A stretch of DNA of 58,625 nt from Chloroflexota bacterium (GTDB lineage: Bacteria > Chloroflexota > Anaerolineae > B4-G1 > SLSP01), in assembly GCA_034717835.1 (NCBI GenBank), contig JAYELZ010000034.1, forward strand, positions 1 to 58,625. Reading direction: 5' to 3'. A program made the position numbers and the translations under genes. Positions 1 through 58,625 of this stretch are shown here, piece by piece (within the stretch, counting starts at the first letter, position 1; the number at the start of each line of letters is the position of its first letter). Under the pieces are notes generated by a model. The model did not search any database. It had not been told where the DNA came from and saw only the letters and a program-made list of their open reading frames with translations.

Positions 1-40
1 TGAGCTGCGTATAAGTACTCATAGGTGCTCCTTATGACTG

Positions 41-2395
41 GTGGTCAGCAAGGCTCACCTTGATTTTAACGCAGCTTACCTTTCTTTCCAAACGGTCATC
101 TTATGCACTTACGAGTTGAATCCAAGAATAAAAGCGATAGGCAAGTTCGATCGTCCTTTTAGGGCAGTTAATATTGAGAAATTCAACATAATTTACGCTG
201 ACAATGGACGAGGCAAGAGTATGCTTGCCGCGATCTTACGTTCACTTAGTACTGGTGAGCCTCGTATCATTATGGAGCGTCATACTTTAGGGAGCACTAA
301 TGTACCAGAAGTATCTCTGCTAATTGACAATCATTCACGAGCGGAGTTCCAGAATCAAAAGTGGAGCATGACTTTGCCAGAGGTAGAAGTGTTTGATGCG
401 GCCTTCGTGTCAAGTAACGTCTACTCTGGAGACTCGGTTGAACTTGATCACAGAAGGAATCTTTATCGTTTTGTGTTGGGGTCTCAGGGAGTAGCCTTGG
501 CAAGCCAGGTGGATGAACTTGATAAGGATAGTCGAGCTAAACAGAAGAAAATTCGAGAACGTGAAACCGAGATCCGGCGGCACATTGTTGGAGGTATGAG
601 CGTTTCCAAGTTCTTAAAACTTCAGCCAGTATCTGATACTGAACTTGAGAAAAAACGTGCTGAGATTGATGCACTTGAAGAATCTGAAAATATTGTTTCC
701 AAATCTCATCTCAGTCCATCAACACTCCCAAAAGTTTCTCTAGAAACCTTGAAAAAGTTGTTAGCAAAGTCACTACCAGATATTTCAAAAGAGGCTGAAC
801 GCATTACTCTTGAGCATATTGCTGACTACTTGGATGAAGAGGGGCAGAGTTGGCTGGAGACGGGGTTTTCCTACACCAAGAGCGACATTTGCCCGTTCTG
901 TGGAGCTTCTATTCTAGGAAACAACCTCATTCAAGCGTATAGGTCGTACTTTGATGAAGCCTATGCCGCTTTTAAACTTGAGATTTCAGAGTTCACAAGC
1001 TCAGTAATGGATACGCTATCCGAGAAACAAATTTTGCATACTCAGAGCGTCATCACTTCGAATAATACATTAGCAGAATTCTGGTCAGATTATGTACCCA
1101 CTACGTATCCTGCTATTACATTCGAGAAAATAGCCAAAATTTGGAAATCTGTTCGTCTTCTATTAGTTGCTGATTTGAATCGGAAGAAAGCATCTCCGTT
1201 GGAGAAATTGGAACCATCACAAGCATTGATTGAAATGCTAGACGCATATCAAACACTTCAAACGGACATGGAAGCCTATAATGTTGCAGTAGATGCCGTC
1301 AACGTTCTTATAGCTGCTAAGAAAAACGAGGTTAGCACTGGTGATTTATCTCGCGCCCGCACTGAATTACGGGTATTGGAATGTCGTAAAACACGTTTCC
1401 GGGATAGCATTGTAGATCTTTGTGAAGTATACGAGACCCTAAAGAAAGAAAAACGAGAATTGGATAAGCAAAAAAAGGAAGCCAAGAAAAGATTAGACAA
1501 GGCGGCAAACAATCTCCTGAGAAAATATCAGAAAGCTATCAACCGTTATTTGATGCAATGCGGTGCGGGTTTCAAGATCGCGGATACAAAAACAACCTAC
1601 TTGGGAGGGAAACCCAGTGCTGGCTATTGTCTGGAAATCAACGCAAAACGAGTTGAGCTTGGCACTTCAGAAGTTAATGCTTGCTTCAGAAATACTCTGA
1701 GTGAGGGTGATAAGAGCACTTTGGCTTTTGCCTTTTTTCTCGCCAGGTTGGATCAAGACCCCGACCTTTCCGCAAAGATTGTTGTCTTTGATGACCCGGT
1801 TTCCAGCCTGGACGCGAATAGACGTCAATTCACACGAGATCAAATAGTTCGGATTAGTAAGACCGCTCAACAAGTGATCGTGTTGACCCACGATTTATAC
1901 CTGGCTCGTAAGGTTTGGGATGGAATAAGAACTAAGAACAAAAATGCCCTTCAGATCAAACGTGCGGGAGAGCAATATAGCGTTATAACTGCTTGGGATC
2001 TGGAAAGCGCGACACGAGGTGAGTATTACAGGAACTACAATGTTCTAGCGGACTATTTAGAGAACAGCTATCGAGATGATGACCATCTTCGGGCTGTTGC
2101 CAGATGCATCAGGCCGCTTTTGGAAGGTAATTTGCGAATGCGATTTCCCCAGGCATTCAAAGAAAACGAATGGCTGGGGGATTTTCTGACAAAGATACGA
2201 GAAGCTCAAGATGGTGATCCATTATTTTGTCTACAACCTCAGTATGAGGAAATATCCAATATAAATGATTACTCAAAGAACTATCATCACGATCAAAATA
2301 GCGGTGCTAGTAATGAACCCATCTGTGACTCTCAGTTGTCCCCCTATGTTCGGCGCACATTGAAAGTTATTGGGGGCATTTTGAGCAGCGTGTGA
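41..2395 (+). CDS. RloC-like AAA/ABC (SMC/Rad50-type) ATPase with zinc hook and possible C-terminal HEPN-like nuclease; putative defence protein
   Basis: Walker A variant YADNGRGKS, central CPFC hook inside coiled coil, ABC signature LSEGDK, Walker B VVFDDPVSSLD, H-loop LTHD, C-terminal RCIRPLLE...SKNYHH. AT-richer than the rest of the window. Start uncertain (TTG at 116 is plausible). Confidence 0.75.
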   Translation: MVSKAHLDFNAAYLSFQTVILCTYELNPRIKAIGKFDRPFRAVNIEKFNIIYADNGRGKSMLAAILRSLSTGEPRIIMERHTLGSTNVPEVSLLIDNHSRAEFQNQKWSMTLPEVEVFDAAFVSSNVYSGDSVELDHRRNLYRFVLGSQGVALASQVDELDKDSRAKQKKIRERETEIRRHIVGGMSVSKFLKLQPVSDTELEKKRAEIDALEESENIVSKSHLSPSTLPKVSLETLKKLLAKSLPDISKEAERITLEHIADYLDEEGQSWLETGFSYTKSDICPFCGASILGNNLIQAYRSYFDEAYAAFKLEISEFTSSVMDTLSEKQILHTQSVITSNNTLAEFWSDYVPTTYPAITFEKIAKIWKSVRLLLVADLNRKKASPLEKLEPSQALIEMLDAYQTLQTDMEAYNVAVDAVNVLIAAKKNEVSTGDLSRARTELRVLECRKTRFRDSIVDLCEVYETLKKEKRELDKQKKEAKKRLDKAANNLLRKYQKAINRYLMQCGAGFKIADTKTTYLGGKPSAGYCLEINAKRVELGTSEVNACFRNTLSEGDKSTLAFAFFLARLDQDPDLSAKIVVFDDPVSSLDANRRQFTRDQIVRISKTAQQVIVLTHDLYLARKVWDGIRTKNKNALQIKRAGEQYSVITAWDLESATRGEYYRNYNVLADYLENSYRDDDHLRAVARCIRPLLEGNLRMRFPQAFKENEWLGDFLTKIREAQDGDPLFCLQPQYEEISNINDYSKNYHHDQNSGASNEPICDSQLSPYVRRTLKVIGGILSSV

Positions 2396-2425
2396 GTCAA
2401 AAAGTGTTCCATATTACTATGGCGC

Positions 2426-2554
2426 GGCTAACACGGATTGGAGCCGACCGGGCTAATCTTGGCGCTTTTCGATTGCTCGATGCACTTTGGAATTGCCTGG
2501 TTGGTGAAGGCTCTTTCTCGCAACCGCCCGGCGGTTCAATCTTGACCGTTGCCC
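2426..2554 (+). mobile_element. Integron attC-like recombination site
   Basis: Inverse core GGCTAAC (2426-2432) 30 bp after the stop codon. Arms TTGGAGCCGACCGGGC / GCCCGGCGGTTCAA pair with extra unpaired bases. Ends in GTT (2548-2550). Confidence 0.7.
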
Positions 2555-2583
2555 ACCCCCTCACCCGTGTTCAGCGTCACGTC

Positions 2584-2670
2584 ATGGCCCGACGAAGATC
2601 AACCAAAACCAAACGCCCGATTGAATCCTACCAATACACCGGCAAGGAGCGGGTCAACAACCCGCCCGCC
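2584..2670 (+). pseudogene. N-terminal remnant resembling a site-specific DNA methyltransferase (type III Mod-like)
   Basis: MARRRSTKTKRPIESYQYTGKERVNNPP resembles, from memory, the basic N-terminus with the R-x-NNPP motif of that family. The reading degenerates immediately afterwards. Confidence 0.4.
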
Positions 2671-2770
2671 GCCCCAAATCACGGCGATAAATCGCCTACT
2701 ACAAGCCCGGGTTATTTTCGAAGCAGTCGCTGAACCGCACCCAATCAACAATCACTAACTCCCCACGCAC

Positions 2771-2800
2771 AACGCCCCCAGGTAAATGCCTGGGGGCGTT
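2771..2800. terminator. GC-rich hairpin between convergent units
   Basis: AACGCCCCCAGG-taaatg-CCTGGGGGCGTT, perfect 12-bp stem. Confidence 0.6.
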
Positions 2801-2852
2801 CGGTGTCTCACAATCTACGCGATCTTCTCCACTCTAGCTGTGGCCGGTCTCA

Positions 2853-3161
2853 TTATCTTATGACTGACACACCAGCCGTAACCGCTACAGGCACAAAGAC
2901 CTGGGGAGGACGTATTTTCAGATCAACCGGTCGCCGGGTATGCATGCGCGCGATGATCAGCGGCTTATCAGAGTCGCCTTGTTGGCTCAGCAATTCCAGG
3001 TTACGTTGTCCCAGTTCAGGGTCGTCGTCGGGCAGGATGACCAGCCGAAAGTTATCGGGGAGCCGCTCCAAGATGCCAGGATGGCTCAAGATATATTGCA
3101 TAAAAACTGTCTGCAGTTCCAGATTATGCTCGAACATTTCATCGTTAGTCATTTTATCCAT
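2853..3161 (-). CDS. DUF5647-like small protein (putative TA-associated)
   Basis: NLEL...FMQYILSHPGILERLPDNFRLVILPDDDPEL..RNL pattern. An alternative start at 3152 overlaps an upstream stop (ATGA). Confidence 0.6.
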   Translation of the reverse strand: MDKMTNDEMFEHNLELQTVFMQYILSHPGILERLPDNFRLVILPDDDPELGQRNLELLSQQGDSDKPLIIARMHTRRPVDLKIRPPQVFVPVAVTAGVSVIR

Positions 3162-3264
3162 CTCTTGTACCGCTCCAGATAGTAGCGCCAGTGCGCTTTG
3201 ATGTCACATTGGGCGTATCGGTTTGCCCCTCCACGAGGATGTTGACGCGCACGAGGGAACTCAT
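3154..3264 (-). pseudogene. Truncated DUF4276-like gene fused by deletion to the 3' end of another small gene
   Basis: MSSLVRVNILVEGQT (TOPRIM-like VEGQT start) is coupled by ATGA to the ATPase and stops after 36 aa. Another frame reads YAQCDIKAHWRYYLERYKRWIK*. Confidence 0.6.
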
Positions 3265-4352
3265 CGTGTGGGCCTCCCGCCCAGCACATTTTTCTCCCAC
3301 AACTCACCTAGGGCATAGTCCTCAAGCCACTCGGACAAGCGAGCGGGGTCTACGCGCTCAATGACCGTCGCGCGATCTCGATTTTCGACGATCAGCAAAT
3401 CCTCCGGCTCGAATTGATTGACCAGAGTCACGGATTGGGTCGAGACAATGAGTTGCTTCTTCGCTGCGGCACTGCGCATCAAAGAAGCCAACACACCGAT
3501 CGCATAAGGGTGCAGTCCCAGTTCCGGCTCATCAATCAGAATCGTGGCAGGTAAGCGCGGCTGAAGCAGCAACGTCGCCAGACAAATGAAACGCAGGGTG
3601 CCGTCTGAGAGGTGATGCGCCATGAAAGGATAGTCCGAACCCGGTTCGCGCCACTCCAGGCGAATTTTGTTCTCGTTCTCCGGTAGAGGACGCAGGATGA
3701 AATCATCGAAAAAGGGTGCGACTAAACGGACGGTATCTCTAATTGCCTCGTAATGTGAGCGCTGAGATTGCTGAAGGCGATAGAGAAATGCGGCCAAGTT
3801 ACCGGCGTTTGGGCGGAGGTAGCGGTTATCGTTGATGTCGCCAATCTTTTTCAGCGGTGCGCTGTCGCTGGTGTCGTGGAAGTGATAGACCCGCCAGCTC
3901 TTCAAGCCGTCAAGAACGTAATAAAAAGGTCTCCAGCGTTTCTCCTGTACCGCTTGGGGTAAGTTGCTCTCCAGCTGCCCTGACCCCAAAGACCGTTCTG
4001 CTTGAGAGGCATAATCGCCATAAAAGATGCAGTTTTCCTCGGCAAAGAACAGCCGGTCATCTACCGTGGGCATCCAAACGCAGGCATAAGCATTTTTGCC
4101 AAAGGTCAATTTTACCGTGATTTTAGCGGTGGTCTTTTGCCCAAAGTACAAGAAGGTATCGGCCCCGCCGTGTTGCCGGACAAAAGTTTGGAAATTCCCC
4201 ATCACCATTTGATTGAGCAGCTGGAAGAGGGCGATAAGGTTGCTCTTCCCGGCGCCATTGGCCCCGATCATCACATTCAAGGGGCGTAGTGCTAACTTCT
4301 GCAACTCTCGAATGGATTTGAAGCCGCTTACCTCAATGCTATCTAAACGCAT
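3261..4352 (-). CDS. AAA family ABC-type ATPase (COG4637/AAA_21-like)
   Basis: GFKSI, GANGAGKSN, LSDGTLR, ILIDEPELGLHP, STQS, C-terminal LGELWEKNVLGGRP. Confidence 0.85.
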   Translation of the reverse strand: MRLDSIEVSGFKSIRELQKLALRPLNVMIGANGAGKSNLIALFQLLNQMVMGNFQTFVRQHGGADTFLYFGQKTTAKITVKLTFGKNAYACVWMPTVDDRLFFAEENCIFYGDYASQAERSLGSGQLESNLPQAVQEKRWRPFYYVLDGLKSWRVYHFHDTSDSAPLKKIGDINDNRYLRPNAGNLAAFLYRLQQSQRSHYEAIRDTVRLVAPFFDDFILRPLPENENKIRLEWREPGSDYPFMAHHLSDGTLRFICLATLLLQPRLPATILIDEPELGLHPYAIGVLASLMRSAAAKKQLIVSTQSVTLVNQFEPEDLLIVENRDRATVIERVDPARLSEWLEDYALGELWEKNVLGGRPTR

Positions 4353-4401
4353 GATTTATCCCTCCCAGACAACACTATACTTCACTGCTCTGAAAAAGTA
4401 A

Positions 4402-4439
4402 AGCCCCTCTCGAAGATTCAAAAAACCTCGAGAGGGGCT
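4402..4439 (-). terminator. Intrinsic terminator of the FDH operon
   Basis: AGCCCCTCTCGA...TCGAGAGGGGCT stem, followed by a T-rich tract on the minus strand. Confidence 0.6.
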
Positions 4440-4468
4440 AGCTGTGGCCGGTCTCTGACCGAGCCACC
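4438..4468. repeat. REP-like palindrome family A (GTGGCCGGTCTC[C]TGACCG.GCCAC)
   Basis: Related copies at 2834-2851 (partial), 21273-21301, 35636-35658, 35684-35713 (inverted) and 58541-58565 (inverted). Confidence 0.8.
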
Positions 4469-4481
4469 TCTGGAAATTACC

Positions 4482-7205
4482 TTACGCGATCTTCTCTACT
4501 TTGACCGCGCTGACCTTATACTCTGGAATCTTCGCCACGGGATCCAGGAAAGCCCCTGTCAGCCAGTTAGCATTCCCCGCCGGGAAATGGAACGTACTGA
4601 AGACTAACCCCGGGGCGACCCGATCGGTCAACCACGCGCGGGCCACCAGCTCGCCACGGCGTGACGCCAGTTTGATCTGGTCCCCGTCCACAATCCCCAG
4701 TCGATCCGCGTCGTCAGGATTGATCTCGACCAGCGGTTCGGGGTAGAGCGCCAGCAGGCTCTCGGAACGACGCGTCTGCTCGCCGCCGTGCCAGTGATAG
4801 AGCACGCGCCCCGTCGTCATGGTGAAGGGGTACTCGGCGTCGGGAGCCTCACGCGGCTCAAGGTGCTCGTTGGCGGTGAAAAGCCCCAGCCCACGGGCGA
4901 ACTTCCCAACGTGCAGGATGGGAGTGCCGGGATGCTCGTCCCCGCGCACGGGCCAGGCGAGCTGCGCGCCCGCGTCCAGCCGCCAGTAGTGGACGCCGCT
5001 GTAGATGGGGGTGCAGGCCGCGATCTCGTCCATCACGTCGGCGGGCGAAGCGTAGTGCATGGGGTAGCCCATGCGGGTACCGACTTCGCAGATGATCTGC
5101 CAGTCGGGGCGCGACTCGCCGGGAGCTTGTACGGCCTTGCGCACGCGCTGAATGCGGCGCTCGGTACTGGTGAAGGTGCCCTCCTTCTCGGCGAAACAGG
5201 TGCTGGGCAGGATCACGGTGGCGTATTGAGCCGTCTCGGTCATGAAAATGTCCTGCACGACCAAGAAGTCTAAAGTTTCCAGGGCTACCTTGACGTGGTT
5301 GAGATCAGGATCGGAGGTCATGGGGTTCTCGGCAAAGACGTAGAGTGCTTTGAGGTCGCCATCATGAGCGGCGTTCATTAGCTCCACGACGGTGAGGCCG
5401 ACTTTGTCGGATAGCCCCTCTACGCCCCAGAAAGCCTCGAACTTCTCCTTCATCGCCGGGTCAACCACTTTCTGGTAGCCGGGGTAGACGTTGGAGAGCG
5501 TGCCTAAGTCACACGCGCCCTGCACGTTGTTCTGGCCGCGCAACGGATTCACGCCGCCGCCACGCACGCCCAAGTTACCCAGGAGCATCTGCAGGTTCGC
5601 TAACGACATCACGTTCATCGTGCCGGTGGTGTGCTGGGTGATGCCCATTGACCAGAAGACCGCGCTGGGCTTGTTCTCGTGGAGCAGGCGCGCCGCTTCT
5701 TTGATCTTCGCGGCGGGCACCGTGGTGATCTCCTCGGTGAGCTCCAGCGTGTATTTCATCACCACTTCTTTGCACGCCTCGAAATTCTCGGTGCGCTCGG
5801 CGATGTATTCCTTGTCTTCCCAGCCGTTGACGATGATCTCGCGCATGATGCCGTTGAAGAGCGCGACGTCGGTGCCGGGGCGCTGTTGCAGGTGCAACAC
5901 GGCCAGCTTGCACAGGTCAATTTTGCGCGGATCGGCGACGATGAGTTTGACGCCTTTCTCGCGGATGGCCTTGCGCATCTTGATGCCGATGACGGGGTGC
6001 TGCTCGGTGGTGTTGGAGCCGGTGACGAAGTAGAGTTTGGCGTCTCCGGTGGAGTCCTCGATGGAGTTGGTCATCGCGCCGCTGCCCAACGTGCTGGCCA
6101 GACCGGCGACGGTGGAGGAGTGGCAGAGGCGGGCGCAGTGATCCACGTTATTGGTCTTGCCGACCGCGCGGGCTAGCTTCTGCATCAGGTAGTTCTCCTC
6201 GTTAGTACACTTGGCGGAGGAGAGGTAGCCGACACTGTCGGGGCCGCTGTGATCGCGGTGGTAGGTCAGCTTCTGGGCGACGAGGTCTAACGCCTCATCC
6301 CAGGTCGCTTCGCGGAAGCCGGGATATTTGCTGCCGCCATTCGCGTCGCGGATGAGGGGGACGGTCAGCCGTTCGTCGCTGTGGACGAAGTCCCAACCGT
6401 AGCGCCCCTTGACGCACAGCGCCATACCGTTCGCCGGCGCTTCAGGCGTGGAGGTGACGCGGGTGATCTTGCCGTCCTTCACGTTGAGGTCAAACTGGCA
6501 ACCCACGCCGCAGTAGGTGCAGGTGGTGCGAACCTTCGTCTGGTAAGTAGCGCGTCCCCAGCCCTGGGAGGGCTTGTCGAAGAGCGCGCCCACCGGGCAG
6601 TAGGCCACACAGTTGCCGCAGGATTCACAGTCTGCGTCTAGCATTGGTTGATTGGCGCCGGCCACGACCAATGTATCGAAGCCGCGCTCGGAGAAGTTCC
6701 AGACGTCACGTCCCTGGATCTCGGCGCAGGCGCGCACACAGCGCCCGCAGAGGATACATTTATTCATATCCACCAGGACGACGGGGTTGGGGTCGGAATC
6801 AACGGGGCGCGAGTGGCGTGCCCCACTGTGCTCCGGCCACTGCACGTCGTATTCGTAGACCCAGCGTTGCAGCTCGCAGTCACCGTCCATTTCGCAGGTC
6901 ATGCACTCGTTGGGATGGTCGGTCAGCAGCATAGAGAGTGTGAAGCGGCGCGAATCTACCACTTTATCTGTCTGCGTATGCACCACCATGCCTTCGGTAG
7001 CCGGTAACGTACACGATGTCTCCAGGTTACGCATCCCCTCAACCTCCACCACACATAAGCGGCAGGCCCCCGTCGGTGTAAGGTCAGGATGATGACAGAG
7101 CGTTGGAATTGTGATGCCTAGTTGTTGGCTAGCTTCTAAAACTGTGGAATTTGCTGGAACGGTTACCTCTTGGCCATCAATAGTCAGGTGAACCATTTTC
7201 GTCAT
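4482..7205 (-). CDS. fdhF: Formate dehydrogenase alpha subunit (Mo/W-bisPGD, Cys ligand) with N-terminal 2Fe-2S and 4Fe-4S domains
   Basis: PTLCHHP..GACRLCVVE, HPNECMTC, CILCGRCVRAC, CTYCGVGC..LCVKG, active site DHCARLCHSSTV, LRGQNNVQG, C-terminal molydopterin-binding domain with KIPEYK. Confidence 0.93.
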   Translation of the reverse strand: MTKMVHLTIDGQEVTVPANSTVLEASQQLGITIPTLCHHPDLTPTGACRLCVVEVEGMRNLETSCTLPATEGMVVHTQTDKVVDSRRFTLSMLLTDHPNECMTCEMDGDCELQRWVYEYDVQWPEHSGARHSRPVDSDPNPVVLVDMNKCILCGRCVRACAEIQGRDVWNFSERGFDTLVVAGANQPMLDADCESCGNCVAYCPVGALFDKPSQGWGRATYQTKVRTTCTYCGVGCQFDLNVKDGKITRVTSTPEAPANGMALCVKGRYGWDFVHSDERLTVPLIRDANGGSKYPGFREATWDEALDLVAQKLTYHRDHSGPDSVGYLSSAKCTNEENYLMQKLARAVGKTNNVDHCARLCHSSTVAGLASTLGSGAMTNSIEDSTGDAKLYFVTGSNTTEQHPVIGIKMRKAIREKGVKLIVADPRKIDLCKLAVLHLQQRPGTDVALFNGIMREIIVNGWEDKEYIAERTENFEACKEVVMKYTLELTEEITTVPAAKIKEAARLLHENKPSAVFWSMGITQHTTGTMNVMSLANLQMLLGNLGVRGGGVNPLRGQNNVQGACDLGTLSNVYPGYQKVVDPAMKEKFEAFWGVEGLSDKVGLTVVELMNAAHDGDLKALYVFAENPMTSDPDLNHVKVALETLDFLVVQDIFMTETAQYATVILPSTCFAEKEGTFTSTERRIQRVRKAVQAPGESRPDWQIICEVGTRMGYPMHYASPADVMDEIAACTPIYSGVHYWRLDAGAQLAWPVRGDEHPGTPILHVGKFARGLGLFTANEHLEPREAPDAEYPFTMTTGRVLYHWHGGEQTRRSESLLALYPEPLVEINPDDADRLGIVDGDQIKLASRRGELVARAWLTDRVAPGLVFSTFHFPAGNANWLTGAFLDPVAKIPEYKVSAVKVEKIA

Positions 7206-7287
7206 AAGAACCTCCTTACAGCTGCAAAATTTGTTTTTATCAAAGTTTAAAATAACGGATTAACAACCAATGCCAGACTTTTCAAAA

Positions 7288-8946
7288 TCACAGATAATTA
7301 TGCTGGATAGTTTCGGGTGCTGGTTGGTTGACTTTATCCAGAGGACAGACCTCGGCCGGGCAATGACCGGCCAAGTGAGCTTCAAATTCTTCACGGAAGT
7401 AGCGTAACCCGGTGATGATGGGGACTGCCGCTGCCTGACCAAGACCACAGAAGGAAAGTTCCTGAACCTGCGTGGCAATTTCTTCCAACGCCAACAGCTC
7501 CTCCGTCGAGCTCTGCCCGTGACGCATCCGCGCCAGTATCTCCAACATGCGGGTAGTGCCGATACGACAGGGGGTACATTTGCCGCAGGATTCGGCTTGG
7601 AAGAAGCGCATCAGCACGTAAGCCAGATCCACGATGCAGGTATCTTCTGCACATATGAGCAGCGCGCCGCTGCCCAGCGACGCCCCCTGCTCCTGCATTG
7701 ACTTGTAATCCAGCGGTACGTCCAACATCTCCGGGGGGATGAAACTGCCCGAAGCGCCGCCCGTCTGGGCGCATTTGAACGTTTTGCCAGCTTTCATGCC
7801 CCCGCTGTAAATATCCAGCACCTCTCGCAGCGTGATCCCCATCGGGACCTCAATCAGCCCGGTGATGTTGACATCACCTAACATGGTGTAGACCTTGGCG
7901 CCGGGGCAATGCTCGGTTCCGATGGAGCGGAACCATTCCACCCCGTTATGGATAATGGGGGGGATATTGGCGAGCGTCTCCACATTGTTGACCACGGTAG
8001 GTTTATCACGGAACCCGGCCACGGTGGGATAAGGCGGGCGGATACGCGGGATGCCTCGTTTGCCCTCCAAGCTTTCCAGCAGAGCGGTCTCTTCGCCGCA
8101 GATGTAAGCGCCGGCGCCAGCGTGGAGGTGGATGTGGAAGGAGAAGTCACTCTCCATGATATTATCACCCAGCAAACCGTACTCTTCTGCCTGCTGGATA
8201 GCCAGTTCCAGCCGCTCTCGGGCTTGACCGTACTCGCCACGGATGTAAATCCAGCCCTGGTCAGCGCCGACGGCATAGCCGGCAATTGCCATCGCTTCCA
8301 ACACCACGTGCGGGTCGCCCTCCAAGATCAGGCGATCTTTGAAGGTACCCGGCTCGGATTCGTCGGCATTGCAGACGATGAATTTCTGAGCTGACTGCTG
8401 ACTTTCTACGAAAGACCACTTTAGCCCCGTGGGGAAGCCCGCGCCGCCGCGTCCTTGCAAACCGGATTCTTTGATCGTCTCCACCACCGCGTGCGGGGAG
8501 AAGTCACTGAGCACGGCGCCCAGCGCGAAATAACCATCCTCGGCAATGTACTCTTCGATATCGGTGGGATCAATGCTGCCGGCACGTTGCAAGACCACGC
8601 GCTTCTGCGCGTAAGTGATCCCAGTACGGCCGGGTAGATGTGCGATCTCGCCGCTCAACATCTCTGGTGGGGCCAGTAGCTGTTCGACTACGCGGCCCTT
8701 GTAGAGCTGCTCCTCCACGATGTAGGCCGCATCTGCCGGCGTGACCGGGCCGTAGCGGGTCCCTTCTGGGTAGATGATCACCAACGGCAACGCATCGGTG
8801 CGATCCGCTGGGCCCATGTACGCGACCTGGACTTCATCCAGCAGCCCGTAGCGGGATAGTTCCGCTTCAAAGGCCAGTTTCGTTTCTTCAGCGCCACGCG
8901 AAAGACTGAGAGAATCGCTAGAAATCAGTATGCGTGCGCGAATCAT
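7288..8946 (-). CDS. NuoF/HydB-like FMN- and NADH-binding subunit, short form without C-terminal ferredoxin domain
   Basis: GRGGAGFPTGLKW, CNADESEPGTFKDR, GAGAYICGEET, ESCGKCTPCRIG, CGLG. Confidence 0.9.
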   Translation of the reverse strand: MIRARILISSDSLSLSRGAEETKLAFEAELSRYGLLDEVQVAYMGPADRTDALPLVIIYPEGTRYGPVTPADAAYIVEEQLYKGRVVEQLLAPPEMLSGEIAHLPGRTGITYAQKRVVLQRAGSIDPTDIEEYIAEDGYFALGAVLSDFSPHAVVETIKESGLQGRGGAGFPTGLKWSFVESQQSAQKFIVCNADESEPGTFKDRLILEGDPHVVLEAMAIAGYAVGADQGWIYIRGEYGQARERLELAIQQAEEYGLLGDNIMESDFSFHIHLHAGAGAYICGEETALLESLEGKRGIPRIRPPYPTVAGFRDKPTVVNNVETLANIPPIIHNGVEWFRSIGTEHCPGAKVYTMLGDVNITGLIEVPMGITLREVLDIYSGGMKAGKTFKCAQTGGASGSFIPPEMLDVPLDYKSMQEQGASLGSGALLICAEDTCIVDLAYVLMRFFQAESCGKCTPCRIGTTRMLEILARMRHGQSSTEELLALEEIATQVQELSFCGLGQAAAVPIITGLRYFREEFEAHLAGHCPAEVCPLDKVNQPAPETIQHNYL

Positions 8947-9416
8947 GCTTCACCTCCTGTGCGATAGCGATTCAGAATAGACTTGACCTTTGCGGGGGTG
9001 AGATTGCCATAGGCTTCCTCATCCACCAACATCACCGGCCCTACGGCACAGAGACCCAGACAACTGGTCGGTAATAAAGTCCAGTTGCCATCTGCGGTAG
9101 TCTCCCCAAATTGGATGCCCAACTCACGCTCCAACGTTTCCCAGATCTCGCGGCCCCCTGCCACGTGACAGGGTGCATCTTGACAGAGCTTGATCACGTG
9201 CTCGCCCAGCTGCTCCACGTTGATCATGCTGTAGAAACTGGCGACGCTATGAACTTCGCTGGGGGGCAGCTGGAGCCGCGCAGCCACGGCTTCCATAGCC
9301 TCCGTCGTGAGATACCCGCTTTGTTGGCTCAGCTCACGCAGGATCTCGACCAACGCTTCACGGCTTGTTCCGTGGTGACCGATTACTTCATCAATCAAAG
9401 TCAAATTTGTTTCCAT
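8943..9416 (-). CDS. NuoE/HydC-like 2Fe-2S subunit
   Basis: VASFYS, LCQDAPCH, SCLGLCAVGP. Confidence 0.9.
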   Translation of the reverse strand: METNLTLIDEVIGHHGTSREALVEILRELSQQSGYLTTEAMEAVAARLQLPPSEVHSVASFYSMINVEQLGEHVIKLCQDAPCHVAGGREIWETLERELGIQFGETTADGNWTLLPTSCLGLCAVGPVMLVDEEAYGNLTPAKVKSILNRYRTGGEA

Positions 9417-9526
9417 ATTTACCTCTTTTGGCAGTCTAGTAGTCAGGTAATTTCCAATCTCAATTATCCGGCCAAGTGACTAAGCGATCAAGCGACTAAG
9501 GACTAAGCGACTACCCGACTAATTGA

Positions 9527-11299
9527 CTATTCCACATGCACAGCTTCAACCGGGCAGACTTGCTTGCAGATGCCGCAGCGGATGCAGCTCTCCGGGTCAA
9601 TGATGTGTACTTCCTTCGGCTTCCCGCTGATGGCGTTGACCGGGCAGTTGCGGGCGCAGCGGGTGCAGCCGATGCAGGCCTCTGGGTCGATGGTAAATTC
9701 AATCAATCCCTTGCAGACTTTGGCGGGGCATTTCTTAGCGTAGATGTGCGCCTCGTACTCGTCGCGGAAATATTTGATGGTGCTTAAGACGGGGTTCGGC
9801 GCGCCCTTGCCCAGTCCACAGAGAGAACCTTCCTTAATATAGTCCGCCAGGGACTCCAGCCGCTCGATATCGCCAGGTTGTCCTTTGCCGGCGCAGATAT
9901 CGTTCAGGATTTCCAACATGCGGCGAGTTCCGACACGGCAGGGGGTGCATTTGCCGCAAGATTCGTCCTGCGTAAATTCCATGAAGAAGCGAGCGATATC
10001 CACCATGCAGGTATCCTCGTCCATCACCACGAAGCCGCCAGACCCCATCATGGAGCCGACTGAAGCCAGACTTTCGTAATCGACGGGCAGATCCAAGTAT
10101 TCCTCTGGGATACAGCCGCCCATCGGGCCGCCGGTCTGCACGGCCTTGAACTTTTTATCATTCAGGATGCCCCCGCCAATGTCATAAACAATCTCGCGGA
10201 TGGTCATGCCCAGCGGCACTTCCACCAACCCGGTGCGTTTTACCTTGCCGGCGATGGCGAAGGTCTTGGTGCCCTTGCTTTTCTCCGTGCCCATTGAGGA
10301 GAACCATGCCGCCCCACGCCGGAGGATTTTGGGGACATTGGCCAAAGTCTCCACGTTGTTGATGTTGGTGGAGTATCCCCAGAGGCCGGAGTTGGCGGGG
10401 AATGGGGGCCGGGTGAGCGGCATCCCGCGCTTTCCTTCAATGGATTGCATGAGTGCGGTCTCTTCTCCGCAGACGAAAGCGCCGGCGCCCATGCGGATCT
10501 CGATATCAAAGTCAAAGCCACTCTCGAAGATATTTTTGCCCAGCAAGCCATACTCGCGCGCCTGCTTGATGGCTGTACGCAGGATTTTGATGGCGATAGG
10601 ATACTCGGCGCGCACGTAGATGTAGCCCTGTTGCGCGCCGATGGCGTAGGCGGCGATCGCCATACCTTCCAACACCGCGTGGGGATCACCTTCCAGGACG
10701 CGGCGGTTCATAAATGCGCCGGGATCGCCCTCGTCGGCGTTGCAGATCACGAACTTCTGCTCACTATCCGCCCGGCGGGCAAAATTCCATTTAAGCCAGG
10801 TGGGGAAGCCAGCACCTCCACGCCCACGCAACCCGGATTCCTTCATCTCAGCGATCACGTTCTCCGGTTCCATTTCAGAGAGCACTTCACCCAGTGCGAT
10901 GTAACCATCTAGTGCGATATAATCGTCGATATTTTCGGGGTCAATCTTCCCGATGTTAGCCAGCACCACGCGCACCTCTTTAGCTGAGGGCGGGGGGAGT
11001 GGTTCACTGGGCGGTTCTTGATAAGTTAGTTTCTCTATAGGGCGACCTTTGAGTAGATGTTCGGCGACAATAAGCCGGGCATCGTCGGTGGTCAGGTTAA
11101 CATACTGAGTCCCTTCTGGATAGATGACCAGCTCTGGGCCTTGTGCATCATGGCCTAAAGAGCTAACTTCCATAACTTGGACTTCAGCAGCCAACTCTAA
11201 CGTGGCGAGCTCCTCCTGGAGAGCAGCTTTTACTTCCTGCGCCCCCAGGTCAATACACTGCGGGCTGTTGCTGATCAATACATGTGCACGGTAAACCAT
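9527..11299 (-). CDS. NuoF/HydB-like flavin subunit, long form with C-terminal 2x[4Fe-4S] ferredoxin domain
   Basis: CNADEGDPGAFMNR, GAGAFVCGEET, GGPMGG, ESCGKCTPCRVG, CPAKVC, CIGCTRCARNCP, CIRCGICKQVCP. Confidence 0.92.
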   Translation of the reverse strand: MVYRAHVLISNSPQCIDLGAQEVKAALQEELATLELAAEVQVMEVSSLGHDAQGPELVIYPEGTQYVNLTTDDARLIVAEHLLKGRPIEKLTYQEPPSEPLPPPSAKEVRVVLANIGKIDPENIDDYIALDGYIALGEVLSEMEPENVIAEMKESGLRGRGGAGFPTWLKWNFARRADSEQKFVICNADEGDPGAFMNRRVLEGDPHAVLEGMAIAAYAIGAQQGYIYVRAEYPIAIKILRTAIKQAREYGLLGKNIFESGFDFDIEIRMGAGAFVCGEETALMQSIEGKRGMPLTRPPFPANSGLWGYSTNINNVETLANVPKILRRGAAWFSSMGTEKSKGTKTFAIAGKVKRTGLVEVPLGMTIREIVYDIGGGILNDKKFKAVQTGGPMGGCIPEEYLDLPVDYESLASVGSMMGSGGFVVMDEDTCMVDIARFFMEFTQDESCGKCTPCRVGTRRMLEILNDICAGKGQPGDIERLESLADYIKEGSLCGLGKGAPNPVLSTIKYFRDEYEAHIYAKKCPAKVCKGLIEFTIDPEACIGCTRCARNCPVNAISGKPKEVHIIDPESCIRCGICKQVCPVEAVHVE

Positions 11300-11340
11300 A
11301 GGACCTCCTTAATAACTGTGAGCGTCACTCACACTGCCGG

Positions 11341-11706
11341 CTATTTAGCTGTTTTAACTTCCCATTCGGGCACTGGTTCGCCAGCGACGAGGCGTTTGAC
11401 GATCAAGGTAGCCGCGCGCGCCGCATCAATTTTGCCGTACCAGGTAGGTTCCTCAGCGCCGACCTGGATCTTGACCAGCGGCTCGTATTCGCAGAGGCCA
11501 ATGCAGCCAGTTTGCGTGACTACCACATCCTTGAGCTGGCGCTGCTCGATCTCAGCGAGAATAGCTTTCATAGTTTCGCGCGCGCCGGCGGCAATGCCAC
11601 AAGTGCCCATTGCCACGGTCACGCGCGCTCGCGCTTCTGTCCCACTTAATTGGCGACGTTGCAGGGCACGTTCTTTGATTTTACGTAGTTCGGCTAAATT
11701 TTTCAT
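11341..11706 (-). CDS. Thioredoxin-like [2Fe-2S] ferredoxin (HydD/HndB-like)
   Basis: VAMGTCGIAAGAR, QTGCIGLCEYEP. Confidence 0.88.
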   Translation of the reverse strand: MKNLAELRKIKERALQRRQLSGTEARARVTVAMGTCGIAAGARETMKAILAEIEQRQLKDVVVTQTGCIGLCEYEPLVKIQVGAEEPTWYGKIDAARAATLIVKRLVAGEPVPEWEVKTAK

Positions 11707-11758
11707 GCTTTATTTCCTCCTAAGGTATAAATCAACGGGTTAGAAAATTGCCGGGTGA

Positions 11759-12334
11759 TTAGTGCGGAGTTATTCCCGATAGCCCGGCTTCCAAAGTGTT
11801 TCTGAGGAATCCCAACACTTCGGGGTCAGAGAGAGGTACCTCATTGCCTAGTACTGCTCGTACCTCGCGGGTATCCAAAATAAACTCCTCTTCCGCTGGG
11901 GATGTCAGACCTATCAAGTGATGGTGGTAATAAAGATCGACTTGCGGATAACCGACGATCATACAAGTGACAGTTGTTGCCACATCGCCCAGAGGAGGCC
12001 GGTCAATGTGGCTATATTGGAAGGACGCCTGGGTCGTTGTCCCTTGACCTGGTTGCGAGTGAATCGCGAAGTTCCCCCCGCACATCTCTGCCGTTTGCTT
12101 AAAGAAAGGAATCCCCAAACCTACCTTGCGCGTGGTGCGCGTCGTGACCCAGGGATCGGCAATGTGTTGGAGCATCTCGGCATCCATCCCTGCGCCATTA
12201 TCGCATAAGGTGATGGTGAGTAGGTCTTGCTGCAAGTCCTCCTCGATATCCACGGTAATCAACGTGGCACCGGCTTTGACGCCATTCTCGTAAATATCCA
12301 AGATGTGTTGGGACAGGTCCCGAAAAACGGTCAT
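11759..12334 (-). CDS. Stand-alone HATPase_c (histidine-kinase-like ATPase) of hydrogenase-type operons
   Basis: DLSQHILDIYENGVKAGA, DNGAGM, TTRTTRKVGLGIP, HIDRPPLGD. Confidence 0.85.
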   Translation of the reverse strand: MTVFRDLSQHILDIYENGVKAGATLITVDIEEDLQQDLLTITLCDNGAGMDAEMLQHIADPWVTTRTTRKVGLGIPFFKQTAEMCGGNFAIHSQPGQGTTTQASFQYSHIDRPPLGDVATTVTCMIVGYPQVDLYYHHHLIGLTSPAEEEFILDTREVRAVLGNEVPLSDPEVLGFLRNTLEAGLSGITPH

Positions 12335-12422
12335 TAGGTTAGTCCATTAGTTGGTTAGTCGTTAGTCAAGTAGTCAAGGGCTAATCTTCAACTTTAGACC
12401 TTTGACTTTGGACTTTTGACTC

Positions 12423-12920
12423 CTATTTATATTTGCGTAGAATACGACCTATCTTACCCGGATCAACGCGTCCCACAATGTCGTCGTCAACCATCACCAC
12501 CGGCGCCTGTGAGCAAGCTCCCACGCAGCGGCAAATCTCCAAAGTGAAGCGGTTATCTTCTGTGGTTTCGTTGATATCCACCTCCAAGAGCTGTTTAAGC
12601 TTCTCCACTAGCATGGGGCCGTCGCGCACGTAGCAAGCGGTTCCCAGACAGACACTGACCTTATGCCGTCCAATGGGGCTGGTGCGGAAGGAGGAGTAGA
12701 AAGTCAATACGCCGTAGAGATGGCTGAGTGGTACATGCAGCTGCTCCGCGAGGTAGCTCTGCATAGGGGGAGAGATGTAGCCCACCTCTTCCTGCACCAA
12801 AGTTAATACCAACATGGTGGCTCCAGGTTTGCCGAGATTTTTGGCCAGAATAACATCAATTTTTTCTCTGTTTTCCGGCTGTAGCTCTGCTACCAGTTCT
12901 TCGGCAGGAGTGACATTCAT
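12423..12920 (-). CDS. NuoE/HydC (HndA)-like 2Fe-2S subunit
   Basis: YGVLTFYS, VCLGTACYVR, CRCVGACSQAP. Start moved to ATG 12920, which follows a GAGGTG RBS. Confidence 0.9.
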   Translation of the reverse strand: MNVTPAEELVAELQPENREKIDVILAKNLGKPGATMLVLTLVQEEVGYISPPMQSYLAEQLHVPLSHLYGVLTFYSSFRTSPIGRHKVSVCLGTACYVRDGPMLVEKLKQLLEVDINETTEDNRFTLEICRCVGACSQAPVVMVDDDIVGRVDPGKIGRILRKYK

Positions 12921-13000
12921 AAATTCACCTCGACTATATGTATTTTTTTGCATGTATATGGTAAAAAAACAAATCCCACGATGGAAAATAATCATCTGGT

Positions 13001-13028
13001 ATTATACTGGCAATTCTTCTAATTCCAA
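13001..13028 (-). promoter_or_regulatory. Putative sigma70 promoter for the nuoE...fdhF unit
   Basis: Minus strand TTGGAA-16 nt-TATAAT within an AT-rich gap. Confidence 0.4.
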
Positions 13029-13073
13029 AGTGTTATTTGTGCGTTCTTTACTGGTAATTCTACGCGATTCAGT

Positions 13074-13823
13074 TTAGGGGACGTAGAAACTCCGCCCATC
13101 TATGCTGTGGAGAGCCAGACGTAGCTCGGCGATAGTTGGCGCGGCTAGAGAGTAGATAGTTCTTACTTGCCCCAGAGTATCCAACCAATGCGCGTCGGAG
13201 TTGGTGATGAGCGGCAGGTCTGGCAGAAAAGGGTATCGGTGCCGTGCCTCGGAGGGGCGTAAGCGTGAGGAAACCTCCGCGGCATCGGCCTCCAGGTGTG
13301 GTGGCCAGAGGCCCAACACGCCTAGTAGTCCCTTTGCCGGACGTGTGATGTGGGCTGGAATGACCAGCCCGCCCAGCGCGTGGACGGCGCGAGCCGCTTC
13401 TTCTAGCGAAATCTGCGCCGGCCCCTGATAGAAATACAACTCCTCGCGCACGAAATTACCCTCGGTGTCGACCACAAACTGTGGCCCGAAGTGTTCCGGG
13501 TCATTTTCCAGGGGTAGTAAGAGCGGCGTGACCTGCGATTGCCAGCTCATGGCCTGCTCCAAAGTATCAAAGAGGCAGAGCAAGTCCACTTCCTCCTGCG
13601 CTTGGAGTTCCATGCCCGGCAATACAGTCAGCCCGGTGCCGTGCGCCGCCTCCATCACCGCCGCCGCGTTAGCTGTGGCATTGTGATCGGTGATCGCGAT
13701 GATGTCCAACCCTTTGTGGAGTGACTCGTCCACAATCAATGGAGGGATCATCTCCACCTCGGCGCAAGCGGAAAGTACCGTGTGAATATGTAGATCAGCT
13801 TGGTAGGCGCGGATGGCGGGCAC
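13074..13823 (-). CDS. PHP-domain metal-dependent phosphoesterase
   Basis: DLHIHTVLSAC, AITDHN, GME, PAH, NSDAH. Confidence 0.9.
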   Translation of the reverse strand: MPAIRAYQADLHIHTVLSACAEVEMIPPLIVDESLHKGLDIIAITDHNATANAAAVMEAAHGTGLTVLPGMELQAQEEVDLLCLFDTLEQAMSWQSQVTPLLLPLENDPEHFGPQFVVDTEGNFVREELYFYQGPAQISLEEAARAVHALGGLVIPAHITRPAKGLLGVLGLWPPHLEADAAEVSSRLRPSEARHRYPFLPDLPLITNSDAHWLDTLGQVRTIYSLAAPTIAELRLALHSIDGRSFYVP

Positions 13824-13831
13824 GTTCGTCT

Positions 13832-14164
13832 TTAGTACCCTGCTTGGATCAGTTTAGCGACGGTTTCGTAGGTTGGTTCCGCGCTGGAAAGAAGCACTAC
13901 GCCTTCCGCCATGGCTTTTTCGACCGTTGCCGGGGCGATGGGAGCATCTTCCGTTACTACAATCGCCGCTACCTCCAACATGGAAGCGATGGCGATGATG
14001 TTGAGATGGGTCTGCAGGGTGAACCAGAGTTGCCCCGGTTGTACGCCGGCCATCACACAACTCAATAGATCGGCGATATAGCAGCCTTGGGCTTCACGTT
14101 CCAGTTGCTTTGCCCCGGCCAACACCTTCAAATCTAGTTCAGCTACAATTTTCTTCAGCTGCAT
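13832..14164 (-). CDS. DRTGG-domain protein
   Basis: CYIADLLSCVMAG..LWFTLQTHLNIIAIA pattern. Confidence 0.8.
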   Translation of the reverse strand: MQLKKIVAELDLKVLAGAKQLEREAQGCYIADLLSCVMAGVQPGQLWFTLQTHLNIIAIASMLEVAAIVVTEDAPIAPATVEKAMAEGVVLLSSAEPTYETVAKLIQAGY

Positions 14165-14203
14165 TTGCTCCCTCCCAATAATTTGCGCTACTGAACTTGG
14201 TTC

Positions 14204-15166
14204 TTACTGCGGGGTGACGTTGAAAATCATCTCCACGCGGGTCCCCGTATTCACGGCTGACCAGACGTGTAGTGCGTCAGCACAGTGTTCGGCGTTGACC
14301 AGTCCCATGCCGGCTCCGAAACCCATTTCGCGGGCTTTTTGCGAGGCGGTAGAGAAGCCGGGCTGGCGGGCTAAGGCGACATCCGCGATGCCTGGCCCAT
14401 CATCGTGGGCCACTATGGTGATCTGCTCTGGCTGGATTCTGGCGACAATGTGCCCGCCGTTGAGCGTGTGGATAATCAAGTTGATCTCTATTTCGTAGGT
14501 TGCAATCGCCACCCGTCGTGCCAGTTGAGGAGTAGCTCCAATTTGCTGTAAAGCTTTCTTGATGCTGGAAGAGGCGTGTCCGCCTTTGATGAAATCTCCG
14601 ACTTGTACCCGGTAGCGCAAGGTCAAACTGGTCTCGTCTGAATTTAAGGCTTGGAAGAAGTGGTGTGATTGTTCTTGCTGCTGCAATTGCTCAATTTTCC
14701 GATAGGCTTTTTCCAGGGTTTGGAGGAGACCTGCCATAATATCGCCTTTTGTCAGAATTCCGGTCAAATTACCTAATTTGTCGACCACTATCAGACGTCC
14801 GAAGCCAGCCGTCTCTATCCGCTTTAGAGCTTCCACGACCGGTTCTTCATCCAGTGCGGTAGCTAGATCGGTGGCCATGAATTCGGTCACCGGAGCGTCT
14901 AATCGCTCCTGTTCTAGGGCACGAATTAGGTCTTCTACACTGACAAGTCCCAATAATTCTTGGTGTTCAGGAGATACAATGGGGATACCTGACACCCGCT
15001 GGTCACGCATCATATCCTTTACAGCGCGCATTAAGGTTGTCGGGGGGAGCGTTGAGATGTTGGCCGTCATCACCTCGGAGACCTGAATTTCATAGGTCAG
15101 CTCATGTAAGATGGAGAGCGGAAGGTCCTTACCCATCCGCGCGAAAAGCGAAAAATTTTGACTCAT
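14204..15166 (-). CDS. CBS-pair fused to anti-sigma-factor-type Ser/Thr kinase (HATPase)
   Basis: Two CBS repeats (VSGIPIV..LLGLVSVEDL; GRLIVVD..LTGILTKGDI), then YEIEINLIIH, DDGPGI, GFSTA, EMGFGAGMGL. Confidence 0.85.
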   Translation of the reverse strand: MSQNFSLFARMGKDLPLSILHELTYEIQVSEVMTANISTLPPTTLMRAVKDMMRDQRVSGIPIVSPEHQELLGLVSVEDLIRALEQERLDAPVTEFMATDLATALDEEPVVEALKRIETAGFGRLIVVDKLGNLTGILTKGDIMAGLLQTLEKAYRKIEQLQQQEQSHHFFQALNSDETSLTLRYRVQVGDFIKGGHASSSIKKALQQIGATPQLARRVAIATYEIEINLIIHTLNGGHIVARIQPEQITIVAHDDGPGIADVALARQPGFSTASQKAREMGFGAGMGLVNAEHCADALHVWSAVNTGTRVEMIFNVTPQ

Positions 15167-15528
15167 TGTTGTTGTACCATTGAGAGCTTGCCAAGCCCCG
15201 CTAAGCCAGCTTGATAGAGCAATCCAGAAGTTTCATACATGCTATAATCCGAGAGCAAAATCCCAACGCCGGTTTCTTGGGCCATAGTCAGTAATAGTTC
15301 TGGTGGTCGTTTGCCGCGCACAAAAAGAATTAGCGGAATATCAGACATTTCCGCGGTACGGATGGTCTGCGGATTGATCAAGCCCGTGAGCATTAGTAGC
15401 TGTGGTCTCGCAAAAGCTAAAATATCACTCATCAGATCAGCGGCAAAAGCATATTCTACTTCAATGTCTACTGACGGTGAAACCAGAACCTCACCGTCTA
15501 CTATTGTTGCAATCTCATTTATTCTCAT
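15163..15528 (-). CDS. DRTGG-domain protein
   Basis: AFAADLMSDILA, LTGLINPQTIRTAEM, VRGKRP. Start at 15528 follows a GGAGG RBS. Confidence 0.8.
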   Translation of the reverse strand: MRINEIATIVDGEVLVSPSVDIEVEYAFAADLMSDILAFARPQLLMLTGLINPQTIRTAEMSDIPLILFVRGKRPPELLLTMAQETGVGILLSDYSMYETSGLLYQAGLAGLGKLSMVQQQ

Positions 15529-15632
15529 GGTCGCCGTTGCCTCCTGCAATAATGCAGTTGAATTTCGATTGAGGTTACTTTTTAGGAAAATAAGTACATT
15601 TCTTAATGTGGAAGATTGCCTGTACAAAGGGT

Positions 15633-15641
15633 ATTATACCA
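15633..15641 (-). promoter_or_regulatory. Extended -10 promoter for the DRTGG/kinase/PHP unit
   Basis: Minus strand TGGTATAAT about 105 bp upstream of ATG 15528. Confidence 0.45.
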
Positions 15642-15693
15642 TACAAAGGTTAAAGTTGGACTCTGCGGGAAGTGGGCTTGATACAAGATCCTG

Positions 15694-15722
15694 TTGACAG
15701 GTGCTAGTAGAGGATGTAAACT
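15694..15722 (+). promoter_or_regulatory. Putative sigma70 promoter
   Basis: TTGACA-17 nt-TAAACT upstream of 15764. Confidence 0.45.
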
Positions 15723-15763
15723 GGATATAGTAAATCTTTGAGGCTATACTCTGAGGTGAGGTT

Positions 15764-16402
15764 ATGGATGGGTGGCTTTTCCCAGTACTTATTATAGTAA
15801 TTTTAGGCATAGTCGGATTGACGGCTTGGTTGGTGAGTGTTTTGGTGAAAGGAGGTGATGCCCCCCGAGAAGCAGTTACTCGTCAACCGGGCAGCGCTAA
15901 GAACAGCCTGCTCAGTGTTGACCGAGATGAACGCGGCATCTGGCAGGTGTGGGTTAAGGGGAAACTTTATCATAAACTAGCGGAGGTCCCGGAGCAGGCA
16001 ACGCGGCGCGAGGTAGTGGATGCGGTGCGGATATTAGCCGGGTTTAGCCGCGAATATATTTCCCGAGAGCATCATACCGCAGCCGCTGCCCCGAAAAAGC
16101 CGTCTCTCACGGGGGGAGAACCTCCTACGTTTTTGAAGGATACCGCCCCCAAACTTTCTCAGAAGCCGCCAGTTTTTATGCCACGCATTGACTTGGCCAA
16201 AGAAATTGGGGAAATTATGAAGGAGCTGTTACAACAACGTCCATCATTGGCACACCGCTCCATCTACTTGCAGAATTCTCTCGACGGGAGCGTCTCCTTT
16301 ATCGTTGATGGAGAGAGTTACTCGGCGGTAGGAGATATCTTAGATCTAGAGGTGCAGGCACTGATTCGAGCTGCTACGCGCAAATGGGAGGAGCGTCGGT
16401 GA
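15764..16402 (+). CDS. Hypothetical protein with N-terminal transmembrane anchor
   Basis: GAGG RBS, hydrophobic N-terminus, two loosely similar V.G..Y..(L/V).(E/D)(V/I) segments. Confidence 0.7.
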   Translation: MDGWLFPVLIIVILGIVGLTAWLVSVLVKGGDAPREAVTRQPGSAKNSLLSVDRDERGIWQVWVKGKLYHKLAEVPEQATRREVVDAVRILAGFSREYISREHHTAAAAPKKPSLTGGEPPTFLKDTAPKLSQKPPVFMPRIDLAKEIGEIMKELLQQRPSLAHRSIYLQNSLDGSVSFIVDGESYSAVGDILDLEVQALIRAATRKWEERR

Positions 16403-16462
16403 GGATGAGGCATTGAGTTTTAAGCATTTGGGTTCTCCGCGTTTCTGGGAGAACTCTACTCT

Positions 16463-16882
16463 TCAAGCTTCCGGTGCTGCCGCGGCCGGGAAATGTACGT
16501 CCACTACATCCCCGTGGATATCAATGATCACTTTGAAGCCCATCAGGCCTAGCCAAGACCGTGATTCCGCAGGCAACCCGGTGCGGAAGAGCTGTTCCAG
16601 GTTCTCATCAAAATGATCAATGGACCTCTCCACAGCGGCTTTGGTGAAAAGGTCGGCCTTGCCTAGAAATTGTAACATACCCTCTACCACCAACTCCCGT
16701 TGGCTGGAGATGTTTTCTTGCAAAGCGGCTAGTACTTGACGGTCTACTTCTTCTGAGTGGATATGTCGTTGAAATCCCCCCGTGTTCACTACGTAATAGG
16801 CCTTCCCTCCGATGATTTCTACCTCCACCGAAGCGTCCGTTTTGTCCAGTACCAAACCTGCGAAGAGAGCCACCCGCGCCAT
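16463..16882 (-). CDS. Hypothetical protein
   Basis: AAGGAG RBS before ATG 16882; globular-looking sequence. Confidence 0.7.
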   Translation of the reverse strand: MARVALFAGLVLDKTDASVEVEIIGGKAYYVVNTGGFQRHIHSEEVDRQVLAALQENISSQRELVVEGMLQFLGKADLFTKAAVERSIDHFDENLEQLFRTGLPAESRSWLGLMGFKVIIDIHGDVVDVHFPAAAAPEA

Positions 16883-16995
16883 AATTACTCCTTTGTTACC
16901 TTTGCTAGCGCCTGCGCTGTTTTGAATTTGCCTATCTCTGCTTGCCAAGTACACTTTAGCAGAAATCAATGTTTTGCCAAACTAGGAGCAGATAG

Positions 16996-17904
16996 ATGCG
17001 TGAACTTTATCCTGTAGCTGTGGTGACAGATTCTGCCGCCGGTTTACCGGAGGAACTAGTAGGACAATACCGTATCGGGGTGGTGCCGTTGGTGGTGCAA
17101 TTGGGTGGGCGAATTTACGATTCTGAGGAGCTGGGCATAGACGCCTTCTATCAATTACTACGTGACCCAGCATCTCTCCCGGCGACTACCAGCGCGCCCT
17201 CCATTGGGAATTTTCTGGCAATGTACGAGCGGGTGGCTAGGTGGGCTAAAGCGGTAGTCTCGGTGCATGTGGCTGGAGAACAGAGTGGGACTTGCAACGT
17301 GGCGCGGTTGGCTGGAGAGCATAGTTCTATCCCGGTGCAGGTGATTGATACGGGCACGACGGCGATGGCCGAGGGGTTTGTGGCCCTGGAAGCGGCGCGC
17401 GCAGCTTTGGAAGCATGTTCACTGAGCGAGGTGGTGGCCCGGACGCGGGCCGTGGTGCCGCGCGTGGAGTTGTTCGCGCTCTTGGAATCGGTGGACTACG
17501 CGGTGCGTGGCGGGCGGCTAGCGAGCGCGGCGCGACTAGTGAACAGTATCCTCAAAATTCAGCCTGTGGTGAGCGTGAAGGACAATCGACTGGCGCTCTT
17601 GACGCAGTGTCGCCGACGGGCCACGGGGTTACGCCGCCTGGTGGAGAAACTCCAGGCGCGGGTGGGCGAGCGGCCTCTCCATCTGGCGGTACATTACGCC
17701 GAGGATGAATTAGAAGGAGAAGGGCAGCAGTTATTGGCGACGTTGCGAGCACGGTTCAACTGTGTTGAGTCATTCTTAACCCGCGTGCCGATGGCGCTGG
17801 GCGTACATGCCGGGCCTGGCTCTCTGGGGATTGGATACTATGCGGAAGGCCATGCAGCATCTCCCACCACCTGGCGCGAGCGGATTGGGGTGTTGTTGGG
17901 CTGA
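16996..17904 (+). CDS. DegV family fatty-acid-binding protein
   Basis: VVTDSAA, TTSAPS, QSGT, IDTGT, GGR, LKIQP, GVHAGPG. Confidence 0.92.
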   Translation: MRELYPVAVVTDSAAGLPEELVGQYRIGVVPLVVQLGGRIYDSEELGIDAFYQLLRDPASLPATTSAPSIGNFLAMYERVARWAKAVVSVHVAGEQSGTCNVARLAGEHSSIPVQVIDTGTTAMAEGFVALEAARAALEACSLSEVVARTRAVVPRVELFALLESVDYAVRGGRLASAARLVNSILKIQPVVSVKDNRLALLTQCRRRATGLRRLVEKLQARVGERPLHLAVHYAEDELEGEGQQLLATLRARFNCVESFLTRVPMALGVHAGPGSLGIGYYAEGHAASPTTWRERIGVLLG

Positions 17905-17936
17905 CGAGTTGTTCTCATAAATACCTCGGAGGTTAA

Positions 17937-18371
17937 ATGTCAGTCAAGGAACGTAACCGTCAATTGCGCGTCGTCGCGGAGATTTTGCTGGTGCATATCC
18001 CAGCAACGTTGCCCGACGACCAAGCGCTGACCCGTGATCTGCTGGCCGTGGTCGGGACGGCGCTGCGCACCGTCCACGAGGACGCGGAGCAATCGGCGCG
18101 GGCCTGGGATAAGCGCGCGTATGATATCAAGTCCGACAAACTGCGCCGTGAGTGGGGCTGGGCGTTGGGCGCCTCCAATTATGCCCGCGGCTTGGCGTTG
18201 CGCAAGCAGAAACCAGACCGCGGAGATCTCCGGAAATTGCGGTTGTTGATTCGCCCGGAACTCACTAAATCACGCCGACAGCAGATCAAGGACCCGACGC
18301 GCTTTCGCGGAGCGGCTGAAGCCGTGCGCAAGCAAGAGGCGAATCGACCTCCCCCTTTGCGAGAGTATTGA
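17937..18371 (+). CDS. Hypothetical basic protein
   Basis: GGAGG RBS; 144-aa ORF filling the gap. Confidence 0.65.
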   Translation: MSVKERNRQLRVVAEILLVHIPATLPDDQALTRDLLAVVGTALRTVHEDAEQSARAWDKRAYDIKSDKLRREWGWALGASNYARGLALRKQKPDRGDLRKLRLLIRPELTKSRRQQIKDPTRFRGAAEAVRKQEANRPPPLREY

Positions 18372-18394
18372 GAGTTAACCTGGCCGCGGGCGGC

Positions 18395-19075
18395 TCACAA
18401 GAAAAACCACGTTAGTATCACCACGACGACCAGTGCCGGCAAGAGGCTGGTCGTTTTTATCTGTTTGATCTCCAAGAGGTTGATGCCAATCCCCAAAATT
18501 AGCACGCCGCCCACGGCAGAGAGTTGGTTGATGAGCAGCGGGGTGAAGAAGCCTTGAAATTGTCGCGCCAGCAGTGAGATGCTGGCCTGCACCAGGAAGA
18601 GCGGCAGTGCGGAGAGCAGCACTCCGCCGCCATAGACGGAGGCCAACGCCATCGAGGTGAAGCCGTCCAGGATGGCTTTGGTGAAAATTAGGGTGCGGTC
18701 GCCGCTCAGCCCTTCGTTGAGCGCGCCGACAAAGGTCATGGAACCGACGCAGAAGATCAAGAAGGCTGTGACCAAGCCCTCGGTGAAACGTTCATCCTGC
18801 GCGCCTAAGCTGGCTTTGAGGAACTCGCCCAATTTCTCCAGGCGCATATCCAACCGACTCAGCTCGCCCCAGATGCCGCCTCCAATGAGGCTGAAGATGA
18901 GCACCAGGAAATTCTCGCTCTGTAAGGCCATCTTCATTCCCAAAACCAACGTCGCCAGCCCCACCGCTTGGAAGATGATGGCTTGGATTTTCTGCGGGAA
19001 TTTATGGCGTAGCGACATGCCAATGGCGCTGCCCACAAGCACCGTTATAGCATTGACTAGACTTCCAATGGGCAT
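18395..19075 (-). CDS. DUF554 family membrane protein
   Basis: GSLVN, FCVGSMT, KAILDG, GGVLILGIGINLL. Confidence 0.9.
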   Translation of the reverse strand: MPIGSLVNAITVLVGSAIGMSLRHKFPQKIQAIIFQAVGLATLVLGMKMALQSENFLVLIFSLIGGGIWGELSRLDMRLEKLGEFLKASLGAQDERFTEGLVTAFLIFCVGSMTFVGALNEGLSGDRTLIFTKAILDGFTSMALASVYGGGVLLSALPLFLVQASISLLARQFQGFFTPLLINQLSAVGGVLILGIGINLLEIKQIKTTSLLPALVVVVILTWFFL

Positions 19076-19078
19076 AGT

Positions 19079-21220
19079 TTACTCCGCTAGCTTCAATCCG
19101 ATGCGGCCACGTTCCAAATCTACTTTGATGACGGTTACCTTCACCACGTCGCCCACCGAGACTTTGTCGTGGGGATTGCTGATGTATTCGTTCCCCATTT
19201 GGCTGATGTGGATGAGTCCTGCACGTTTGACGCCGATATCGACGAATGCGCCAAAATCAACGACGTTGCGCACTGTGCCACGTAATTGCAGCCCCTCGTG
19301 GAGATCGTCTATCTTCAATATATCTCCGCGCAGCAGCGGGCCGGCCAGCGCGTCGCGTGGATCGCGGCCGGGACGCGCCAGCGCGTCCAAGATATCTTCC
19401 AGCGTGGGTAATCCGCTACCGAGCTCCGCTGCCAGTGGCGCCAGACCGGTCTCGTTGCGCAGCGTGGCTAATTCGTGGGCTAACTGCGGCGCGCCGAGCG
19501 GCGCCTTCAGCCGCGCCAGGAGCGCGCGCGCCACTGGGTAGCTTTCGGGATGGATGGACGTATCATCCAGCGGATCTTTCCCTCCGGGGACGCGGAGAAA
19601 ACCGGCGGCTTGCTCAAAGGTCTTAGGGCCGATGCCGCGCACTTCTTGCAACGCCGCCCGCGTGGGGAAGGGGCCGTGCTCATCACGGTACACCACTACC
19701 GCCTCCGCCGTCTTCGGGCCGATGCCGGAGATATGTTGCAATAGCGCGGCGGAAGCCGTGTTCAGATCAATCCCCACGCTATGTACCACCGACTCGACGA
19801 CCGCATCCAACGCTTCCGCCAATGTGGTTTGATTGACGTCGTGTTGGTACAGCCCCACCCCGATAGCCTGCGGATCAATCTTGATCAACTCCGCCAACGG
19901 ATCTTGGAGGCGGCGGGCAATGGAGACCGCGCCACGTAACGTGACGTCCAGCTCGGGCAACTCGCGCCGCGCTAACTGGGAAGCGGAGTAAACGGACGCC
20001 CCGGCCTCACTCACGATGGTGTATTTGGCCTGCGCGCCTTCTTGATGGAGCAGTCCTGCGACCAGCTGTTCAGTCTCCCGACTGGCAGTCCCGTTGCCGA
20101 TGGCGATGACTGTAACCTGATGGTGCTTTCCCAGCCGGCGCAATTTCGCCTTAGCGCGCTCCGGATGCCGGTCGGGGTAGATGACGGCGGTATCCAGCAC
20201 CTTGCCGGTGGGATCCACCACCGCTACCTTGCAGCCGGTCCGGATGCCGGGATCAATACCCAGCACCGTCTGCCCGCGCAGGGGTGGCTGGAGGAGTAAC
20301 GAACGCAAGTTGGTGGCAAAGACGCCGCTAGCGTGCGCGTCGGCCAGCGCCGCCAGCGCACTGCGCGCCTCGCGCTCAATCGCTGGGAAGAGCAGCCGTT
20401 GGAAGCCGTCCTCTCGCGCTGCTAGCAGATCGTCCGCGAAGGGACTGCCGTAATCGGTGGAATAGTATTTCGAGAGGATGCCTACCGCAGCTTGTGCAGG
20501 GACTTCTAATCCCAACTTCAATACTTCTGCCCGCTCGGCGCGATTGAGCGCCATGACCTGGTGTGGACGGATCGCGCTCAAGGCTGCCGCAAAATCGTAA
20601 TAGGTGCGGTAAAGGCCCTGGGGATCTTTCTCTTTAACGGTGTCGGTGGCTAATAGCTGCCCTTGGCGTTGTGCCAGCTTGCGCAGCTTGCCGCGCGCCC
20701 GGGGATCATCGGCGATGACCTCGGCCACGATGTCCCTGGCACCGGCGTAGGCTTCCTCGGTAGAGGCCACTTTCCCGTTCAAGAAGTCGCTCGCGGCCTG
20801 CTCCCGTTCCTCCTCCAGAGACTGCGTGAGAATCAGTTCTGCCAGCGGCTCCAGCCCTTTTTCACGGGCCATGGTAGCGCGAGTCCGCCGCTGGGGCTTG
20901 AAGGGTCGGTAGAGGTCTTCCAAGCGGTGCAGTGTGTCGGCGGCATCCAACTCTGCGGCTCGCTCTGGGGTGAGTACGTCCTGTTCGGCCATACTCCGGC
21001 GAATCGTCTCGCGTCGTTTTTCCAAGTTACGGCGGTAGCGCAGCCGTTCAGCGAGCTGGCGCAACTCCTCCTCGTCCAACGAGTCCGTAACCTCTTTGCG
21101 GTAACGGGCGATGAAGGGGATGGTGTTGCCCGCATCCAACAAATCCACCGCCTGCTCAACGCGCGGTCGCTCAAGGGTTAGCTCAGTCGCTACTGCCGCG
21201 ATAATTTCTGAACGTTCCAC
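19079..21220 (-). CDS. tex: Tex family RNA-binding transcriptional accessory protein
   Basis: GNTIPFIARYRKE, GIDPGIRTGCK, IGNGTASRET, SEAGASVYSAS, C-terminal S1 domain VRNVVDFGAFVDIG. Confidence 0.95.
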   Translation of the reverse strand: MERSEIIAAVATELTLERPRVEQAVDLLDAGNTIPFIARYRKEVTDSLDEEELRQLAERLRYRRNLEKRRETIRRSMAEQDVLTPERAAELDAADTLHRLEDLYRPFKPQRRTRATMAREKGLEPLAELILTQSLEEEREQAASDFLNGKVASTEEAYAGARDIVAEVIADDPRARGKLRKLAQRQGQLLATDTVKEKDPQGLYRTYYDFAAALSAIRPHQVMALNRAERAEVLKLGLEVPAQAAVGILSKYYSTDYGSPFADDLLAAREDGFQRLLFPAIEREARSALAALADAHASGVFATNLRSLLLQPPLRGQTVLGIDPGIRTGCKVAVVDPTGKVLDTAVIYPDRHPERAKAKLRRLGKHHQVTVIAIGNGTASRETEQLVAGLLHQEGAQAKYTIVSEAGASVYSASQLARRELPELDVTLRGAVSIARRLQDPLAELIKIDPQAIGVGLYQHDVNQTTLAEALDAVVESVVHSVGIDLNTASAALLQHISGIGPKTAEAVVVYRDEHGPFPTRAALQEVRGIGPKTFEQAAGFLRVPGGKDPLDDTSIHPESYPVARALLARLKAPLGAPQLAHELATLRNETGLAPLAAELGSGLPTLEDILDALARPGRDPRDALAGPLLRGDILKIDDLHEGLQLRGTVRNVVDFGAFVDIGVKRAGLIHISQMGNEYISNPHDKVSVGDVVKVTVIKVDLERGRIGLKLAE

Positions 21221-21334
21221 CAGTACCTCCTGGGGTGTAATTTGTGAGCCGTCACGCTACTCGTATCACCTGGCTGTGGCCGGTCTCCTGACCGCGCCAC
21301 CCTCGTGTCAAGGCCATGCCTCAGCGGTAAAACT

Positions 21335-22168
21335 TTACTTCTCTACCAACTCTAACACGCCGTCCGCTCCAATGGGAAAATGGTGCCCCTGCGGACAAAC
21401 CAGCTGCTCTTTTTCCGCGCGTAACTCTTGGGCACAGCGGGGACAGCGCAGCGTCTCCACGCCTGACGCGGCCCGGGGCTGTCGCCAGAGGCCGGGCTTC
21501 ACGGCCCAGAGCAGGTCGTAATCCACCAGCCAGCGCTGGGTATGCACCATCTCCAAGCCGTGGGCGCGCAAGAGTTCTTCAAACTCCTGGGGTTGATAGC
21601 TCCGGCCTGGCAGCCAGGCCGCATGTCTCCCCACCCGGTTGGAGATGAGGAAGACACCCCCCGGACGGAGCACGCGCACCATCTCGGCGAGTACCTGCTC
21701 CGGAACAGGCATAAATTCCAACGCCTCCAGCGAGCTCACCGCGTCAAAGGAGTTAGCAGGGAAGGGGAGTTGACTCGCGCCGTGCCAGACCCAGGTGCAG
21801 CGTTCCTTCCAGGTGGCTGTCCGGCGCACGGCTTCGCGCAACATCTGGCGGGAATAATCCAGCCCCACAATCTCACCTCGAAAGGTGGGCAGCGCCAAGA
21901 GCGCGCGGGGTAGACGGGCGGTGCCGGTTGCCACGTCCAAGAGCAAGGGCCGGGGAATCTGTGCCAGGGCGTGAGTTAGCGGCTCGGCTAAGAGGCGGCG
22001 TTCGGATTGTGGGTTAAATCCCTTGATGCGGTCATAGTCGTTGGCGTGGAGGTCGTAGAGGAAACTTACCACTTTGCGTCCCAGATAGGCCCCCTCCGCG
22101 ATGATCAGTTGCCAGTAGAGCAATGTCGCCAGGGCGACGAGGCCGCCGCCCAACCAAGCCCAGGCCAT
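21335..22168 (-). CDS. Class I SAM-dependent methyltransferase with N-terminal TM helix and C-terminal Trm112-like zinc ribbon
   Basis: LLDVATGTAR, GLDYS, LPFPANSFD, RVLRPGG, CPRC...CPQGHHFPI. True start at ATG 22168 (TGATG overlap). Confidence 0.85.
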   Translation of the reverse strand: MAWAWLGGGLVALATLLYWQLIIAEGAYLGRKVVSFLYDLHANDYDRIKGFNPQSERRLLAEPLTHALAQIPRPLLLDVATGTARLPRALLALPTFRGEIVGLDYSRQMLREAVRRTATWKERCTWVWHGASQLPFPANSFDAVSSLEALEFMPVPEQVLAEMVRVLRPGGVFLISNRVGRHAAWLPGRSYQPQEFEELLRAHGLEMVHTQRWLVDYDLLWAVKPGLWRQPRAASGVETLRCPRCAQELRAEKEQLVCPQGHHFPIGADGVLELVEK

Positions 22169-23013
22169 CAGAGCACCCAAGCCACCAGCGCGAGCATCAG
22201 CAGCAACCACCGGGCCACGGCGGCACGATGCGCGGAGAGTTCCACGCGCTCCAGGGCCAGCCTCCAGCCAGGCACAGAGAGGAGCAATAGCAATCCTGTG
22301 GCTACGGCTTGACCTTGCCAGAGGAGCACCAGCCCGACCAGGGCCGCGCCGAGGGCGGCCCTCCACGAGGGGCGCGTGTGCCCGCTTACTAGGAAGGTAA
22401 GCGCCAGCGCGGTCAGCAGGGCCAGGGCGGAGAGCGGCTCGCCGGTCAAGGCCGCGCCTAAGAGCCAGGGCAACCCCACGAGCGCGAGGGCTTCCCAGAG
22501 CGACCCGACTGTCCCGCGCCCCTCGTTCCAGAGCGCGGCCAGCTCGGCCCAGGTGAGGAGCAGTAGCGTGAGCAGCAGGGCCGTGCGGCCCAACGCCGCG
22601 CTGAGAAGCAAGCTCACCAGCGCAGCGAGCGCTGCCGAGCGGAGCGGCCGCGAGAGCGCGGCGGCTCCTTCCGCCCGCCACCAGCCCCGCGCCTGTCCCA
22701 GCGACTGGTGGAGCGCGGCACCCGGCGTTTCTGGTTGCAGATAGGGCCAGTTATCGAGCGGTGCCAGTCCCTCCCAATTCTGCCAACTTTGTAGTGCTAC
22801 GGCCCAATCCGTCGCGGTGCTGGCGCGCCAGAGCGGCAGCCAGCCCGCCAGGAGCAAGCCCAGAGCCAGCGCGAGCGGACTTAGCTCGTCTAACGGGGTG
22901 GGTAGGCTGGCGTAAGCCCCTCCCCCCAGAGCGACCGCTGGTAAGAGCAGCCAGCCGCCCTCCCAACGACCTAACCAAAAATTCAACTCGGAGGTTTGTA
23001 TTTCGTTTTCCAT
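22168..23013 (-). CDS. Hypothetical polytopic membrane protein
   Basis: Leu/Ala/Trp-rich multi-TM ORF, translationally coupled to the methyltransferase. Confidence 0.7.
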   Translation of the reverse strand: MENEIQTSELNFWLGRWEGGWLLLPAVALGGGAYASLPTPLDELSPLALALGLLLAGWLPLWRASTATDWAVALQSWQNWEGLAPLDNWPYLQPETPGAALHQSLGQARGWWRAEGAAALSRPLRSAALAALVSLLLSAALGRTALLLTLLLLTWAELAALWNEGRGTVGSLWEALALVGLPWLLGAALTGEPLSALALLTALALTFLVSGHTRPSWRAALGAALVGLVLLWQGQAVATGLLLLLSVPGWRLALERVELSAHRAAVARWLLLMLALVAWVL

Positions 23014-23027
23014 AACAACGAGTATTA

Positions 23028-23078
23028 TACCAGTGTAACGCGGAATGCCATTCCGCTATGTACCAGTGTAACGCGGAA
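23028..23078. repeat. 18-bp direct repeat containing REP-like palindrome family B
   Basis: TACCAGTGTAACGCGGAA at 23028 and 23061. The GCGGAATG.CATTCCGC palindrome recurs at 57304-57327. Confidence 0.7.
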
Positions 23079-23205
23079 CGTTACTCCACTGCGTAGTGAA
23101 TCCCTCCGATTGTTTAACCCATTATTCATGGCATAATGGGGGGAGAGGCACTAAATTAGTTGGCTATGAATTCCTTGGTAAATATGTGTGGCTTTGGGTG
23201 AATGT

Positions 23206-25578
23206 ATGGGAAATTTGATACCAGAGTTTATTTGTCAGCAGGTAACAGAGCAACACGCGGTAGGGCATTTAGCGGCGGCTACCCTCTTTGTCGATATCTC
23301 CGGTTTTACGGAGTTGACTGAATCTCTTAAGCAATACGGGACCGATGGCGCAGATCTGTTGACGGAGCTCTTGAATACTACTTTCGCCCCGTTGGTAGCG
23401 GCGGTGTATGCGCAGGAGGGGTTCATCGCCAATTTTGAGGGCGATGCGTTCATGGCGCTCTTCCCGCGCCGGGAGGAGGGAACAGTTGCTCTGGTGGCTC
23501 GCCGCGCTCTCCAGGCAGCAGCTCTCATCCAACAATTTTTTGCGCAACAGGGACGGCGGCAAACTCGCTATGGCAATTATGTACTGAGCGTCAAGATCGG
23601 GGTCTCCTGGGGGAGCGTGCGCTGGGGGGTTCTGCGCGGGGCACGTGGAAAAACCTACTTCTTTCGAGGGCCGGCGCTGGAGGGAGCTACGAGCGCGGAG
23701 AGATGTGCCTCTGGGGGCGCGATTGTCTGCGACGCGGCTCTGCACCAACAGTTACCTGGTGAGATGAGGGTCGTACAGTTGGTGCCGGGGTATTATCTCC
23801 TGACCGAGTGTCCCACTGCTCCCCTGCGTTTGTCCCCGGTTTCCATGGTAGATCTCTCGCGTGAGTCACTGGAGGCATTCATCTGGCAGCCAGTGTTGGA
23901 CTTGGTTGCCAGTCGGGTGACAGCAGAGTTCCGGCCGGTGGTCAGCGTCTTTATCTCATTTGTGGCGACTCCTCACGACGAGCGCTGGCAGGATTTTGTG
24001 GCGACGGTGCTGGATACGGCGCTGGAGTATGAAGGCTACTTTAACAAAGTCAATTTTGGGGATAAAGGCCCCGTTATCTTGGTGCTTTTTGGGGCCCCCT
24101 TGACTCGTGGTAACGATGCGGTGCGGGCGGTTGATTTCCTGCTGGCACTGCGCGAGAAAGCTCCGCCAGAAGCTTGTGCTTGGCGGGCTGGCGTGAGCTC
24201 CGGTACGGCATACGCGGGGATAGTGGGCGGCGAGGAGCGTTGTGAGTATACGGCGATTGGCAACGCGGTCAACTTCGCGTCGCGGCTGATGATGCGGGCG
24301 GCGTGGGGGGAGACGCTAATTTCGGCTACTCTGGCGCAGAAGGAGAGAGTGGCTAGCGAGTACCTCGGGGAATTTACCTACCGGGGTTTTGAGGCTCCTC
24401 GTCCCACCTACCGTTTGCAGGGACGGCGCCGGACTGCCGGGAGTTTCTTTGCTCAAAAGTTGATTGGGCGGGAGGCGGAATTACAGCAGCTCCAGAGGGC
24501 CGCACAACCGTTCATAAAGGGGAAATCGGCGGGGGTGGCGATCATTTATGGCCCTGCGGGGATTGGTAAATCACATTTGATGTATGAGTTGCAAGTTAGG
24601 CTACGTCGCATGCAAGAAATTACTTATTTTGTCGGGCAGACGGATCAGATTTTGCAACGGGCTTTCAGTCCCTTCACTTATATCCTTAACGCTTATTTCC
24701 AGCAGACCACAGATAGTACTCCTACGGAGAATGAGAGACGTTTCACTGCGCGCTTTGAGCGACTCTTGCATGATTTGGAACAAGCTGACGCCACTCAGTC
24801 TCAGGATCAGCACTATTTGCGGGACGAGCTCCGGCGGGGGAAATCTATCTTGGGCGCGTTAGTGGGCTTGCACTGGCCGGGCTCACTCTACGAAACTCTG
24901 GATGGTAAGTTGCGCTATCAAAACACACTCTACGCCATTAGAGCATTCTTGTTGGCCGAGTGTACTCTGCATCCAGTTTTATTGGGGTTGGAGGATTTGC
25001 AGTGGTTGGATGAATCTTCCCGCGAGGTGTTGACTATTCTCAGCCGCAATAGCGCGGAAGTGCCGTTGTACATTGTGCTCACCTCGCGTTACGCGGATGA
25101 TGGGAGTCGCCCCGGCTTGAACTTACCGGTTGATACATCGCTTCTTACCATTGACCTCGCGGCGCTGTCGTCTCAGGGGGTACGGCAGCAAGCGGAAAGT
25201 CTCTTGGGCAGCGCGGTCAATGATAAGTTGGTGACGCTGCTGGCCGAACGGACACAGGCCAATCCGTTCTTTGTGCAACAATTCCTCTACTATTTCCAAG
25301 AAAATGGCTGGTTAGAGAAGGTTCCGGCGGTAGAGCCGTCCGGGATAGCGAGCTGGACGGTACGTGCGAATATCTCGGCTACCATGCCAACTACCATCAA
25401 CGCGGTGTTGATGGCGCGTATTGATCGCTTGAGCCAGGATGTGAAAGAGGTCGTTAAAGTTGCCTCCGTCCTGGGGCGCGAGTTCGACGATCGCATTCTG
25501 GAGCATATTTTGCAGGCCGATCTTTCCGCAGAGATAGAACGAGCAGAAAGTAAACGAATTTGGGCGAAGGTGCGCTAA
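23206..25578 (+). CDS. Tandem class III adenylate/guanylate cyclase domains plus STAND AAA ATPase (N-terminal part of a split gene)
   Basis: FVDISGFT, FEGDAF, GDKG...LFGAP, EYTAIGNAVNFASRLM, LIGREAEL, GPAGIGKS, LEDLQWLD, ANPFF, ARIDRL. Confidence 0.85.
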   Translation: MGNLIPEFICQQVTEQHAVGHLAAATLFVDISGFTELTESLKQYGTDGADLLTELLNTTFAPLVAAVYAQEGFIANFEGDAFMALFPRREEGTVALVARRALQAAALIQQFFAQQGRRQTRYGNYVLSVKIGVSWGSVRWGVLRGARGKTYFFRGPALEGATSAERCASGGAIVCDAALHQQLPGEMRVVQLVPGYYLLTECPTAPLRLSPVSMVDLSRESLEAFIWQPVLDLVASRVTAEFRPVVSVFISFVATPHDERWQDFVATVLDTALEYEGYFNKVNFGDKGPVILVLFGAPLTRGNDAVRAVDFLLALREKAPPEACAWRAGVSSGTAYAGIVGGEERCEYTAIGNAVNFASRLMMRAAWGETLISATLAQKERVASEYLGEFTYRGFEAPRPTYRLQGRRRTAGSFFAQKLIGREAELQQLQRAAQPFIKGKSAGVAIIYGPAGIGKSHLMYELQVRLRRMQEITYFVGQTDQILQRAFSPFTYILNAYFQQTTDSTPTENERRFTARFERLLHDLEQADATQSQDQHYLRDELRRGKSILGALVGLHWPGSLYETLDGKLRYQNTLYAIRAFLLAECTLHPVLLGLEDLQWLDESSREVLTILSRNSAEVPLYIVLTSRYADDGSRPGLNLPVDTSLLTIDLAALSSQGVRQQAESLLGSAVNDKLVTLLAERTQANPFFVQQFLYYFQENGWLEKVPAVEPSGIASWTVRANISATMPTTINAVLMARIDRLSQDVKEVVKVASVLGREFDDRILEHILQADLSAEIERAESKRIWAKVR

Positions 25579-27188
25579 TGCACTACCTTTTCAAGCATGT
25601 GCTATTACGGGATGTGGCTTATGATATGCAATTGCGTCAGCGGTTGCAAATGCTACACCTGCGAGCTGCCAGGGCAATTGAGGAGCTGTACAGCGAATCC
25701 CTTCTCCCTTACTACGCCGATTTGGCTTACCATTACGGCCAGGCGGGGTTGGAGGAGCAGGAGCGCCAGTATTCCTTCTTGGCCGGTCAATGCGCCGCGC
25801 AAGAATATGCTAATGAGGAAGCGGTCAACTTTCTCAGCCGCGCTTTAGAGCTTACGCCAGCGGATGATCGGGCGGAGCGGGGAAAGATATTGCTGGTCCG
25901 TGAAGAGCTTTACAGTTTACAGGGTAATCGTGAGGCTCAGCTGCGGGACTTACAGACTTTGCTATTTTTGACCCAGGGGGAGCAAAAAGCCCAAGCGGTG
26001 TTGCGGCAAGCTCAATACGCGGAGTTGGCCGGGAATTACACCGGTTCCGAGGCCTTTGCTCAACGGGCGGTCAAATTAGCGCAACGCCATCAGAATGCGG
26101 AGTTGGAGACCGCGGCTTATCTCCAGTGGGGGCGGAGTATTTGGAGGCAAGGGCGCTATCAAGAGGCGGCTCCCCATTTCCAGCAAGCCCTAGACCTAGC
26201 CCGGCAGGCAGTATTACCCCGGCTGGAAGCGGATGCTCTTCGCAATTTGGGCAATACCTACTGGTGCGAGGTGGCTTACTCAGAGGCGATGGCTTATTAT
26301 CAACAGGCGCTTTCGCGTTACCGGGAGTTGAATGACAAGCGCGGCGAGAGCGCTACCCTAAATAATATCGGGATTGTCTTGCGCGATCAAGCGGTTTACG
26401 CTCAAGCGTGGCACTACAGCACGCAAGCGCTCAAGATAAAGGAGGCTATTGGGGATCGCATCGGAACTGGAATTGCCTATGCCAGCTTGGGTGAGCTAGA
26501 GTATTATCTAGGTCGTTATGCCCAAGCGCAGGAATACCATCACCGCTCGCTGCTCTTTAGCCAGGAGGCTGCGGATTCCCCCGGTGAATGTGGCGCCTTG
26601 CTCAGTTTGGCCCGGGTGGCTTACCAGCAAGGCCATTACGAGAGAGCCAGAGAATACGGTCAGACGTCTCTGACGAAAGGCAAAACATTAGGTGATCTCC
26701 ATATTCAGGGCTACGTCTATCTTTACCTGGGCCGGATTGCCGTGGCGCAGCAGGATTTCCCCACCGCGAGGGATGCTTACCGGCAATCCCTCGCGCGGCA
26801 TCTTGAACTGAATCAACTCTATCTGACCATTGAACCGCTGATGGGGTTGGCTGAGGTGGAGCTGTTGCAAGGAGAGCCAGAGTCGGCCTTGTCGTTGGTG
26901 GAACAAGCGCTCTCCGATATCCATTTTACGGTGGAGATTGACGTGGTAGCGCAAGGGGCTAAAAGCGTGTTGACCGGAACCTATGACCCTTTCTACGTCT
27001 ACCTAACTGCTTATCGAGTTTGGCGTGCTGTCCTTGACCCGCGCGCAGAGATTGTCTTGCGGGCCGGTGCGCTGAACTTGCGCGCGCGGGCGGAGCAGAT
27101 TACGGAACCAGAACTCCGTCGCTCCTTCTTGGAGAATGTCTCTCTCCATCGCGAGCTACTCGCTGCCGTGGATGATTTGAGTGAGTGA
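25578..27188 (+). CDS. TPR-repeat region (C-terminal part of the split cyclase-STAND-TPR gene)
   Basis: Begins YLFKHVLLRDVAY (winged-helix end of STAND proteins), followed by many TPRs. TAATG overlap with the upstream ORF. Confidence 0.8.
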   Translation: MHYLFKHVLLRDVAYDMQLRQRLQMLHLRAARAIEELYSESLLPYYADLAYHYGQAGLEEQERQYSFLAGQCAAQEYANEEAVNFLSRALELTPADDRAERGKILLVREELYSLQGNREAQLRDLQTLLFLTQGEQKAQAVLRQAQYAELAGNYTGSEAFAQRAVKLAQRHQNAELETAAYLQWGRSIWRQGRYQEAAPHFQQALDLARQAVLPRLEADALRNLGNTYWCEVAYSEAMAYYQQALSRYRELNDKRGESATLNNIGIVLRDQAVYAQAWHYSTQALKIKEAIGDRIGTGIAYASLGELEYYLGRYAQAQEYHHRSLLFSQEAADSPGECGALLSLARVAYQQGHYERAREYGQTSLTKGKTLGDLHIQGYVYLYLGRIAVAQQDFPTARDAYRQSLARHLELNQLYLTIEPLMGLAEVELLQGEPESALSLVEQALSDIHFTVEIDVVAQGAKSVLTGTYDPFYVYLTAYRVWRAVLDPRAEIVLRAGALNLRARAEQITEPELRRSFLENVSLHRELLAAVDDLSE

Positions 27189-27305
27189 TGAGTTATTGCA
27201 CGCTGGGCGCAGATAAAAACCACGGTATCATTTCTAATCTGTGAGCGCAGCCGGCGTTTGGTTGTGTCACTTTTTCAATAAAACTAAATTCAAGGAGAAG
27301 TTAAT

Positions 27306-28331
27306 ATGCGTAAATTGCTGGTAACTGGTGGAGCCGGTTTTATCGGTTCCAATTTTGTCCGCTACATGTTGGAAAAGTACCCTGATTACTCCATCGTCGT
27401 TTATGACAAACTCACCTATGCGGGACGTTTGGAGAACTTAGAGGATATCGCCGCGCGTTTTACTGGGCGCTACAAATTTGTCCGTGGGGATATTTGCGAC
27501 ATGGAGTTGGTAGACCAGACTGTGCAGTGCGAGGGTGTGGATACCATCATCAACTTCGCGGCGGAGACCCACGTGGATCGCTCCCTGATGGATCCTGGTG
27601 CTTTTATACAGACAGATGTTTATGGGACCTTTGTGCTATTGGAGGCGGCGAAGAAGTTCAACCTGGGGCGTTATCATCAGATTGGCACGGATGAGGTTTA
27701 CGGTCAGGTTTTGGAAAATCGCTCTCGGGAACAGGACAACTTGGATCCGCGCAGCCCCTATGCGGCGAGCAAAGCCGGCGGAGATTTGATGGCGTTGGCT
27801 TACTATGAATCCTGGGGTCTGCCGGTAACTCTGACGCGCGGCTCCAACAACGTCGGCCCGTACCAGTATCCAGAGAAAGTAGTGCCGCTCTTTGCTACCA
27901 ACGCGCTTGATGATGAGCCGTTACCCGTTTATGGGGATGGGTTGCAGATGCGCGATTATCAGTACGTCTTGGATCACTGCGAGGGCATTGATTTGGTGTT
28001 ACACCGGGGCAAGCTGGGTGAGATCTACAATGTCGGGACTGGCGCGGAGCTGACCAACTTGGAGATGACCAAAATTGTGCTGGAGACGTTGGGCAAGTCA
28101 GAGAACCTCATCAAGCATGTGGAGGACCGCGCGGGGCATGACCGCCGTTACGCTTTGGATGTTAGCAAATTGCGCGCCTTGGGTTGGGAAAGCCGGCACA
28201 GTTGCGCAGAGGCAGTGGCTAAAACCGTGCAATGGTACGCGGAAAACGAGTGGTGGTGGCGGCCGATCAAGGGGGGGGAGCTCTACCGGGAGTACTATCA
28301 AGAGCAGTATGGGAAGCGGCTGGCTAGTTAG
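27306..28331 (+). CDS. rfbB: dTDP-glucose 4,6-dehydratase
   Basis: TGGAGFIGSNF, DKLTYAG, AAETHVDRS, TDEVYG, PYAASK, DRAGHDRRY. Confidence 0.95.
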   Translation: MRKLLVTGGAGFIGSNFVRYMLEKYPDYSIVVYDKLTYAGRLENLEDIAARFTGRYKFVRGDICDMELVDQTVQCEGVDTIINFAAETHVDRSLMDPGAFIQTDVYGTFVLLEAAKKFNLGRYHQIGTDEVYGQVLENRSREQDNLDPRSPYAASKAGGDLMALAYYESWGLPVTLTRGSNNVGPYQYPEKVVPLFATNALDDEPLPVYGDGLQMRDYQYVLDHCEGIDLVLHRGKLGEIYNVGTGAELTNLEMTKIVLETLGKSENLIKHVEDRAGHDRRYALDVSKLRALGWESRHSCAEAVAKTVQWYAENEWWWRPIKGGELYREYYQEQYGKRLAS

Positions 28332-28370
28332 CCTGTTAGTCTAGTAGCCGTTTGCTGTTAGGTGTTAGCC

Positions 28371-29078
28371 ATGAGTGCGTCTGATAAGATCGCTGAGTAT
28401 CTACAAAGGCCGTTTAACCGCGCTGTCCGCGAGTTCAATCTTATCGAGGATGGCGACCGGATTGCGGTGGGGGTCTCCGGCGGCAAGGATAGCCGCGTTT
28501 TGCTGGAGCTGTTATTGCGCGGCGTCAATATCCAGGGGGCTTACGAGGTGGTCGCCGTCCATATTGAGGGGACGGACGTGGGTCTGCCGGATCAACGCCC
28601 GTCATTAGAGCCGTGGTTCCGCGCGCTGGGCGTTGAATATGAGATCGCGCCGCTGGCGGTGGCCGCCAACGAGCCGTTGCCGATGAACTGTTTTCGTTGT
28701 TCTTGGAACCGGCGTAAAGCTCTCTTCTTCGCCGCTGACCGGTGGGGATGTAACAAGGTCGCGCTGGGGCATCACGCCGATGACGCGGCCGTCACCACAT
28801 TGTTGAACGTGCTCTATCAAGGACGGGCTGAATCGCTAGTTCCGCACCGCACTTTCTTTGAGGGCCGTTTTATCGTGATCCGCCCGCTGATCTACGTGGA
28901 GGAGTGCGCCATCTCCCGTTACGCCCGCGCTCGCGGCTGGGAGTTCCCCCCGGAGTTGGAATGTCCCAGGATAGCAGCGTCTCGTCGCACGAAGGTCGTG
29001 GAGTTCTTGCGCTCGTTGAACAAGCGCGAGTATGAGCGGGTACGGGCGAATTTGTGGCGTCTGGGGAGTGAGGTATAG
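28371..29078 (+). CDS. ttcA: TtcA-family PP-loop tRNA thiolation protein
   Basis: SGGKDS, CFRCSWNRR, ALGHHADD, IRPL. Confidence 0.8.
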   Translation: MSASDKIAEYLQRPFNRAVREFNLIEDGDRIAVGVSGGKDSRVLLELLLRGVNIQGAYEVVAVHIEGTDVGLPDQRPSLEPWFRALGVEYEIAPLAVAANEPLPMNCFRCSWNRRKALFFAADRWGCNKVALGHHADDAAVTTLLNVLYQGRAESLVPHRTFFEGRFIVIRPLIYVEECAISRYARARGWEFPPELECPRIAASRRTKVVEFLRSLNKREYERVRANLWRLGSEV

Positions 29079-29086
29079 TGAGGAAC

Positions 29087-29635
29087 ATGTCCACCCTGGA
29101 GCGACGCCAGCGCAAGTTGAGCAAATTTCTCTCGCTGCTTTTGCGGCACCAACCGGCGCGCTTCCCACTGCGGCTAGATGAGGAGGGTTATGCCTCGCTT
29201 GACGCGGTCATGGCCATCCTCAAAGGATTGCCTAACTTCCGCTGGGTCAACCGCGCAGATGTGGACGCGGTGGTCAACGTGACGACGGGTCGCCGGCGGT
29301 TTGAGATTCAGGAGCAGCGCATTCGTGCGCTCTACGGGCACACGTCCCCCCGCCCGAAGTATGAGCCGGTGGAACCGCCGGCGACGCTCTATCATGGCAC
29401 TGCCCCGGAGAATGTGGAGCGGATCAAGCGTGAGGGTTTGCGTCCTATGCAGCGGCAATACGTCCACCTGGCCACAACGCCCCAGATCGCCCGCTCCATT
29501 GGCTTGCGGCATAGTCCAGAGCCGGTGATCCTGGAGATTGATGCCGCCAGGGCTTATGCTGACGGCGTGGCATTTCATCATCCGGTGGCGGAGATCTACT
29601 TGACAACTTGGGTACTAGCGAGGTATATTTCTTAA
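29087..29635 (+). CDS. kptA: RNA 2'-phosphotransferase (Tpt1/KptA)
   Basis: SKFLSLLLRH, RFE, IRALYGHT, LYHGT, GLRPMQRQYVHL. Confidence 0.92.
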   Translation: MSTLERRQRKLSKFLSLLLRHQPARFPLRLDEEGYASLDAVMAILKGLPNFRWVNRADVDAVVNVTTGRRRFEIQEQRIRALYGHTSPRPKYEPVEPPATLYHGTAPENVERIKREGLRPMQRQYVHLATTPQIARSIGLRHSPEPVILEIDAARAYADGVAFHHPVAEIYLTTWVLARYIS

Positions 29636-29755
29636 CACCATTATCTCAGAGTAAACAAAGGGGGTGTGGATGACGAAGAGTAGCTAAAAACAAGAGAGTG
29701 ATTGGTGATTGTGAAAGGTGGCTTATATTTATAACGTGAAGTGAGGAGAAGTATC

Positions 29756-31057
29756 ATGACATTGAGAAAATTGAGTGCTTTAGCGCTGTTAGTCTTGCTG
29801 CTGACCGGGATGCTGGCTGCTTGTGCTCCTAAGGAAGAAGCCGGGCCGGTAACTATCCAGGTTTACTATCCAGTGGCGGTGGATGCGCCTATTGCGGCGA
29901 TCTTCGATGGTTACATTGAGAAGTTCCAGGAGCAAAACCCCAATATCACCGTGGAGGCGGTCTATTCTGGCGGCTACGGCGATGTGAAGACGGCTATCCA
30001 GACGACTATTGATGGTGGTGGTGAACCACCCGCGCTCGCCGTGATGTTGGCTACCGATCTCTACGATCTGGTCAACGCGGGTTATATTCTGGCGCTAGAT
30101 GATTATATTGCGGCAGACGAGGATGGAGCGGCTTATATGCAAGACTTCATCGCCTCGTTTATGGAGAATTCCCACTACGATGGCAAAACCTGGAGTATCC
30201 CCTTCCAACGCAGCGCAGTGTTGATGTATTACAATGCGGATTTCTTCGCGGAAGCTGGCCTGGAGCCACCTGATAGTTGGGCGGCGTGGGGCGAGGCCGG
30301 GCAGGCGTTGACCCAAAAAGATAGCGACGAGGTCACGCGGTGGGGTATTGAGTTCCCTTCCGGTTGGCCCTACTGGCTATTCCAACCGTTGGCTATCGGT
30401 AATGGTCAGAACATCATCGGCGAGGGCGATGCTGAGGTTTATTTTGATGATCCCAAAGTGATTGAAGCCGTGCAGTTCTACATTGACCTTTCTGAGAAGT
30501 ATGGCGCGATGGCTGCCGGCGTCCAGAGCATTTGGGGACAAGCGCCTACCGATCTGGCCAGTGGGCAGACCGCGATGATTGTCCATTCCAGCGGCAGCCT
30601 AAATACGCTCTTGGAGCAGGCCGATTTCGAGGTCGGCGTGATGCCCCTTCCCGGCAAAACAGCCGGAACTTACGCTTCTGTTCCTGGTGGCGGCAATCTC
30701 TACCTCTTCGATAATATCGATAAGGTTAAACAGGATGCAGCCTGGAAATTCATCCGTTTCTTGAGCGAACCTGAGCGCGCCGCTGACTTCAGTATCCAAT
30801 CCGGCTACTTTGCCAGCTGCAAGGGCGCCTACGAGACTGAGGTCATGAAGGCGTATATGGCTGATAATCCGCAGGTGGCGCAGGCGCGGGCGGCGTTGGA
30901 TGTGGCCGGGGCTGAATTCTCCGTGCAGAACTTGGGCGAAGTGCGCGGCATCTTCCACAACTACTTGCAGCAAGCCTACAATGGCGAGCTGTCGGCCGCT
31001 GAAGCGATGGCGGCCGCGCAAGCTGAAGCCGATGCTGCTATGGAAGCGTTCAAATAA
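29756..31057 (+). CDS. Carbohydrate/glycerol-3-phosphate ABC transporter substrate-binding lipoprotein (UgpB-like)
   Basis: Lipobox LAAC, SIPFQRS..MYYN, GGGNLY, AAWKFIRFL. Confidence 0.88.
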   Translation: MTLRKLSALALLVLLLTGMLAACAPKEEAGPVTIQVYYPVAVDAPIAAIFDGYIEKFQEQNPNITVEAVYSGGYGDVKTAIQTTIDGGGEPPALAVMLATDLYDLVNAGYILALDDYIAADEDGAAYMQDFIASFMENSHYDGKTWSIPFQRSAVLMYYNADFFAEAGLEPPDSWAAWGEAGQALTQKDSDEVTRWGIEFPSGWPYWLFQPLAIGNGQNIIGEGDAEVYFDDPKVIEAVQFYIDLSEKYGAMAAGVQSIWGQAPTDLASGQTAMIVHSSGSLNTLLEQADFEVGVMPLPGKTAGTYASVPGGGNLYLFDNIDKVKQDAAWKFIRFLSEPERAADFSIQSGYFASCKGAYETEVMKAYMADNPQVAQARAALDVAGAEFSVQNLGEVRGIFHNYLQQAYNGELSAAEAMAAAQAEADAAMEAFK

Positions 31058-31080
31058 GAGCTGCGTGTAGTTGAGGTATG

Positions 31081-31122
31081 AGTTCGGGGCAACGTACTTT
31101 CCTTAGTGCGTTGCCCCGAACT
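31081..31122 (+). terminator. Intercistronic stem-loop after the binding-protein gene
   Basis: AGTTCGGGGCAACGTAC...GTGCGTTGCCCCGAACT long stem. Confidence 0.6.
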
Positions 31123-31142
31123 ATTAGAATCGGGAGAATTTT

Positions 31143-32045
31143 ATGGAAAAAGAAACCGCCAGATCAAGGATAGATCGCTATTTACCGTATCTCTTAGTTT
31201 TGCCCACTTTCGCCTTTGTCTCATTATTCACCGTTTGGCCGACACTCTCCGCGCTCTATCGGAGTTTCTTCCAACAGCGGCTTAATATCGCCAAATTTCG
31301 CACGCCCACCTTTATCGGCTTGGGGAATTATGCCGATATCTTCTCCGATCCCCACTTTCACCGTGTGTTAGGTAACACCCTGTTCTACATTATTGGTACA
31401 GTTCCCCTCAGTATCTTACTAGGTTTCCTCTTCGCGATGTTGGTCAATCGCAAAGTGCGGAACGTGGGATTGGCGCGGCTCGCTTTCTTCCACACCACGA
31501 TTTTGCCGATGGTGAGCGCGGCAACCGTCTGGATGTTCTTCTTTACTCCTGGTTATGGTCTATTCAACACAGCCCTGGCCGCGCTAGGCTACAGCGGCCC
31601 GCAAAACTGGACCGGCTCCCCGGATCTGGCTCTGCTGGCTGTGATGATAGTCGCCATCTGGAAAAACGCCGGTTACTACATGATCTTCTATCTGGCCGGG
31701 TTGCAAAATCTCCCCACCCCACTCTACGAGGCGGCGGGTCTGGATGGGGCGAACTGGTGGCAAAAGATTTGGTCTTTGACGTTACCCCTCCTGCGCCGCA
31801 CGACCCTGTTTATCACCACCATCGCTTTTATCGACGCTTTCCGTACCATTGACCATATCTTTGTCTTGACGAGTGGCGGCCCCAGCGAGGCGAGCACGGT
31901 CTTGCTCTACTATCTCTGGCAGAAGAGGTTCGAGCAATTGGATATCGGGCTTTCATCGGCACTCACCGTCATTCTCATCTTGGTGCTCTTAGTTTTCACC
32001 ATCACCAATTTCCGGGTCTCGGAGAAGGGGGAGGAAGATGTCTAA
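31143..32045 (+). CDS. CUT1 ABC permease (UgpA-like)
   Basis: FIGLGNY, LAGLQNLP..LYEAAGLDGA, TSGGP. Confidence 0.9.
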   Translation: MEKETARSRIDRYLPYLLVLPTFAFVSLFTVWPTLSALYRSFFQQRLNIAKFRTPTFIGLGNYADIFSDPHFHRVLGNTLFYIIGTVPLSILLGFLFAMLVNRKVRNVGLARLAFFHTTILPMVSAATVWMFFFTPGYGLFNTALAALGYSGPQNWTGSPDLALLAVMIVAIWKNAGYYMIFYLAGLQNLPTPLYEAAGLDGANWWQKIWSLTLPLLRRTTLFITTIAFIDAFRTIDHIFVLTSGGPSEASTVLLYYLWQKRFEQLDIGLSSALTVILILVLLVFTITNFRVSEKGEEDV

Positions 32046-32874
32046 TAAATTCCGTATCCGTGCGGGTAAGTTGGCGGTCAGTTTCTTGACACTAGGATTA
32101 TCGCTTCTCTGGTTGACCCCGGTGTTCTGGACGCTGATCGCCTCGCTCCGGCCGGCCGACGATCCACTGGGACGGGGGAATGTTTGGTTCGGCTATACGT
32201 TGACGTTAGCTAACTACTGGCGGGCCTGGTCCATGGCGCCTTTCGGTGAATACTATCTCAACACTGTTTCCTTGGTGCTGATGATATTAGGCGTGCAGCT
32301 AGTTACCGTCACCATCGCCGCTTTTGCGTTCACCTATTATCAGTTCAAGGGGAAAAAAGCGCTCTTCTTCTTTATCTTATTGCAGATGATGATTCCCACC
32401 TCGGCTCTCTTAGCTCCCAACTTCAGCACTATCAGCAAGCTGGGTCTCTTTGATACGATTCTGGCCATCGGGATACCCTATTTCGGTTCGGCCTTTGGCA
32501 CCTTCTTGTTGCGTCAAGCCTTCTTGGAAGTGCCGCGTGATCTGGTGGACGCCGGGACCATTGATGGCTGCTCCTGGTGGCAGCTGCTCTGGCATATCTA
32601 CCTGCCGCCCTCCTTGCCTACCCTCATCGCTTTTGGTCTCTCCTCCGTGATCTGGCACTGGAATGAGTTCCTCTGGCCCTTAATTGTGACCAACAGCCCC
32701 AACAGCCGCCCGCTGACCACGGGATTAGTGCGCTTCACGCAGCTGGGTGAGATTGGCGCGCAATGGTCGCTGCTCACGGCGGCGACTCTGTTGGTTGTCG
32801 GCCCGCTCTTTATCATCTTCTTGATCTTCCAGCGACGTTTTATCCAGAGCTTTGTACATTCCGGGTTGAAGTGA
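32038..32874 (+). CDS. CUT1 ABC permease (UgpE-like)
   Basis: FLLRQAF..VPRDLVDAGTIDG, WNEFLWPLIV, FQRRFI. Confidence 0.9.
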   Translation: MSNKFRIRAGKLAVSFLTLGLSLLWLTPVFWTLIASLRPADDPLGRGNVWFGYTLTLANYWRAWSMAPFGEYYLNTVSLVLMILGVQLVTVTIAAFAFTYYQFKGKKALFFFILLQMMIPTSALLAPNFSTISKLGLFDTILAIGIPYFGSAFGTFLLRQAFLEVPRDLVDAGTIDGCSWWQLLWHIYLPPSLPTLIAFGLSSVIWHWNEFLWPLIVTNSPNSRPLTTGLVRFTQLGEIGAQWSLLTAATLLVVGPLFIIFLIFQRRFIQSFVHSGLK

Positions 32875-32881
32875 GTCTCTC

Positions 32882-33238
32882 TTGATAATTTTGCACATCA
32901 CCCCGCGCGCTAGCTGGCAGGCAGCGCAGACGGAAGGCTCCTATTACGCAGACTCTCTGGAGACCGAGGGGTTCATTCATTGCTCGCGGCCTTCCCAGAT
33001 TGTGGGCGTAGCCAACGAGTTCTATCGTGGGCAGAGCGGGTTGGTCTTGCTGGTCATCGCTGCAGAGCGCGTGGCGGCGACGGTGCGTTACGAGGATTGT
33101 TACGCTACCGGACAGCAGTTCCCGCATATCTACGGGCCGCTTAACTTGGCCGCGGTGTTGCAGGTTGTGGAGTTCCTCCCGCAAGAGGATGGTATTTTTG
33201 AGCTCACGGCCCTCGATTTGAAGGATGCACCAGCGTGA
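32882..33238 (+). CDS. DUF952 family protein
   Basis: ILHI, SLETEGFIHCS, FPHIYGPLN. Confidence 0.88.
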   Translation: MIILHITPRASWQAAQTEGSYYADSLETEGFIHCSRPSQIVGVANEFYRGQSGLVLLVIAAERVAATVRYEDCYATGQQFPHIYGPLNLAAVLQVVEFLPQEDGIFELTALDLKDAPA

Positions 33239-33421
33239 ATTGGCAATTTTTTATAAATGCGTTATACTAAAGAATATTAGATGAGTTGAGTTTTAGTTTG
33301 AGCCTAAAAACCGCTTGGTTCTTAACTTCCAGGCGGTTTTTTCATTTGGAAGGGGCCCAATTGCCAAACCAACTTGTGTAGAATTAGTTGCATGGAGATG
33401 CAAGAAGGAGAAAGAGATACG

Positions 33422-33862
33422 ATGAACGAGCAAGAAACTGAGATCGTGAATGAGGAAGAACTGGAAGTTGAAGTTGTTGATGAGGTGGAAGTTGAGGCCG
33501 TGCCCGAGGCCGAGAGTGAAGTAGAACCTGAAGCGGAATCTGAAGAGGCAGAAGTTGAGACGGTAGAGACCGAAGCGGTGGAGGCCGAAGTGGCGAAGAC
33601 GGAAGCGGCGGATGAAAAAGAGACCGGCACCGTTAAATGGTTTAACGCAGCTAAAGGTTATGGTTTTATTACCCGTGAGGGTGACGAAGACGTGTTTGTT
33701 CACTATTCCTCAATTGTTGCGGATGGTTTCCGCTCCCTAGAGGATGGTCAGAGCGTTAAGTTTAAGGTTGAAAATACCCCGAAAGGGCTACAGGCTATTG
33801 AGGTGGAGATTGTTGGTGGCAGCACTGGTAGCTCATCCTCAAAACCCACCAGCTTCTGGTAA
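33422..33862 (+). CDS. Cold-shock domain protein with long acidic N-terminal extension
   Basis: [42 protein letters not shown] before ATG 33422. Confidence 0.9.
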
Positions 33863-33884
33863 ATCGATAATTAAACAGAGTGAG

Positions 33885-33916
33885 GAGTCCTGGGGGATTT
33901 CCCCAGGACTCTTTTT
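33885..33916 (+). terminator. Intrinsic terminator
   Basis: GAGTCCTGGGG-gattt-CCCCAGGACTC followed by TTTTT. Confidence 0.8.
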
Positions 33917-34180
33917 GTTATATCTATCGTGCAGCGAAACGTAAAATGAGAGGTTCTCACGTAGGCGGACACTGTCACTGCCGGTTCCGCTACCGCGACT
34001 TCAGTCGTTGCTGGAGGCACTTATCCAAGCAGCCTTGATGGAGTACTAGGTGCGTCGCACTGCAGAAGAGTAAACGGATCCCTATGGTTTTGGCGCGAGT
34101 GAGTTGCATGTTAAGGAACGTGTACTAAAATGGATAGCTATCAAGAGTGCATTAGCTCCAGGTAGGAGGCAACCATACCG

Positions 34181-35131
34181 ATGTTTACTTTTGGGCCGGT
34201 ACCGTCACGTAGATTAGGGCGCAGTTTGGGGATCAACAACATTCCCCCCAAGGTCTGTCCTTACGCTTGTGTTTATTGTCAGGTGGGCCGCACTACGCGG
34301 ATGAGCATTCAACGCCAGGAATTTTATCCTCCCGCAGAAATTCTTCAGGCGGTGCAGGCTAAGTTGGCCGAGGCTGAAAAGATCAAGGCCGCGGTCGATT
34401 TTCTCACTTTCGTACCGGATGGAGAGCCTACCTTAGACATCCACCTGGGAGAGGAGATTGCGGCCTTGCGAGCGCTGCCGCCTCAGATTGCGGTAATCAG
34501 CAACGCGGCGCTCATCTGGCAACCGGAGGTGCGGGCGGAACTGGCGCAGGCGGATTGGGTCTCCTTGAAGGTTGATTCTGCCGTGGAGGCAGTCTGGCGT
34601 AAGGTCAACCGGCCTTATGCCGCTCTGGAATTAGCCACCCTGCTAACCGGTATACACGAATTTGCGCAGTTATTCACCGGCAAGTTGGTAACTGAGACCC
34701 TGTTGGTGCACGGGGTGAATGACGGGTTAGCCAGTCTGACCGCTACGGCGGCCTTTTTGGGCGAGTTGCAGCCAGCCACGGCCTACATCTCGATACCTAC
34801 TCGTCCCCCCGCCGAACCCTGGGTTGAGGTTCCTACGCCAGCCTCCTTGCACCAGGCTTATCAGCTTTTCAAAGAGCAAGTTGAAAACGTAGAGTTTATC
34901 ATCGCCTATGAGGGCAATGACTTCACCAGAACTAGCGATGTGGCCGCGGATTTGTTGAGCATCACGGCAGTGCATCCCATGCGGGAGGATGCGGTCAAGG
35001 GCTTCTTGGCAGCGGCCGGGGCCAGTACGGAACTCGTCACTGAGTTAATAGCGCGTGGTCTGTTATCCAAGTTGGAGTACCAGGGCCGGCGTTTTTATGT
35101 CCGGCGGTTCTCTAAGGCGGCGGCTGAATAA
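34181..35131 (+). CDS. Radical SAM protein (COG0731-like)
   Basis: FGPVPSRRLGRSLGIN, CPYACVYC, DGEPTL. Confidence 0.88.
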   Translation: MFTFGPVPSRRLGRSLGINNIPPKVCPYACVYCQVGRTTRMSIQRQEFYPPAEILQAVQAKLAEAEKIKAAVDFLTFVPDGEPTLDIHLGEEIAALRALPPQIAVISNAALIWQPEVRAELAQADWVSLKVDSAVEAVWRKVNRPYAALELATLLTGIHEFAQLFTGKLVTETLLVHGVNDGLASLTATAAFLGELQPATAYISIPTRPPAEPWVEVPTPASLHQAYQLFKEQVENVEFIIAYEGNDFTRTSDVAADLLSITAVHPMREDAVKGFLAAAGASTELVTELIARGLLSKLEYQGRRFYVRRFSKAAAE

Positions 35132-35174
35132 CGCGCGTATACTATTACCAATTATTTTATAAGGAGGCCATGAG

Positions 35175-35621
35175 ATGAGCGAGAAGGTGAAACTTGGCAT
35201 TATCATCTGTGATCGTTATCGGAGATGCGCCGGTGGTAAATGTTTGCGCGCCGTGCGCGAGCGAGAAGGGGCTTTCAGCCGTTATCAAGGCCTGGAGGTT
35301 GAAGTCGTCGGGTACACCACCTGTGACGGGTGTCCCGGTGGGAACGTGGAATATGCCGTCAACGAGATGCAGTCGAACGGCGCGGAGGTCATCCATCTGG
35401 CTACGGGGCTGATTGTGGGGTATCCGCCCTGCCCGTATATCACCTATTTCCAGGATTTCATCGAAACCCGCTATGGCCTGGAGGTCGTTTACGGCACCCA
35501 TCCCATCCCGGAGAAATATCTCAAGGTACATACCCGGCTGGGCACCTGGGACAATCCCGAATGGCAAGAGATCATCCAAGCGACTCTGACGGATGAGGAA
35601 ACCCGCCTGGCTTATGATTAA
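35175..35621 (+). CDS. CGGC-domain protein
   Basis: ICDRYRRCAGGKC, TCDGCPG, YPPCP, GTH. Confidence 0.85.
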   Translation: MSEKVKLGIIICDRYRRCAGGKCLRAVREREGAFSRYQGLEVEVVGYTTCDGCPGGNVEYAVNEMQSNGAEVIHLATGLIVGYPPCPYITYFQDFIETRYGLEVVYGTHPIPEKYLKVHTRLGTWDNPEWQEIIQATLTDEETRLAYD

Positions 35622-35865
35622 ATCTGGCGGAGCTTGGGCCGGTCTCCCGACCGTGCCCGCATAGTGTGATTTGGGCCTGGCCTGGTGGCGCGGTCAGGAG
35701 ACCGGCCACAGCTAGCTAGGGCAGGTAATAAATAGGACACGGACGAGCATAGATGAGCTCGAAAAAAATAACTCACTACGGAGCCACAGAGAACACGGAG
35801 AAGGAAAATTAACTCTCGACCTGCGACTTTCGACTTTTATTATCCTATGAGGTGAATGAAATCAA

Positions 35866-36804
35866 ATGAAACCACAATTCTCTATTGTCGGCCCAGTCTA
35901 TAACGAGGAAGTTTTAATCCCTCAGTTCTACGAGCGCGTGCGCGCAGTAATGGACGCGCTGGGGGAGCCGTGGGAGGTCGTATTAGTTGATGACGGCAGC
36001 ACGGATCGCACGCCGGAAATCCTGGACGAGCTCCATGCGCAAGACCCGGAGCATGTGGTGGTGTTACACTTTGCCCGCAACTTCGGACACCAGCTCGCCA
36101 TCACCGCCGGGATGGATCACGCGCGCGGCGCGGCGGTAGTGGTCATCGATACCGATCTCCAAGACCCCCCGGAGGTCATCCCCGAGTTGATTGCCCAGTG
36201 GCGCGCGGGTTATGAGGTGGTCTACGCGGTGCGGGCGGAACGCGAGGGCGAGACCTGGTTCAAGTTGATCACGGCGCGGCTCTTCTACCGGCTGATCCAG
36301 CAGCTCACCAGCGTCACTATTCCGATGGAGGCGGGCGACTTCCGGCTATTGGATCGCCAGGTGATCGAGGTGTTACGTCGCATCCGCGAGCAGCACCGTT
36401 TTGTGCGCGCGCTAGTCTCCTGGGTGGGATTTCGACAAGTGGGCGTGCCGTATCATCGCTATGCGCGAGCGGCCGGCGAGACCAAGTATTCCTTCCCCAA
36501 GATGCTGCGCCTGGCGCTGGATGCCATCACAGGCTTCTCCACCCTCCCGCTTAAATTGGCGACTTGGGCCGGGACGGTAGTCACGGCTAGCGGATTACTG
36601 CTGGCGTTACTGTTGTTGATTTTACGTCTGCAAGGACAAGCGCCGCTGGCGGGGCAGGGATTGACGGCGAGCCTGGTACTCTTTGGCGGGGGCGTCCAAC
36701 TATGGATGCTGGGCCTTCTGGGTGAATATGTCGGGCGGATTTATGACGAGGTGCGTCACCGTCCGTTATATATTGTGGGGGAGACGTTGCGGCTGGAAGA
36801 GTGA
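35866..36804 (+). CDS. GT2 polyprenol-phosphate glycosyltransferase (GtrB/YkcC-like)
   Basis: PVYNEE, VDDGSTD, RNFGHQ.A..AG, DTDLQDPP, GDFRL, two C-terminal TM helices, GEYVGRIY. Confidence 0.92.
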   Translation: MKPQFSIVGPVYNEEVLIPQFYERVRAVMDALGEPWEVVLVDDGSTDRTPEILDELHAQDPEHVVVLHFARNFGHQLAITAGMDHARGAAVVVIDTDLQDPPEVIPELIAQWRAGYEVVYAVRAEREGETWFKLITARLFYRLIQQLTSVTIPMEAGDFRLLDRQVIEVLRRIREQHRFVRALVSWVGFRQVGVPYHRYARAAGETKYSFPKMLRLALDAITGFSTLPLKLATWAGTVVTASGLLLALLLLILRLQGQAPLAGQGLTASLVLFGGGVQLWMLGLLGEYVGRIYDEVRHRPLYIVGETLRLEE

Positions 36805-36859
36805 GCAGCCAGTCGTTAGTGATTAGCAGTTAGCTATTAGCCTAAGGAGCGAACCTACG

Positions 36860-38308
36860 ATGACGTATTGGGACGTTTACTACACAGTGACGAGTATGGA
36901 TGAGGCGGTGCGTTTACTGGCGGAACATGCCGGTGCGGCGCGGATTATCGCCGGTGGCACGGACTTGGTTGTGGAGTTGCGCAAGGGGGCGCGGCAACTG
37001 GACAGAGTAATTGATATTTCCCGCGTGGGGGGCTGGGATTATATCGAGCGGCGCGCCGATGGTCTTATCCACGTGGGGGCGGCGGTCTCACATACGCAGG
37101 CGGCGGCTTCCCCGCTATTGCAGGAGTACGCGCTCCCGCTGGCGCAAGCTTGCTGGGGCGTCGGTGCACCGGCGTTGCGCAATCGCGGCACCATCGCGGG
37201 GAACTTGGCGACTGCTTCCCCGGCTAACGACACGATCACGGCATTGCGCGCGTTGGAAGCTCAAGTTACCTTGCGTAGCGTGCGCGGTGAGCGCACTGTA
37301 TCGCTATCCGAGTTCTACCGGGGGGTGCGCCGGACTGTCATGCAGCCCGATGAACTGCTGGTGGATATCGCCTTTGCGCCGCTGGGGGAAGATGAAGCAG
37401 GGGTTTACCTCAAGCTGGGGTTGCGCAAGGTGTTGACTATCGCCGTGACCAACGTCGCGTTAGTGCTCCGCCGGCCTCACGGACAGATAGCGGAGGCGCG
37501 CATCGCGCTGGGGAGCGTCGCGCCCACCATCATCCGCGCGCCGGCGGCGGAAGCGGCGCTCTGCGGGCAACCGTTGACCCCGGAGAGCATCAAGGCGGCG
37601 GCGCAGTTGGCCTCGGAGGCTGCGACCCCCATCGACGATGTGCGTGGTTCCGCCTGGTTCCGCAACGAAGAGGTGGCGGCGTTAGTGCGCCGGGGACTTC
37701 AATCCCTGCGGCACGGTGAGGAGCGGCTCGGCTTGCCGCAGCCCGCAGAGCTGGTCAAGTTATGGGGGAAGAGCGAGTTAGAGGGCGGTCAATGTTGGCC
37801 CGCGCTCTCCGGCCCGACCATCGTGCATCACACCGGGGGCGATGAGCCGATTCAATGCACGGTAAACGGGGAAAACGTCAGCGTGCAGGGAGCGAACGGC
37901 AAAACGCTGTTGCATCTGCTGCGTGATGATTTGGGCTTGACGGGGACCAAGGTGGGTTGCGAGGAAGGCGAATGTGGCGCTTGCACCGTCTGGTTGGACG
38001 GCGTGGCGGTGCTCTCCTGCCTCACGCCCGCCCCGCGCGCGCATGGCGCGCGCATCGTCACCGTGGAAGGGCTGGCGCAAGGCGAGCAACTACATCCCGT
38101 GCAAGCGGCTTTCATCGCGGAAGATGCCGTCCAGTGTGGTTACTGCACGCCGGGCTTTGTGATGAGCGCCGCCAATCTGTTGGCCGAAATGCCCCATCCC
38201 ACCCGCGAACAGATTACTGCCGCGTTGAGCGGCAACCTCTGCCGCTGCACCGGTTATTATAAGATCATCAAGGCGGTGGAGAGAGCGGCTGGCGAGGTGC
38301 AGGGCTAG
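36860..38308 (+). CDS. Xanthine dehydrogenase/CoxLMS family fused FAD-binding and 2Fe-2S subunit
   Basis: AGGTDL, RNRGTIAGN, PIDDVRGS, then GTKVGCEEGECGACTV, QCGYCTPG, GNLCRCTGY. Confidence 0.9.
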   Translation: MTYWDVYYTVTSMDEAVRLLAEHAGAARIIAGGTDLVVELRKGARQLDRVIDISRVGGWDYIERRADGLIHVGAAVSHTQAAASPLLQEYALPLAQACWGVGAPALRNRGTIAGNLATASPANDTITALRALEAQVTLRSVRGERTVSLSEFYRGVRRTVMQPDELLVDIAFAPLGEDEAGVYLKLGLRKVLTIAVTNVALVLRRPHGQIAEARIALGSVAPTIIRAPAAEAALCGQPLTPESIKAAAQLASEAATPIDDVRGSAWFRNEEVAALVRRGLQSLRHGEERLGLPQPAELVKLWGKSELEGGQCWPALSGPTIVHHTGGDEPIQCTVNGENVSVQGANGKTLLHLLRDDLGLTGTKVGCEEGECGACTVWLDGVAVLSCLTPAPRAHGARIVTVEGLAQGEQLHPVQAAFIAEDAVQCGYCTPGFVMSAANLLAEMPHPTREQITAALSGNLCRCTGYYKIIKAVERAAGEVQG

Positions 38309-38388
38309 GGATTGGCCCCTATGGTGAATACGACCAAATAGTCAAATAAAAACCGTAATTACTCAGCAACCTTACCAAACTTAAGGGC

Positions 38389-38448
38389 GGACGCAGATTC
38401 TCGCAGATTTTCGCAGATAAAATCAAAAATCAGCGTCCATCAGCGTCC
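38389..38448. repeat. Palindromic repeat family C (GGACGCAGAT...ATCAGCGTCC)
   Basis: Internal 9-10 nt subrepeats (CGCAGATTT, ATCAGCGTCC). A second copy lies at 39298-39368. Confidence 0.7.
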
Positions 38449-38623
38449 AGTTCTTGAAAACTGTCAAGCAGTTAGTCTCGAAGATAGCAGCAATCTTTTA
38501 CGAAGAGCAACCCGTTAAAACATGAGACAAAATGGTTTCGGTGGAGAATGTCGTGGGCGAACTCAACTGCCAAGCGGCCCTGAGCGGATAACTAATTTCT
38601 GACAGAATCATAATAGGGGCAAG

Positions 38624-38836
38624 ATGATCGACCGCACAAAATTTGTAGAACGTAGAGGGAAAATCGCAGACCTGGACCGGTCATTTGACTTGGCGTTCTG
38701 GCAAGCGCAGTCTCCTCAAGCTAGATTCATGGCAGCCTGGGAGTTAATCATGCATGCAAGCAGAGTAAGAGGTATAGATGTTCGTGAACTCCGACTTCAC
38801 CGATCTGTTGAATCTTTTCAACGCCAAACACGTTAG
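38624..38836 (+). CDS. Small hypothetical protein, partner of the downstream nucleotidyltransferase
   Basis: D..FWQAQSPQARF.AAWEL pattern; overlaps the next ORF. Confidence 0.6.
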   Translation: MIDRTKFVERRGKIADLDRSFDLAFWQAQSPQARFMAAWELIMHASRVRGIDVRELRLHRSVESFQRQTR

Positions 38837-39254
38837 GTACTTGATTATTGGAGGCTATGCGGTGATTCAGTACGCTGAACCGCGTTACACCAAAGACCTC
38901 GATTTATGGATAAGCACCGATACAACTAATGCCGCAGCGGTTTACGTGGCATTGGCAACGTTTGGCGCGCCCTTAACTGGGCTAACGGAAAAAGACTTTG
39001 CGGAAGAAGGGTATTTCTACCAGATGGGAATTCCACCGATACGGGTAGATATATTGATGGGGATACCTGGATTAGAATTTGAACCAGCGTGGGCGAGCCG
39101 GGTAGAGGTTGATTTTGACGGGTTATTAGTGCCGTTTATCAGCCGAGAAAATTTGATAACCGCCAAGCGTGCTGCTGGCCGTCCGCAAGATTTAATAGAC
39201 GTTGCTACCTTAGCGCAGGGAGCTGATAAAAAGAATAGGGGGACAAAGGCTTGA
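38778..39254 (+). CDS. Nucleotidyltransferase-fold protein (DUF6036-like; putative TA component)
   Basis: YLIIGGYAV, PRYTKDLDLW, RVDIL, KRAAGRPQDLID. Confidence 0.8.
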   Translation: MFVNSDFTDLLNLFNAKHVRYLIIGGYAVIQYAEPRYTKDLDLWISTDTTNAAAVYVALATFGAPLTGLTEKDFAEEGYFYQMGIPPIRVDILMGIPGLEFEPAWASRVEVDFDGLLVPFISRENLITAKRAAGRPQDLIDVATLAQGADKKNRGTKA

Positions 39255-39297
39255 GTGAATCTTTAGGCCAGTCTAGTTACCGGACACGTTTAATTTT

Positions 39298-39368
39298 GGA
39301 CGCAGATTTTTTAGTTTCTCCCTTGAAAAGCGTTTTTATCAGCGTCCATCCGCGTTCATCTGCGTCCC
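39298..39368. repeat. Palindromic repeat family C, second copy
   Basis: GGACGCAGAT...ATCAGCGTCCATCCGCGTTCATCTGCGTCC. Confidence 0.7.
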
Positions 39369-39447
39369 ATTTTTAGTTTTGCAGGCAACTCCAGCTACAT
39401 TTCTGTAATTTGAAACACGGGTACATTCTTAAACAGTAGGAGCAAAG

Positions 39448-41169
39448 ATGAAATGCACTAGTCCTAATCGCAGCGAAGACAAAATTAAGCTCTACATGCG
39501 CACCTACTACTCGCTGTTGCGCACCACCGAAGAGGTGCAAATCCGCACCCTGGAAGGGACGCATGTGGGCACACATTCCGCGTTGCATCTGCACGCTGGA
39601 GAGTTAGAGCCGGATATGTCCGCCTTCGTTTATAGCAGCTTGCGGCTACCGGCTTGCATTCGGCAAGTGCGGTTGGTGGTTCTGGGACAGACGGAGGAGG
39701 TCTTCCAACGGCGGGGTTTTGCCCTCGTGGGAAATTGGAATGCCGTCTCGGCACCCGGACGGCGGCGGCGGATGCTCTACGATGGCGAGGAGACGTTGGC
39801 GGCTTTTATCGGCAGCATCTCGGATGTGGATGATATTGTGCCGATTTTGACCGCTTTCCAGATTGAGTGGAATAAGATGCACACGCTCATCAATTTGGAG
39901 GCTGGGTTAGCCGAACGATTGGTGGCCTGGGCCGAGGCGGGGCAGGCTGACTTGGACTTGGAAGAGGAGGCGCGTCAGGCGTTGCGGCTTTCGGTGGAGG
40001 ACTGGGCGCGCTTGCACAGCATCTGGAAAGATCGGTTGGCGGAATGGCTGGCCGCCATCGCCGGGCAGCGCAAGCGGATTGCTGTCCGTCTATTGGCCGG
40101 GGCCTATGTGGATTATCGCCGGGCCACGCAACGTTGGTGGTCGCACGTCCTGAGTAACGTCTCCCGGGATTTATCGCAGCGTTCGGTCTACTTTGTCTCC
40201 AGTAACACGCACAGTTTAGTAAATATGCTCACTGGTTTTGCCCAACGTCACGAGTCGGAGCTACTGCATCATTTGGAGACGGTGGTTGACGATCCGTCGC
40301 TGCAATCAGAAGCGCAGCGCATTCAGCGCAGCGAAGTGCCCAGCAATTGGTCGAATTTCCTCTATTATTTGCTGAAGAAATATCTAGCCGCGCCGGTAGG
40401 CCAAGCCCTGCTGGCGGAGCAACGGGCACAGGAGGCCACCTCTGGCATCACGTGGGTACCCAGCCGGCAGACGTTTGATTTGGAAGCGCAGGTCATTGAG
40501 CTCGCCAGCGTGGATCCGGAGGCTGTCGATCCGCGCTTGCAGGATTTGCCGTTGCATAAATTGGCCGATAGTAATGCGGTGATCCTCAATATCGACTATC
40601 CGTTGGGCTTTGGCGCGTATCATCTGCTCTCGCAGGTCGCGGCCAGTGCTGGGGACTTGTTGGGGCTATACATTATTGGTAAGGCGGCCACCCTCAACGC
40701 GCGCATTGGGGATGTGTTGATTCCCAATGTGGTTTATGATGAGCATTCGCGTAATACTTACTTGTTAAACAATGCTTTCAGCGCTGCCGATCTATCCCGT
40801 TATCTAATGCACGGTGACGTGTTGGATAATCAACGCGCCATCACAGTTTACGGCACCTTCCTCCAAAATGAAGCCTATATGAAAGATTTCCTCAATGCCG
40901 GATACACCGATGCGGAGATGGAGGCCGGGCCATATCTTTCGGCGGTATATGAATTTATTCGCCCCAAACGTTTCCCCACGGAGGAAATGGTCAATCTCTA
41001 CCGGGCGCCTTTTGAAATTGGCATCTTGCATTACGCTTCGGATACTCCCATCAGCAAAGGGATCAACTTGGGCACGCAAAACCTTTCCTATTATGGTATG
41101 GATCCAACGTATGCGAGCACCGTGGCAGTTTTGCGCCGGATATTGATGCTGGAGACTGAGGAGCGATAG
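39448..41169 (+). CDS. Conserved hypothetical protein (DUF6909-like) with possible nucleoside-phosphorylase-like C-terminus
   Basis: 573-aa ORF with AGGAG RBS; IGKAATLNARIGDVLIP and DAEMEAGP...YASD motifs. Confidence 0.6.
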   Translation: MKCTSPNRSEDKIKLYMRTYYSLLRTTEEVQIRTLEGTHVGTHSALHLHAGELEPDMSAFVYSSLRLPACIRQVRLVVLGQTEEVFQRRGFALVGNWNAVSAPGRRRRMLYDGEETLAAFIGSISDVDDIVPILTAFQIEWNKMHTLINLEAGLAERLVAWAEAGQADLDLEEEARQALRLSVEDWARLHSIWKDRLAEWLAAIAGQRKRIAVRLLAGAYVDYRRATQRWWSHVLSNVSRDLSQRSVYFVSSNTHSLVNMLTGFAQRHESELLHHLETVVDDPSLQSEAQRIQRSEVPSNWSNFLYYLLKKYLAAPVGQALLAEQRAQEATSGITWVPSRQTFDLEAQVIELASVDPEAVDPRLQDLPLHKLADSNAVILNIDYPLGFGAYHLLSQVAASAGDLLGLYIIGKAATLNARIGDVLIPNVVYDEHSRNTYLLNNAFSAADLSRYLMHGDVLDNQRAITVYGTFLQNEAYMKDFLNAGYTDAEMEAGPYLSAVYEFIRPKRFPTEEMVNLYRAPFEIGILHYASDTPISKGINLGTQNLSYYGMDPTYASTVAVLRRILMLETEER

Positions 41170-41232
41170 AGCGAAAAGGCGAGTGAGCGAGAAGGCGAGT
41201 GAGCGAAAAGGCGAGTGAGCGAAAAGGCGAGT
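41169..41232 (+). repeat. 16-bp tandem repeat x4
   Basis: GAGCGAAAAGGCGAGT x4 (one copy with a single mismatch), starting at the stop codon. Confidence 0.9.
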
Positions 41233-41337
41233 TATTGTTAGTCCGCGTAGGCGGACTTTGCAATGGTAGCCGCGAATTTATTCGTCAGGTAAGCGAGGAA
41301 GCGAACGACCAACATTTTTAGTTAAGGAGAGAGAACC

Positions 41338-43584
41338 ATGCAGGGTAATTACGTTGGTAAATCGGAGATTCGTATTGACGCGCAGAGCAAGGTCACGGGA
41401 GTAGCGCGCTATCCGGGCGACTTTAACCTACCGGAGCAACTTTACCTGAAGGTGCTCTTTGCCCGGCGGCCACATGCGCGCGTCTTGAACGTGGATACGC
41501 ACTTAGCGCTCCAAGTGCCGGGTTGCGTGGCGATTTTCACCGCCGAGGATGTGCCGGTCAACGAGTATGGCTTGCAATATCCCGACCAACCGGTTCTCTG
41601 CGGGCCGGGCGGGCCCAAAGCCGGCACTGACGTGGTGCGCTTTGTGGGAGATAATGTGGCGGTGGTGGTGGCCGCAAGTGAGGACGCCGCCAGTGAAGCT
41701 CGCGCTCTCATCAAGGTGGAGTATGAGGATTTGCCACTGCTCACCGATCCCCGTGTGGCGTTGGAAGATGATGCCCTATGTTTGCATCCACCCTATCCAG
41801 GCATTGATATTCACCCAGAATTGGTCTTCGAAGAGAACATTGCCTCGCGGCACCGCATCCGGCGCGGCGACGTGGATTCCGTCTGGGAGCAGGCCGCCGC
41901 CATTGTGGAATCCGAGTACGAAATCCCCGGCCAGGAACATGTTTTCCTCCAACCGGAGGCTGGCTTGAGTTACATTGATGATGAGGGGCGTATCACCGTC
42001 GTCACCAGCAGCCAGTGGGCGCACGAGGACCAACATCAGATCGCGCACGCGCTGGATTTGCCCGTCGAGCAGGTGCGCGTGATCTACCCGGCCATCGGCG
42101 GTGCTTTTGGAGGCAAAGAAGATATGTCTGTCCAGATTGTTTTGGCTCTGGCGGCGTATAAATTGCAGCGCCCTGTCAAGCTGGTTTGGACGCGAGAGGA
42201 ATCGTTGATTGGGCATCACAAGCGTCATCGCGCCTTTGCGCACGCCCGCTGGGCCGTGGATGAGGAAGGCCATTTGCTGGCCGCCGAGACCGCAGTCATC
42301 GCCGACGCCGGCGCCTACGTTTACACGACCAACAAGGTGTTGGGCAACTTGGTGCTCACCGTCAACGGGCCGTATAAAATCCCGCACGTCAAAACCGATG
42401 TGCGGGGCGTTTATACCAACAATATCCCTGGTGGCGCGTTTCGCGGGTTCGGTGCGCCCCAGGGCAACTTTATCGCCGAATCGCAGATGAATAAACTGGC
42501 CGAGGCGCTGGGCATGGACCCGGTGGAGATCCGGCTGCGGAACATTGTCCACGCCGGCGATTCCATGCCGTGGGGCAAACCGCTCCCCGATGACGCGCGT
42601 GGTCTGGCAGATACCCTGATCGCGGTGGCGGAGTCCCTGGGTTGGGAAAAGGGCGACGCGGGTTGGCAAGCTCCGCAGATCAATCCTCGGCCTGGCGATC
42701 CCCCGTATCTCCAACGCGGCGTGGGGCTGGCGTTGGGCGTGAAGAACGTCGGCTTCTCCTTCGGCTACCAAGAGAATGCTTGGGCCGGGATCGAGTTGCA
42801 CGGCGAGGCGGAAATTGAGGCGGCCAGCGTCTACGCGGCCAGCTCCGACGTGGGACAGGGGACGCGCACCGTGATCCGCCAGATGGCGGCGGAAGCGTTG
42901 GCGCTGCCTATTGAGAAAGTTACCGTGGCTCCCACCGATACCGCCATCACCGGCAGTTCTGGTTCCTGCTCCGCTTCACGGATGACCTTTATGATTGGCA
43001 ATGCCATCCAGGGCGCGGCGGCGAAGGCCTGGCAGGCCTGGCAGGATGGAGCACGACCCGTCAAAGTTGAATTTACCTACTTGGCGCCCAAGACTACGCA
43101 GATCGATACCGAGACCGGCTATGGCGACCCCAACTTCTCCTACGGGTATGTGACCATTGGCGCGGAAATTTTGGTGGATACTGAATTAGGACGGCTCTCC
43201 TTCCCCAAGTTGGTCTGTGCCAATGATGTGGGTCAGGCGATCAACCCCCGTTTGTTGGCGGGCCAGATCGAAGGCGGCGTAATTCAAGGTTTGGGGTGGG
43301 CCACCACCGAGGAGTTGGTACAAAAAGGCGGCGAGTTACTCACCAATAACTTGAGCACCTATCTGGTCCCCACCACTGAGGATATTCCAGATGAAGTTGA
43401 AGTCATCATCATCGAAAATCCAGAACCCAATGGGCCATGGGGGGCACGGGGTATGGGCGAGATGCCCTTTATCCCGGTCGCCGCGGCCATTCATCACGCG
43501 CTGCGTGCGGCTACCGGACTTTGGTACAATAAATTCCCCTTCACTTTGGAGCGTGTGTTACGTGGCTTGAAAGGCAAGCTTTAG
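41338..43584 (+). CDS. Xanthine dehydrogenase family molybdopterin-binding subunit
   Basis: KVTG, VRFVGD, GGAFGGK, AFRGFGAPQ, DVGQG, GQIEGG..QGLG, GARGMGE. Confidence 0.92.
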   Translation: MQGNYVGKSEIRIDAQSKVTGVARYPGDFNLPEQLYLKVLFARRPHARVLNVDTHLALQVPGCVAIFTAEDVPVNEYGLQYPDQPVLCGPGGPKAGTDVVRFVGDNVAVVVAASEDAASEARALIKVEYEDLPLLTDPRVALEDDALCLHPPYPGIDIHPELVFEENIASRHRIRRGDVDSVWEQAAAIVESEYEIPGQEHVFLQPEAGLSYIDDEGRITVVTSSQWAHEDQHQIAHALDLPVEQVRVIYPAIGGAFGGKEDMSVQIVLALAAYKLQRPVKLVWTREESLIGHHKRHRAFAHARWAVDEEGHLLAAETAVIADAGAYVYTTNKVLGNLVLTVNGPYKIPHVKTDVRGVYTNNIPGGAFRGFGAPQGNFIAESQMNKLAEALGMDPVEIRLRNIVHAGDSMPWGKPLPDDARGLADTLIAVAESLGWEKGDAGWQAPQINPRPGDPPYLQRGVGLALGVKNVGFSFGYQENAWAGIELHGEAEIEAASVYAASSDVGQGTRTVIRQMAAEALALPIEKVTVAPTDTAITGSSGSCSASRMTFMIGNAIQGAAAKAWQAWQDGARPVKVEFTYLAPKTTQIDTETGYGDPNFSYGYVTIGAEILVDTELGRLSFPKLVCANDVGQAINPRLLAGQIEGGVIQGLGWATTEELVQKGGELLTNNLSTYLVPTTEDIPDEVEVIIIENPEPNGPWGARGMGEMPFIPVAAAIHHALRAATGLWYNKFPFTLERVLRGLKGKL

Positions 43585-43585
43585 T

Positions 43586-43737
43586 GACTCTTTGGGAATT
43601 CGCGGGGTTGAGCTAGAATTAACCACGGATTTCACGGATTAGCACGGAAAAAAAATAAAAAAAATCAGTGTAATCCGGGTAACCTGTGGTGAAAAACCTA
43701 CGTCGCGTGACACTTACCACGTCAAATCCCAGAGACC
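43586..43737. mobile_element. MITE-like dispersed element, copy 1
   Basis: Ends GACTCTTTGGGA / TCCCAGAGACC, internal ACCACGGAT...TGTGGT palindrome; colinear with 57036-57176. Confidence 0.65.
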
Positions 43738-43846
43738 CGCTTTAGTTTAAGGGCTAGGGTTGGTAGTAAGAAAGTTGCTGGGAAAACCAGGCATTTTTCT
43801 CGAGGAAGTCAAATTTTCGCTGGCAGGGTATCTAGGAGAGTAACCT

Positions 43847-45472
43847 TTGATGGAATCAATAATCATTGACGCAGGGGTAGATAATGAAGGGGTCCCTATT
43901 GGTCAGTCTTGTCTGACTCAATTAGAAGGGCTATTGACACCTTTGCTAATCTTGGATGAGAATGGCAAGATTCAGCGGGCCACGGCCAGCTTTCAGCAGC
44001 TATTGGGATATAAGGCGGGGGATTTGCAAGGTCAAAATATCGGTGACTTTGTGGCACCGTATGAGAGACAAGCTCTATTAAAAGCGATAAGCGCCAGTCA
44101 AGTAGAATCTGTTGAGCCGTTGATGTTGGAATTGCAATTGCTCCGCCACGATGGGCGGTGGTGTGACGTTGAGGTGCAAGGAGTGCGGGTGCAAGGGCTG
44201 CCAGCCGATTGCCTAGCTTTTACCTTTCATGACATTACCACCCATAAACGCGCAGAACATAAATTGCAGCAGCGTAATTTGGAGTTGGCGTTATTGAATC
44301 GGGCGGGACAGATACTGGGAGCGACCCTAGATCTGGATAAGATATTCGCTGCTGTGTTGGAAGAGGTACATCGTTTGATGGGCGTAGCAGCCTGTTCTCT
44401 TTGGTTGATTGAACCAGAGAAGCAGTAAGTAGTTTGTCAGCAAGCTGTCGGCCCTAGAACGGAGCTGATACGTGGTTGGCGATTGCCGCTAGGAACTGGT
44501 TTGGTGGGGACGGTAGCCCTGACAGGGGAGAGCCTCAATGTGCCGAATGTGCTGGCCGAGGAGCGACATTTTAAGGATGTGGATAAAGAGACGGGGTTGC
44601 AGTTGCGCTCCATTCTCAGCGTCCCGTTGGCAACTCAGGAAAAAGTGATTGGGGTCTTGCAAGCTGTGGATTACGAAATTGGACGGTTTATGGCCTCTGA
44701 CGTCACTTTGCTGGAAGCCTTGAGCACTTCGGCGGCCATTGCTATTGAAAATGCACGTTTGGTAGATACGCTGCGGCAACGCACTGAGGAACTGCAACAG
44801 AGCAACAGTGAATTAGAATCGTTCGCGTATACGGTGGCCCATGATCTTAAAGCCCCCTTGACTCACATAATTGGCTATGCGGAAGTTTTAGGATTTCAAG
44901 GAGAGAAGTTTTGGGGGAGTAAGCAGTGGGGTTATCTGCAAACTATTCGACGGGGCGGACAAAAGATGGATAATATCATCGATGAGTTGCTCCTCTTGGC
45001 AAGATTGCGCAAGGGAGAGATTGAATGCGTCCCGGTTGATATGTTGCAGTGTCTCGCCGTGGTGGGGGAACGCCTGCAACCGATGTTTGAGGAGTATCAT
45101 GCCCAAATCACATTGCCGGAGAGTTGTCCGGCGGCGTGTGGGTATGTCCCCTGGCTGGAGGAAGTCTGGATGAATTACTTGAGCAACGCCATTAAATATG
45201 GCGGGCGACCTCCGAAGATGGAAGTCGGTGCGGCAACGCATCCTGATGGCAAGGTTGATTTTTGGGTGCATGATAATGGGGCGGGTTTCTCGGCAGAGCA
45301 GCGCAAACATCTATTTATTCCCTTTTCCCGTCTCTCGAAGGTGGACACGCGAGGTTATGGCCTGGGGCTTTCCATTGTGCAGCGGATTGTGACTAAACTC
45401 AATGGGGAGGTGTGGGCTAAGAGTAGCAATGGAGATGGCAGCACTTTCGGGTTCACTCTGCCAGGGGTTTAG
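43847..45472 (+). pseudogene. PAS-GAF-HisKA-HATPase sensor kinase interrupted by one in-frame TAA (44426-44428)
   Basis: Both ORFs are in the same frame and read EPEKQ*VVCQQAVG across the GAF domain. H-box VAHDLKAPL, NYLSNAIKY, DNGAG, GLGL. Confidence 0.8.
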
Positions 45473-45707
45473 TGAAGGGCTGAAACTATGGGGAATCTCT
45501 TGGTAGTAAATAGTTTAACCGACAAATTTTTTAGGACGCCGACCAGCGCGGATAAGAGCAATTGGTGCTAGTTGCTGCTTTAGATGGAGTCTTGCTAGTT
45601 CTCCAGGAATGTGCTGAACTTCCCAGAGAACTTTTTTTATTAGCGTCCTGACAGTGAACGAGCTTTACCAGGAGATCAATTAGGCGGATTTTGAGGAAAC
45701 TTCAGCG

Positions 45708-46364
45708 TTAAGGGGCAATAATCACAAAATTGTCAAAGGCGACGCTGGTTTCATCGTTGGTGAGGCTGTCGGTGAAGAGCGAGATTTGCCCAGAGACGAA
45801 ACTTTCGTCGGTGACGGAGGCTAGTTCTTGCTGATTGATGCTTAACGTCAAGGTGTTCGCCACGCAGCTGACTTCCAGGGTATTTATGCCTCGGTCGGGG
45901 TGAATCGCGGGGCTGGTTTCCGGCCCGGCTAAGGGTGTGGCTTTATCTGCCAGCATCTTGAGTAACAGGTAGTAGCCATCGGCGCCGATAGCAAAGAGGT
46001 AATAATTACTCTCGTCCGCTTGCCGGCAGGTTACCCCCATCCAGTTGTTCTGAGTGCCGGCAGCTTGTCGCAGTTGCGTACGGATGATTACATTGTCCCA
46101 TTGTCGATTGAGTAGACTGGTGGAGATGCTCTTTTCGTGTCCGAGATCTGTTAGGTAGAGGTTCCCTTGCTGGATTTGGGCTGTGCCTGCTGGAGTGTCA
46201 AAGAGCGCCCAATTCGAGTTGGTCATGGCGAAGTCATCACTGAATAGGACATCTCCCTCGCTGGACGGTGGCACCGGTGTAGTGGGGGTGCAGGCGGCCA
46301 CGAGTGCCATCAAGCTGAGAAAGAGGATGAACCAACCGGCGCGATGGTATGGAGAGGGACTCAC
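45708..46364 (-). CDS. Lipoprotein with beta-sandwich (ConA/DUF1080-like) domain
   Basis: Lipobox VAAC, LFSDDF...W, NTLEVSC, VAFDNF. Confidence 0.75.
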   Translation of the reverse strand: MSPSPYHRAGWFILFLSLMALVAACTPTTPVPPSSEGDVLFSDDFAMTNSNWALFDTPAGTAQIQQGNLYLTDLGHEKSISTSLLNRQWDNVIIRTQLRQAAGTQNNWMGVTCRQADESNYYLFAIGADGYYLLLKMLADKATPLAGPETSPAIHPDRGINTLEVSCVANTLTLSINQQELASVTDESFVSGQISLFTDSLTNDETSVAFDNFVIIAP

Positions 46365-46559
46365 TTAATCCTCCTGGCGGGATTGATAAACGGGTAAGGT
46401 AAAGGTGAACGTGCTGCCTTGTTCCAGCCCGGCGCTTTCTACCCAGATTCGGCCTTGATGTCCCTCAAGCACGGCTTTGACGATGGCTAGCCCTAATCCC
46501 ATCCCGCTGTACTGGCGACGCGCTCCGCCATCCACTCTCGCTATGAAAAAGAGATCCAC
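46365..46559 (-). pseudogene. C-terminal remnant of a histidine kinase HATPase domain
   Basis: [34 protein letters not shown] only; no H or N boxes upstream. Confidence 0.75.
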
Positions 46560-46729
46560 CTCGTTACCTTCCCTGGTTGGTGAAAGTTACCGTATTATTG
46601 TAGCATAAATTAGGGGCCTGGTAAATGAAAGATGAGGATTTCGCTGGAGGCAGCTGCGCAAAAGGGAAGGGTAATTAGGAAGCGTGACTTAAATTAACCG
46701 CGAATTAACGCGCAAAAGAGTTAGTAGAC

Positions 46730-47839
46730 CTAGTGTTCAAGCCAATGGCACCTGTAAACAGCTAATTCCCCGGCATAATCGGGGTCTGAGAAAGTCTGCT
46801 CGACGGTACAAGCGTCATTGACGAATTCAGATATCAACTGGGGGAACCAATCAGGGCTTAAGACTAGATACTCTGGGCGATAGTGTTCCACTGCCCAGAG
46901 TGCGGTGTCTTGGTAGGTTGTCTTGCGTTGCATCTGTGCCGCGACGTCTGGCTGAATCAGGCCGGCAAAACCTACCATTGGGCGACGGGCGTAGTATCCG
47001 ATGATGCCTACTTCCAGGGCGCCTACCGGAGCATCAGGAGGAGTGTTTGCGGCCAACCAAGCGCCTATTGCCTGATAGATGTGGGTGCGCTGGTCGTTAT
47101 GCGTACTTAACCAGTACACACTTTTCACCTGTGGCCAGAGCATTAGGGATAACAAGAGTGCCAGTAACGTCCAGGCGTGCCAATCATGTTGCCAATCGTT
47201 GAAAAGACGCCGCCACGACGCTTTAATGCCTAACCCGACCAACATAATAATCACCGGCACGAGGGGGGCATAATACCAAAAATAGCGGCTGACACCTAAA
47301 ACCGTGTAACCCAAGAAGTACAATCCTCCCCAAGCTAGCAGGAGCAACCAACGATGCGCTTTGGCAAAAGCGTAGCCGGTTCCCAAGAGGAAGAATGCGG
47401 CGTGTAGCCAATAGAGAGGTTGCAGGGCATACGGTTTGAGCACGGTCAGAAAGCCGCGTGCAAAGCCTGCACTGATAGCCATGTTGGCTTGGTGCTGTTT
47501 CGTGGCTAATGTCACCGGGAAAAGTGAGCCAAAGTAGAGCCAAGAGAAGCTATACCAGGGAGAGATCAAGGCCCCATAGACCAGCGCCATCCGCCAGGGG
47601 AATTTGCGCTGGCGTAACAACGCCTCCAAACCTAACAGCCCGGCCACCGAAACCCCATCGGAGCGTGTTAGGGTGGCTAAGGCCGCTAACACCATCGCTC
47701 AGACTGGCTGCTCGGCTGCATAGAGCACGAAGGTAGCCAAGATCAACATCACATAGAAGCAGGTCTCCGCCCCGAAGGTGCTCAGTAACAAGGGGAAAAA
47801 GGGCAGGAGCAGGGCCGCGATTCCGCCAGAGAGAGCCAC
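46730..47839 (-). pseudogene. GT-C-like membrane glycosyltransferase, 5'-truncated, with in-frame TGA at 47699-47701
   Basis: Upstream frame reads ...LLSTFGAETCFYVML...EQPV*AMVLAALATLTRSDG; later FGSLFP, GALEVGIIGYY, GLIQP. Confidence 0.65.
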
Positions 47840-48195
47840 ACGCGGCCCAACGGCGTCCACGCACCGGTATCCAGATCCACCAGATTACCGGTGGAATAGT
47901 GGGGGTCAGCCAGACTGAACCAGCACCAGCGCTGCACCAGTCGTCCACCATCTTGCGGATTGCCCAGCGCAGGGTCCGTGGCCGTGGCGAAGAAATGCCA
48001 CGTCTCCCGCAAGTACGTCTCCATGCGTTCCGGTGGAAAGCCGTCCTCCGCTGGCATGGGGATACCGAACTCCGACACCACCAACAGGAGGGCGCGGTAG
48101 CCCTGGGTCGCCATCCATGCACGGAAAGAGATAATCTGCCGCGATGTTGCCCCCCGCATCACCGGCCCGGATCGCGCGGTAAGCCTCGCAGTAAG
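47840..48195 (-). pseudogene. Fragments of a putative glycoside-hydrolase-like protein
   Basis: FRAWMATQGYR..LVVSEFGIPMP...GRLVQRWCWFSL in one frame, preceded by YCEAYRAIRAGD in another. Confidence 0.45.
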
Positions 48196-48748
48196 GTGTC
48201 TCGATAGTTACCGGCGGTGTCCGCAAGGTTGCTGAGCGCAAAGTCGCCGTCTCGGTGGGCGTCCAAGTTAGCTTCAGAGAACTGGTTGCGCTAGCCTTTG
48301 CCGAGGTGAACATCCAATACACTGTCTCTACTTGGTATTCCATCAGGCGTTCGTAAGCCAATCCCAGCTCCCAATAACCTAGCGGGTTATCAGGGCGGAG
48401 TTGTACAACGTCTGAGAAGTGCTCCACGGCTTGAAGTGGCTTTCCCCGCAGTAGGGCCACTCTTCCCAGCCAACGTTGGGCTTGCGCATTGTGGGGGTCC
48501 GCTTGGGCCGCGGCTTGAAAATACGTTTGGGCCTCGTTTAGAAATGTTAGCGCGGTTGAATCAGAGAGCATAGGCGTCAGCAGCCACAAATTCTCACGCT
48601 CAACTGCGGTATTCTCTAATACCTGATCTAAAACCATCCCGCCGCGCTCTTGATAATAGAGGGAGACGATCTGGGGCGCTACTCAGATCAGCCCACTTAC
48701 CGTTAAGAGCAATGATGCCAGCCAGATATAACGCCTGACTTTATTCAT
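48196..48748 (-). pseudogene. Membrane-anchored TPR protein, with in-frame TGA at 48683-48685 and a truncated 3' end
   Basis: MNKVRRYIWLASLLLTVSGLI*VAPQ...; TPR-like AQRWLGRVALL and PDNPLGYWELGLAYE. Confidence 0.55.
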
Positions 48749-48762
48749 TGCGCCTATCAAAT

Positions 48763-49899
48763 CTACTCCCGCGCTCGCAACCAAGTCATCAATTCACGGC
48801 GGGCTTGCCACGCGGCTTGGCTCTCAGGGTTGCCACGTAAGAGCGCTAAGATTGCCGGAGTATAGGTCTTCAGTAGGTGTCCCGGACGGCGCAGAAGAAA
48901 GTGAATTTTCTCTGTAAAGGACCTGCGTTGCGCCTGTTGCGGTTCTCCAAAGAGGATTTTCTGTAGATATCTTACCCAATCTTTATACCCCCTGCCTTCC
49001 AAATCACGCCAGACGTTGGGGAGTAACTGCGTGCGATATCCTAATAACATGTTTTGGCTGGCCGCTAATACCTGAGTGAGAGGTGTGAGAGAGCCCCGCT
49101 CCTTCTCCAGGATGTCGGAATCCGGCCAAAACCAGGCAACTAAGTGTAACGTTAATCCCACTGCCCGTAACATGTCGAGAGCCGCGCCGCGCTCTTGTAA
49201 CTTTTGCCACTCGTATGGCCCCCAGCTGGCTGTCAGAAACTTGAAGTCAGTCAGCGACAGTCCGCCTCCTGCAAACTGGTGGCGCTCGATCAGATGGTAG
49301 GTGAGGTAGAGGAAGTGTTCTACGGGATGCGGAATCCAGAGGTCGGGGAATGGTTCCCACGGGGTTAATTTGCTAGCCCAGCGGTTAAAGGTGAAAAGAG
49401 AATTGCTCCCATGAGCATCTAGCGCGGTATGAATTTCTATCCTAAAACCAGCTCGTGAAGGATGAAGCGGCGGTAGATGGGTAGAACGGCCACCAGCCAA
49501 TTCGGTATGATACCCTTCTTGTTGCAAGGCAGTTGTCAATTTAGTAGCGGCCTCTTCCGGCACCAACAAGTCTAAATCAGAATAGGGGCGTAGTATTGTT
49601 TCAGGGTAAAATTCCGCCATCACCGGACCTTTCACAACTACTATGGGGATAGCTTCACGAACAGCGATCTTGCTCAATGATTGCAGTTGTTGTTTTAGCA
49701 ACATCTCGCGCGCCGAGAGTCGATAACGTGACTCTCGCACCGCTTGCTGCCACGTGGGTGAAAGTGCCCAGCCTTCTTGTGCCGCGCGCCATTCGAGGAG
49801 CGGTAACAAGCGTTGCGCTCGTGCCCAGGACACGAGCTCAACCTCAGGAATAGTCGCTTTTCCAGTCCACCAAAAGTTCAAATACGGCGATGAATTCAT
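48763..49899 (-). CDS. Nucleotidyltransferase family protein (NTP_transf_5-like)
   Basis: VVKGP...YP...RPYSDLDLLV, IEIH, HFLYLTYH. Confidence 0.8.
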   Translation of the reverse strand: MNSSPYLNFWWTGKATIPEVELVSWARAQRLLPLLEWRAAQEGWALSPTWQQAVRESRYRLSAREMLLKQQLQSLSKIAVREAIPIVVVKGPVMAEFYPETILRPYSDLDLLVPEEAATKLTTALQQEGYHTELAGGRSTHLPPLHPSRAGFRIEIHTALDAHGSNSLFTFNRWASKLTPWEPFPDLWIPHPVEHFLYLTYHLIERHQFAGGGLSLTDFKFLTASWGPYEWQKLQERGAALDMLRAVGLTLHLVAWFWPDSDILEKERGSLTPLTQVLAASQNMLLGYRTQLLPNVWRDLEGRGYKDWVRYLQKILFGEPQQAQRRSFTEKIHFLLRRPGHLLKTYTPAILALLRGNPESQAAWQARRELMTWLRARE

Positions 49900-49904
49900 A
49901 TTTT

Positions 49905-50810
49905 TTACGACTTGGGGATCTCTGGACAAAAATCTATGGCCAAACCACTGCCCGTATCAAAGAGGGTCGCGGCTCGGCCTATTGTCTTCTCCCAGGCGGG
50001 TTTGACATAAGAGAGTTCAGCTAACAGTTCGGTCAACTTCGCTTTAGAAACGCGCAGGAAGAGTACATCCCGCTTAGGGCTAAGTTCTACTTCCATTGTC
50101 AATTCATAGCGTCTGGATTCTGCACGCACTTGATCCCAGATTTGCATGTACGGTTGAAATTGCAGCTCATCCGTTGGATCCGAGTAGACGCCCAATGTTA
50201 TCTCCGCTCCCATATCGGGATTGATCTGTCCATCTCCCACCGGACGCCCAGTTTCTAAGTTGCCATCCGTATCCAGTGCGAATAGCCAATAGATGGCGCC
50301 TTCTCGCTTCATTGGCACGGCTGTCTGCAACTTCATCCAGAGAATTAGATTTTCTGCTGGCGCCCAATCCGCAACTTGAGTAGCTAGTTCCTCTGGTAAA
50401 TTCTCAAGCAAATGGCCGTTCTCATCAAAACTAGCCGCTTGAATATCAACCCCCGCGAGGGTGGTGGTTAGCGGCGTCAGGGTGTTGAAATCTACCGCGT
50501 CAGCAGCGGGATCGTTGACAAAGGCCACCGGCGTTAGGGTGGGGCGGCTGGTGGGAGTAAACGTCGGGGGAGCCGGCGTGTATGTCGGAATTGGGATTGG
50601 CGTTTCTGTCGGCACCGGTGTAAAAGTGGGCGTCGGGGAGAGGGTCGCAGTAGCCGATGGGAGCGGGGCTGGCGTAGACGCGCTGAACGGCCGTTGCAAA
50701 GAACTTCCCCCGGCACCAATCGCTACCACTATCCCTGCTAGCACCGCTAGCCCGATTACTACTATTCCAAAAATAAACGCTTGTTTTCGTTGATTAACCA
50801 TATTTTTCAC
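49905..50810 (-). CDS. Membrane-anchored hypothetical protein with Pro/Thr-rich linker
   Basis: N-terminal TM, (PT)n tract, LDTDGNLETG motif. Confidence 0.75.
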   Translation of the reverse strand: MKNMVNQRKQAFIFGIVVIGLAVLAGIVVAIGAGGSSLQRPFSASTPAPLPSATATLSPTPTFTPVPTETPIPIPTYTPAPPTFTPTSRPTLTPVAFVNDPAADAVDFNTLTPLTTTLAGVDIQAASFDENGHLLENLPEELATQVADWAPAENLILWMKLQTAVPMKREGAIYWLFALDTDGNLETGRPVGDGQINPDMGAEITLGVYSDPTDELQFQPYMQIWDQVRAESRRYELTMEVELSPKRDVLFLRVSKAKLTELLAELSYVKPAWEKTIGRAATLFDTGSGLAIDFCPEIPKS

Positions 50811-51025
50811 TAAATAAAACCAGGTGCGGTTTCACAGTTTGGCGCATTAGGATTAAATAGCCGTTGGGCACTCTAAATCCGCTTAGTTTGCAAATAATGA
50901 GCGGGAGCGCTCCGCCACAGGTCGCTACCCGCTTAACATTGTAACATAGTTGTTAGATGTTGCTGTTGGAAAGCCTAAGTATAATTTAGCGTGGATACAC
51001 CGCGCAAATTAGTCTTTACGTTAAG

Positions 51026-51694
51026 TTACTCGTTATTCACAAACTCTTCCATATATTCCGCGAGGTCGTGACGGACCGAATAGGCTGCCGCCTCCGCGCG
51101 GTTGGTTAGATCTAGCTTGGAGAGAATGCTGCTGACATAATTGCGCACTGTTCCCTCTCCCAAATAGAGGGCCTTGGCGACTTGTTTATTAGTCATTCCC
51201 TGCGCCACGTGGGCTAACACGCGCGTCTCTTGATCGGTTAGTTTGGAGAAAGCTGCTACTTGATCTTGCAGCGTCGCCAACCGTACCCGCTTGAGAATAC
51301 GCTGCGTCACAGCAGGATCCAAGAGAGCCTCCCCGCGGCCCACGCAACTGATGGCTTTCACCAAATCATGGCTACCTACCTGCTTGAGTACGTAGCCATC
51401 AGCGCCTGCGCTGATGGCATCAAAGAGCATTTCGTCTTCAGCGTATGAGGTGAGCATGATTACGTGTACCTCGGGATGTTCTTGCTTGATCATCTCGCAA
51501 GCTTTAATCCCGTCGGTGCCAGGTAATCTGATATCCAAAACCACCACATCTGGGTGGTGCAAGCGCACTTTTTTTAGCGCCTCTTCTGCTGATGCGGCTT
51601 CATCTATTACACTGAAGTCGCGTTGACTGCTCAAGAGGGTACGCAAGCCTAAACGCACTACTTCGTGATCATCCACAATTAAAATTCGCAACAT
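51026..51694 (-). CDS. NarL/LuxR family response regulator
   Basis: IVDDHEVVR, LDIRLP, GYVLK, GMTNKQVA..L...TVRNYVSSILSKL. Confidence 0.95.
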   Translation of the reverse strand: MLRILIVDDHEVVRLGLRTLLSSQRDFSVIDEAASAEEALKKVRLHHPDVVVLDIRLPGTDGIKACEMIKQEHPEVHVIMLTSYAEDEMLFDAISAGADGYVLKQVGSHDLVKAISCVGRGEALLDPAVTQRILKRVRLATLQDQVAAFSKLTDQETRVLAHVAQGMTNKQVAKALYLGEGTVRNYVSSILSKLDLTNRAEAAAYSVRHDLAEYMEEFVNNE

Positions 51695-51711
51695 TTTTCC
51701 CTCGTTTGGAT

Positions 51712-53067
51712 TTAATTATAGGGTACGGTTAAATGCAATGTCATGCCTTGATTCGGAGCACTATCAATCTTCAATTTGCTATCCACTAACCGGGCGCGCT
51801 CGCGGATATTGCGTAGTCCGTAGCCTTTCCTCAGATGTAGGGATTGCATACCTATCCCATCATCCATGATCAACAACTCTATGTTTTCTGGTTGATAGAC
51901 CAACGAAATGCTGACTTGTTTAGCTGCTGCGTGACGCGCGGTATTGGTTAAAGTTTCACGGGTGATTTGAAAGAGGTGCCGGCGGCGTTCGATGTTGAAA
52001 TGCCCCCCCGGTTCCCCGGTGACTAACAGTTCTGTTTCTAGCAAAGTATTGATTTTGAAATCGCGCAATAGACGCCGGAGGCCGGTTTCGAGATCGTCAT
52101 CCGGTAGATCGCTATGTAAATCGAAGATGTAACGGCGGATATCATGGATGGTTTGATTCAGATTTTTGAGGATGCGATTTATTTGACCTTGTGCGCGTTG
52201 CGGATGCGTCGTGATTTGATGTTGTACTCCTTCTAACATCAGACCCGCCGCGTAGATGGATTGAATGACGCCATCGTGCAATTCCCGCCCGATGCGCTCA
52301 CGGTCCGCCGTCAGCGCCTGGAGGTGTTCTACGTTCTCAATCCATTGTTCAATCTCGGTTTGTACGATAGTCAGCGAGCGGACTATGCCCCATAGCCAGA
52401 ACCAACCCACTAGTGCCCATAATAGCTGGGGGGAGAAAGGCAGGCAGGTCTCGTTGAGATAATAAGCTGGCAAAAAAGTGGCCTTCGGGACCAGGACGAG
52501 TTGCAGTAGCCCAAAAGCACCAGAGGCCGCCTCGATCAACCGCAGATAAGGGCGGATGCGCGACCGCCAATCTTTATTCAGGGTTTGATAGCTTTGCCGT
52601 CGAATACCAAACCCGGCGAGCACTCCTCCGGGGGCGGCCAACAGGTAACGCGCCAATATCTCTATCACCGGCGCTACGTCAGATCCCAGGCGAAAGGTGA
52701 AAAGTAGTGTTAATAAGTAGGGAATGCTCCAGCCTAGTTGCACGCCTAAGAGTAAGTAGCGTAACTTGAGGGGTTCAATTTCTTTGGGGAAGAAGGTCTG
52801 CACACCAAAGGCCAATAGATACGCATACCCACCGGTCAACACGGCGACTCGTAGCAGAGGAGGGAGCAAGGCCCCCCCGGTGAGCAAGGGCGCCAGTAGA
52901 TCGTTCCAGGCCACGATGGATTCGCAGAGGGCAAAGGCTCCTAGCCAGGAGAGCCGCCGCGCTATGAGGATACGCCGGCTTCTATATTTCAAGAAAGCCA
53001 CCGTCAGGCTGAGCGCAGTAAAGATCAGACCATGTAAAAAGAGCGTGAGTATATGCAATTCCGTCAT
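51712..53067 (-). CDS. Membrane sensor histidine kinase (HisKA_3)
   Basis: Multiple TM helices, RERIGRELHDGVIQ, ETLTNTARHA, DDGIG, GLRNIRERA. Confidence 0.92.
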   Translation of the reverse strand: MTELHILTLFLHGLIFTALSLTVAFLKYRSRRILIARRLSWLGAFALCESIVAWNDLLAPLLTGGALLPPLLRVAVLTGGYAYLLAFGVQTFFPKEIEPLKLRYLLLGVQLGWSIPYLLTLLFTFRLGSDVAPVIEILARYLLAAPGGVLAGFGIRRQSYQTLNKDWRSRIRPYLRLIEAASGAFGLLQLVLVPKATFLPAYYLNETCLPFSPQLLWALVGWFWLWGIVRSLTIVQTEIEQWIENVEHLQALTADRERIGRELHDGVIQSIYAAGLMLEGVQHQITTHPQRAQGQINRILKNLNQTIHDIRRYIFDLHSDLPDDDLETGLRRLLRDFKINTLLETELLVTGEPGGHFNIERRRHLFQITRETLTNTARHAAAKQVSISLVYQPENIELLIMDDGIGMQSLHLRKGYGLRNIRERARLVDSKLKIDSAPNQGMTLHLTVPYN

Positions 53068-53159
53068 TTTAACCTCGCTCGCCAAGTATATCATAAGCGA
53101 GGGAAGGTTCAACCATAGATGTCTGACAGCTGCATAAGTAGTAGCTACTATAAACAGTG

Positions 53160-53187
53160 AAGGCCATCGGGTTTCTCCGATGGCCTT
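53160..53187 (-). terminator. Hairpin after the ECF operon
   Basis: AAGGCCATCGG-gtttct-CCGATGGCCTT. Confidence 0.6.
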
Positions 53188-53208
53188 AAGTTGCGCGCGG
53201 CGGTTACT

Positions 53209-54042
53209 CTAGGGTAGTAACTTTTCAAATTGTGTTAGCATCTCGTTGACGCGCAATGTGCCTGGGTCGAAGCCCAATTCCGAGGCCGCTTGGGCCAATT
53301 GCGTGATCTGTGGCGGTGCGACGAAGGTTTCCGCCAGTATCTGCGGCTGAGCGAAGACCTCAGCGGTCGGGCCATCCGCCAATTTTCTCCCTTGACCTAG
53401 CAGCACGATGCGTTTGGCATATCGAGAGACAATAGGCATATCGTGTGTGATGATAACGATAATATGCCCGCGTTCCTGGTGTAGGTAGGTGAGAAAATCC
53501 ATAATTTCGAGGGATTGTTTTACATCCTGCCCGGTGGTCGGTTCATCCACAATGATGACTTTGGGGCGGAGCGCCAGAATTGAAGCGATGGCTACGCGCT
53601 GTCGCAGTCCCTTGGGCAAAAAGAAAGGATGTTCATTGAAATAAGCCGTACTTAGTCCCACCACTTGGGCAGCCTCTTCCACCCGCTCCGTAACCTCTTC
53701 CTCAGTGAATTGGATGTTACGGGGGCCGTAGGCGATCTCATCCCAGACCGTGCCGTTAAAGAGCTGGTGGTCGGGATTCTGGAAGACGTAGCCTACGCGC
53801 ACAGCCATCTTGGTGATGGAGGTGGTGCGGGTATCCAATCCATCCGCGACTACCCGTCCTGTCGTGGGCTTAAAGAGACCATTGAGACATTTGGAGGCGG
53901 TCGTCTTGCCGGAGCCATTTTGTCCGATAAGCGCCACAAAATCTCCCTCGGCCAACTCGAAACTTAGATCATGTAATGCCAGCGTACCATCGGGATAACG
54001 ATAGCTCAGGTTTACTACGCTCAGATAGGGGGTCGTCTTCAT
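53209..54042 (-). CDS. ECF transporter ATPase (EcfA')
   Basis: GQNGSGKT, VFQNPDHQLF, degenerate signature LPKGLRQR, DEPTTGQD. Confidence 0.9.
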   Translation of the reverse strand: MKTTPYLSVVNLSYRYPDGTLALHDLSFELAEGDFVALIGQNGSGKTTASKCLNGLFKPTTGRVVADGLDTRTTSITKMAVRVGYVFQNPDHQLFNGTVWDEIAYGPRNIQFTEEEVTERVEEAAQVVGLSTAYFNEHPFFLPKGLRQRVAIASILALRPKVIIVDEPTTGQDVKQSLEIMDFLTYLHQERGHIIVIITHDMPIVSRYAKRIVLLGQGRKLADGPTAEVFAQPQILAETFVAPPQITQLAQAASELGFDPGTLRVNEMLTQFEKLLP

Positions 54043-54902
54043 TTTCGCTCCTCAAACAATGTCCGCAAACATGCCGCGCCGGCGGCTACATTTTGGGGTA
54101 AGGGCAAAGCGGCTGGATAATGTCCTGCCACTTTCAAGTGATAGAAGAATTCCAACACCCCTGGGGGGAAAACATCATGTTCCATTAAGTACCCCATCCG
54201 CTTAAAGAAAGGCTCTGTTTTATCCGCCAGCAGCACTTCGCCGTGATAGACTAAAATCATCACATCCGCCAACGGCACTAAATTCTCCAGGCTATGTTCC
54301 ACCACGATGATGGTGCTCTGATATTCGCGTTTAAGTTTTCCCAACACCTCAAAAACGCGCCGGCGTCCAATCGGATCCAGCATTGAAGTCGGCTCGTCCA
54401 GTACCATAATGGGCGGACGCATGCCTAACACGGCCGCTAACGCCACCCGCTGTTTCTGCCCGCCGGAGACCTCGTAAGGCGGTTTTTCCAGCAGCGACTC
54501 AATCTCGGCAAGCGGTATGACCCAATCTAGCCGGTGTTTAATCTGCCTGATGGTTAAACCCATATTTTCCATTCCGAAGACTACCTCGTCCTCTACCGTC
54601 ATGGCGGTGAACTGGGCTTCGGGGTCGGAGAATACCAGCCCTACCTGTTGGCAAAGTTGCGCCTGGGGGATAGTGGTAATTTCCTTATCTAGAACGTAGA
54701 CTGCTCCTGTGCGAATGCCGTTGTACTGGTTGGGAATTAATCCATTCATGGAATAAGCCAACGAGGTCTTCCCCGAACCGTTGGGACCAATGATGCCCAC
54801 CACCGCTCCCTCGGCGATTTCCAATTTGATGTTTTTAAGCGCTGGTTCTTTGGTTCGGGAGTAACGCCAACTGTAATCCTCAAAGCGAATAGCGGTGCTC
54901 AT
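54039..54902 (-). CDS. ECF transporter ATPase (EcfA)
   Basis: GPNGSGKT, FSDPEAQF, SGGQKQR, LDEPTSMLD. Confidence 0.9.
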   Translation of the reverse strand: MSTAIRFEDYSWRYSRTKEPALKNIKLEIAEGAVVGIIGPNGSGKTSLAYSMNGLIPNQYNGIRTGAVYVLDKEITTIPQAQLCQQVGLVFSDPEAQFTAMTVEDEVVFGMENMGLTIRQIKHRLDWVIPLAEIESLLEKPPYEVSGGQKQRVALAAVLGMRPPIMVLDEPTSMLDPIGRRRVFEVLGKLKREYQSTIIVVEHSLENLVPLADVMILVYHGEVLLADKTEPFFKRMGYLMEHDVFPPGVLEFFYHLKVAGHYPAALPLPQNVAAGAACLRTLFEERK

Positions 54903-55789
54903 GCGGCACCTCCCTTTAACCAAAGTTCCAGCCAGCGCAAGGTCAGCGAATTTTCTAATGTCAAGCCACCTTGTCCGAAGCGGATAATCAACACGGCTAC
55001 CAATGAAAATGAAATAAGTACCACTAATAAGCCATCTCTAAACCGAAACCGATATTGGGTGAGGATATAATCGGGGCGTTTTACTTCGTGCAAGCCAGTG
55101 AAGCTATAACCTCTGGCCACGATGGCGTTAGCGAATTCGTCCGAGCGCCGTAACGCCAGTGCAAAGAGCGGGATGATATACATCACAAACTGGCGCATTT
55201 TGTAGGCGATTGATTTCCCTTGGGGGTCAAAGCCGCGCGCTTTCTCAGCTTGGCGCACGATGGAAAAATCCTCAATCACCATGCCTACGGAGCGCAACGC
55301 CATAGTTATCAAATAAGTCACTACAAACGGCACGTGTGCCCACCGCATGGCAACTAACATGTCCCGCTCGCGGGAGGTGCTGAGAAAGAGCACGGTGAGG
55401 AAGATCATCGGCAGGATGCGCGTGTAAACATCTATGGCTGCCACAATTCGTTCATAGTAGAAAGGGAAGCCGAAAAGTCTGAAAGCTACGTAGAATTCGG
55501 GATGAATGCCCCCTAAAACTGTATGGGAAAGTAAAATTAAGATACCCATGGAGAGTGAAACAGGGATGTAAATCTTCAAGGTGGATAGGTTTACTTTGCT
55601 ATATTTTAATAAGAGGATGGAGAAGAGGATAATTGCCAAGTTCCATTCTGGGGCGTTGATAATCATAGGAAATAAACTGACTACTAGCAAGAAGAAGACC
55701 CGTACAAAGGGATGGATCCGATAAATAGGGGACTCTTCTGGCACGTAGCCCAGTATGGTTTTGTTCATATTCATAGAGAACAGCTCCAA
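54899..55789 (-). CDS. ECF transporter transmembrane T component
   Basis: SPIYRIHP, QAEKARG and AIVARGY (two ARG motifs). Confidence 0.9.
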   Translation of the reverse strand: MELFSMNMNKTILGYVPEESPIYRIHPFVRVFFLLVVSLFPMIINAPEWNLAIILFSILLLKYSKVNLSTLKIYIPVSLSMGILILLSHTVLGGIHPEFYVAFRLFGFPFYYERIVAAIDVYTRILPMIFLTVLFLSTSRERDMLVAMRWAHVPFVVTYLITMALRSVGMVIEDFSIVRQAEKARGFDPQGKSIAYKMRQFVMYIIPLFALALRRSDEFANAIVARGYSFTGLHEVKRPDYILTQYRFRFRDGLLVVLISFSLVAVLIIRFGQGGLTLENSLTLRWLELWLKGGAA

Positions 55790-55811
55790 TTAAAGGTTAG
55801 ACCAGCATAGG

Positions 55812-55845
55812 AGGGGCGGGGAGATTGGTATTCCTCCCCGCCCCT
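55812..55845 (-). terminator. Intercistronic stem-loop after the S-like gene
   Basis: AGGGGCGGGGAG...CTCCCCGCCCCT 12-bp stem. Confidence 0.55.
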
Positions 55846-55873
55846 GGATTAACGAGCGTCTGCAGCTACGAGT

Positions 55874-56479
55874 TTAGGCAAACCAACGCTTGACGAAGGC
55901 ATTGGTCGTGATGACCACATTAGAAAGTGCCTTCAAGAGGATTACGCCGAAGATAATTCCGGCGACTTCGTTGCCACCGAACCAACCCCAGATGAAGACC
56001 GGCACGGATTCAGCCGTGAGCAGTCCGAAGCCCTTCAAAACCACTAGCGGGGAGTAGAGCGCGCCGAAGATGTTGCCCAGGGTGATGGAGGCCAGGAAGA
56101 TGATCCAATCGCGTTTGGAATTTAGCCGAGGATCGGCCTTGAAATAACGGAAGGCCAACATCGGTAATAGCGCCTGCATTAAGTTCGCGGGAATGTAGGC
56201 TAGAGAAACGTAGATCGGCGTGCCTGTAATCCCGTTGGAAATAATTGGGAACAAGCTGGCGGCGATCACACCCCAAGCCCCAAACCAGATGCCGCCCACA
56301 TTTTGCACGGCAATCGCGGGCCAGAAGAAGTTTACCCCAAAGCCTAACGGCAAAGAGAAACTTCCAAAGGCTCCCACCACCGCGCCAATGCCGATGAGCA
56401 AGGCCGTGATAACCACATGAATAATGCCTGCTGAGCGAGTTTCGCCCTCTTCCACCTGCCAAATTTGCTTCGCGTCCAT
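55874..56479 (-). CDS. Putative ECF substrate-specific S component (substrate unknown)
   Basis: 201 aa, about 6 TM helices, GIWFGAWG motif, first gene of the EcfT-A-A' operon, AGGAGG RBS. Confidence 0.7.
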   Translation of the reverse strand: MDAKQIWQVEEGETRSAGIIHVVITALLIGIGAVVGAFGSFSLPLGFGVNFFWPAIAVQNVGGIWFGAWGVIAASLFPIISNGITGTPIYVSLAYIPANLMQALLPMLAFRYFKADPRLNSKRDWIIFLASITLGNIFGALYSPLVVLKGFGLLTAESVPVFIWGWFGGNEVAGIIFGVILLKALSNVVITTNAFVKRWFA

Positions 56480-56649
56480 AAAAACCTCCTAAAAATAGAT
56501 ATGAATAAAATGGTTGCGCGAGTGCCCCGCAATTGGAGCGCTCGCGTTAAAAACGGGGCAAATAAAATCACGGTAGGAATATTTAAGTCGCGTTTTTGTA
56601 TCCCCGGTGCAGAAGATTTCAGCGGCTAGTCGCCCCCTAATCCATCAAT

Positions 56650-56677
56650 AGTATATAAAGATATTAAAAAACGTCAA
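56650..56677 (-). promoter_or_regulatory. Putative sigma70 promoter of the ECF operon
   Basis: Minus strand TTGACG-16 nt-TATACT. Confidence 0.5.
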
Positions 56678-56837
56678 ATGACAATTTCCGTAAGCCAGTA
56701 AGATAAAAATCAGGTAAATAAACTCGGCTGGGGTCAATGGTTTCTGCGGTTGGCAAGATGAGAGGTTGTACCAGGTCTTTCTCGGGTTGTGAAAATTAGT
56801 GACTATGGTAAAATGTGTCGCGTGGAATGAGTAGCCT

Positions 56838-56908
56838 TGGGGGCTCGTCTAACGGTAGGACAGCGGACTCTGACTCCGTATGTGGGGGTTCAAATCCTCC
56901 GCCCCCAG
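56838..56908 (+). tRNA. tRNA-Gln (anticodon CTG)
   Basis: Acceptor TGGGGGC/GCCCCCA, D-arm GTC..GAC, anticodon arm GCGGA-CTCTGAC-TCCGT, T-arm GGGGG-TTCAAAT-CCTCC. CCA is not encoded. Confidence 0.95.
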
Positions 56909-56916
56909 TCAAAAAG

Positions 56917-56948
56917 AAAACCGCCCGGTCAACTTACCGGGCGGTTTT
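56917..56948 (+). terminator. Intrinsic (bidirectional) terminator after the tRNA
   Basis: AAAACCGCCCGGT-caactt-ACCGGGCGGTTTT. Confidence 0.85.
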
Positions 56949-57035
56949 GTGTTACCAGAGCTTCTGAGGAGTGCTATTTTGCATACATCAGAAAGCGGTA
57001 GCGGCGCGCGCGCCGCGAGGCTTATTTATTAAACT

Positions 57036-57176
57036 GGCTCTTGGGGAATTCACGGGGTCGCGTTAAAATTAACCACGGATTTCACAGCTTAGCACGGAAA
57101 AAGGTAAAAAATCAGTGTAATCTGTGGTGAAAAATTTACGGCGCGTGACACTTACCCCGCCTAGTCCCAGAGTCCC
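57036..57176. mobile_element. MITE-like dispersed element, copy 2
   Basis: Ends GGCTCTTGGGGA / TCCCAGAGTCC; shares AATTAACCACGGATTTCAC, TTAGCACGGAAAAA, AAAAAATCAGTGTAATC, TGTGGTGAAAAA and CGCGTGACACTTACC with copy 1. Confidence 0.65.
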
Positions 57177-57331
57177 TCATAATTATAGTTTACTTAATTT
57201 TGTCGCTAAGCGAAAGCTAAGTATCCAGAGCCAGTTTCTTCCCAAGAAACTGGCAACGATATGCCTTTTTGAGCACCGCTTGCTTGTAGTCCGGTCTTTA
57301 TCTACGCGGAATGTCATTCCGCGCTACCGCG

Positions 57332-58423
57332 CTACGTGGCGAGCGCGGCTGAGTGGTAGTGTTCCGAGGTGTCCTTCATCAACTCGCGCAGCAACATGGT
57401 GGCGTAGGAACCTTTGGGCGCGGTGAAGGAGATGACCAGCGAGTCACCTACCATTTGCCAGGAGAGGTCAGTGACCAGATAGCGCAGGTGACGGCGGGTG
57501 CCTGGGGCTTTGACGCGCCGGAAATCCTCCGGTGTTAGTCCTAGGTCGGAGAGCAGTTGCTCTTCCAATGCGGCTGCTTCCCCCGCCGGCTGCATCAGCT
57601 TGTAGCCGTAGATGGGGCCGGTGGCGCTAATCTCCCCGGCGGTGACGCGGGGTAGTTCTGTCGCCACGTCCTCCACGGTGAAGATTCCGCCGGCAGGATG
57701 CTTTTTGGCGAGATCGCCGGGTAAGAGCGCGTCCCATGTTCCCTGCTGCATCCGGGTTGTCAAGTAGCGGTTGAAAAGGGCGGATTGCAGGGCGCTCACA
57801 TAGAAGCGGCGCTGGCGGTACGAGGGCGAGCGAATGCCGCGTTCCCGCAACTCGTCCCAACGGTTGTGCAACAACATCCAGCCCACGCGATGGTTGTCGC
57901 CGTAATTGCCAAAACGTTGGATGCCGTACCCGTTGGGCACGCCTTGCTCCATCAGCACCCTGAGAATCGCCTCGGCGCGGCTGGCCGCTTCCGCATGGAC
58001 GTGGCGCAGCCGGATGGTGAAGCGGTTGCCGTGCAGATGTCCGGTGCGCAATTTATTCGTGTGGCGTTTGGCCCAGAGTACGCGCGCACGGTTTAGTTCC
58101 AATCCCAGCAGGCGTGCCGGCGGCATGTTCCAGACCGAGAGGGTTTGCTCGGTGATGGCGTGGGTATCTTTGAGGCCAGCGTAGCTGATCTGTTTGGTCT
58201 GCACGCCCAACGCACGCGCGACATTCTTGACCAATTGGGGCGTGGAGAGCTCGCATTTCTCCACCGCGAAGAAAGTATGCTCCCCGGTCCCGCACGGCTC
58301 ATAGGCGGGAATCTCGCGGACATCGAAGTCTTCCGGTGTCACGCGCAGGGCGCCACTTACGCCGGGCAATCCGGCGGTTAGATAAGGAATATGCCAATCT
58401 AATGTGGTGATTTTATTTTTCAT
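57332..58423 (-). CDS. truD: tRNA pseudouridine(13) synthase
   Basis: PEDFDVRE, YAGLKDTHAITEQ, GNRFTIRLR, PNGYGIQRFG, SALQSALFN, KGSYATMLLREL. Confidence 0.95.
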   Translation of the reverse strand: MKNKITTLDWHIPYLTAGLPGVSGALRVTPEDFDVREIPAYEPCGTGEHTFFAVEKCELSTPQLVKNVARALGVQTKQISYAGLKDTHAITEQTLSVWNMPPARLLGLELNRARVLWAKRHTNKLRTGHLHGNRFTIRLRHVHAEAASRAEAILRVLMEQGVPNGYGIQRFGNYGDNHRVGWMLLHNRWDELRERGIRSPSYRQRRFYVSALQSALFNRYLTTRMQQGTWDALLPGDLAKKHPAGGIFTVEDVATELPRVTAGEISATGPIYGYKLMQPAGEAAALEEQLLSDLGLTPEDFRRVKAPGTRRHLRYLVTDLSWQMVGDSLVISFTAPKGSYATMLLRELMKDTSEHYHSAALAT

Positions 58424-58625
58424 AAGTGATTACCTGATCTTAGCGGCTTGGCGCCGTAGCAGTAAGGATACTTGTTTCTAACAAACTACAGTTGTGGCAG
58501 GCCTCTAGGCCGTGCCGCCAGGCCGCGTCAAGTTGTCTAGGCGGGCACGGTCAGGAGACCGGCCCGAGCGGCGCGTGGCTACAGTGCGCTCTCTTGTTAT
58601 TTCGAGCCAGAGCGACACGCTCAAC

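Follow-up and report, generated by a model that had tools for sequence, protein, structure and literature searches.

The locus described here raises the question of how an uncultured Anaerolineae bacterium uses a single formate dehydrogenase (FDH) that is encoded beside two unlike NADH-flavin modules: the first is of the ferredoxin-coupled (electron-bifurcating) type, the second of the NADH-only type. The genes lie within the window, the whole stretch of 58,625 nucleotides that was analysed. Minus-strand open reading frames together with Pfam and NCBIfam scans bore out the order nuoE1-HATPase-ferredoxin-nuoF1-nuoE2-nuoF2-fdhF (minus strand, 12920–4482) that an earlier note had read from the sequence. 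Four further genes of the operon, omitted from that note, lie upstream of nuoE1 at 15627–13074 (DRTGG, CBS+HATPase, DRTGG and PHP). The features are:

15163..15627, minus strand: DRTGG-domain protein, first of the conserved upstream regulatory block (Pfam PF07085, E 2.2e-5, slightly under the gathering score); orthologue in the same position in 11/15 mapped tandem loci
14204..15166, minus strand: CBS-pair and HATPase (anti-sigma/kinase-like) protein (Pfam CBS, HATPase_c_2), kept upstream of nuoE1 among relatives
13832..14164, minus strand: DRTGG-domain protein, second copy (Pfam PF07085, 27.3 bits), kept in relatives
13074..13823, minus strand: PHP-family phosphoesterase (Pfam PHP, PHP_C), kept immediately upstream of nuoE1 among relatives
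13001..13028, minus strand: promoter-like site before nuoE1 (TTGGAA-16-TATAAT, 10/12, a consensus match only)
12423..12920, minus strand: nuoE1, BfuC/HydC-type [2Fe-2S] subunit (PF01257, 2Fe-2S_thioredx, 153.6 bits); the start at 12920 is the ATG downstream of the promoter-like site, the longest reading frame being open back to 12995
11759..12334, minus strand: HisK-like HATPase protein (PF02518, HATPase_c, 54.6 bits)
11341..11706, minus strand: thioredoxin-like 2Fe-2S ferredoxin, HydD-like (NCBIfam fdxn_Clost, 35.4 bits, under the cut-off)
9527..11299, minus strand: nuoF1, BfuB/HydB-type flavoprotein (Complex1_51K, SLBB, NADH_4Fe-4S, C-terminal Fer4 dicluster)
9417..9526, minus strand: nuoF1–nuoE2 gap, 110 bp, with a weak promoter-like site at 9491–9463; no terminator-like site was found on this strand of the gap
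8943..9416, minus strand: nuoE2, second NuoE-type [2Fe-2S] subunit (PF01257, 167.9 bits; NF005722, 160.5 bits, above the cut-off of 141)
7288..8946, minus strand: nuoF2, NADH-only-type flavoprotein (Complex1_51K, NADH_4Fe-4S), its frame sharing 4 bases with that of nuoE2
7205..7333, minus strand: catalytic-cassette swap junction, that is, the nuoF2 3' end and spacer, where DNA likeness to locus L023 stops
4482..7205, minus strand: fdhF, FdsA-type molybdo/tungstopterin FDH alpha subunit (TIGR01591, 863 bits, cut-off 666)

In public runs, all from a single study, independently assembled contigs span the nuoF1–nuoE2 joint in three of four and the nuoF2–fdhF joint in four of four; since separately assembled contigs bridge both joints, the operon order is not a chimera of the bin. 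No RNA run with the locus was found among the public runs.

Assigned by their sequences, NuoE1 and NuoF1 are a BfuC/BfuB (HydC/HydB) module. All four cluster cysteines of NuoE1 are invariant in 15 orthologues. The translation of NuoF1 contains EGDPGAFM, GAFVCGEE and GGPMG and, as the earlier note had claimed, a C-terminal 2x[4Fe-4S] ferredoxin-binding domain, visible as two CxxCxxCxxxC motifs; the protein also has the FMN/NADH site, the B1 cluster and all five ligands of the B2/Zn site. Its nearest solved chain is HydB of Acetomicrobium mobile [7t2r_B, 823 bits, full length], with which it has all B2 ligands and B3/B4 in common. Unlike that protein, NuoF1 lacks the [2Fe-2S] (B5) cysteines, called invariant in the accessible text of Schut 2022, and its N-terminal thioredoxin-like domain carries no cluster. 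The HisK-like HATPase gene occupies the place that "hisK" has in the hydrogenase operon of A. mobile (Schut 2022; Feng 2022; accessible parts), and the HydD-like ferredoxin, for which no Pfam match was found, has three visible cysteines and a position kept in relatives. As far as that operon is described there, the grammar hydC-hisK-hydD-hydB-...-hydA of the electron-bifurcating NiFe-HydABCSL (PDB 7t2r/7t30) equals nuoE1-HATPase-ferredoxin-nuoF1 here; the tandem loci differ in holding an extra nuoE2-nuoF2 between hydB and hydA, and in the window an FDH replaces the hydrogenase part.

Module 1 might be thought a redox-sensing or regulatory device, or the relic of a lost hydrogenase, paired with the DRTGG, CBS-HATPase, PHP and HisK-like proteins and carrying no catalytic flux, given that it always accompanies the regulatory block and has lost the B5 cluster. 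We consider this most improbable. The FMN/NADH-site motifs and the ligands of B1, B2, B3, B4 and C1 are invariant across the orthologues examined, and dN/dS is 0.08 (against a same-genus relative, nuoE1 0.075, the HisK-like gene 0.135, the HydD-like ferredoxin 0.081 and nuoF1 0.081). Moreover, the same regulatory block (DRTGG, CBS-HATPase, PHP) stands ahead of ordinary HydABC operons of Bacillota, and therefore marks the type of operon and not a sensor role of NuoF1.

NuoF2 (ESEPGTFK, GAYICGEE and GGASG, likewise present in the translation as noted earlier) bears the non-bifurcating signature of TFK, Y and GGASG, and has neither the C-terminal ferredoxin domain (no Fer4) nor an N-terminal cluster. 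In a motif census AFM and F occurred in 31/31 NuoF1 orthologues and TFK and Y in 34/34 NuoF2 orthologues, and the controls came out as published (E. coli NuoF TYK/Y, C. necator HoxF TFK/Y, cyanobacterial HoxF AFM/F/GGPSG). The typing of the two modules as bifurcating and non-bifurcating, first proposed from the motifs, fits the criteria in the accessible part of Losey 2020 and holds in all orthologues examined. NuoE2 is 29% identical to NuoE1, and NuoF2 50% to NuoF1. NuoF2 resembles FdsB in its T-x-K/A and Tyr signature and in having no C-terminal clusters; it scores, however, 598 and 572 bits against HydB-type chains and 376 and 315 against FdsB. An ordinary NuoF or FdsB is ruled out, as NuoF2 retains an N-terminal thioredoxin-like domain and the BfuB-type Cys/His/Cys/Cys site, which the FdsB-like, HoxF and NuoF references do not have. 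With nuoF2 at a dN/dS of 0.127, purifying selection acts on both modules (0.075–0.16, same-genus relative).

FdhF is of the Cys type and has a NuoG-like N-terminus. Its nearest solved chain is FdsA of Rhodobacter capsulatus [6tg9_A, 778 bits, residues 5–903], from the NAD+-dependent FdsABG(D) enzymes of that organism and Cupriavidus necator, and the two align over the whole length, with the Cys-His pair, the active-site arginine (RGQNNVQG) and the His/Cys3 ligands of cluster A4 in common. Unlike FdsABG(D), a whole Bfu-type module is co-encoded here. DNA likeness to a hydrogenase-type locus of the same genus (L023, 80–86%) stops at 7333, and identity to the genes of another relative (G010) is 90.6% for fdhF and only 72.6% for nuoF2; the FDH of this genome is a recent replacement by a swap of the catalytic cassette. 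An FdsA-type FDH stands behind both modules in this genome and 7 other genomes of the family. The two-module layout is not specific to FDH: in the relatives it mostly precedes an Acetomicrobium-type NiFe hydrogenase (HydA/S/L), whose A subunit is nearest to A. mobile HydA [7t2r_A, 311 bits]. In the larger FastTree the FDH-adjacent NuoF2 sequences branch at the base of the family NuoF2 clade, and the two NuoF2 copies of one genome (G019) each match the type of the adjoining catalytic gene, a grouping which suggests that E2F2 and the A subunit are a co-evolving unit; the smaller IQ-TREE does not resolve the FDH-adjacent grouping.

What else NuoE1F1 might serve was sought in the rest of the genome. 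Since the assembly, a bin of 276 contigs, is 95% complete, a missing partner is "not found" rather than "absent". The objection that a hydrogenase encoded elsewhere is the true partner gained no ground, as no FeFe or NiFe hydrogenase, HypD or second BfuA-like protein was found in this 95%-complete genome, nor were RnfC, complex I, NuoD, PFL, hydS, hydL or hyp genes. FdhF is its sole PF00384 match and its sole BfuA-like N-terminus found, and there are two NuoE and two NuoF only. The genome also holds FdhD and five POR_N matches, among them a PFOR of 1215 aa.

The reading that we favour, at about even confidence, and every binding and activity step of which we infer, is that NuoE2F2-FdhF would be the core NADH-linked enzyme and that NuoE1F1 would couple the same FDH to ferredoxin. 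On the NuoG-like N-terminus of one cytoplasmic FdsA-type formate dehydrogenase/CO2 reductase, two diaphorase modules would dock at a single surface. The NAD(H)-linked core is suggested by the non-bifurcating signature, by the translationally coupled nuoE2-nuoF2 pair and by the lone E2-F2-catalytic units of some relatives. The C-terminal 2x[4Fe-4S] domain of the putative HydC/HydB module would take reduced ferredoxin, and wherever NuoE1-NuoF1 occupied FdhF, whether by displacing E2F2 or by using the other protomer of an FdsA-like dimer, the enzyme would be confurcating (reduced Fd + NADH + 2 CO2 -> 2 formate, or the reverse). Formate would then be the electron sink of a fermenter that has pyruvate:ferredoxin oxidoreductases but in which no hydrogenase, Rnf or complex I was detected, and the Bfu module its sole recognisable route of ferredoxin re-oxidation. 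The choice of mode may fall to the co-encoded DRTGG, CBS-HATPase, PHP and HisK-like proteins.

A structure model of NuoF1, NuoE1 and FdhF(1–240) is consistent with such docking: ipSAE is 0.86 against 0.66 for the best control, the three runs have no fewer than 96% of contacts in common, and partner pLDDT is 86 or higher. The ipSAE mark is reached by 58/80 solved complexes and 2/110 mismatched pairs. The margin is only +0.20 over a control that retained NuoE1, and the model passes because of likeness to the solved HydABC, Fds and complex I structures. NuoF2 has the identical residue at 19 of the 27 positions where NuoF1 is predicted to make contacts, versus 50% identity overall. Both modules are predicted at one site, and therefore a single FdhF could not carry them simultaneously. 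They might nevertheless sit together in a larger complex, for example one on each half of an (FdhF)2 dimer connected via cluster A4, with two pyridine-nucleotide sites that might differ in NAD/NADP preference or be transhydrogenase-like, the second idea of the earlier note. The R. capsulatus FDH dimerises via FdsA with clusters A3-A4-A4'-A3' within transfer range (Radon 2020, accessible part), FdhF keeps the A4 ligands, and the stable 1:1 pairing of genes across the class fits a fixed stoichiometry. We nonetheless think it improbable: the two FdsA interface leucines of R. capsulatus are Asn and Met in FdhF, the A. mobile HydABCSL dimers hold cofactors >40 Å apart in the available description (Feng 2022), and putative E2F2-A units stand without module 1 in some genomes.

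The arrangement is no one-off, as the earlier note had allowed it might be: NuoF1 is followed by NuoE2 in 22/26 same-family genomes, and, of the 35 NuoF2-bearing genomes among 401 sampled from the class, 27 have it immediately ahead of NuoE2/NuoF2. Pairing of the two flavin modules is conserved across the class, and the linkage survives both exchange of the catalytic gene and permutation of the order (PHP-E2-F2-E1-HisK-HydD-F1-A in L105). The exceptions bear on a further explanation, namely that NuoE1-NuoF1, perhaps with HydD, acts without FdhF, either as a stand-alone reduced-ferredoxin:NAD+ oxidoreductase or for a partner that is no BfuA homologue, and that a separate, ordinary NuoE2F2-FdhF uses its NADH; the genes would then be linked as co-regulated steps of one electron route and not as one complex. 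We regard this as unlikely, though the likeliest of the alternatives. Nearly all loci have nuoE2 and nuoF2, not nuoF1, adjoining the catalytic gene; E2F2 with a catalytic subunit occurs without NuoF1 in G016, which is 100% complete with one PF01512 match, and also (as HydD-E2-F2-A or E2-F2-A) in 6 of the 35 class genomes; and in G013 and G018 module 1 stands apart from E2F2-A, with unrelated genes after it. The weak promoter-like site ahead of nuoE2 points the same way, as do the Type 4 Bfu enzymes without BfuA described in the accessible text of Schut 2022. In that text, however, nearly every one of 1558 HydB genes shares an operon with homologues of HydA and HydC, and a free BfuBC enzyme was not found in the literature consulted. 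A short circuit from Fd to NAD+ would also lose the low potential behind feasible NADH-driven CO2 reduction, NuoF1 adjoins A in L105, and the docking model, as a prediction, passes. F1-type modules occur with such an A subunit elsewhere, given the single-module Anaerolineae operons L043 and L044 (E1-HisK-HydD-F1-A), the likeness of A to HydA, and an F1-type gene immediately before an fdhF-like gene in G005. In two genomes (G077, G191) succinate-dehydrogenase-like genes, and no A subunit, lie downstream of nuoF2.

If NuoE1F1 does couple the FDH to ferredoxin, as we favour, the conserved pairing of both module types would be nature's own test of the way in which cells change from one chemistry to the other. 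We found no description of a two-flavin-module FDH arrangement in print. Among the closest known systems are the Fdh-Bfu enzymes, namely the predicted Type 1 of Carboxydothermus hydrogenoformans and the bifurcating FDH characterised from Gottschalkia acidurici, which join a BfuBC core to a pterin FDH whose alpha subunit has a BfuA-like N-terminus (Schut 2022, accessible text). As described there their clusters have one BC pair, whereas here a second EF pair of non-bifurcating type lies between BfuB and the FDH, and the FDH alpha subunit is nearest to the non-bifurcating FdsA. The non-bifurcating NADH-dependent FeFe hydrogenases Syntrophomonas wolfei Hyd1ABC and Syntrophus aciditrophicus HydAB have a beta subunit with T/S, K/S/A and Tyr, no GGPSG and fewer clusters, and the accessible part of Losey 2020 proposes them for growth where H2 or formate is very low. 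In those organisms the NADH-only enzyme has a complete operon to itself. Here, in contrast, module 2, the NADH-only one, is encoded in one operon with a module of bifurcating type, and the two apparently have a catalytic subunit in common. A 2026 preprint reports cyanobacterial HoxEFUYH, a group 3d-like NiFe enzyme whose diaphorase is of the NuoEF type, to be bifurcating, and in its available text AFM/F/GGPSG track bifurcation even without B3/B4. HoxF has these residues and an N-terminal [2Fe-2S] cluster, neither of which is present in NuoF2; NuoF1 instead has B3/B4, and the Hox operons carry one EF pair each against the two found here.

The operon consists of seven genes running in one direction on the minus strand (12995–4482), as defined from the ORF list with Pfam and NCBIfam scans, and is preceded by further genes of the same conserved block:

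nuoE1, minus strand: 2Fe-2S_thioredx domain (153.6 bits)
HATPase_c protein, minus strand: 191 aa
thioredoxin-like ferredoxin, minus strand: 121 aa, its sole match (NCBIfam fdxn_Clost) being sub-threshold
nuoF1, minus strand: 590 aa; Complex1_51K, SLBB, NADH_4Fe-4S and a C-terminal Fer4 dicluster
nuoE2, minus strand: 157 aa
nuoF2, minus strand: 552 aa; Complex1_51K and NADH_4Fe-4S, without Fer4
fdhF, minus strand: 907 aa; TIGR01591 (863 bits against a cut-off of 666)
15627–13074, upstream of nuoE1: DRTGG, CBS+HATPase, DRTGG and PHP genes (Pfam)

The earlier note had described one formate dehydrogenase (FDH) with flavin modules of bifurcating and non-bifurcating type; the gene order and every motif which it quoted are present in the ORFs, domain scans and translations. 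The intergenic gaps of module 1 (nuoE1 to nuoF1) are 88, 52 and 41 bp and that between nuoF1 and nuoE2 is 110 bp, while nuoE2 and nuoF2 overlap by 4 bases and fdhF is preceded by 82 bp. Since a promoter-like site, a consensus match only, lies at 13028–13001, nuoE1 likely starts at the ATG at 12920. The nuoF1–nuoE2 gap holds a second, weaker promoter-like site, also a consensus match only, and a consensus scan of the operon strand found no terminator-like site there. No riboswitch was found near the operon, Rfam at gathering score giving only a tRNA at 56838–56908. Bridging contigs of separately assembled runs rule out a bin chimera as the origin of the FDH arrangement.

The first four genes have the same order as hydC-hisK-hydD-hydB of Acetomicrobium mobile, which specifies the electron-bifurcating NiFe-HydABCSL (Schut 2022; Feng 2022). 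NuoF1 is closest over its full length to HydB of that complex (7t2r_B, 823 bits), followed by A. woodii HydB. By the definition given in Schut 2022, BfuB proteins comprise an FMN/NADH domain, SLBB, NADH_4Fe-4S (cluster B1) and a C-terminal 4Fe-4S dicluster (B3, B4); NuoF1 has this full set (PF01512, PF10531, PF10589 and Fer4 families at residues 536–588), and its alignment to 7t2r_B shows the motif of B1 and those of the two C-terminal clusters (CxxCxxCxxxC twice). At the B2/Zn site, A. mobile C438, C476 (or T), H525, C531 and C536 align as C, C, H, C and C; among 31 NuoF1 orthologues C438, H525, C531 and C536 are C, H, C and C in all, and at the C476 position 30 have Cys and one has Thr. NuoF1 departs from BfuB at the N-terminal [2Fe-2S] cluster B5, of whose four cysteines, called invariant in BfuB by Schut 2022, its N-terminal thioredoxin-like domain keeps one; the complete set occurs in 0/31 orthologues. 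This cluster may be dispensable, since Li 2025 found Zn at both B2 and B5 in active NfnABC. The same paper cites a T. kivui B3/B4 deletion which abolished bifurcation.

The NADH/FMN signature of NuoF1 has AFM and Phe as in the bifurcating type (both in 31/31 orthologues), with GGPMG rather than GGPSG as third motif in 30/31. Of 129 other BfuB sequences, 124 have AFM, 125 Phe and 125 GGPSG. NuoE1 is of the BfuC type (PF01257, 153.6 bits), its C1 ligands C116, C121, C157 and C161 being invariant in 15 orthologues. Many Anaerolineae BfuB-type genes are longer, at about 1020–1050 aa (L038, L039, L042, L119, L125; open frames of 1034–1113 aa); this form has a C-terminal extension of about 430 aa and serves as NuoF1 of the tandem operon in Caldilineaceae MAGs.

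NuoF2 scores 598 and 572 bits with HydB chains against 402 with Nqo1 and 376 and 315 with FdsB. It carries TFK, Tyr and GGASG, lacks B3, B4 and B5, has no N-terminal cysteines and ends just past the His-x-Cys-x4-Cys of the B2 site, with Arg at the C476 position. NuoF2 keeps the B2-site Cys/His/Cys/Cys, as do 29 of 34 orthologues; the site is absent from the references E. coli NuoF (TYK/Y), C. necator HoxF (TFK/Y) and an FdsB-like protein (TFA/Y). All 34 have TFK and Tyr, 31 have GG(S/A)SG and none has B5 cysteines. The typing criteria given in the earlier note agree with those of Losey 2020, in which the bifurcating beta subunit has A/E and M, Phe and GGPSG, and the NADH-only subunit T/S and K/S/A, Tyr and no GGPSG. 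These motifs gain diagnostic value from a 2026 preprint, according to which cyanobacterial HoxF has AFM/F/GGPSG and bifurcates although it lacks B3/B4. Published accounts differ on the roles of B2 and B5, and the mechanism of HydBC bifurcation as against look-alike NADH-only modules is still argued.

FdhF aligns over its full length with R. capsulatus FdsA (6tg9_A, 778 bits), its CARLCHS pairing with CARVCHS, and it keeps the arginine of RGQNNVQG and the interface A4 His/Cys3 ligands. With its NuoG-like N-terminus, bis-pterin domain, Cys-His and active-site Arg it fits the alpha subunit of FdsABG-type enzymes. Residues 3–208 match Fer2_4, NADH-G_4Fe-4S_3 and Fer4_Nqo3, so that the cluster includes a BfuA homologue, set apart from nuoF1 by nuoE2-nuoF2. 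None of the parts is of a new kind: BfuBC cores, FdsA-type FDHs and NADH-only beta subunits are all known. In the reading which we favour, and to which we give an even chance, NuoE2F2-FdhF would be the core NADH-linked FDH, and NuoE1F1 would be a Bfu-type module linking the same FdhF to ferredoxin, in which role it would either take the docking site in place of NuoE2F2 or sit on the other protomer. Formate would serve as electron sink in a cell which is predicted to make reduced ferredoxin and which shows no hydrogenase, Rnf or complex I.

Flavoprotein trees were built from 417 core columns, with FastTree (212 rows, 34 of them NuoF2) and quick IQ-TREE (62 rows), and rooted on E. coli NuoF alone; several reference branches are long, and those of C. 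necator HoxF and the M. bullatum FdsB-like protein are not firmly placed. The phylogeny proposed in the earlier note places the two NuoF proteins in separate clades: Anaerolineae NuoF2 is monophyletic (FastTree supports 0.986 and 0.949; SH-aLRT 99 and 95) and falls outside a clade of all BfuB-type sequences, cyanobacterial HoxF and the FdsB-like reference. Forcing NuoF1 and NuoF2 together was 68.5 lnL worse (p-AU 0.004, for a group chosen after the tree was inspected). The separate clade and this constraint test rule out NuoF2 as a recent duplicate of NuoF1. Since NuoF1 orthologues of different families are only 62–67% identical, the paired flavoproteins have presumably co-evolved for a long time.

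In FastTree the FDH-adjacent NuoF2 sequences branch off basally in the family clade, separate from those linked to hydrogenases, and G019, a relative with two NuoF2 copies, has one in each group; the smaller IQ-TREE (62 rows) did not resolve this grouping. The exception in FastTree is the window NuoF2, which sits with hydrogenase-linked congeners, as a cassette swap predicts. In DNA, the window is 80–86% identical to L023, a same-genus locus of hydrogenase type, from 15546 down to 7333, with no likeness past 7333; fdhF shares 90.6% identity with its counterpart in G010, a relative whose nuoF2 is only 72.6% identical to the window's. These observations show a recent replacement of HydA/S/L by FDH which left E1F1 and E2F2 in place. 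The junction is spanned by contigs of four separately assembled runs, all of them DNA and from one study; a look-up of RNA runs containing the locus gave none. A short dispersed repeat (4438–4468), directly after the fdhF stop, may mark the downstream edge of the swapped cassette. Its first 16 bases occur in 12 copies in the genome, including window positions 2834 and 35700; at this position run depth rises 4–5x and many run contigs end or diverge.

That NuoE1F1 is a sensor or a relic we regard as very improbable. The genes of module 1 give dN/dS values against L023 of 0.075 (nuoE1), 0.135 (hisK-like), 0.081 (hydD-like) and 0.081 (nuoF1), those of nuoE2 and nuoF2 being 0.161 and 0.127.

The earlier note allowed that the arrangement might be a one-off. 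NuoF1 followed by NuoE2(-NuoF2) was found in 22 of 26 family genomes (G000–G024, G234), and an F1-type gene lies directly upstream of NuoF2 in 27 of the 35 genomes with a NuoF2-clade gene (at least 56% identity) among 401 class genomes sampled evenly. The class count comes from a NuoF2 protein search and inspected loci; the 747 PF01512 matches in 301 class genomes did not enter it. The nearest relative locus (NuoF2 90% identity) is labelled as a Thermoflexia bacterium, the other nearest loci as Anaerolineae, and the layout also occurs in MAGs labelled Leptolinea, Bellilinea, Anaerolineaceae and Caldilineaceae. In one locus (L105) the order is permuted to PHP-E2-F2-E1-HisK-HydD-F1-A (A being the catalytic-side subunit), and a single-contig genome of 2.57 Mb (G243) carries the complete series regulators-E1-HisK-HydD-F1-E2-F2-FdhF-...-FdhD, its FdhF being 55% identical to that of the window. 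The A-like neighbours of Bacillota BfuB genes (about 580 aa), probably mostly HydA, were left out of every count.

What follows the two modules varies. Among the 22 family genomes, eight have a full FdhF (G000, G010, G015, G017, G019, G020, G023, G234) and 11 a 565-aa HydA-like gene (G002, G003, G006–G009, G011, G012, G014, G022, G024) whose closest match is HydA of A. mobile (311 bits); the contigs of G004 and G005 end at this point. In G021 an ISL3-family transposase gene (L016 9914–10831) occupies the expected position of the catalytic gene. The HydA-like gene is followed by Oxidored_q6 and NiFeSe_Hases genes in all three family loci scanned (L003, L011, L018), and by ORFs of the same size in L005, L007, L008 and L010. 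NiFe small and large subunits stand behind both modules in L003, L011, L018 and L197; neither was found in the window genome. G255 has both HydA/S/L and a stop-split fdhF after the two modules.

The fdhF homologues of G255, G158 and G077 (L197 1–2706, L209 1145–3877, L211 1378–4113) appear as ORFs of about 355 and 550 aa, split by one in-frame stop about where the window FdhF has its catalytic Cys, and look like selenocysteine-type FDHs. In G077 and G191 (L211, L212) the stop-split fdhF lies beyond SDH/fumarate reductase-like genes (cytochrome b subunit, flavoprotein, Fe-S subunit) and a YhhN protein gene, which follow nuoF2. A further 681-aa BfuB-type gene, without a preceding NuoE, lies directly upstream of an fdhF-like gene in G005 (L190 630–4929); the latter is truncated at the contig end, and a phage-integrase-family gene adjoins.

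The main points against coupling of NuoE1F1 to FdhF are stand-alone E2F2-A units and two genomes in which module 1 is unlinked. HydD-E2-F2-A or E2-F2-A without NuoF1 was seen in 6/35 genomes of the class sample (G076, G157, G219, G268, G343, G244), a contig edge accounting for two more; G016 (100% complete, one PF01512 match) has E2-F2-FdhF only, and G013 and G018 have the modules on separate contigs with unrelated genes after nuoF1. The remaining family genome, G001, gave only a fragment. That NuoE1F1 stands free of FdhF is an alternative of some weight, if a rather doubtful one. The operon of G019 (L014 8592–18035) holds, after module 1, an E2-F2-FdhF set and, past a MobA-like gene, another E2-F2 pair with a HydA-like gene; two complete NADH-type enzymes here accompany a single Bfu module.

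The genome bin is 95% complete with 2.7% contamination in 276 contigs, and absences are to be read as not found in such a bin. The earlier note asked whether NuoE1F1 might serve a hydrogenase encoded elsewhere; the bin gave no match for FeFe hydrogenase, NiFe large subunit (PF00374), HypD, NuoD/group 4 or PFL. FdhF is the sole PF00384 protein and, by tblastn, the sole BfuA-like N-terminus, and there are only two NuoE homologues. Since nuoF1 and nuoF2 are the only PF01512 genes, the bin gave no RnfC and no NuoF of complex I. Five POR_N matches, including a 1215-aa PFOR, suggest that reduced ferredoxin is made, and NuoF1 is by sequence the only recognized ferredoxin-accepting redox module found; formate appears to be the only outlet of that ferredoxin in this genome. 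The maturation factor FdhD (contig C123), FTHFS and one Prismane-family protein are also encoded.

A model of NuoF1, NuoE1 (26–190) and FdhF (1–240), from 15-row alignments, gave an ipSAE of 0.86 in three runs against 0.66 for the best control, with at least 96% of contacts shared and partner pLDDT of at least 86. Of 80 solved complexes 58 reach the ipSAE mark, as do 2 of 110 mismatched pairs; because NuoE1 was retained in the best control and structures of similar complexes exist, this pass speaks for likeness, not binding. At the predicted NuoF1 contact positions 19/27 residues are identical in NuoF2 (50% overall identity), as against 3/12 at those of NuoE1 in NuoE2 (28% overall). In the model both flavoproteins look fitted to the same FdhF site, so that one FdhF would not hold both modules. 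A fixed complex with two sites, holding both modules, is improbable. A dimer would offer a second site: in R. capsulatus FDH this forms through FdsA, with A3-A4-A4'-A3' within transfer range (Radon 2020). FdhF keeps the A4 ligands, while two flanking leucines of R. capsulatus FdsA are Asn and Met here.

Beyond our favoured reading of NuoE1F1 as a ferredoxin link for FdhF, we tentatively suggest that Anaerolineae possess a two-gear redox enzyme, in which one catalytic unit (FDH or NiFe hydrogenase) would use two exchangeable flavin modules. BfuBC would confurcate ferredoxin and NADH at high product pressure, the NADH-only module would act at very low formate or H2, and the kinase-, phosphatase- and CBS-like proteins encoded alongside would decide between them. 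If true, this would be the first natural case of bifurcating and non-bifurcating modes on a shared catalytic subunit. Hug 2013 mentions "two NuoEF operons" in a Chloroflexi bin, their function being unclear, and a 2018 paper notes, for another phylum, multiple nuoEF sets in the vicinity of fdh genes. In the literature consulted we found no operon described that combines a BfuBC pair with a further NuoEF pair; the supplementary list of Schut 2022 (1558 clusters), outside that scope, may hold such clusters. What we have not found in print is that EF pairs of both types are kept together across a class ahead of one catalytic unit, itself exchangeable between NiFe hydrogenase and FDH.

The operon family offers natural matched pairs of bifurcating-type and non-bifurcating-type flavoproteins which co-evolved beside the same catalytic subunit. 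Should both modules serve one enzyme, they would illustrate the way in which fermenting and syntrophic organisms adjust their output of formate or H2 to thermodynamic state, and would provide a compact system for the determinants of ferredoxin coupling, with AFM versus TFK, Phe versus Tyr and the C-terminal clusters as candidates. The question also matters for how Anaerolineae live in brines, sediments and digesters.

Elsewhere in the window, a region of low GC (41–4352; 42.8% over 1–2000 against about 55%) encodes two ATPases, of the AAA_13 (784 aa) and AAA_21 (363 aa) families, their likeness to defence ATPases being sub-threshold; G012 carries an AAA_21 gene of 71% identity downstream of its hydrogenase genes. 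A xanthine-dehydrogenase-family molybdoenzyme (36860–43584) has a fused FAD+2Fe-2S subunit and a 748-aa MoCoBD subunit, with a 573-aa DUF6909 protein (715 bits) encoded between its subunits. The genes at 23188–27188 encode a 796-aa fusion of an adenylate/guanylate cyclase domain with an AAA_16 ATPase and, after it, a 542-aa TPR protein.

Follow-up and report, generated by a model that had tools for sequence, protein, structure and literature searches.

The five small signalling-type genes that lie ahead of and within a formate dehydrogenase operon, on the minus strand of the analysed stretch of Chloroflexota DNA (58,625 nucleotides, here called the window), represent one instance of a gene set that is widespread but unstudied and that accompanies the NADH-binding part of such enzymes, whichever enzyme is served. 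No functional study of this cassette was found in the published literature. The best explanation overall, which we hold tentatively and at somewhat under even probability, is that the five genes form a signalling cassette of the NuoE/ferredoxin/NuoF module, present here as a variant with a CBS input and a post-translational output on NuoEF.

On this view the stretch would carry genes accessory to a flavin enzyme of the Bfu type (HydABC-like), which here has a Cys-type formate dehydrogenase as its catalytic subunit. DRTGG1, the CBS-kinase, DRTGG2, the PHP protein and the small GHKL ATPase would make up one conserved cassette, tied to the electron-input module rather than to any particular catalytic subunit. 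In the proposed working, an adenylate-type metabolite may be sensed by the CBS pair; DRTGG1 is predicted by the complex model to bind at the ATP-lid face of the RsbW/SpoIIAB-class domain, and the invariant Ser of its D-L-M-S-D motif would probably be phosphorylated by the kinase. DRTGG2, with its D-L-L-S motif, may be a second such partner. The PHP protein and the GHKL ATPase would reset or read out the switch, the output of which would act on the NuoEF module after translation.

Organization of the locus

The genes named by the initial annotation are all present and in the order given there, as established from open reading frames and from Pfam and NCBIfam matches. Along the minus strand, together with the genes downstream of its range (the ferredoxin-like gene to FdhA), they are:

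15163..15528, minus strand: DRTGG1, 121 residues from a conserved Met (longest open reading frame 15627-15163), Pfam PF07085
14204..15166, minus strand: CBS-CBS-HATPase_c_2 protein, RsbW/SpoIIAB-class and kinase-like, 320 residues, Pfam CBS 3.4e-23 and HATPase_c_2 6.6e-8
13832..14164, minus strand: DRTGG2, 110 residues, PF07085 27.3 bits and Hpr_kinase_N 3.4e-5
13074..13823, minus strand: PHP-family metal phosphoesterase, 249 residues, GTG start, PF02811 and PHP_C
12423..12920, minus strand: NuoE1 (BfuC-like), about 165 residues (longest open reading frame 12995-12423), PF01257 4.1e-45
11759..12334, minus strand: stand-alone two-domain GHKL ATPase, 191 residues, HATPase_c 1.7e-14
11341..11706, minus strand: small thioredoxin-like, ferredoxin-like protein (HydD/BfuD-like), 121 residues, NCBIfam fdxn_Clost 1.3e-8
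9527..11299, minus strand: NuoF1, BfuB/HydB type by Pfam and NCBIfam, with an N-terminal 2Fe-2S-like and a C-terminal 2x[4Fe-4S] domain
8943..9416, minus strand: NuoE2, PF01257 1.6e-49
7288..8946, minus strand: NuoF2, lacking a C-terminal ferredoxin domain (no Fer4 by Pfam)
4482..7205, minus strand: FdhA, 907 residues, NuoG-like N-terminus and molybdopterin formate dehydrogenase, TIGR01591 863 bits (cut-off 666)

Translation of DRTGG1 probably begins with the Met at 15528, behind a GGAGG; the initial annotation had placed the end of the cassette at this same position. For NuoE1, an alignment of relatives points to the Met at 12920, preceded by GAGGTG, as the probable start. The 3' end of the DRTGG1 gene overlaps the kinase gene by 4 nucleotides. 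The ATP-binding and metal-binding motifs are intact.

The two flavin modules are different. NuoF1 matches 7t2r_B (NiFe hydrogenase subunit B) over its full length with 823 bits, whereas the match of NuoF2 to the same chain is limited to residues 3-536; the C-terminal 2x[4Fe-4S] domain present in NuoF1 and absent from NuoF2 is typical of the bifurcating HydB. The ferredoxin-like protein is a weak match to Pfam 2Fe-2S_thioredx (0.0031) and has three Cys, each kept in 35 of 41 sequences. Among solved structures, FdhA is nearest to alpha subunits of formate dehydrogenases, 6tg9_A (778 bits) being one example. It is of the Cys type, with Cys361-His362 as the catalytic residues in the motif HCARLCH; the codon for this Cys is TGA in three relatives (L024, L028 and L053).

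The source genome is 94.98% complete, in 276 contigs. In agreement with the absence of HydA originally noted, PF02906 gave 0 matches in this genome and in all 41 genomes of the order. Searches of the genome detected no DRTGG, NuoF or FdhA genes other than those of the window (two, two and one, respectively), and no hydrogenase, PFL or CdhC (acetyl-CoA synthase). This leaves the presumed target of control as the one formate/H2-type redox valve detected there.

A CBS pair in place of a separate sensor

A published account of one Firmicute, Halanaerobium hydrogeniformans, has the same gene set adjoining a HydA operon; Halsa_1862-1871 are annotated there as HydA, NADH dehydrogenase, ferredoxin-like protein, histidine kinase, NuoE, PHP, Fe-S hydrogenase, Fe-S protein, anti-sigma Ser/Thr kinase and an ORF (PMC4237134).

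The window's cassette has no HydS-like gene. Elsewhere such a gene follows the kinase, as the initial annotation had noted: among the 80 best-scoring loci, a HydS-like neighbor accompanies 6 of 6 short kinases and 0 of 74 CBS kinases. The short-kinase loci (L078-L082 and L085) are from Bacillota, with one Mycoplasmatota and one Bacteroidota record. The fused CBS pair thus takes the place of the separate HydS-like gene of the Firmicute version, and the window copy may be regarded as a CBS-input variant in which an adenine-nucleotide-type pair is fused to the kinase, whereas the putative hydrogen sensor of Firmicutes is a separate protein. The motif G136-T139-D142 of the second CBS domain is invariant in the homolog alignment.

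The CBS-kinase and DRTGG1

The CBS-kinase has 2232 homologs at E <= 0.001. Its best NCBIfam match is TIGR01925 spIIAB, the anti-sigma F factor (5.3e-13; 49 bits, under the cut-off of 135), and it retains the SpoIIAB-type catalytic Glu/Asn motif. In the alignment of homologs, residues E225, N229, H233, D255, G257, G259 and G282-L289 of the kinase domain are invariant.

The assignment of DRTGG1 is marginal by sequence (PF07085, 24.7 bits in one search and 25.3 bits in another, just under and over the cut-off of 25.2, respectively), but firm by predicted fold. The model has a pLDDT of 94.8, and its best Foldseek match, with a TM of 0.79, is AF1212, annotated 'Pfam DRTGG'. D31, S34 and T58 are invariant among relatives and R57 is nearly so; in DRTGG2, the invariant residues are D32, L34, S35, W47, T49, H53 and N55. 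The DRTGG1-kinase pair also occurs without DRTGG2 and PHP (for example, L053, L070 and G026).

Prediction of the kinase-DRTGG1 complex gave a score of 0.63, which is the model's own confidence, compared to 0.00 for the best of three controls. In a benchmark, 116 of 157 solved complexes scored this high, as did 2 of 215 mismatched pairs; these counts hold only roughly here because our own alignments were used. Contacts agreed between runs to at least 87%, and the pLDDT of the partner was at least 86. The predicted interface places residues 31-35 and 57-58 of DRTGG1 against residues 220-228 and 280-294 of the kinase, including the invariant Y224-E225 and G282-G288. The model thus supports binding of DRTGG1 to the ATP face of the kinase through the invariant D-L-M-S-D motif. 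However, DRTGG1 has a DRTGG fold, whereas the known substrates of RsbW and SpoIIAB have a STAS fold, and the Asp, Ser, Thr, Arg and Lys residues that are invariant in it, or nearly so, could equally line a small-molecule pocket.

In another explanation, the CBS pair and the DRTGG proteins bind an alarmone or an adenine dinucleotide, much like CBS-pyrophosphatases, and the substrate of the PHP protein is this ligand and not a phosphoprotein. CBS-DRTGG pyrophosphatases respond to diadenosine polyphosphates, and DRTGG1 matches, in both profile and fold, the CBS-DRTGG regulatory part of the Clostridium perfringens pyrophosphatase. Also in its favor are the Ser/Thr and Asp that are invariant in the motif of the second CBS domain, and the nucleotide phosphoesterases nearest to the PHP protein. 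Nevertheless, the model puts DRTGG1 on the HATPase domain rather than on the CBS pair, and the short-kinase version, lacking any CBS pair, keeps the DRTGG and PHP genes. We consider such a messenger system improbable.

The phosphoesterase and the stand-alone ATPase

In the PHP protein D46, H47, E72, H158, D210 and H212 are invariant, and H12 and H14 nearly so. Its closest solved relatives (3e0f, 7ug9 and 2yb1 among them) are EndoQ, TrpH-like phosphoesterases, an exoribonuclease and a nucleotide bisphosphatase; at E <= 0.01 none of the matched chains bore a protein phosphatase description. Of the phosphorylation switch proposed at the outset, a direct kinase-DRTGG contact is supported by the complex prediction; PHP as its protein phosphatase is not supported.

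The stand-alone ATPase has no DHp/HisKA domain according to Pfam. Residues N17, D45, G47, G49, G72, G74 and G98 are invariant. Its model (pLDDT 92.3) matches the CA domains of histidine kinases over about 105 columns and MutL/PMS2 over 176-183 columns (MutL TMq 0.53), so that over its whole length it resembles a MutL-type GHKL ATPase more than a kinase. In two loci (L025 and L067) it is naturally fused to PHP.

These resemblances could point to a set for assembly, repair or cofactor supply of the NuoEF flavoprotein, in which a MutL/Hsp90-like ATPase, a metal phosphoesterase and nucleotide-binding DRTGG proteins see to the loading or exchange of FMN, nucleotides or Fe-S clusters. The ATPase gene sits between those of NuoE1 and the ferredoxin-like protein, the DRTGG fold is also similar to domains of pseudomurein peptide ligase, HPr kinase and LpxD, and the relatives of PHP act on nucleotides and nucleic acids. 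This explanation is rather unlikely, however. The exchange of sensors at the same position, a CBS pair here and HydS-like elsewhere, is typical of signal input and unlike maturation; the catalytic motif of the kinase is retained; and no chain of the cassette's families is among the PDB matches, although solved HydABC-type complexes exist.

Enzymes accompanied by the cassette

The initial annotation regarded the cassette as a kinase/PHP switch from [FeFe] hydrogenases, repurposed for formate metabolism, that could select either NuoE1/ferredoxin/NuoF1 or NuoE2/NuoF2 as the feeder of FdhA. The presence of two different modules, the similarity of FdhA to formate dehydrogenases and the modelled kinase-DRTGG1 binding are in its favor. 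The distribution of the cassette is not. The 80 loci compared are not a random sample, being those that scored highest among at least 581 relatives of a query based on Anaerolineae; five have FDH as the catalytic partner, five have HydA, and the rest have [NiFe] hydrogenase, complex I or other enzymes, Stn-like ones included. What the cassette tracks is NuoE/ferredoxin/NuoF: in the 40 loci flanked on each side by 7 kb or more, NuoF is present in 33, NuoE in 34 and HATPase in 30, and seven are free of NuoF. Orphan cassettes also occur (L011, L037 and L069). A choice between flavin modules is an unlikely role because most cassettes adjoin a single module, and the set is conserved beside such single modules in most lineages. 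Two NuoF matches occur in no more than 12 of the 33 loci with NuoF, some of these being split ORFs, and double NuoEF modules were found in Chloroflexota loci only.

Within the order, the occurrence of the kinase is independent of that of FdhA (41 genomes: both in 21, the kinase only in 11, FdhA only in 8, neither in 1). FdhA is the last gene of this operon in G000, G015 and G019; in G002, G003, G006, G007, G008, G014 and G022 the operon ends in a [NiFe] hydrogenase, preceded by a NuoG-like gene where called. The [NiFe]-ended form occurs in a relative of the same genus, and in close relatives the same cassette and double module serve a [NiFe] hydrogenase. In G016 and G017 a FdhA/NuoF2/NuoE2 stretch (with the start of NuoF1 in G017) runs to the contig end, and no kinase was found in either genome.

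In a quick tree of the kinases, with SH-aLRT support only, at least 7 changes are needed for the FDH label, which is carried among 9 rows. G004 and the [NiFe]-linked G006 form a pair to which the window is sister (support 100). HydA/HydS-linked kinases in this sample group in a single clade (12 rows, support 95), separate from that of the window. No evidence for NuoE or NuoF as a substrate was found. Taken as a whole, the model of a repurposed module selector is very unlikely.

Promoter-like sites and the level of control

Two promoter-like sites were found:

15633..15643, minus strand: extended -10 TATGGTATAAT, matched once in the window, about 105 bp ahead of the DRTGG1 start
13001..13028, minus strand: TTGGAA-16-TATAAT, between PHP and NuoE1, 10 of 12 matches in a consensus scan

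A further alternative invokes transcriptional partner switching: the RsbW/SpoIIAB-like protein restrains a sigma or other transcription factor, the DRTGG proteins are its anti-anti-sigma antagonists, and what is controlled is how strongly the redox operon is expressed. The HATPase_c_2 domain, the anti-sigma F factor match, albeit under its cut-off, and the position of the small partner at the ATP face of the model agree with this, and a conserved block with the consensus CAATGTCACTT, just upstream of the TATAAT before NuoE1, could be an operator. On the other hand, no sigma-factor gene adjoins the cassette; the two ORFs ahead of it, 15764-16402 and 16463-16969, are without a Pfam match. Neither a Rex operator in the window nor the Rex DNA-binding domain (PF06971) in the genome was found. 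In Thermodesulfobacteriota-type loci the complex I genes nuoABCD split the cassette, a better fit to a role at the protein level. Partner switching is thus an unlikely explanation.

The site before NuoE1 is a putative promoter resembling those of the housekeeping sigma-70 type, and is conserved: the TATAAT is invariant and a CACTT block is preserved in 7 of 7 aligned relatives. Such a site fits control after transcription, as in the preferred reading of a signalling cassette acting on NuoEF. The extended -10 TATGGTATAAT, a candidate promoter ahead of DRTGG1, is kept in three of the 8 aligned sequences, namely the closest relatives: the window, G006 and G004.

Gene content of the operon

Between 15643 and 4482 the minus strand carries an operon of eleven genes (ORF calls, with families assigned by Pfam and NCBIfam).

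Genes of the operon
15528-15163, minus strand, DRTGG1; longest ORF up to 15627
15166-14204, minus strand, CBS-CBS-HATPase_c_2 protein, a putative kinase ('the kinase'), 320 aa
14164-13832, minus strand, DRTGG2
13823-13074, minus strand, PHP phosphoesterase
12920-12423, minus strand, NuoE1
12334-11759, minus strand, stand-alone HATPase_c protein, 191 aa
11706-11341, minus strand, ferredoxin-like protein, 121 aa
11299-9527, minus strand, NuoF1
9416-8943, minus strand, NuoE2
8946-7288, minus strand, NuoF2
7205-4482, minus strand, FdhA, 907 aa

By sequence the two DRTGG proteins are marginal matches: the cut-off is 25.2 bits, and they score 24.7 and 27.3. The model of DRTGG1 (pLDDT 94.8) superimposes onto AF1212, annotated 'Pfam DRTGG', with a TM of 0.79 and onto the DRTGG domain of a CBS-pyrophosphatase (3l2b) with a TMq of 0.75. 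Its start at 15528 is a conserved Met preceded by GGAGG. The gene order from the Pfam and NCBIfam matches, the fold of DRTGG1 and this Met thus confirm the gene set seen in the initial annotation, including 15528 as its end coordinate. The 191-aa HATPase is regarded as the fifth gene of the cassette, after the two DRTGG proteins, the kinase and PHP, because it is fused to PHP in two related loci (L025, L067) and adjoins PHP in many non-Chloroflexota loci. A genome search places the genome's sole FdhA, its sole two NuoF genes and its sole two DRTGG genes in this operon. The stretch is present in four DNA runs of one brine-metagenome study, and no RNA run that contains it is listed.

The formate dehydrogenase and its two NuoE/NuoF modules

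FdhA passes the NCBIfam formate dehydrogenase alpha equivalog TIGR01591 with 863 bits (cut-off 666), and its closest solved chain is 6tg9_A, 'formate dehydrogenase subunit alpha' (778 bits, residues 5-903). Its N-terminus matches 7t2r_A. The catalytic pair Cys361-His362 is located in the motif HCARLCH; in three of the related kinase-bearing loci (L024, L028, L053) a TGA, read as selenocysteine, occupies the codon of Cys361. FdhA therefore resembles a BfuA subunit, of the HydABC-like Bfu family, that has the formate dehydrogenase pterin site (Cys/Sec then His). In the available part of Schut et al. 2022 (PMC9304861), such a subunit characterizes the 'Type 1 Fdh-Bfu'.

The whole of NuoF1, its C-terminal 2x[4Fe-4S] domain included, matches the B subunits of a NiFe hydrogenase (7t2r_B, 823 bits) and of HydABC (HydB, 7q4v_B, 805 bits). 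It contains Complex1_51K, NADH_4Fe-4S and Fer4 domains, and residues 15-91 match fdxn_Clost (Pfam, NCBIfam), which gives it both the N-terminal 2Fe-2S-like and the C-terminal 2x[4Fe-4S] domains of a BfuB subunit. The match of NuoF2 to the same two chains stops at residue 536, and Pfam finds no Fer4 domain in it. Residues 11-522 of NuoF2 also align with the beta subunit 6tg9_B, but the protein is closer to the Bfu-type B subunit (598 bits for 7t2r_B compared to 315 bits for 6tg9_B). The NCBIfam model 'formate dehydrogenase subunit gamma' matches NuoE2 with 124 bits. Because the match is complete for NuoF1 and partial for NuoF2, the operon encodes one catalytic subunit and two modules, of which NuoE1/ferredoxin/NuoF1 is of the bifurcating type and NuoE2/NuoF2 is plain.

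The layout of Fdh-Bfu type 1, as given in the available part of PMC9304861, is common to the window, which adds NuoE2/NuoF2 without C-terminal clusters. Five accessory signalling genes also set the operon apart from the Fdh-Bfu type 1 and 7t2r enzymes; the words 'histidine', 'ATPase' and 'kinase' are absent from the available main text of PMC9304861. FdhA, NuoF2 and NuoE2 resemble soluble formate dehydrogenases of known structure whose beta subunits are NuoF-like (6tg9; also 9wxb and 7vw6/7e5z). Compared to this 6tg9 type, the window adds the bifurcating-type module and the cassette.

Two NuoE/NuoF pairs in one operon, with and without the C-terminal 2x[4Fe-4S] domain (window 9527-12920 and 7288-9416), are also found in L007-L010, L022, L033, L041, L042, L049, L062, L087, L088 and L096. 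They are kept with FDH and with [NiFe] partners and were seen only in Chloroflexota loci. The ferredoxin-like protein (11341-11706, minus strand) has only three conserved Cys, each in 35/41 sequences, and position 105 is Arg in the window and His in 37/41 relatives. As judged from these residues, it may have unusual cluster ligands, or the cluster may be gone in the window copy.

A SECIS_3-like match is positioned inside fdhA (6070-6128, minus strand; 41.9 bits, gathering score 63, E 8.4e-7) and begins 3 nt ahead of the Cys361 codon TGC (6125-6123). A past Sec-to-Cys change may have left it behind, or the match may be due to conserved coding sequence only. SelA was not found in the genome, and there was no SelB above the cut-off. 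Over 3000-17200, Rfam returned nothing but this sub-threshold match and a chance IRES match.

The initial annotation's statement that the operon stands without an [FeFe] hydrogenase is borne out: a PF02906 search of the window's genome (94.98% complete, 276 contigs) and of the 41 genomes of its order was negative throughout. The [NiFe] large subunit, PFL and CdhC/acetyl-CoA synthase were likewise not found in the window's genome; formate-tetrahydrofolate ligase is present. The cassette probably controls the sole formate/H2-type redox valve found in the assembly.

Partners of the cassette

The kinase has 2232 homologues at E <= 0.001, and those of the best 120 that have names bear the names Anaerolineae, Anaerolineales, Thermoflexia or Chloroflexi. 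An alignment of 27 kinase homologues served as the query and gave at least 581 relatives in species genomes, of which the best 80 were kept with flanks of up to 10 kb. These 80 loci, nearest to the Anaerolineae-based query, are a biased sample. Neighbors were typed by Pfam (47 proteins), by BLAST/tblastn with domain-wise seeds and by the catalytic Cys/Sec-His motif.

Partners in the best 80 of at least 581 kinase-bearing loci
True FDH (Cys/Sec-His): 5 (L009, L024, L028, L033, L053)
FdhA-like, no catalytic Cys: 1 (L070)
NuoG-like, then [NiFe] large subunit: 8, and 3 cut off past the NuoG-like gene
Complex I nuoABCD inserted within the cassette: 9
Stn-like (Fer2_4 + Pyr_redox_2) subunit: 6
587-aa Fer2_4/Fer4 subunit: 4
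Amidohydrolase fusion: 1
[NiFe]/Fer4_22 type, no NuoF: 4, and 1 ambiguous
HydA: 5 (L013, L075, L077, L083, L085)
HydS-like gene, HydA not in reach: 5 (L078-L082)
NuoG-NuoE fusion: 1 (L071)
Only NuoF-GltD (L035) or a GltD-like gene (L018): 2
No recognised partner: 7
Contig end cuts the locus: 18

Among the loci with at least 7 kb on each side, NuoF is present in 33/40, NuoE in 34/40 and the small HATPase in 30/40. The constant companion of the cassette is the NuoE/ferredoxin/NuoF module, rather than HydA or FDH, each of which is the partner in only 5 of the best 80 loci. The cassette had been proposed to be repurposed for formate metabolism. This is not supported, because it accompanies NuoEF modules in general, with partners that include [NiFe] hydrogenase, HydA and complex I. 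The further suggestion that it selects between the two flavin modules lacks support as well, since it also stands beside single modules and the same double module occurs with [NiFe] hydrogenase.

BLAST to the window's FdhA was rejected as a partner label, for it mislabelled HydA, NuoG-like, Stn-like and other proteins via their common NuoG-like N-terminus. L070 was dropped as an FDH locus because the catalytic Cys/Sec-His motif is absent; proteins of nuo operons also lack this motif, like NuoG.

In L051, L052, L054, L055, L057, L059-L061 and L065, which are Thermodesulfobacteriota-type records, the complex I genes nuoA-D split the cassette, and the order is DRTGG1, kinase, nuoABCD, DRTGG2, PHP, HATPase, NuoE, Fdx, NuoF, NuoG. 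The NuoG-like protein of these loci is without the FDH catalytic Cys. Orphan cassettes, in which neither NuoE nor NuoF lies within 10 kb of DRTGG1, the kinase, DRTGG2 and PHP, are found in L011/L099 (genome G011), L037 and L069, and are followed by an L,D-transpeptidase, GlnE or BamA-like gene. Fused forms of the kinase were not found among proteins of 561-2000 aa, which is weak evidence.

Relatives within the order

The kinase is present in 32/41 genomes of the order, always as a single copy, and FdhA (E <= 1e-50) in 29/41; 21 genomes contain both, 11 the kinase only, 8 FdhA only and 1 neither. The kinase regions of 31 relatives were retrieved and typed. In the window and in genomes G015 and G019 the operon runs from DRTGG1 to NuoF2 and ends in FdhA; G004 and G023 are consistent with this arrangement, but split across two contigs. 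In G002, G003, G006, G007, G008, G014 and G022 the operon ends in a [NiFe] large subunit (474-477 aa), preceded by a small subunit of 184-210 aa and, where called, a NuoG-like protein (565-576 aa). For G006, which belongs to the window's own genus, Pfam confirms NiFeSe_Hases and Oxidored_q6, followed by CobW/HypB/UreG- and HypF-family genes. The commoner partner seen in the window's lineage is [NiFe] hydrogenase, not HydA.

In a quick kinase tree (100 rows, SH-aLRT support only) the FDH label, carried by 9 rows, requires at least 7 changes. The window clusters with G004 and the [NiFe]-linked G006 (support 100), and the [NiFe]-linked L062 is the sister of the FDH-linked L033 (support 99). The HydA/HydS-linked kinases fall together in one distant clade (12 rows, support 95). 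The mixture of partners among relatives and the tree indicate that the catalytic end has thus been exchanged repeatedly on a conserved operon backbone.

The version with a putative sensory hydrogenase

Among the best 80 of at least 581 relatives, 74/80 kinases have the CBS pair and 6/80 are short (136-152 aa). Each of the six short kinases has a 425-464-aa protein directly after it, and the three of these that were scanned all match Fe_hyd_lg_C (1.4e-15 to 2.1e-36). A gene for a HydS-like protein, a putative sensory [FeFe] hydrogenase, is beside the CBS kinase in 0/74 loci, and no HydS-like H-cluster protein is beside the kinase of the window. The DRTGG/kinase/DRTGG/PHP/GHKL ATPase set beside NuoE/NuoF is nevertheless there, as in L079-L082 and L085.

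In Halanaerobium hydrogeniformans a HydABC-type operon stands beside a putative sensory [FeFe] hydrogenase cluster (Halsa_1862-1871), according to the available part of PMC4237134. This cluster, like L079-L082 and L085, has in common with the window a small ORF, an anti-sigma-type Ser/Thr kinase, PHP, NuoE, the 'histidine kinase', the ferredoxin-like protein and NuoF. The window differs in having no HydS-like gene, a kinase with an N-terminal CBS pair and FdhA in place of HydA. The Halanaerobium operon agrees with the initial annotation in that the gene set accompanies [FeFe]-hydrogenase operons, and L078-L082 and L085 agree with it in that a HydS-like gene stands next to the kinase.

The putative sensory hydrogenases are called group C1 in HydDB and group D or M2e in other papers. 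Group C1 enzymes are described as histidine kinase-linked and possible H2 sensors in the available parts of PMC6163223 and PMC8542988. It is the version with the short kinase and the HydS-like protein that is in print, as far as the available parts of these two papers and of PMC4237134 extend. The Vallitalea genome analysis (PMC6163223, available part) places the sensory hydrogenase and histidine kinase next to Rnf genes, a link also present in L079, L080 and L082. In L079 and L080 (Halobacteroidaceae) the HydS-type cassette is directly followed by rnfC and more genes, with no HydA; in L082 (Clostridiaceae) NuoE, HATPase, Fdx and NuoF precede the Rnf genes. According to the available part of a 2026 paper on TamHydS, a putative sensor, the interaction or signalling partners of HydS are still to be found (PMC13104023); the kinase, the two DRTGG proteins, PHP and the small GHKL ATPase are concrete candidates.

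The kinase and DRTGG1

The kinase matches HATPase_c_2 (PF13581) with 33.1 bits, above the cut-off, and the SpoIIAB equivalog model with 49 bits compared to a cut-off of 135. Invariant in 27 sequences are Glu225-x3-Asn229-x3-His233, D255-x-G-P-G and the lid G282-F-G-A-G-M-G-L, as well as G136-x2-T139-x2-D142 in the second CBS domain. DRTGG1 has D31, S34, L37, T58 and A83 invariant in 58 sequences and L32, M33, D35, T48, G49, L50, Q54, R57, R71 and K73 nearly so. The invariant residues of DRTGG2 are D32, L34, S35, W47, T49, H53 and N55 (53 sequences).

The kinase and DRTGG1 were chosen for complex prediction because their genes share 4 nt and because some loci, such as L053, L070 and G026, have this pair but neither DRTGG2 nor PHP. 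The complex scored 0.63 and the best of 3 controls 0.00. Alignments built for this analysis were used, so the benchmark, in which 116/157 solved complexes and 2/215 mismatched pairs reached the score mark, is only a rough guide. Three runs had at least 87% of contacts in common, with a partner pLDDT of at least 86. On DRTGG1 the predicted interface takes in the D-L-M-S-D motif (residues 31-35), residues 50-63, R57 and T58 among them, and residues 78 and 86. On the kinase it takes in residues 192-228 and 280-294, which cover the helix with Y224-E225 and the Gly-rich lid; the CBS pair lies outside it. No kinase-DRTGG complex was returned by PDB profile searches, which makes it less likely that the model reproduces a known structure. 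The prediction supports binding of DRTGG1 to the kinase, and we infer that Ser34 is phosphorylated.

In the SpoIIAB/SpoIIAA/SpoIIE and RsbW/RsbV/RsbU systems a kinase phosphorylates a STAS antagonist on Ser, and a PP2C phosphatase and a target sigma factor complete the module. The window resembles them in its HATPase_c_2 class kinase-like protein, with Glu/Asn and Gly-rich ATP-lid motifs, and in a small partner whose predicted interface, at the ATP-lid face, includes an invariant Ser. It differs in that the partner has a DRTGG fold, not STAS, PHP takes the place of the PP2C phosphatase and no sigma factor is nearby. The STAS family is absent from the 18 window proteins scanned (Pfam), and neither a sigma-factor nor a PP2C family was found among the ORFs scanned in 3261-21220, where the sole hydrolase is PHP. 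CBS and DRTGG domains also occur together in the regulatory insert of CBS-pyrophosphatases (CBS-DRTGG-CBS; 3l2b/3l31). In the window, however, they are on separate proteins, the output is a GHKL kinase rather than a DHH pyrophosphatase, and the model sets DRTGG1 on the kinase domain.

Possible control of the flavin module

The best reading, held at slightly less than an even chance, is that a mechanism resembling partner switching and gated by the CBS pair would control the flavin module after translation. An assembly role for the cassette is a rival. A bolder version, which is rather doubtful, is that the cassette represents an undescribed kind of partner switching: the DRTGG proteins, rather than STAS proteins, would be partners and substrates of an RsbW-class kinase, electron flow through the NuoE/NuoF module of bifurcating-type enzymes would be gated after translation and the sensor would be exchangeable. 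The CBS pair would then sense energy charge in the window and HydS would sense H2 elsewhere.

PHP bears on another rival, turnover of a nucleotide messenger. It has kept the expected metal ligands (D46, H47, E72, H158, D210 and H212 invariant; H12 and H14 nearly so), and among proteins of known structure it is closest to endonuclease Q, TrpH-like phosphoesterases, a 5'-3' exoribonuclease and 2yb1. The PDB profile search matched EndoQ, 3e0f, 7ug9, 9etk, 2anu, 2yb1, PolC and YcdX and, at E <= 0.01, no chain described as a protein phosphatase; nor did it link PHP to the solved protein-tyrosine phosphatases of its family (CpsB/YwqE type).

The 191-aa HATPase retains the N, G1 and G2 boxes. Its only Pfam match is HATPase_c (residues 5-105), with no DHp/HisKA domain of a two-component histidine kinase. 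Its model (pLDDT 92.3) matches histidine-kinase CA domains over about 105 columns and the N-terminal domains of MutL/PMS2 over 176-183 columns (TMq 0.53 to MutL), the C-terminal half aligning with the second domain of MutL-type ATPases. On these grounds the protein may be an ATPase switch rather than a kinase.

Transcriptional control is the third rival to control of the flavin module after translation. A TG-extended -10, TATGGTATAAT (15643-15633), about 105 bp ahead of DRTGG1, is common to the three closest relatives of 8 aligned (window, G006 and G004). The 153-bp gap between PHP and NuoE1 holds TTGGAA-16-TATAAT (13028-13001); in 7/7 aligned relatives the TATAAT is invariant and an upstream block (consensus CAATGTCACTT) is conserved. 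With these two housekeeping-type promoter-like sites, the regulatory and the enzyme genes may constitute two units. The Rex operator consensus has no match in the window at up to 3 mismatches (1.9 expected by chance), and the Rex DNA-binding domain PF06971 was not found in the genome. Intrinsic terminators numbered 12 compared to 13.3 expected, with none found between the operon genes on the minus strand.

Many anaerobes have their NADH/ferredoxin balance set by Bfu-type enzymes (HydABC and relatives). If the bolder version is true, the cassette would be a general control system for this bifurcating-type family across many bacterial phyla. In the literature search neither a described regulator of Bfu-type enzyme activity nor functional work on the cassette was found; the papers give only gene lists or remarks of the 'histidine kinase-linked' kind. 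The cassette, of which the window's is one copy of hundreds, needs no hydrogenase, and the CBS version is simple to test; its proteins are small and soluble-looking, the interface is predicted and the invariant Ser is an obvious site for mutation.

Genes outside the operon

Two large ATPase genes come right past fdhA. One is AAA_21 (3261-4352, minus strand), the best NCBIfam match of which is the MADS3 antiphage ATPase, below the cut-off. The other is AAA_13 (41-2395, plus strand), and the GC content is 43% in 1-2000 and 52-63% elsewhere in the window. Positions 1-4352 are possibly a defence island. On the other side, at 23188-27188 (plus strand), an adenylate/guanylate cyclase-AAA_16 protein of 796 aa stands before a 542-aa TPR protein with an overlapping ORF; these look like a signalling pair with no relation to the cassette.
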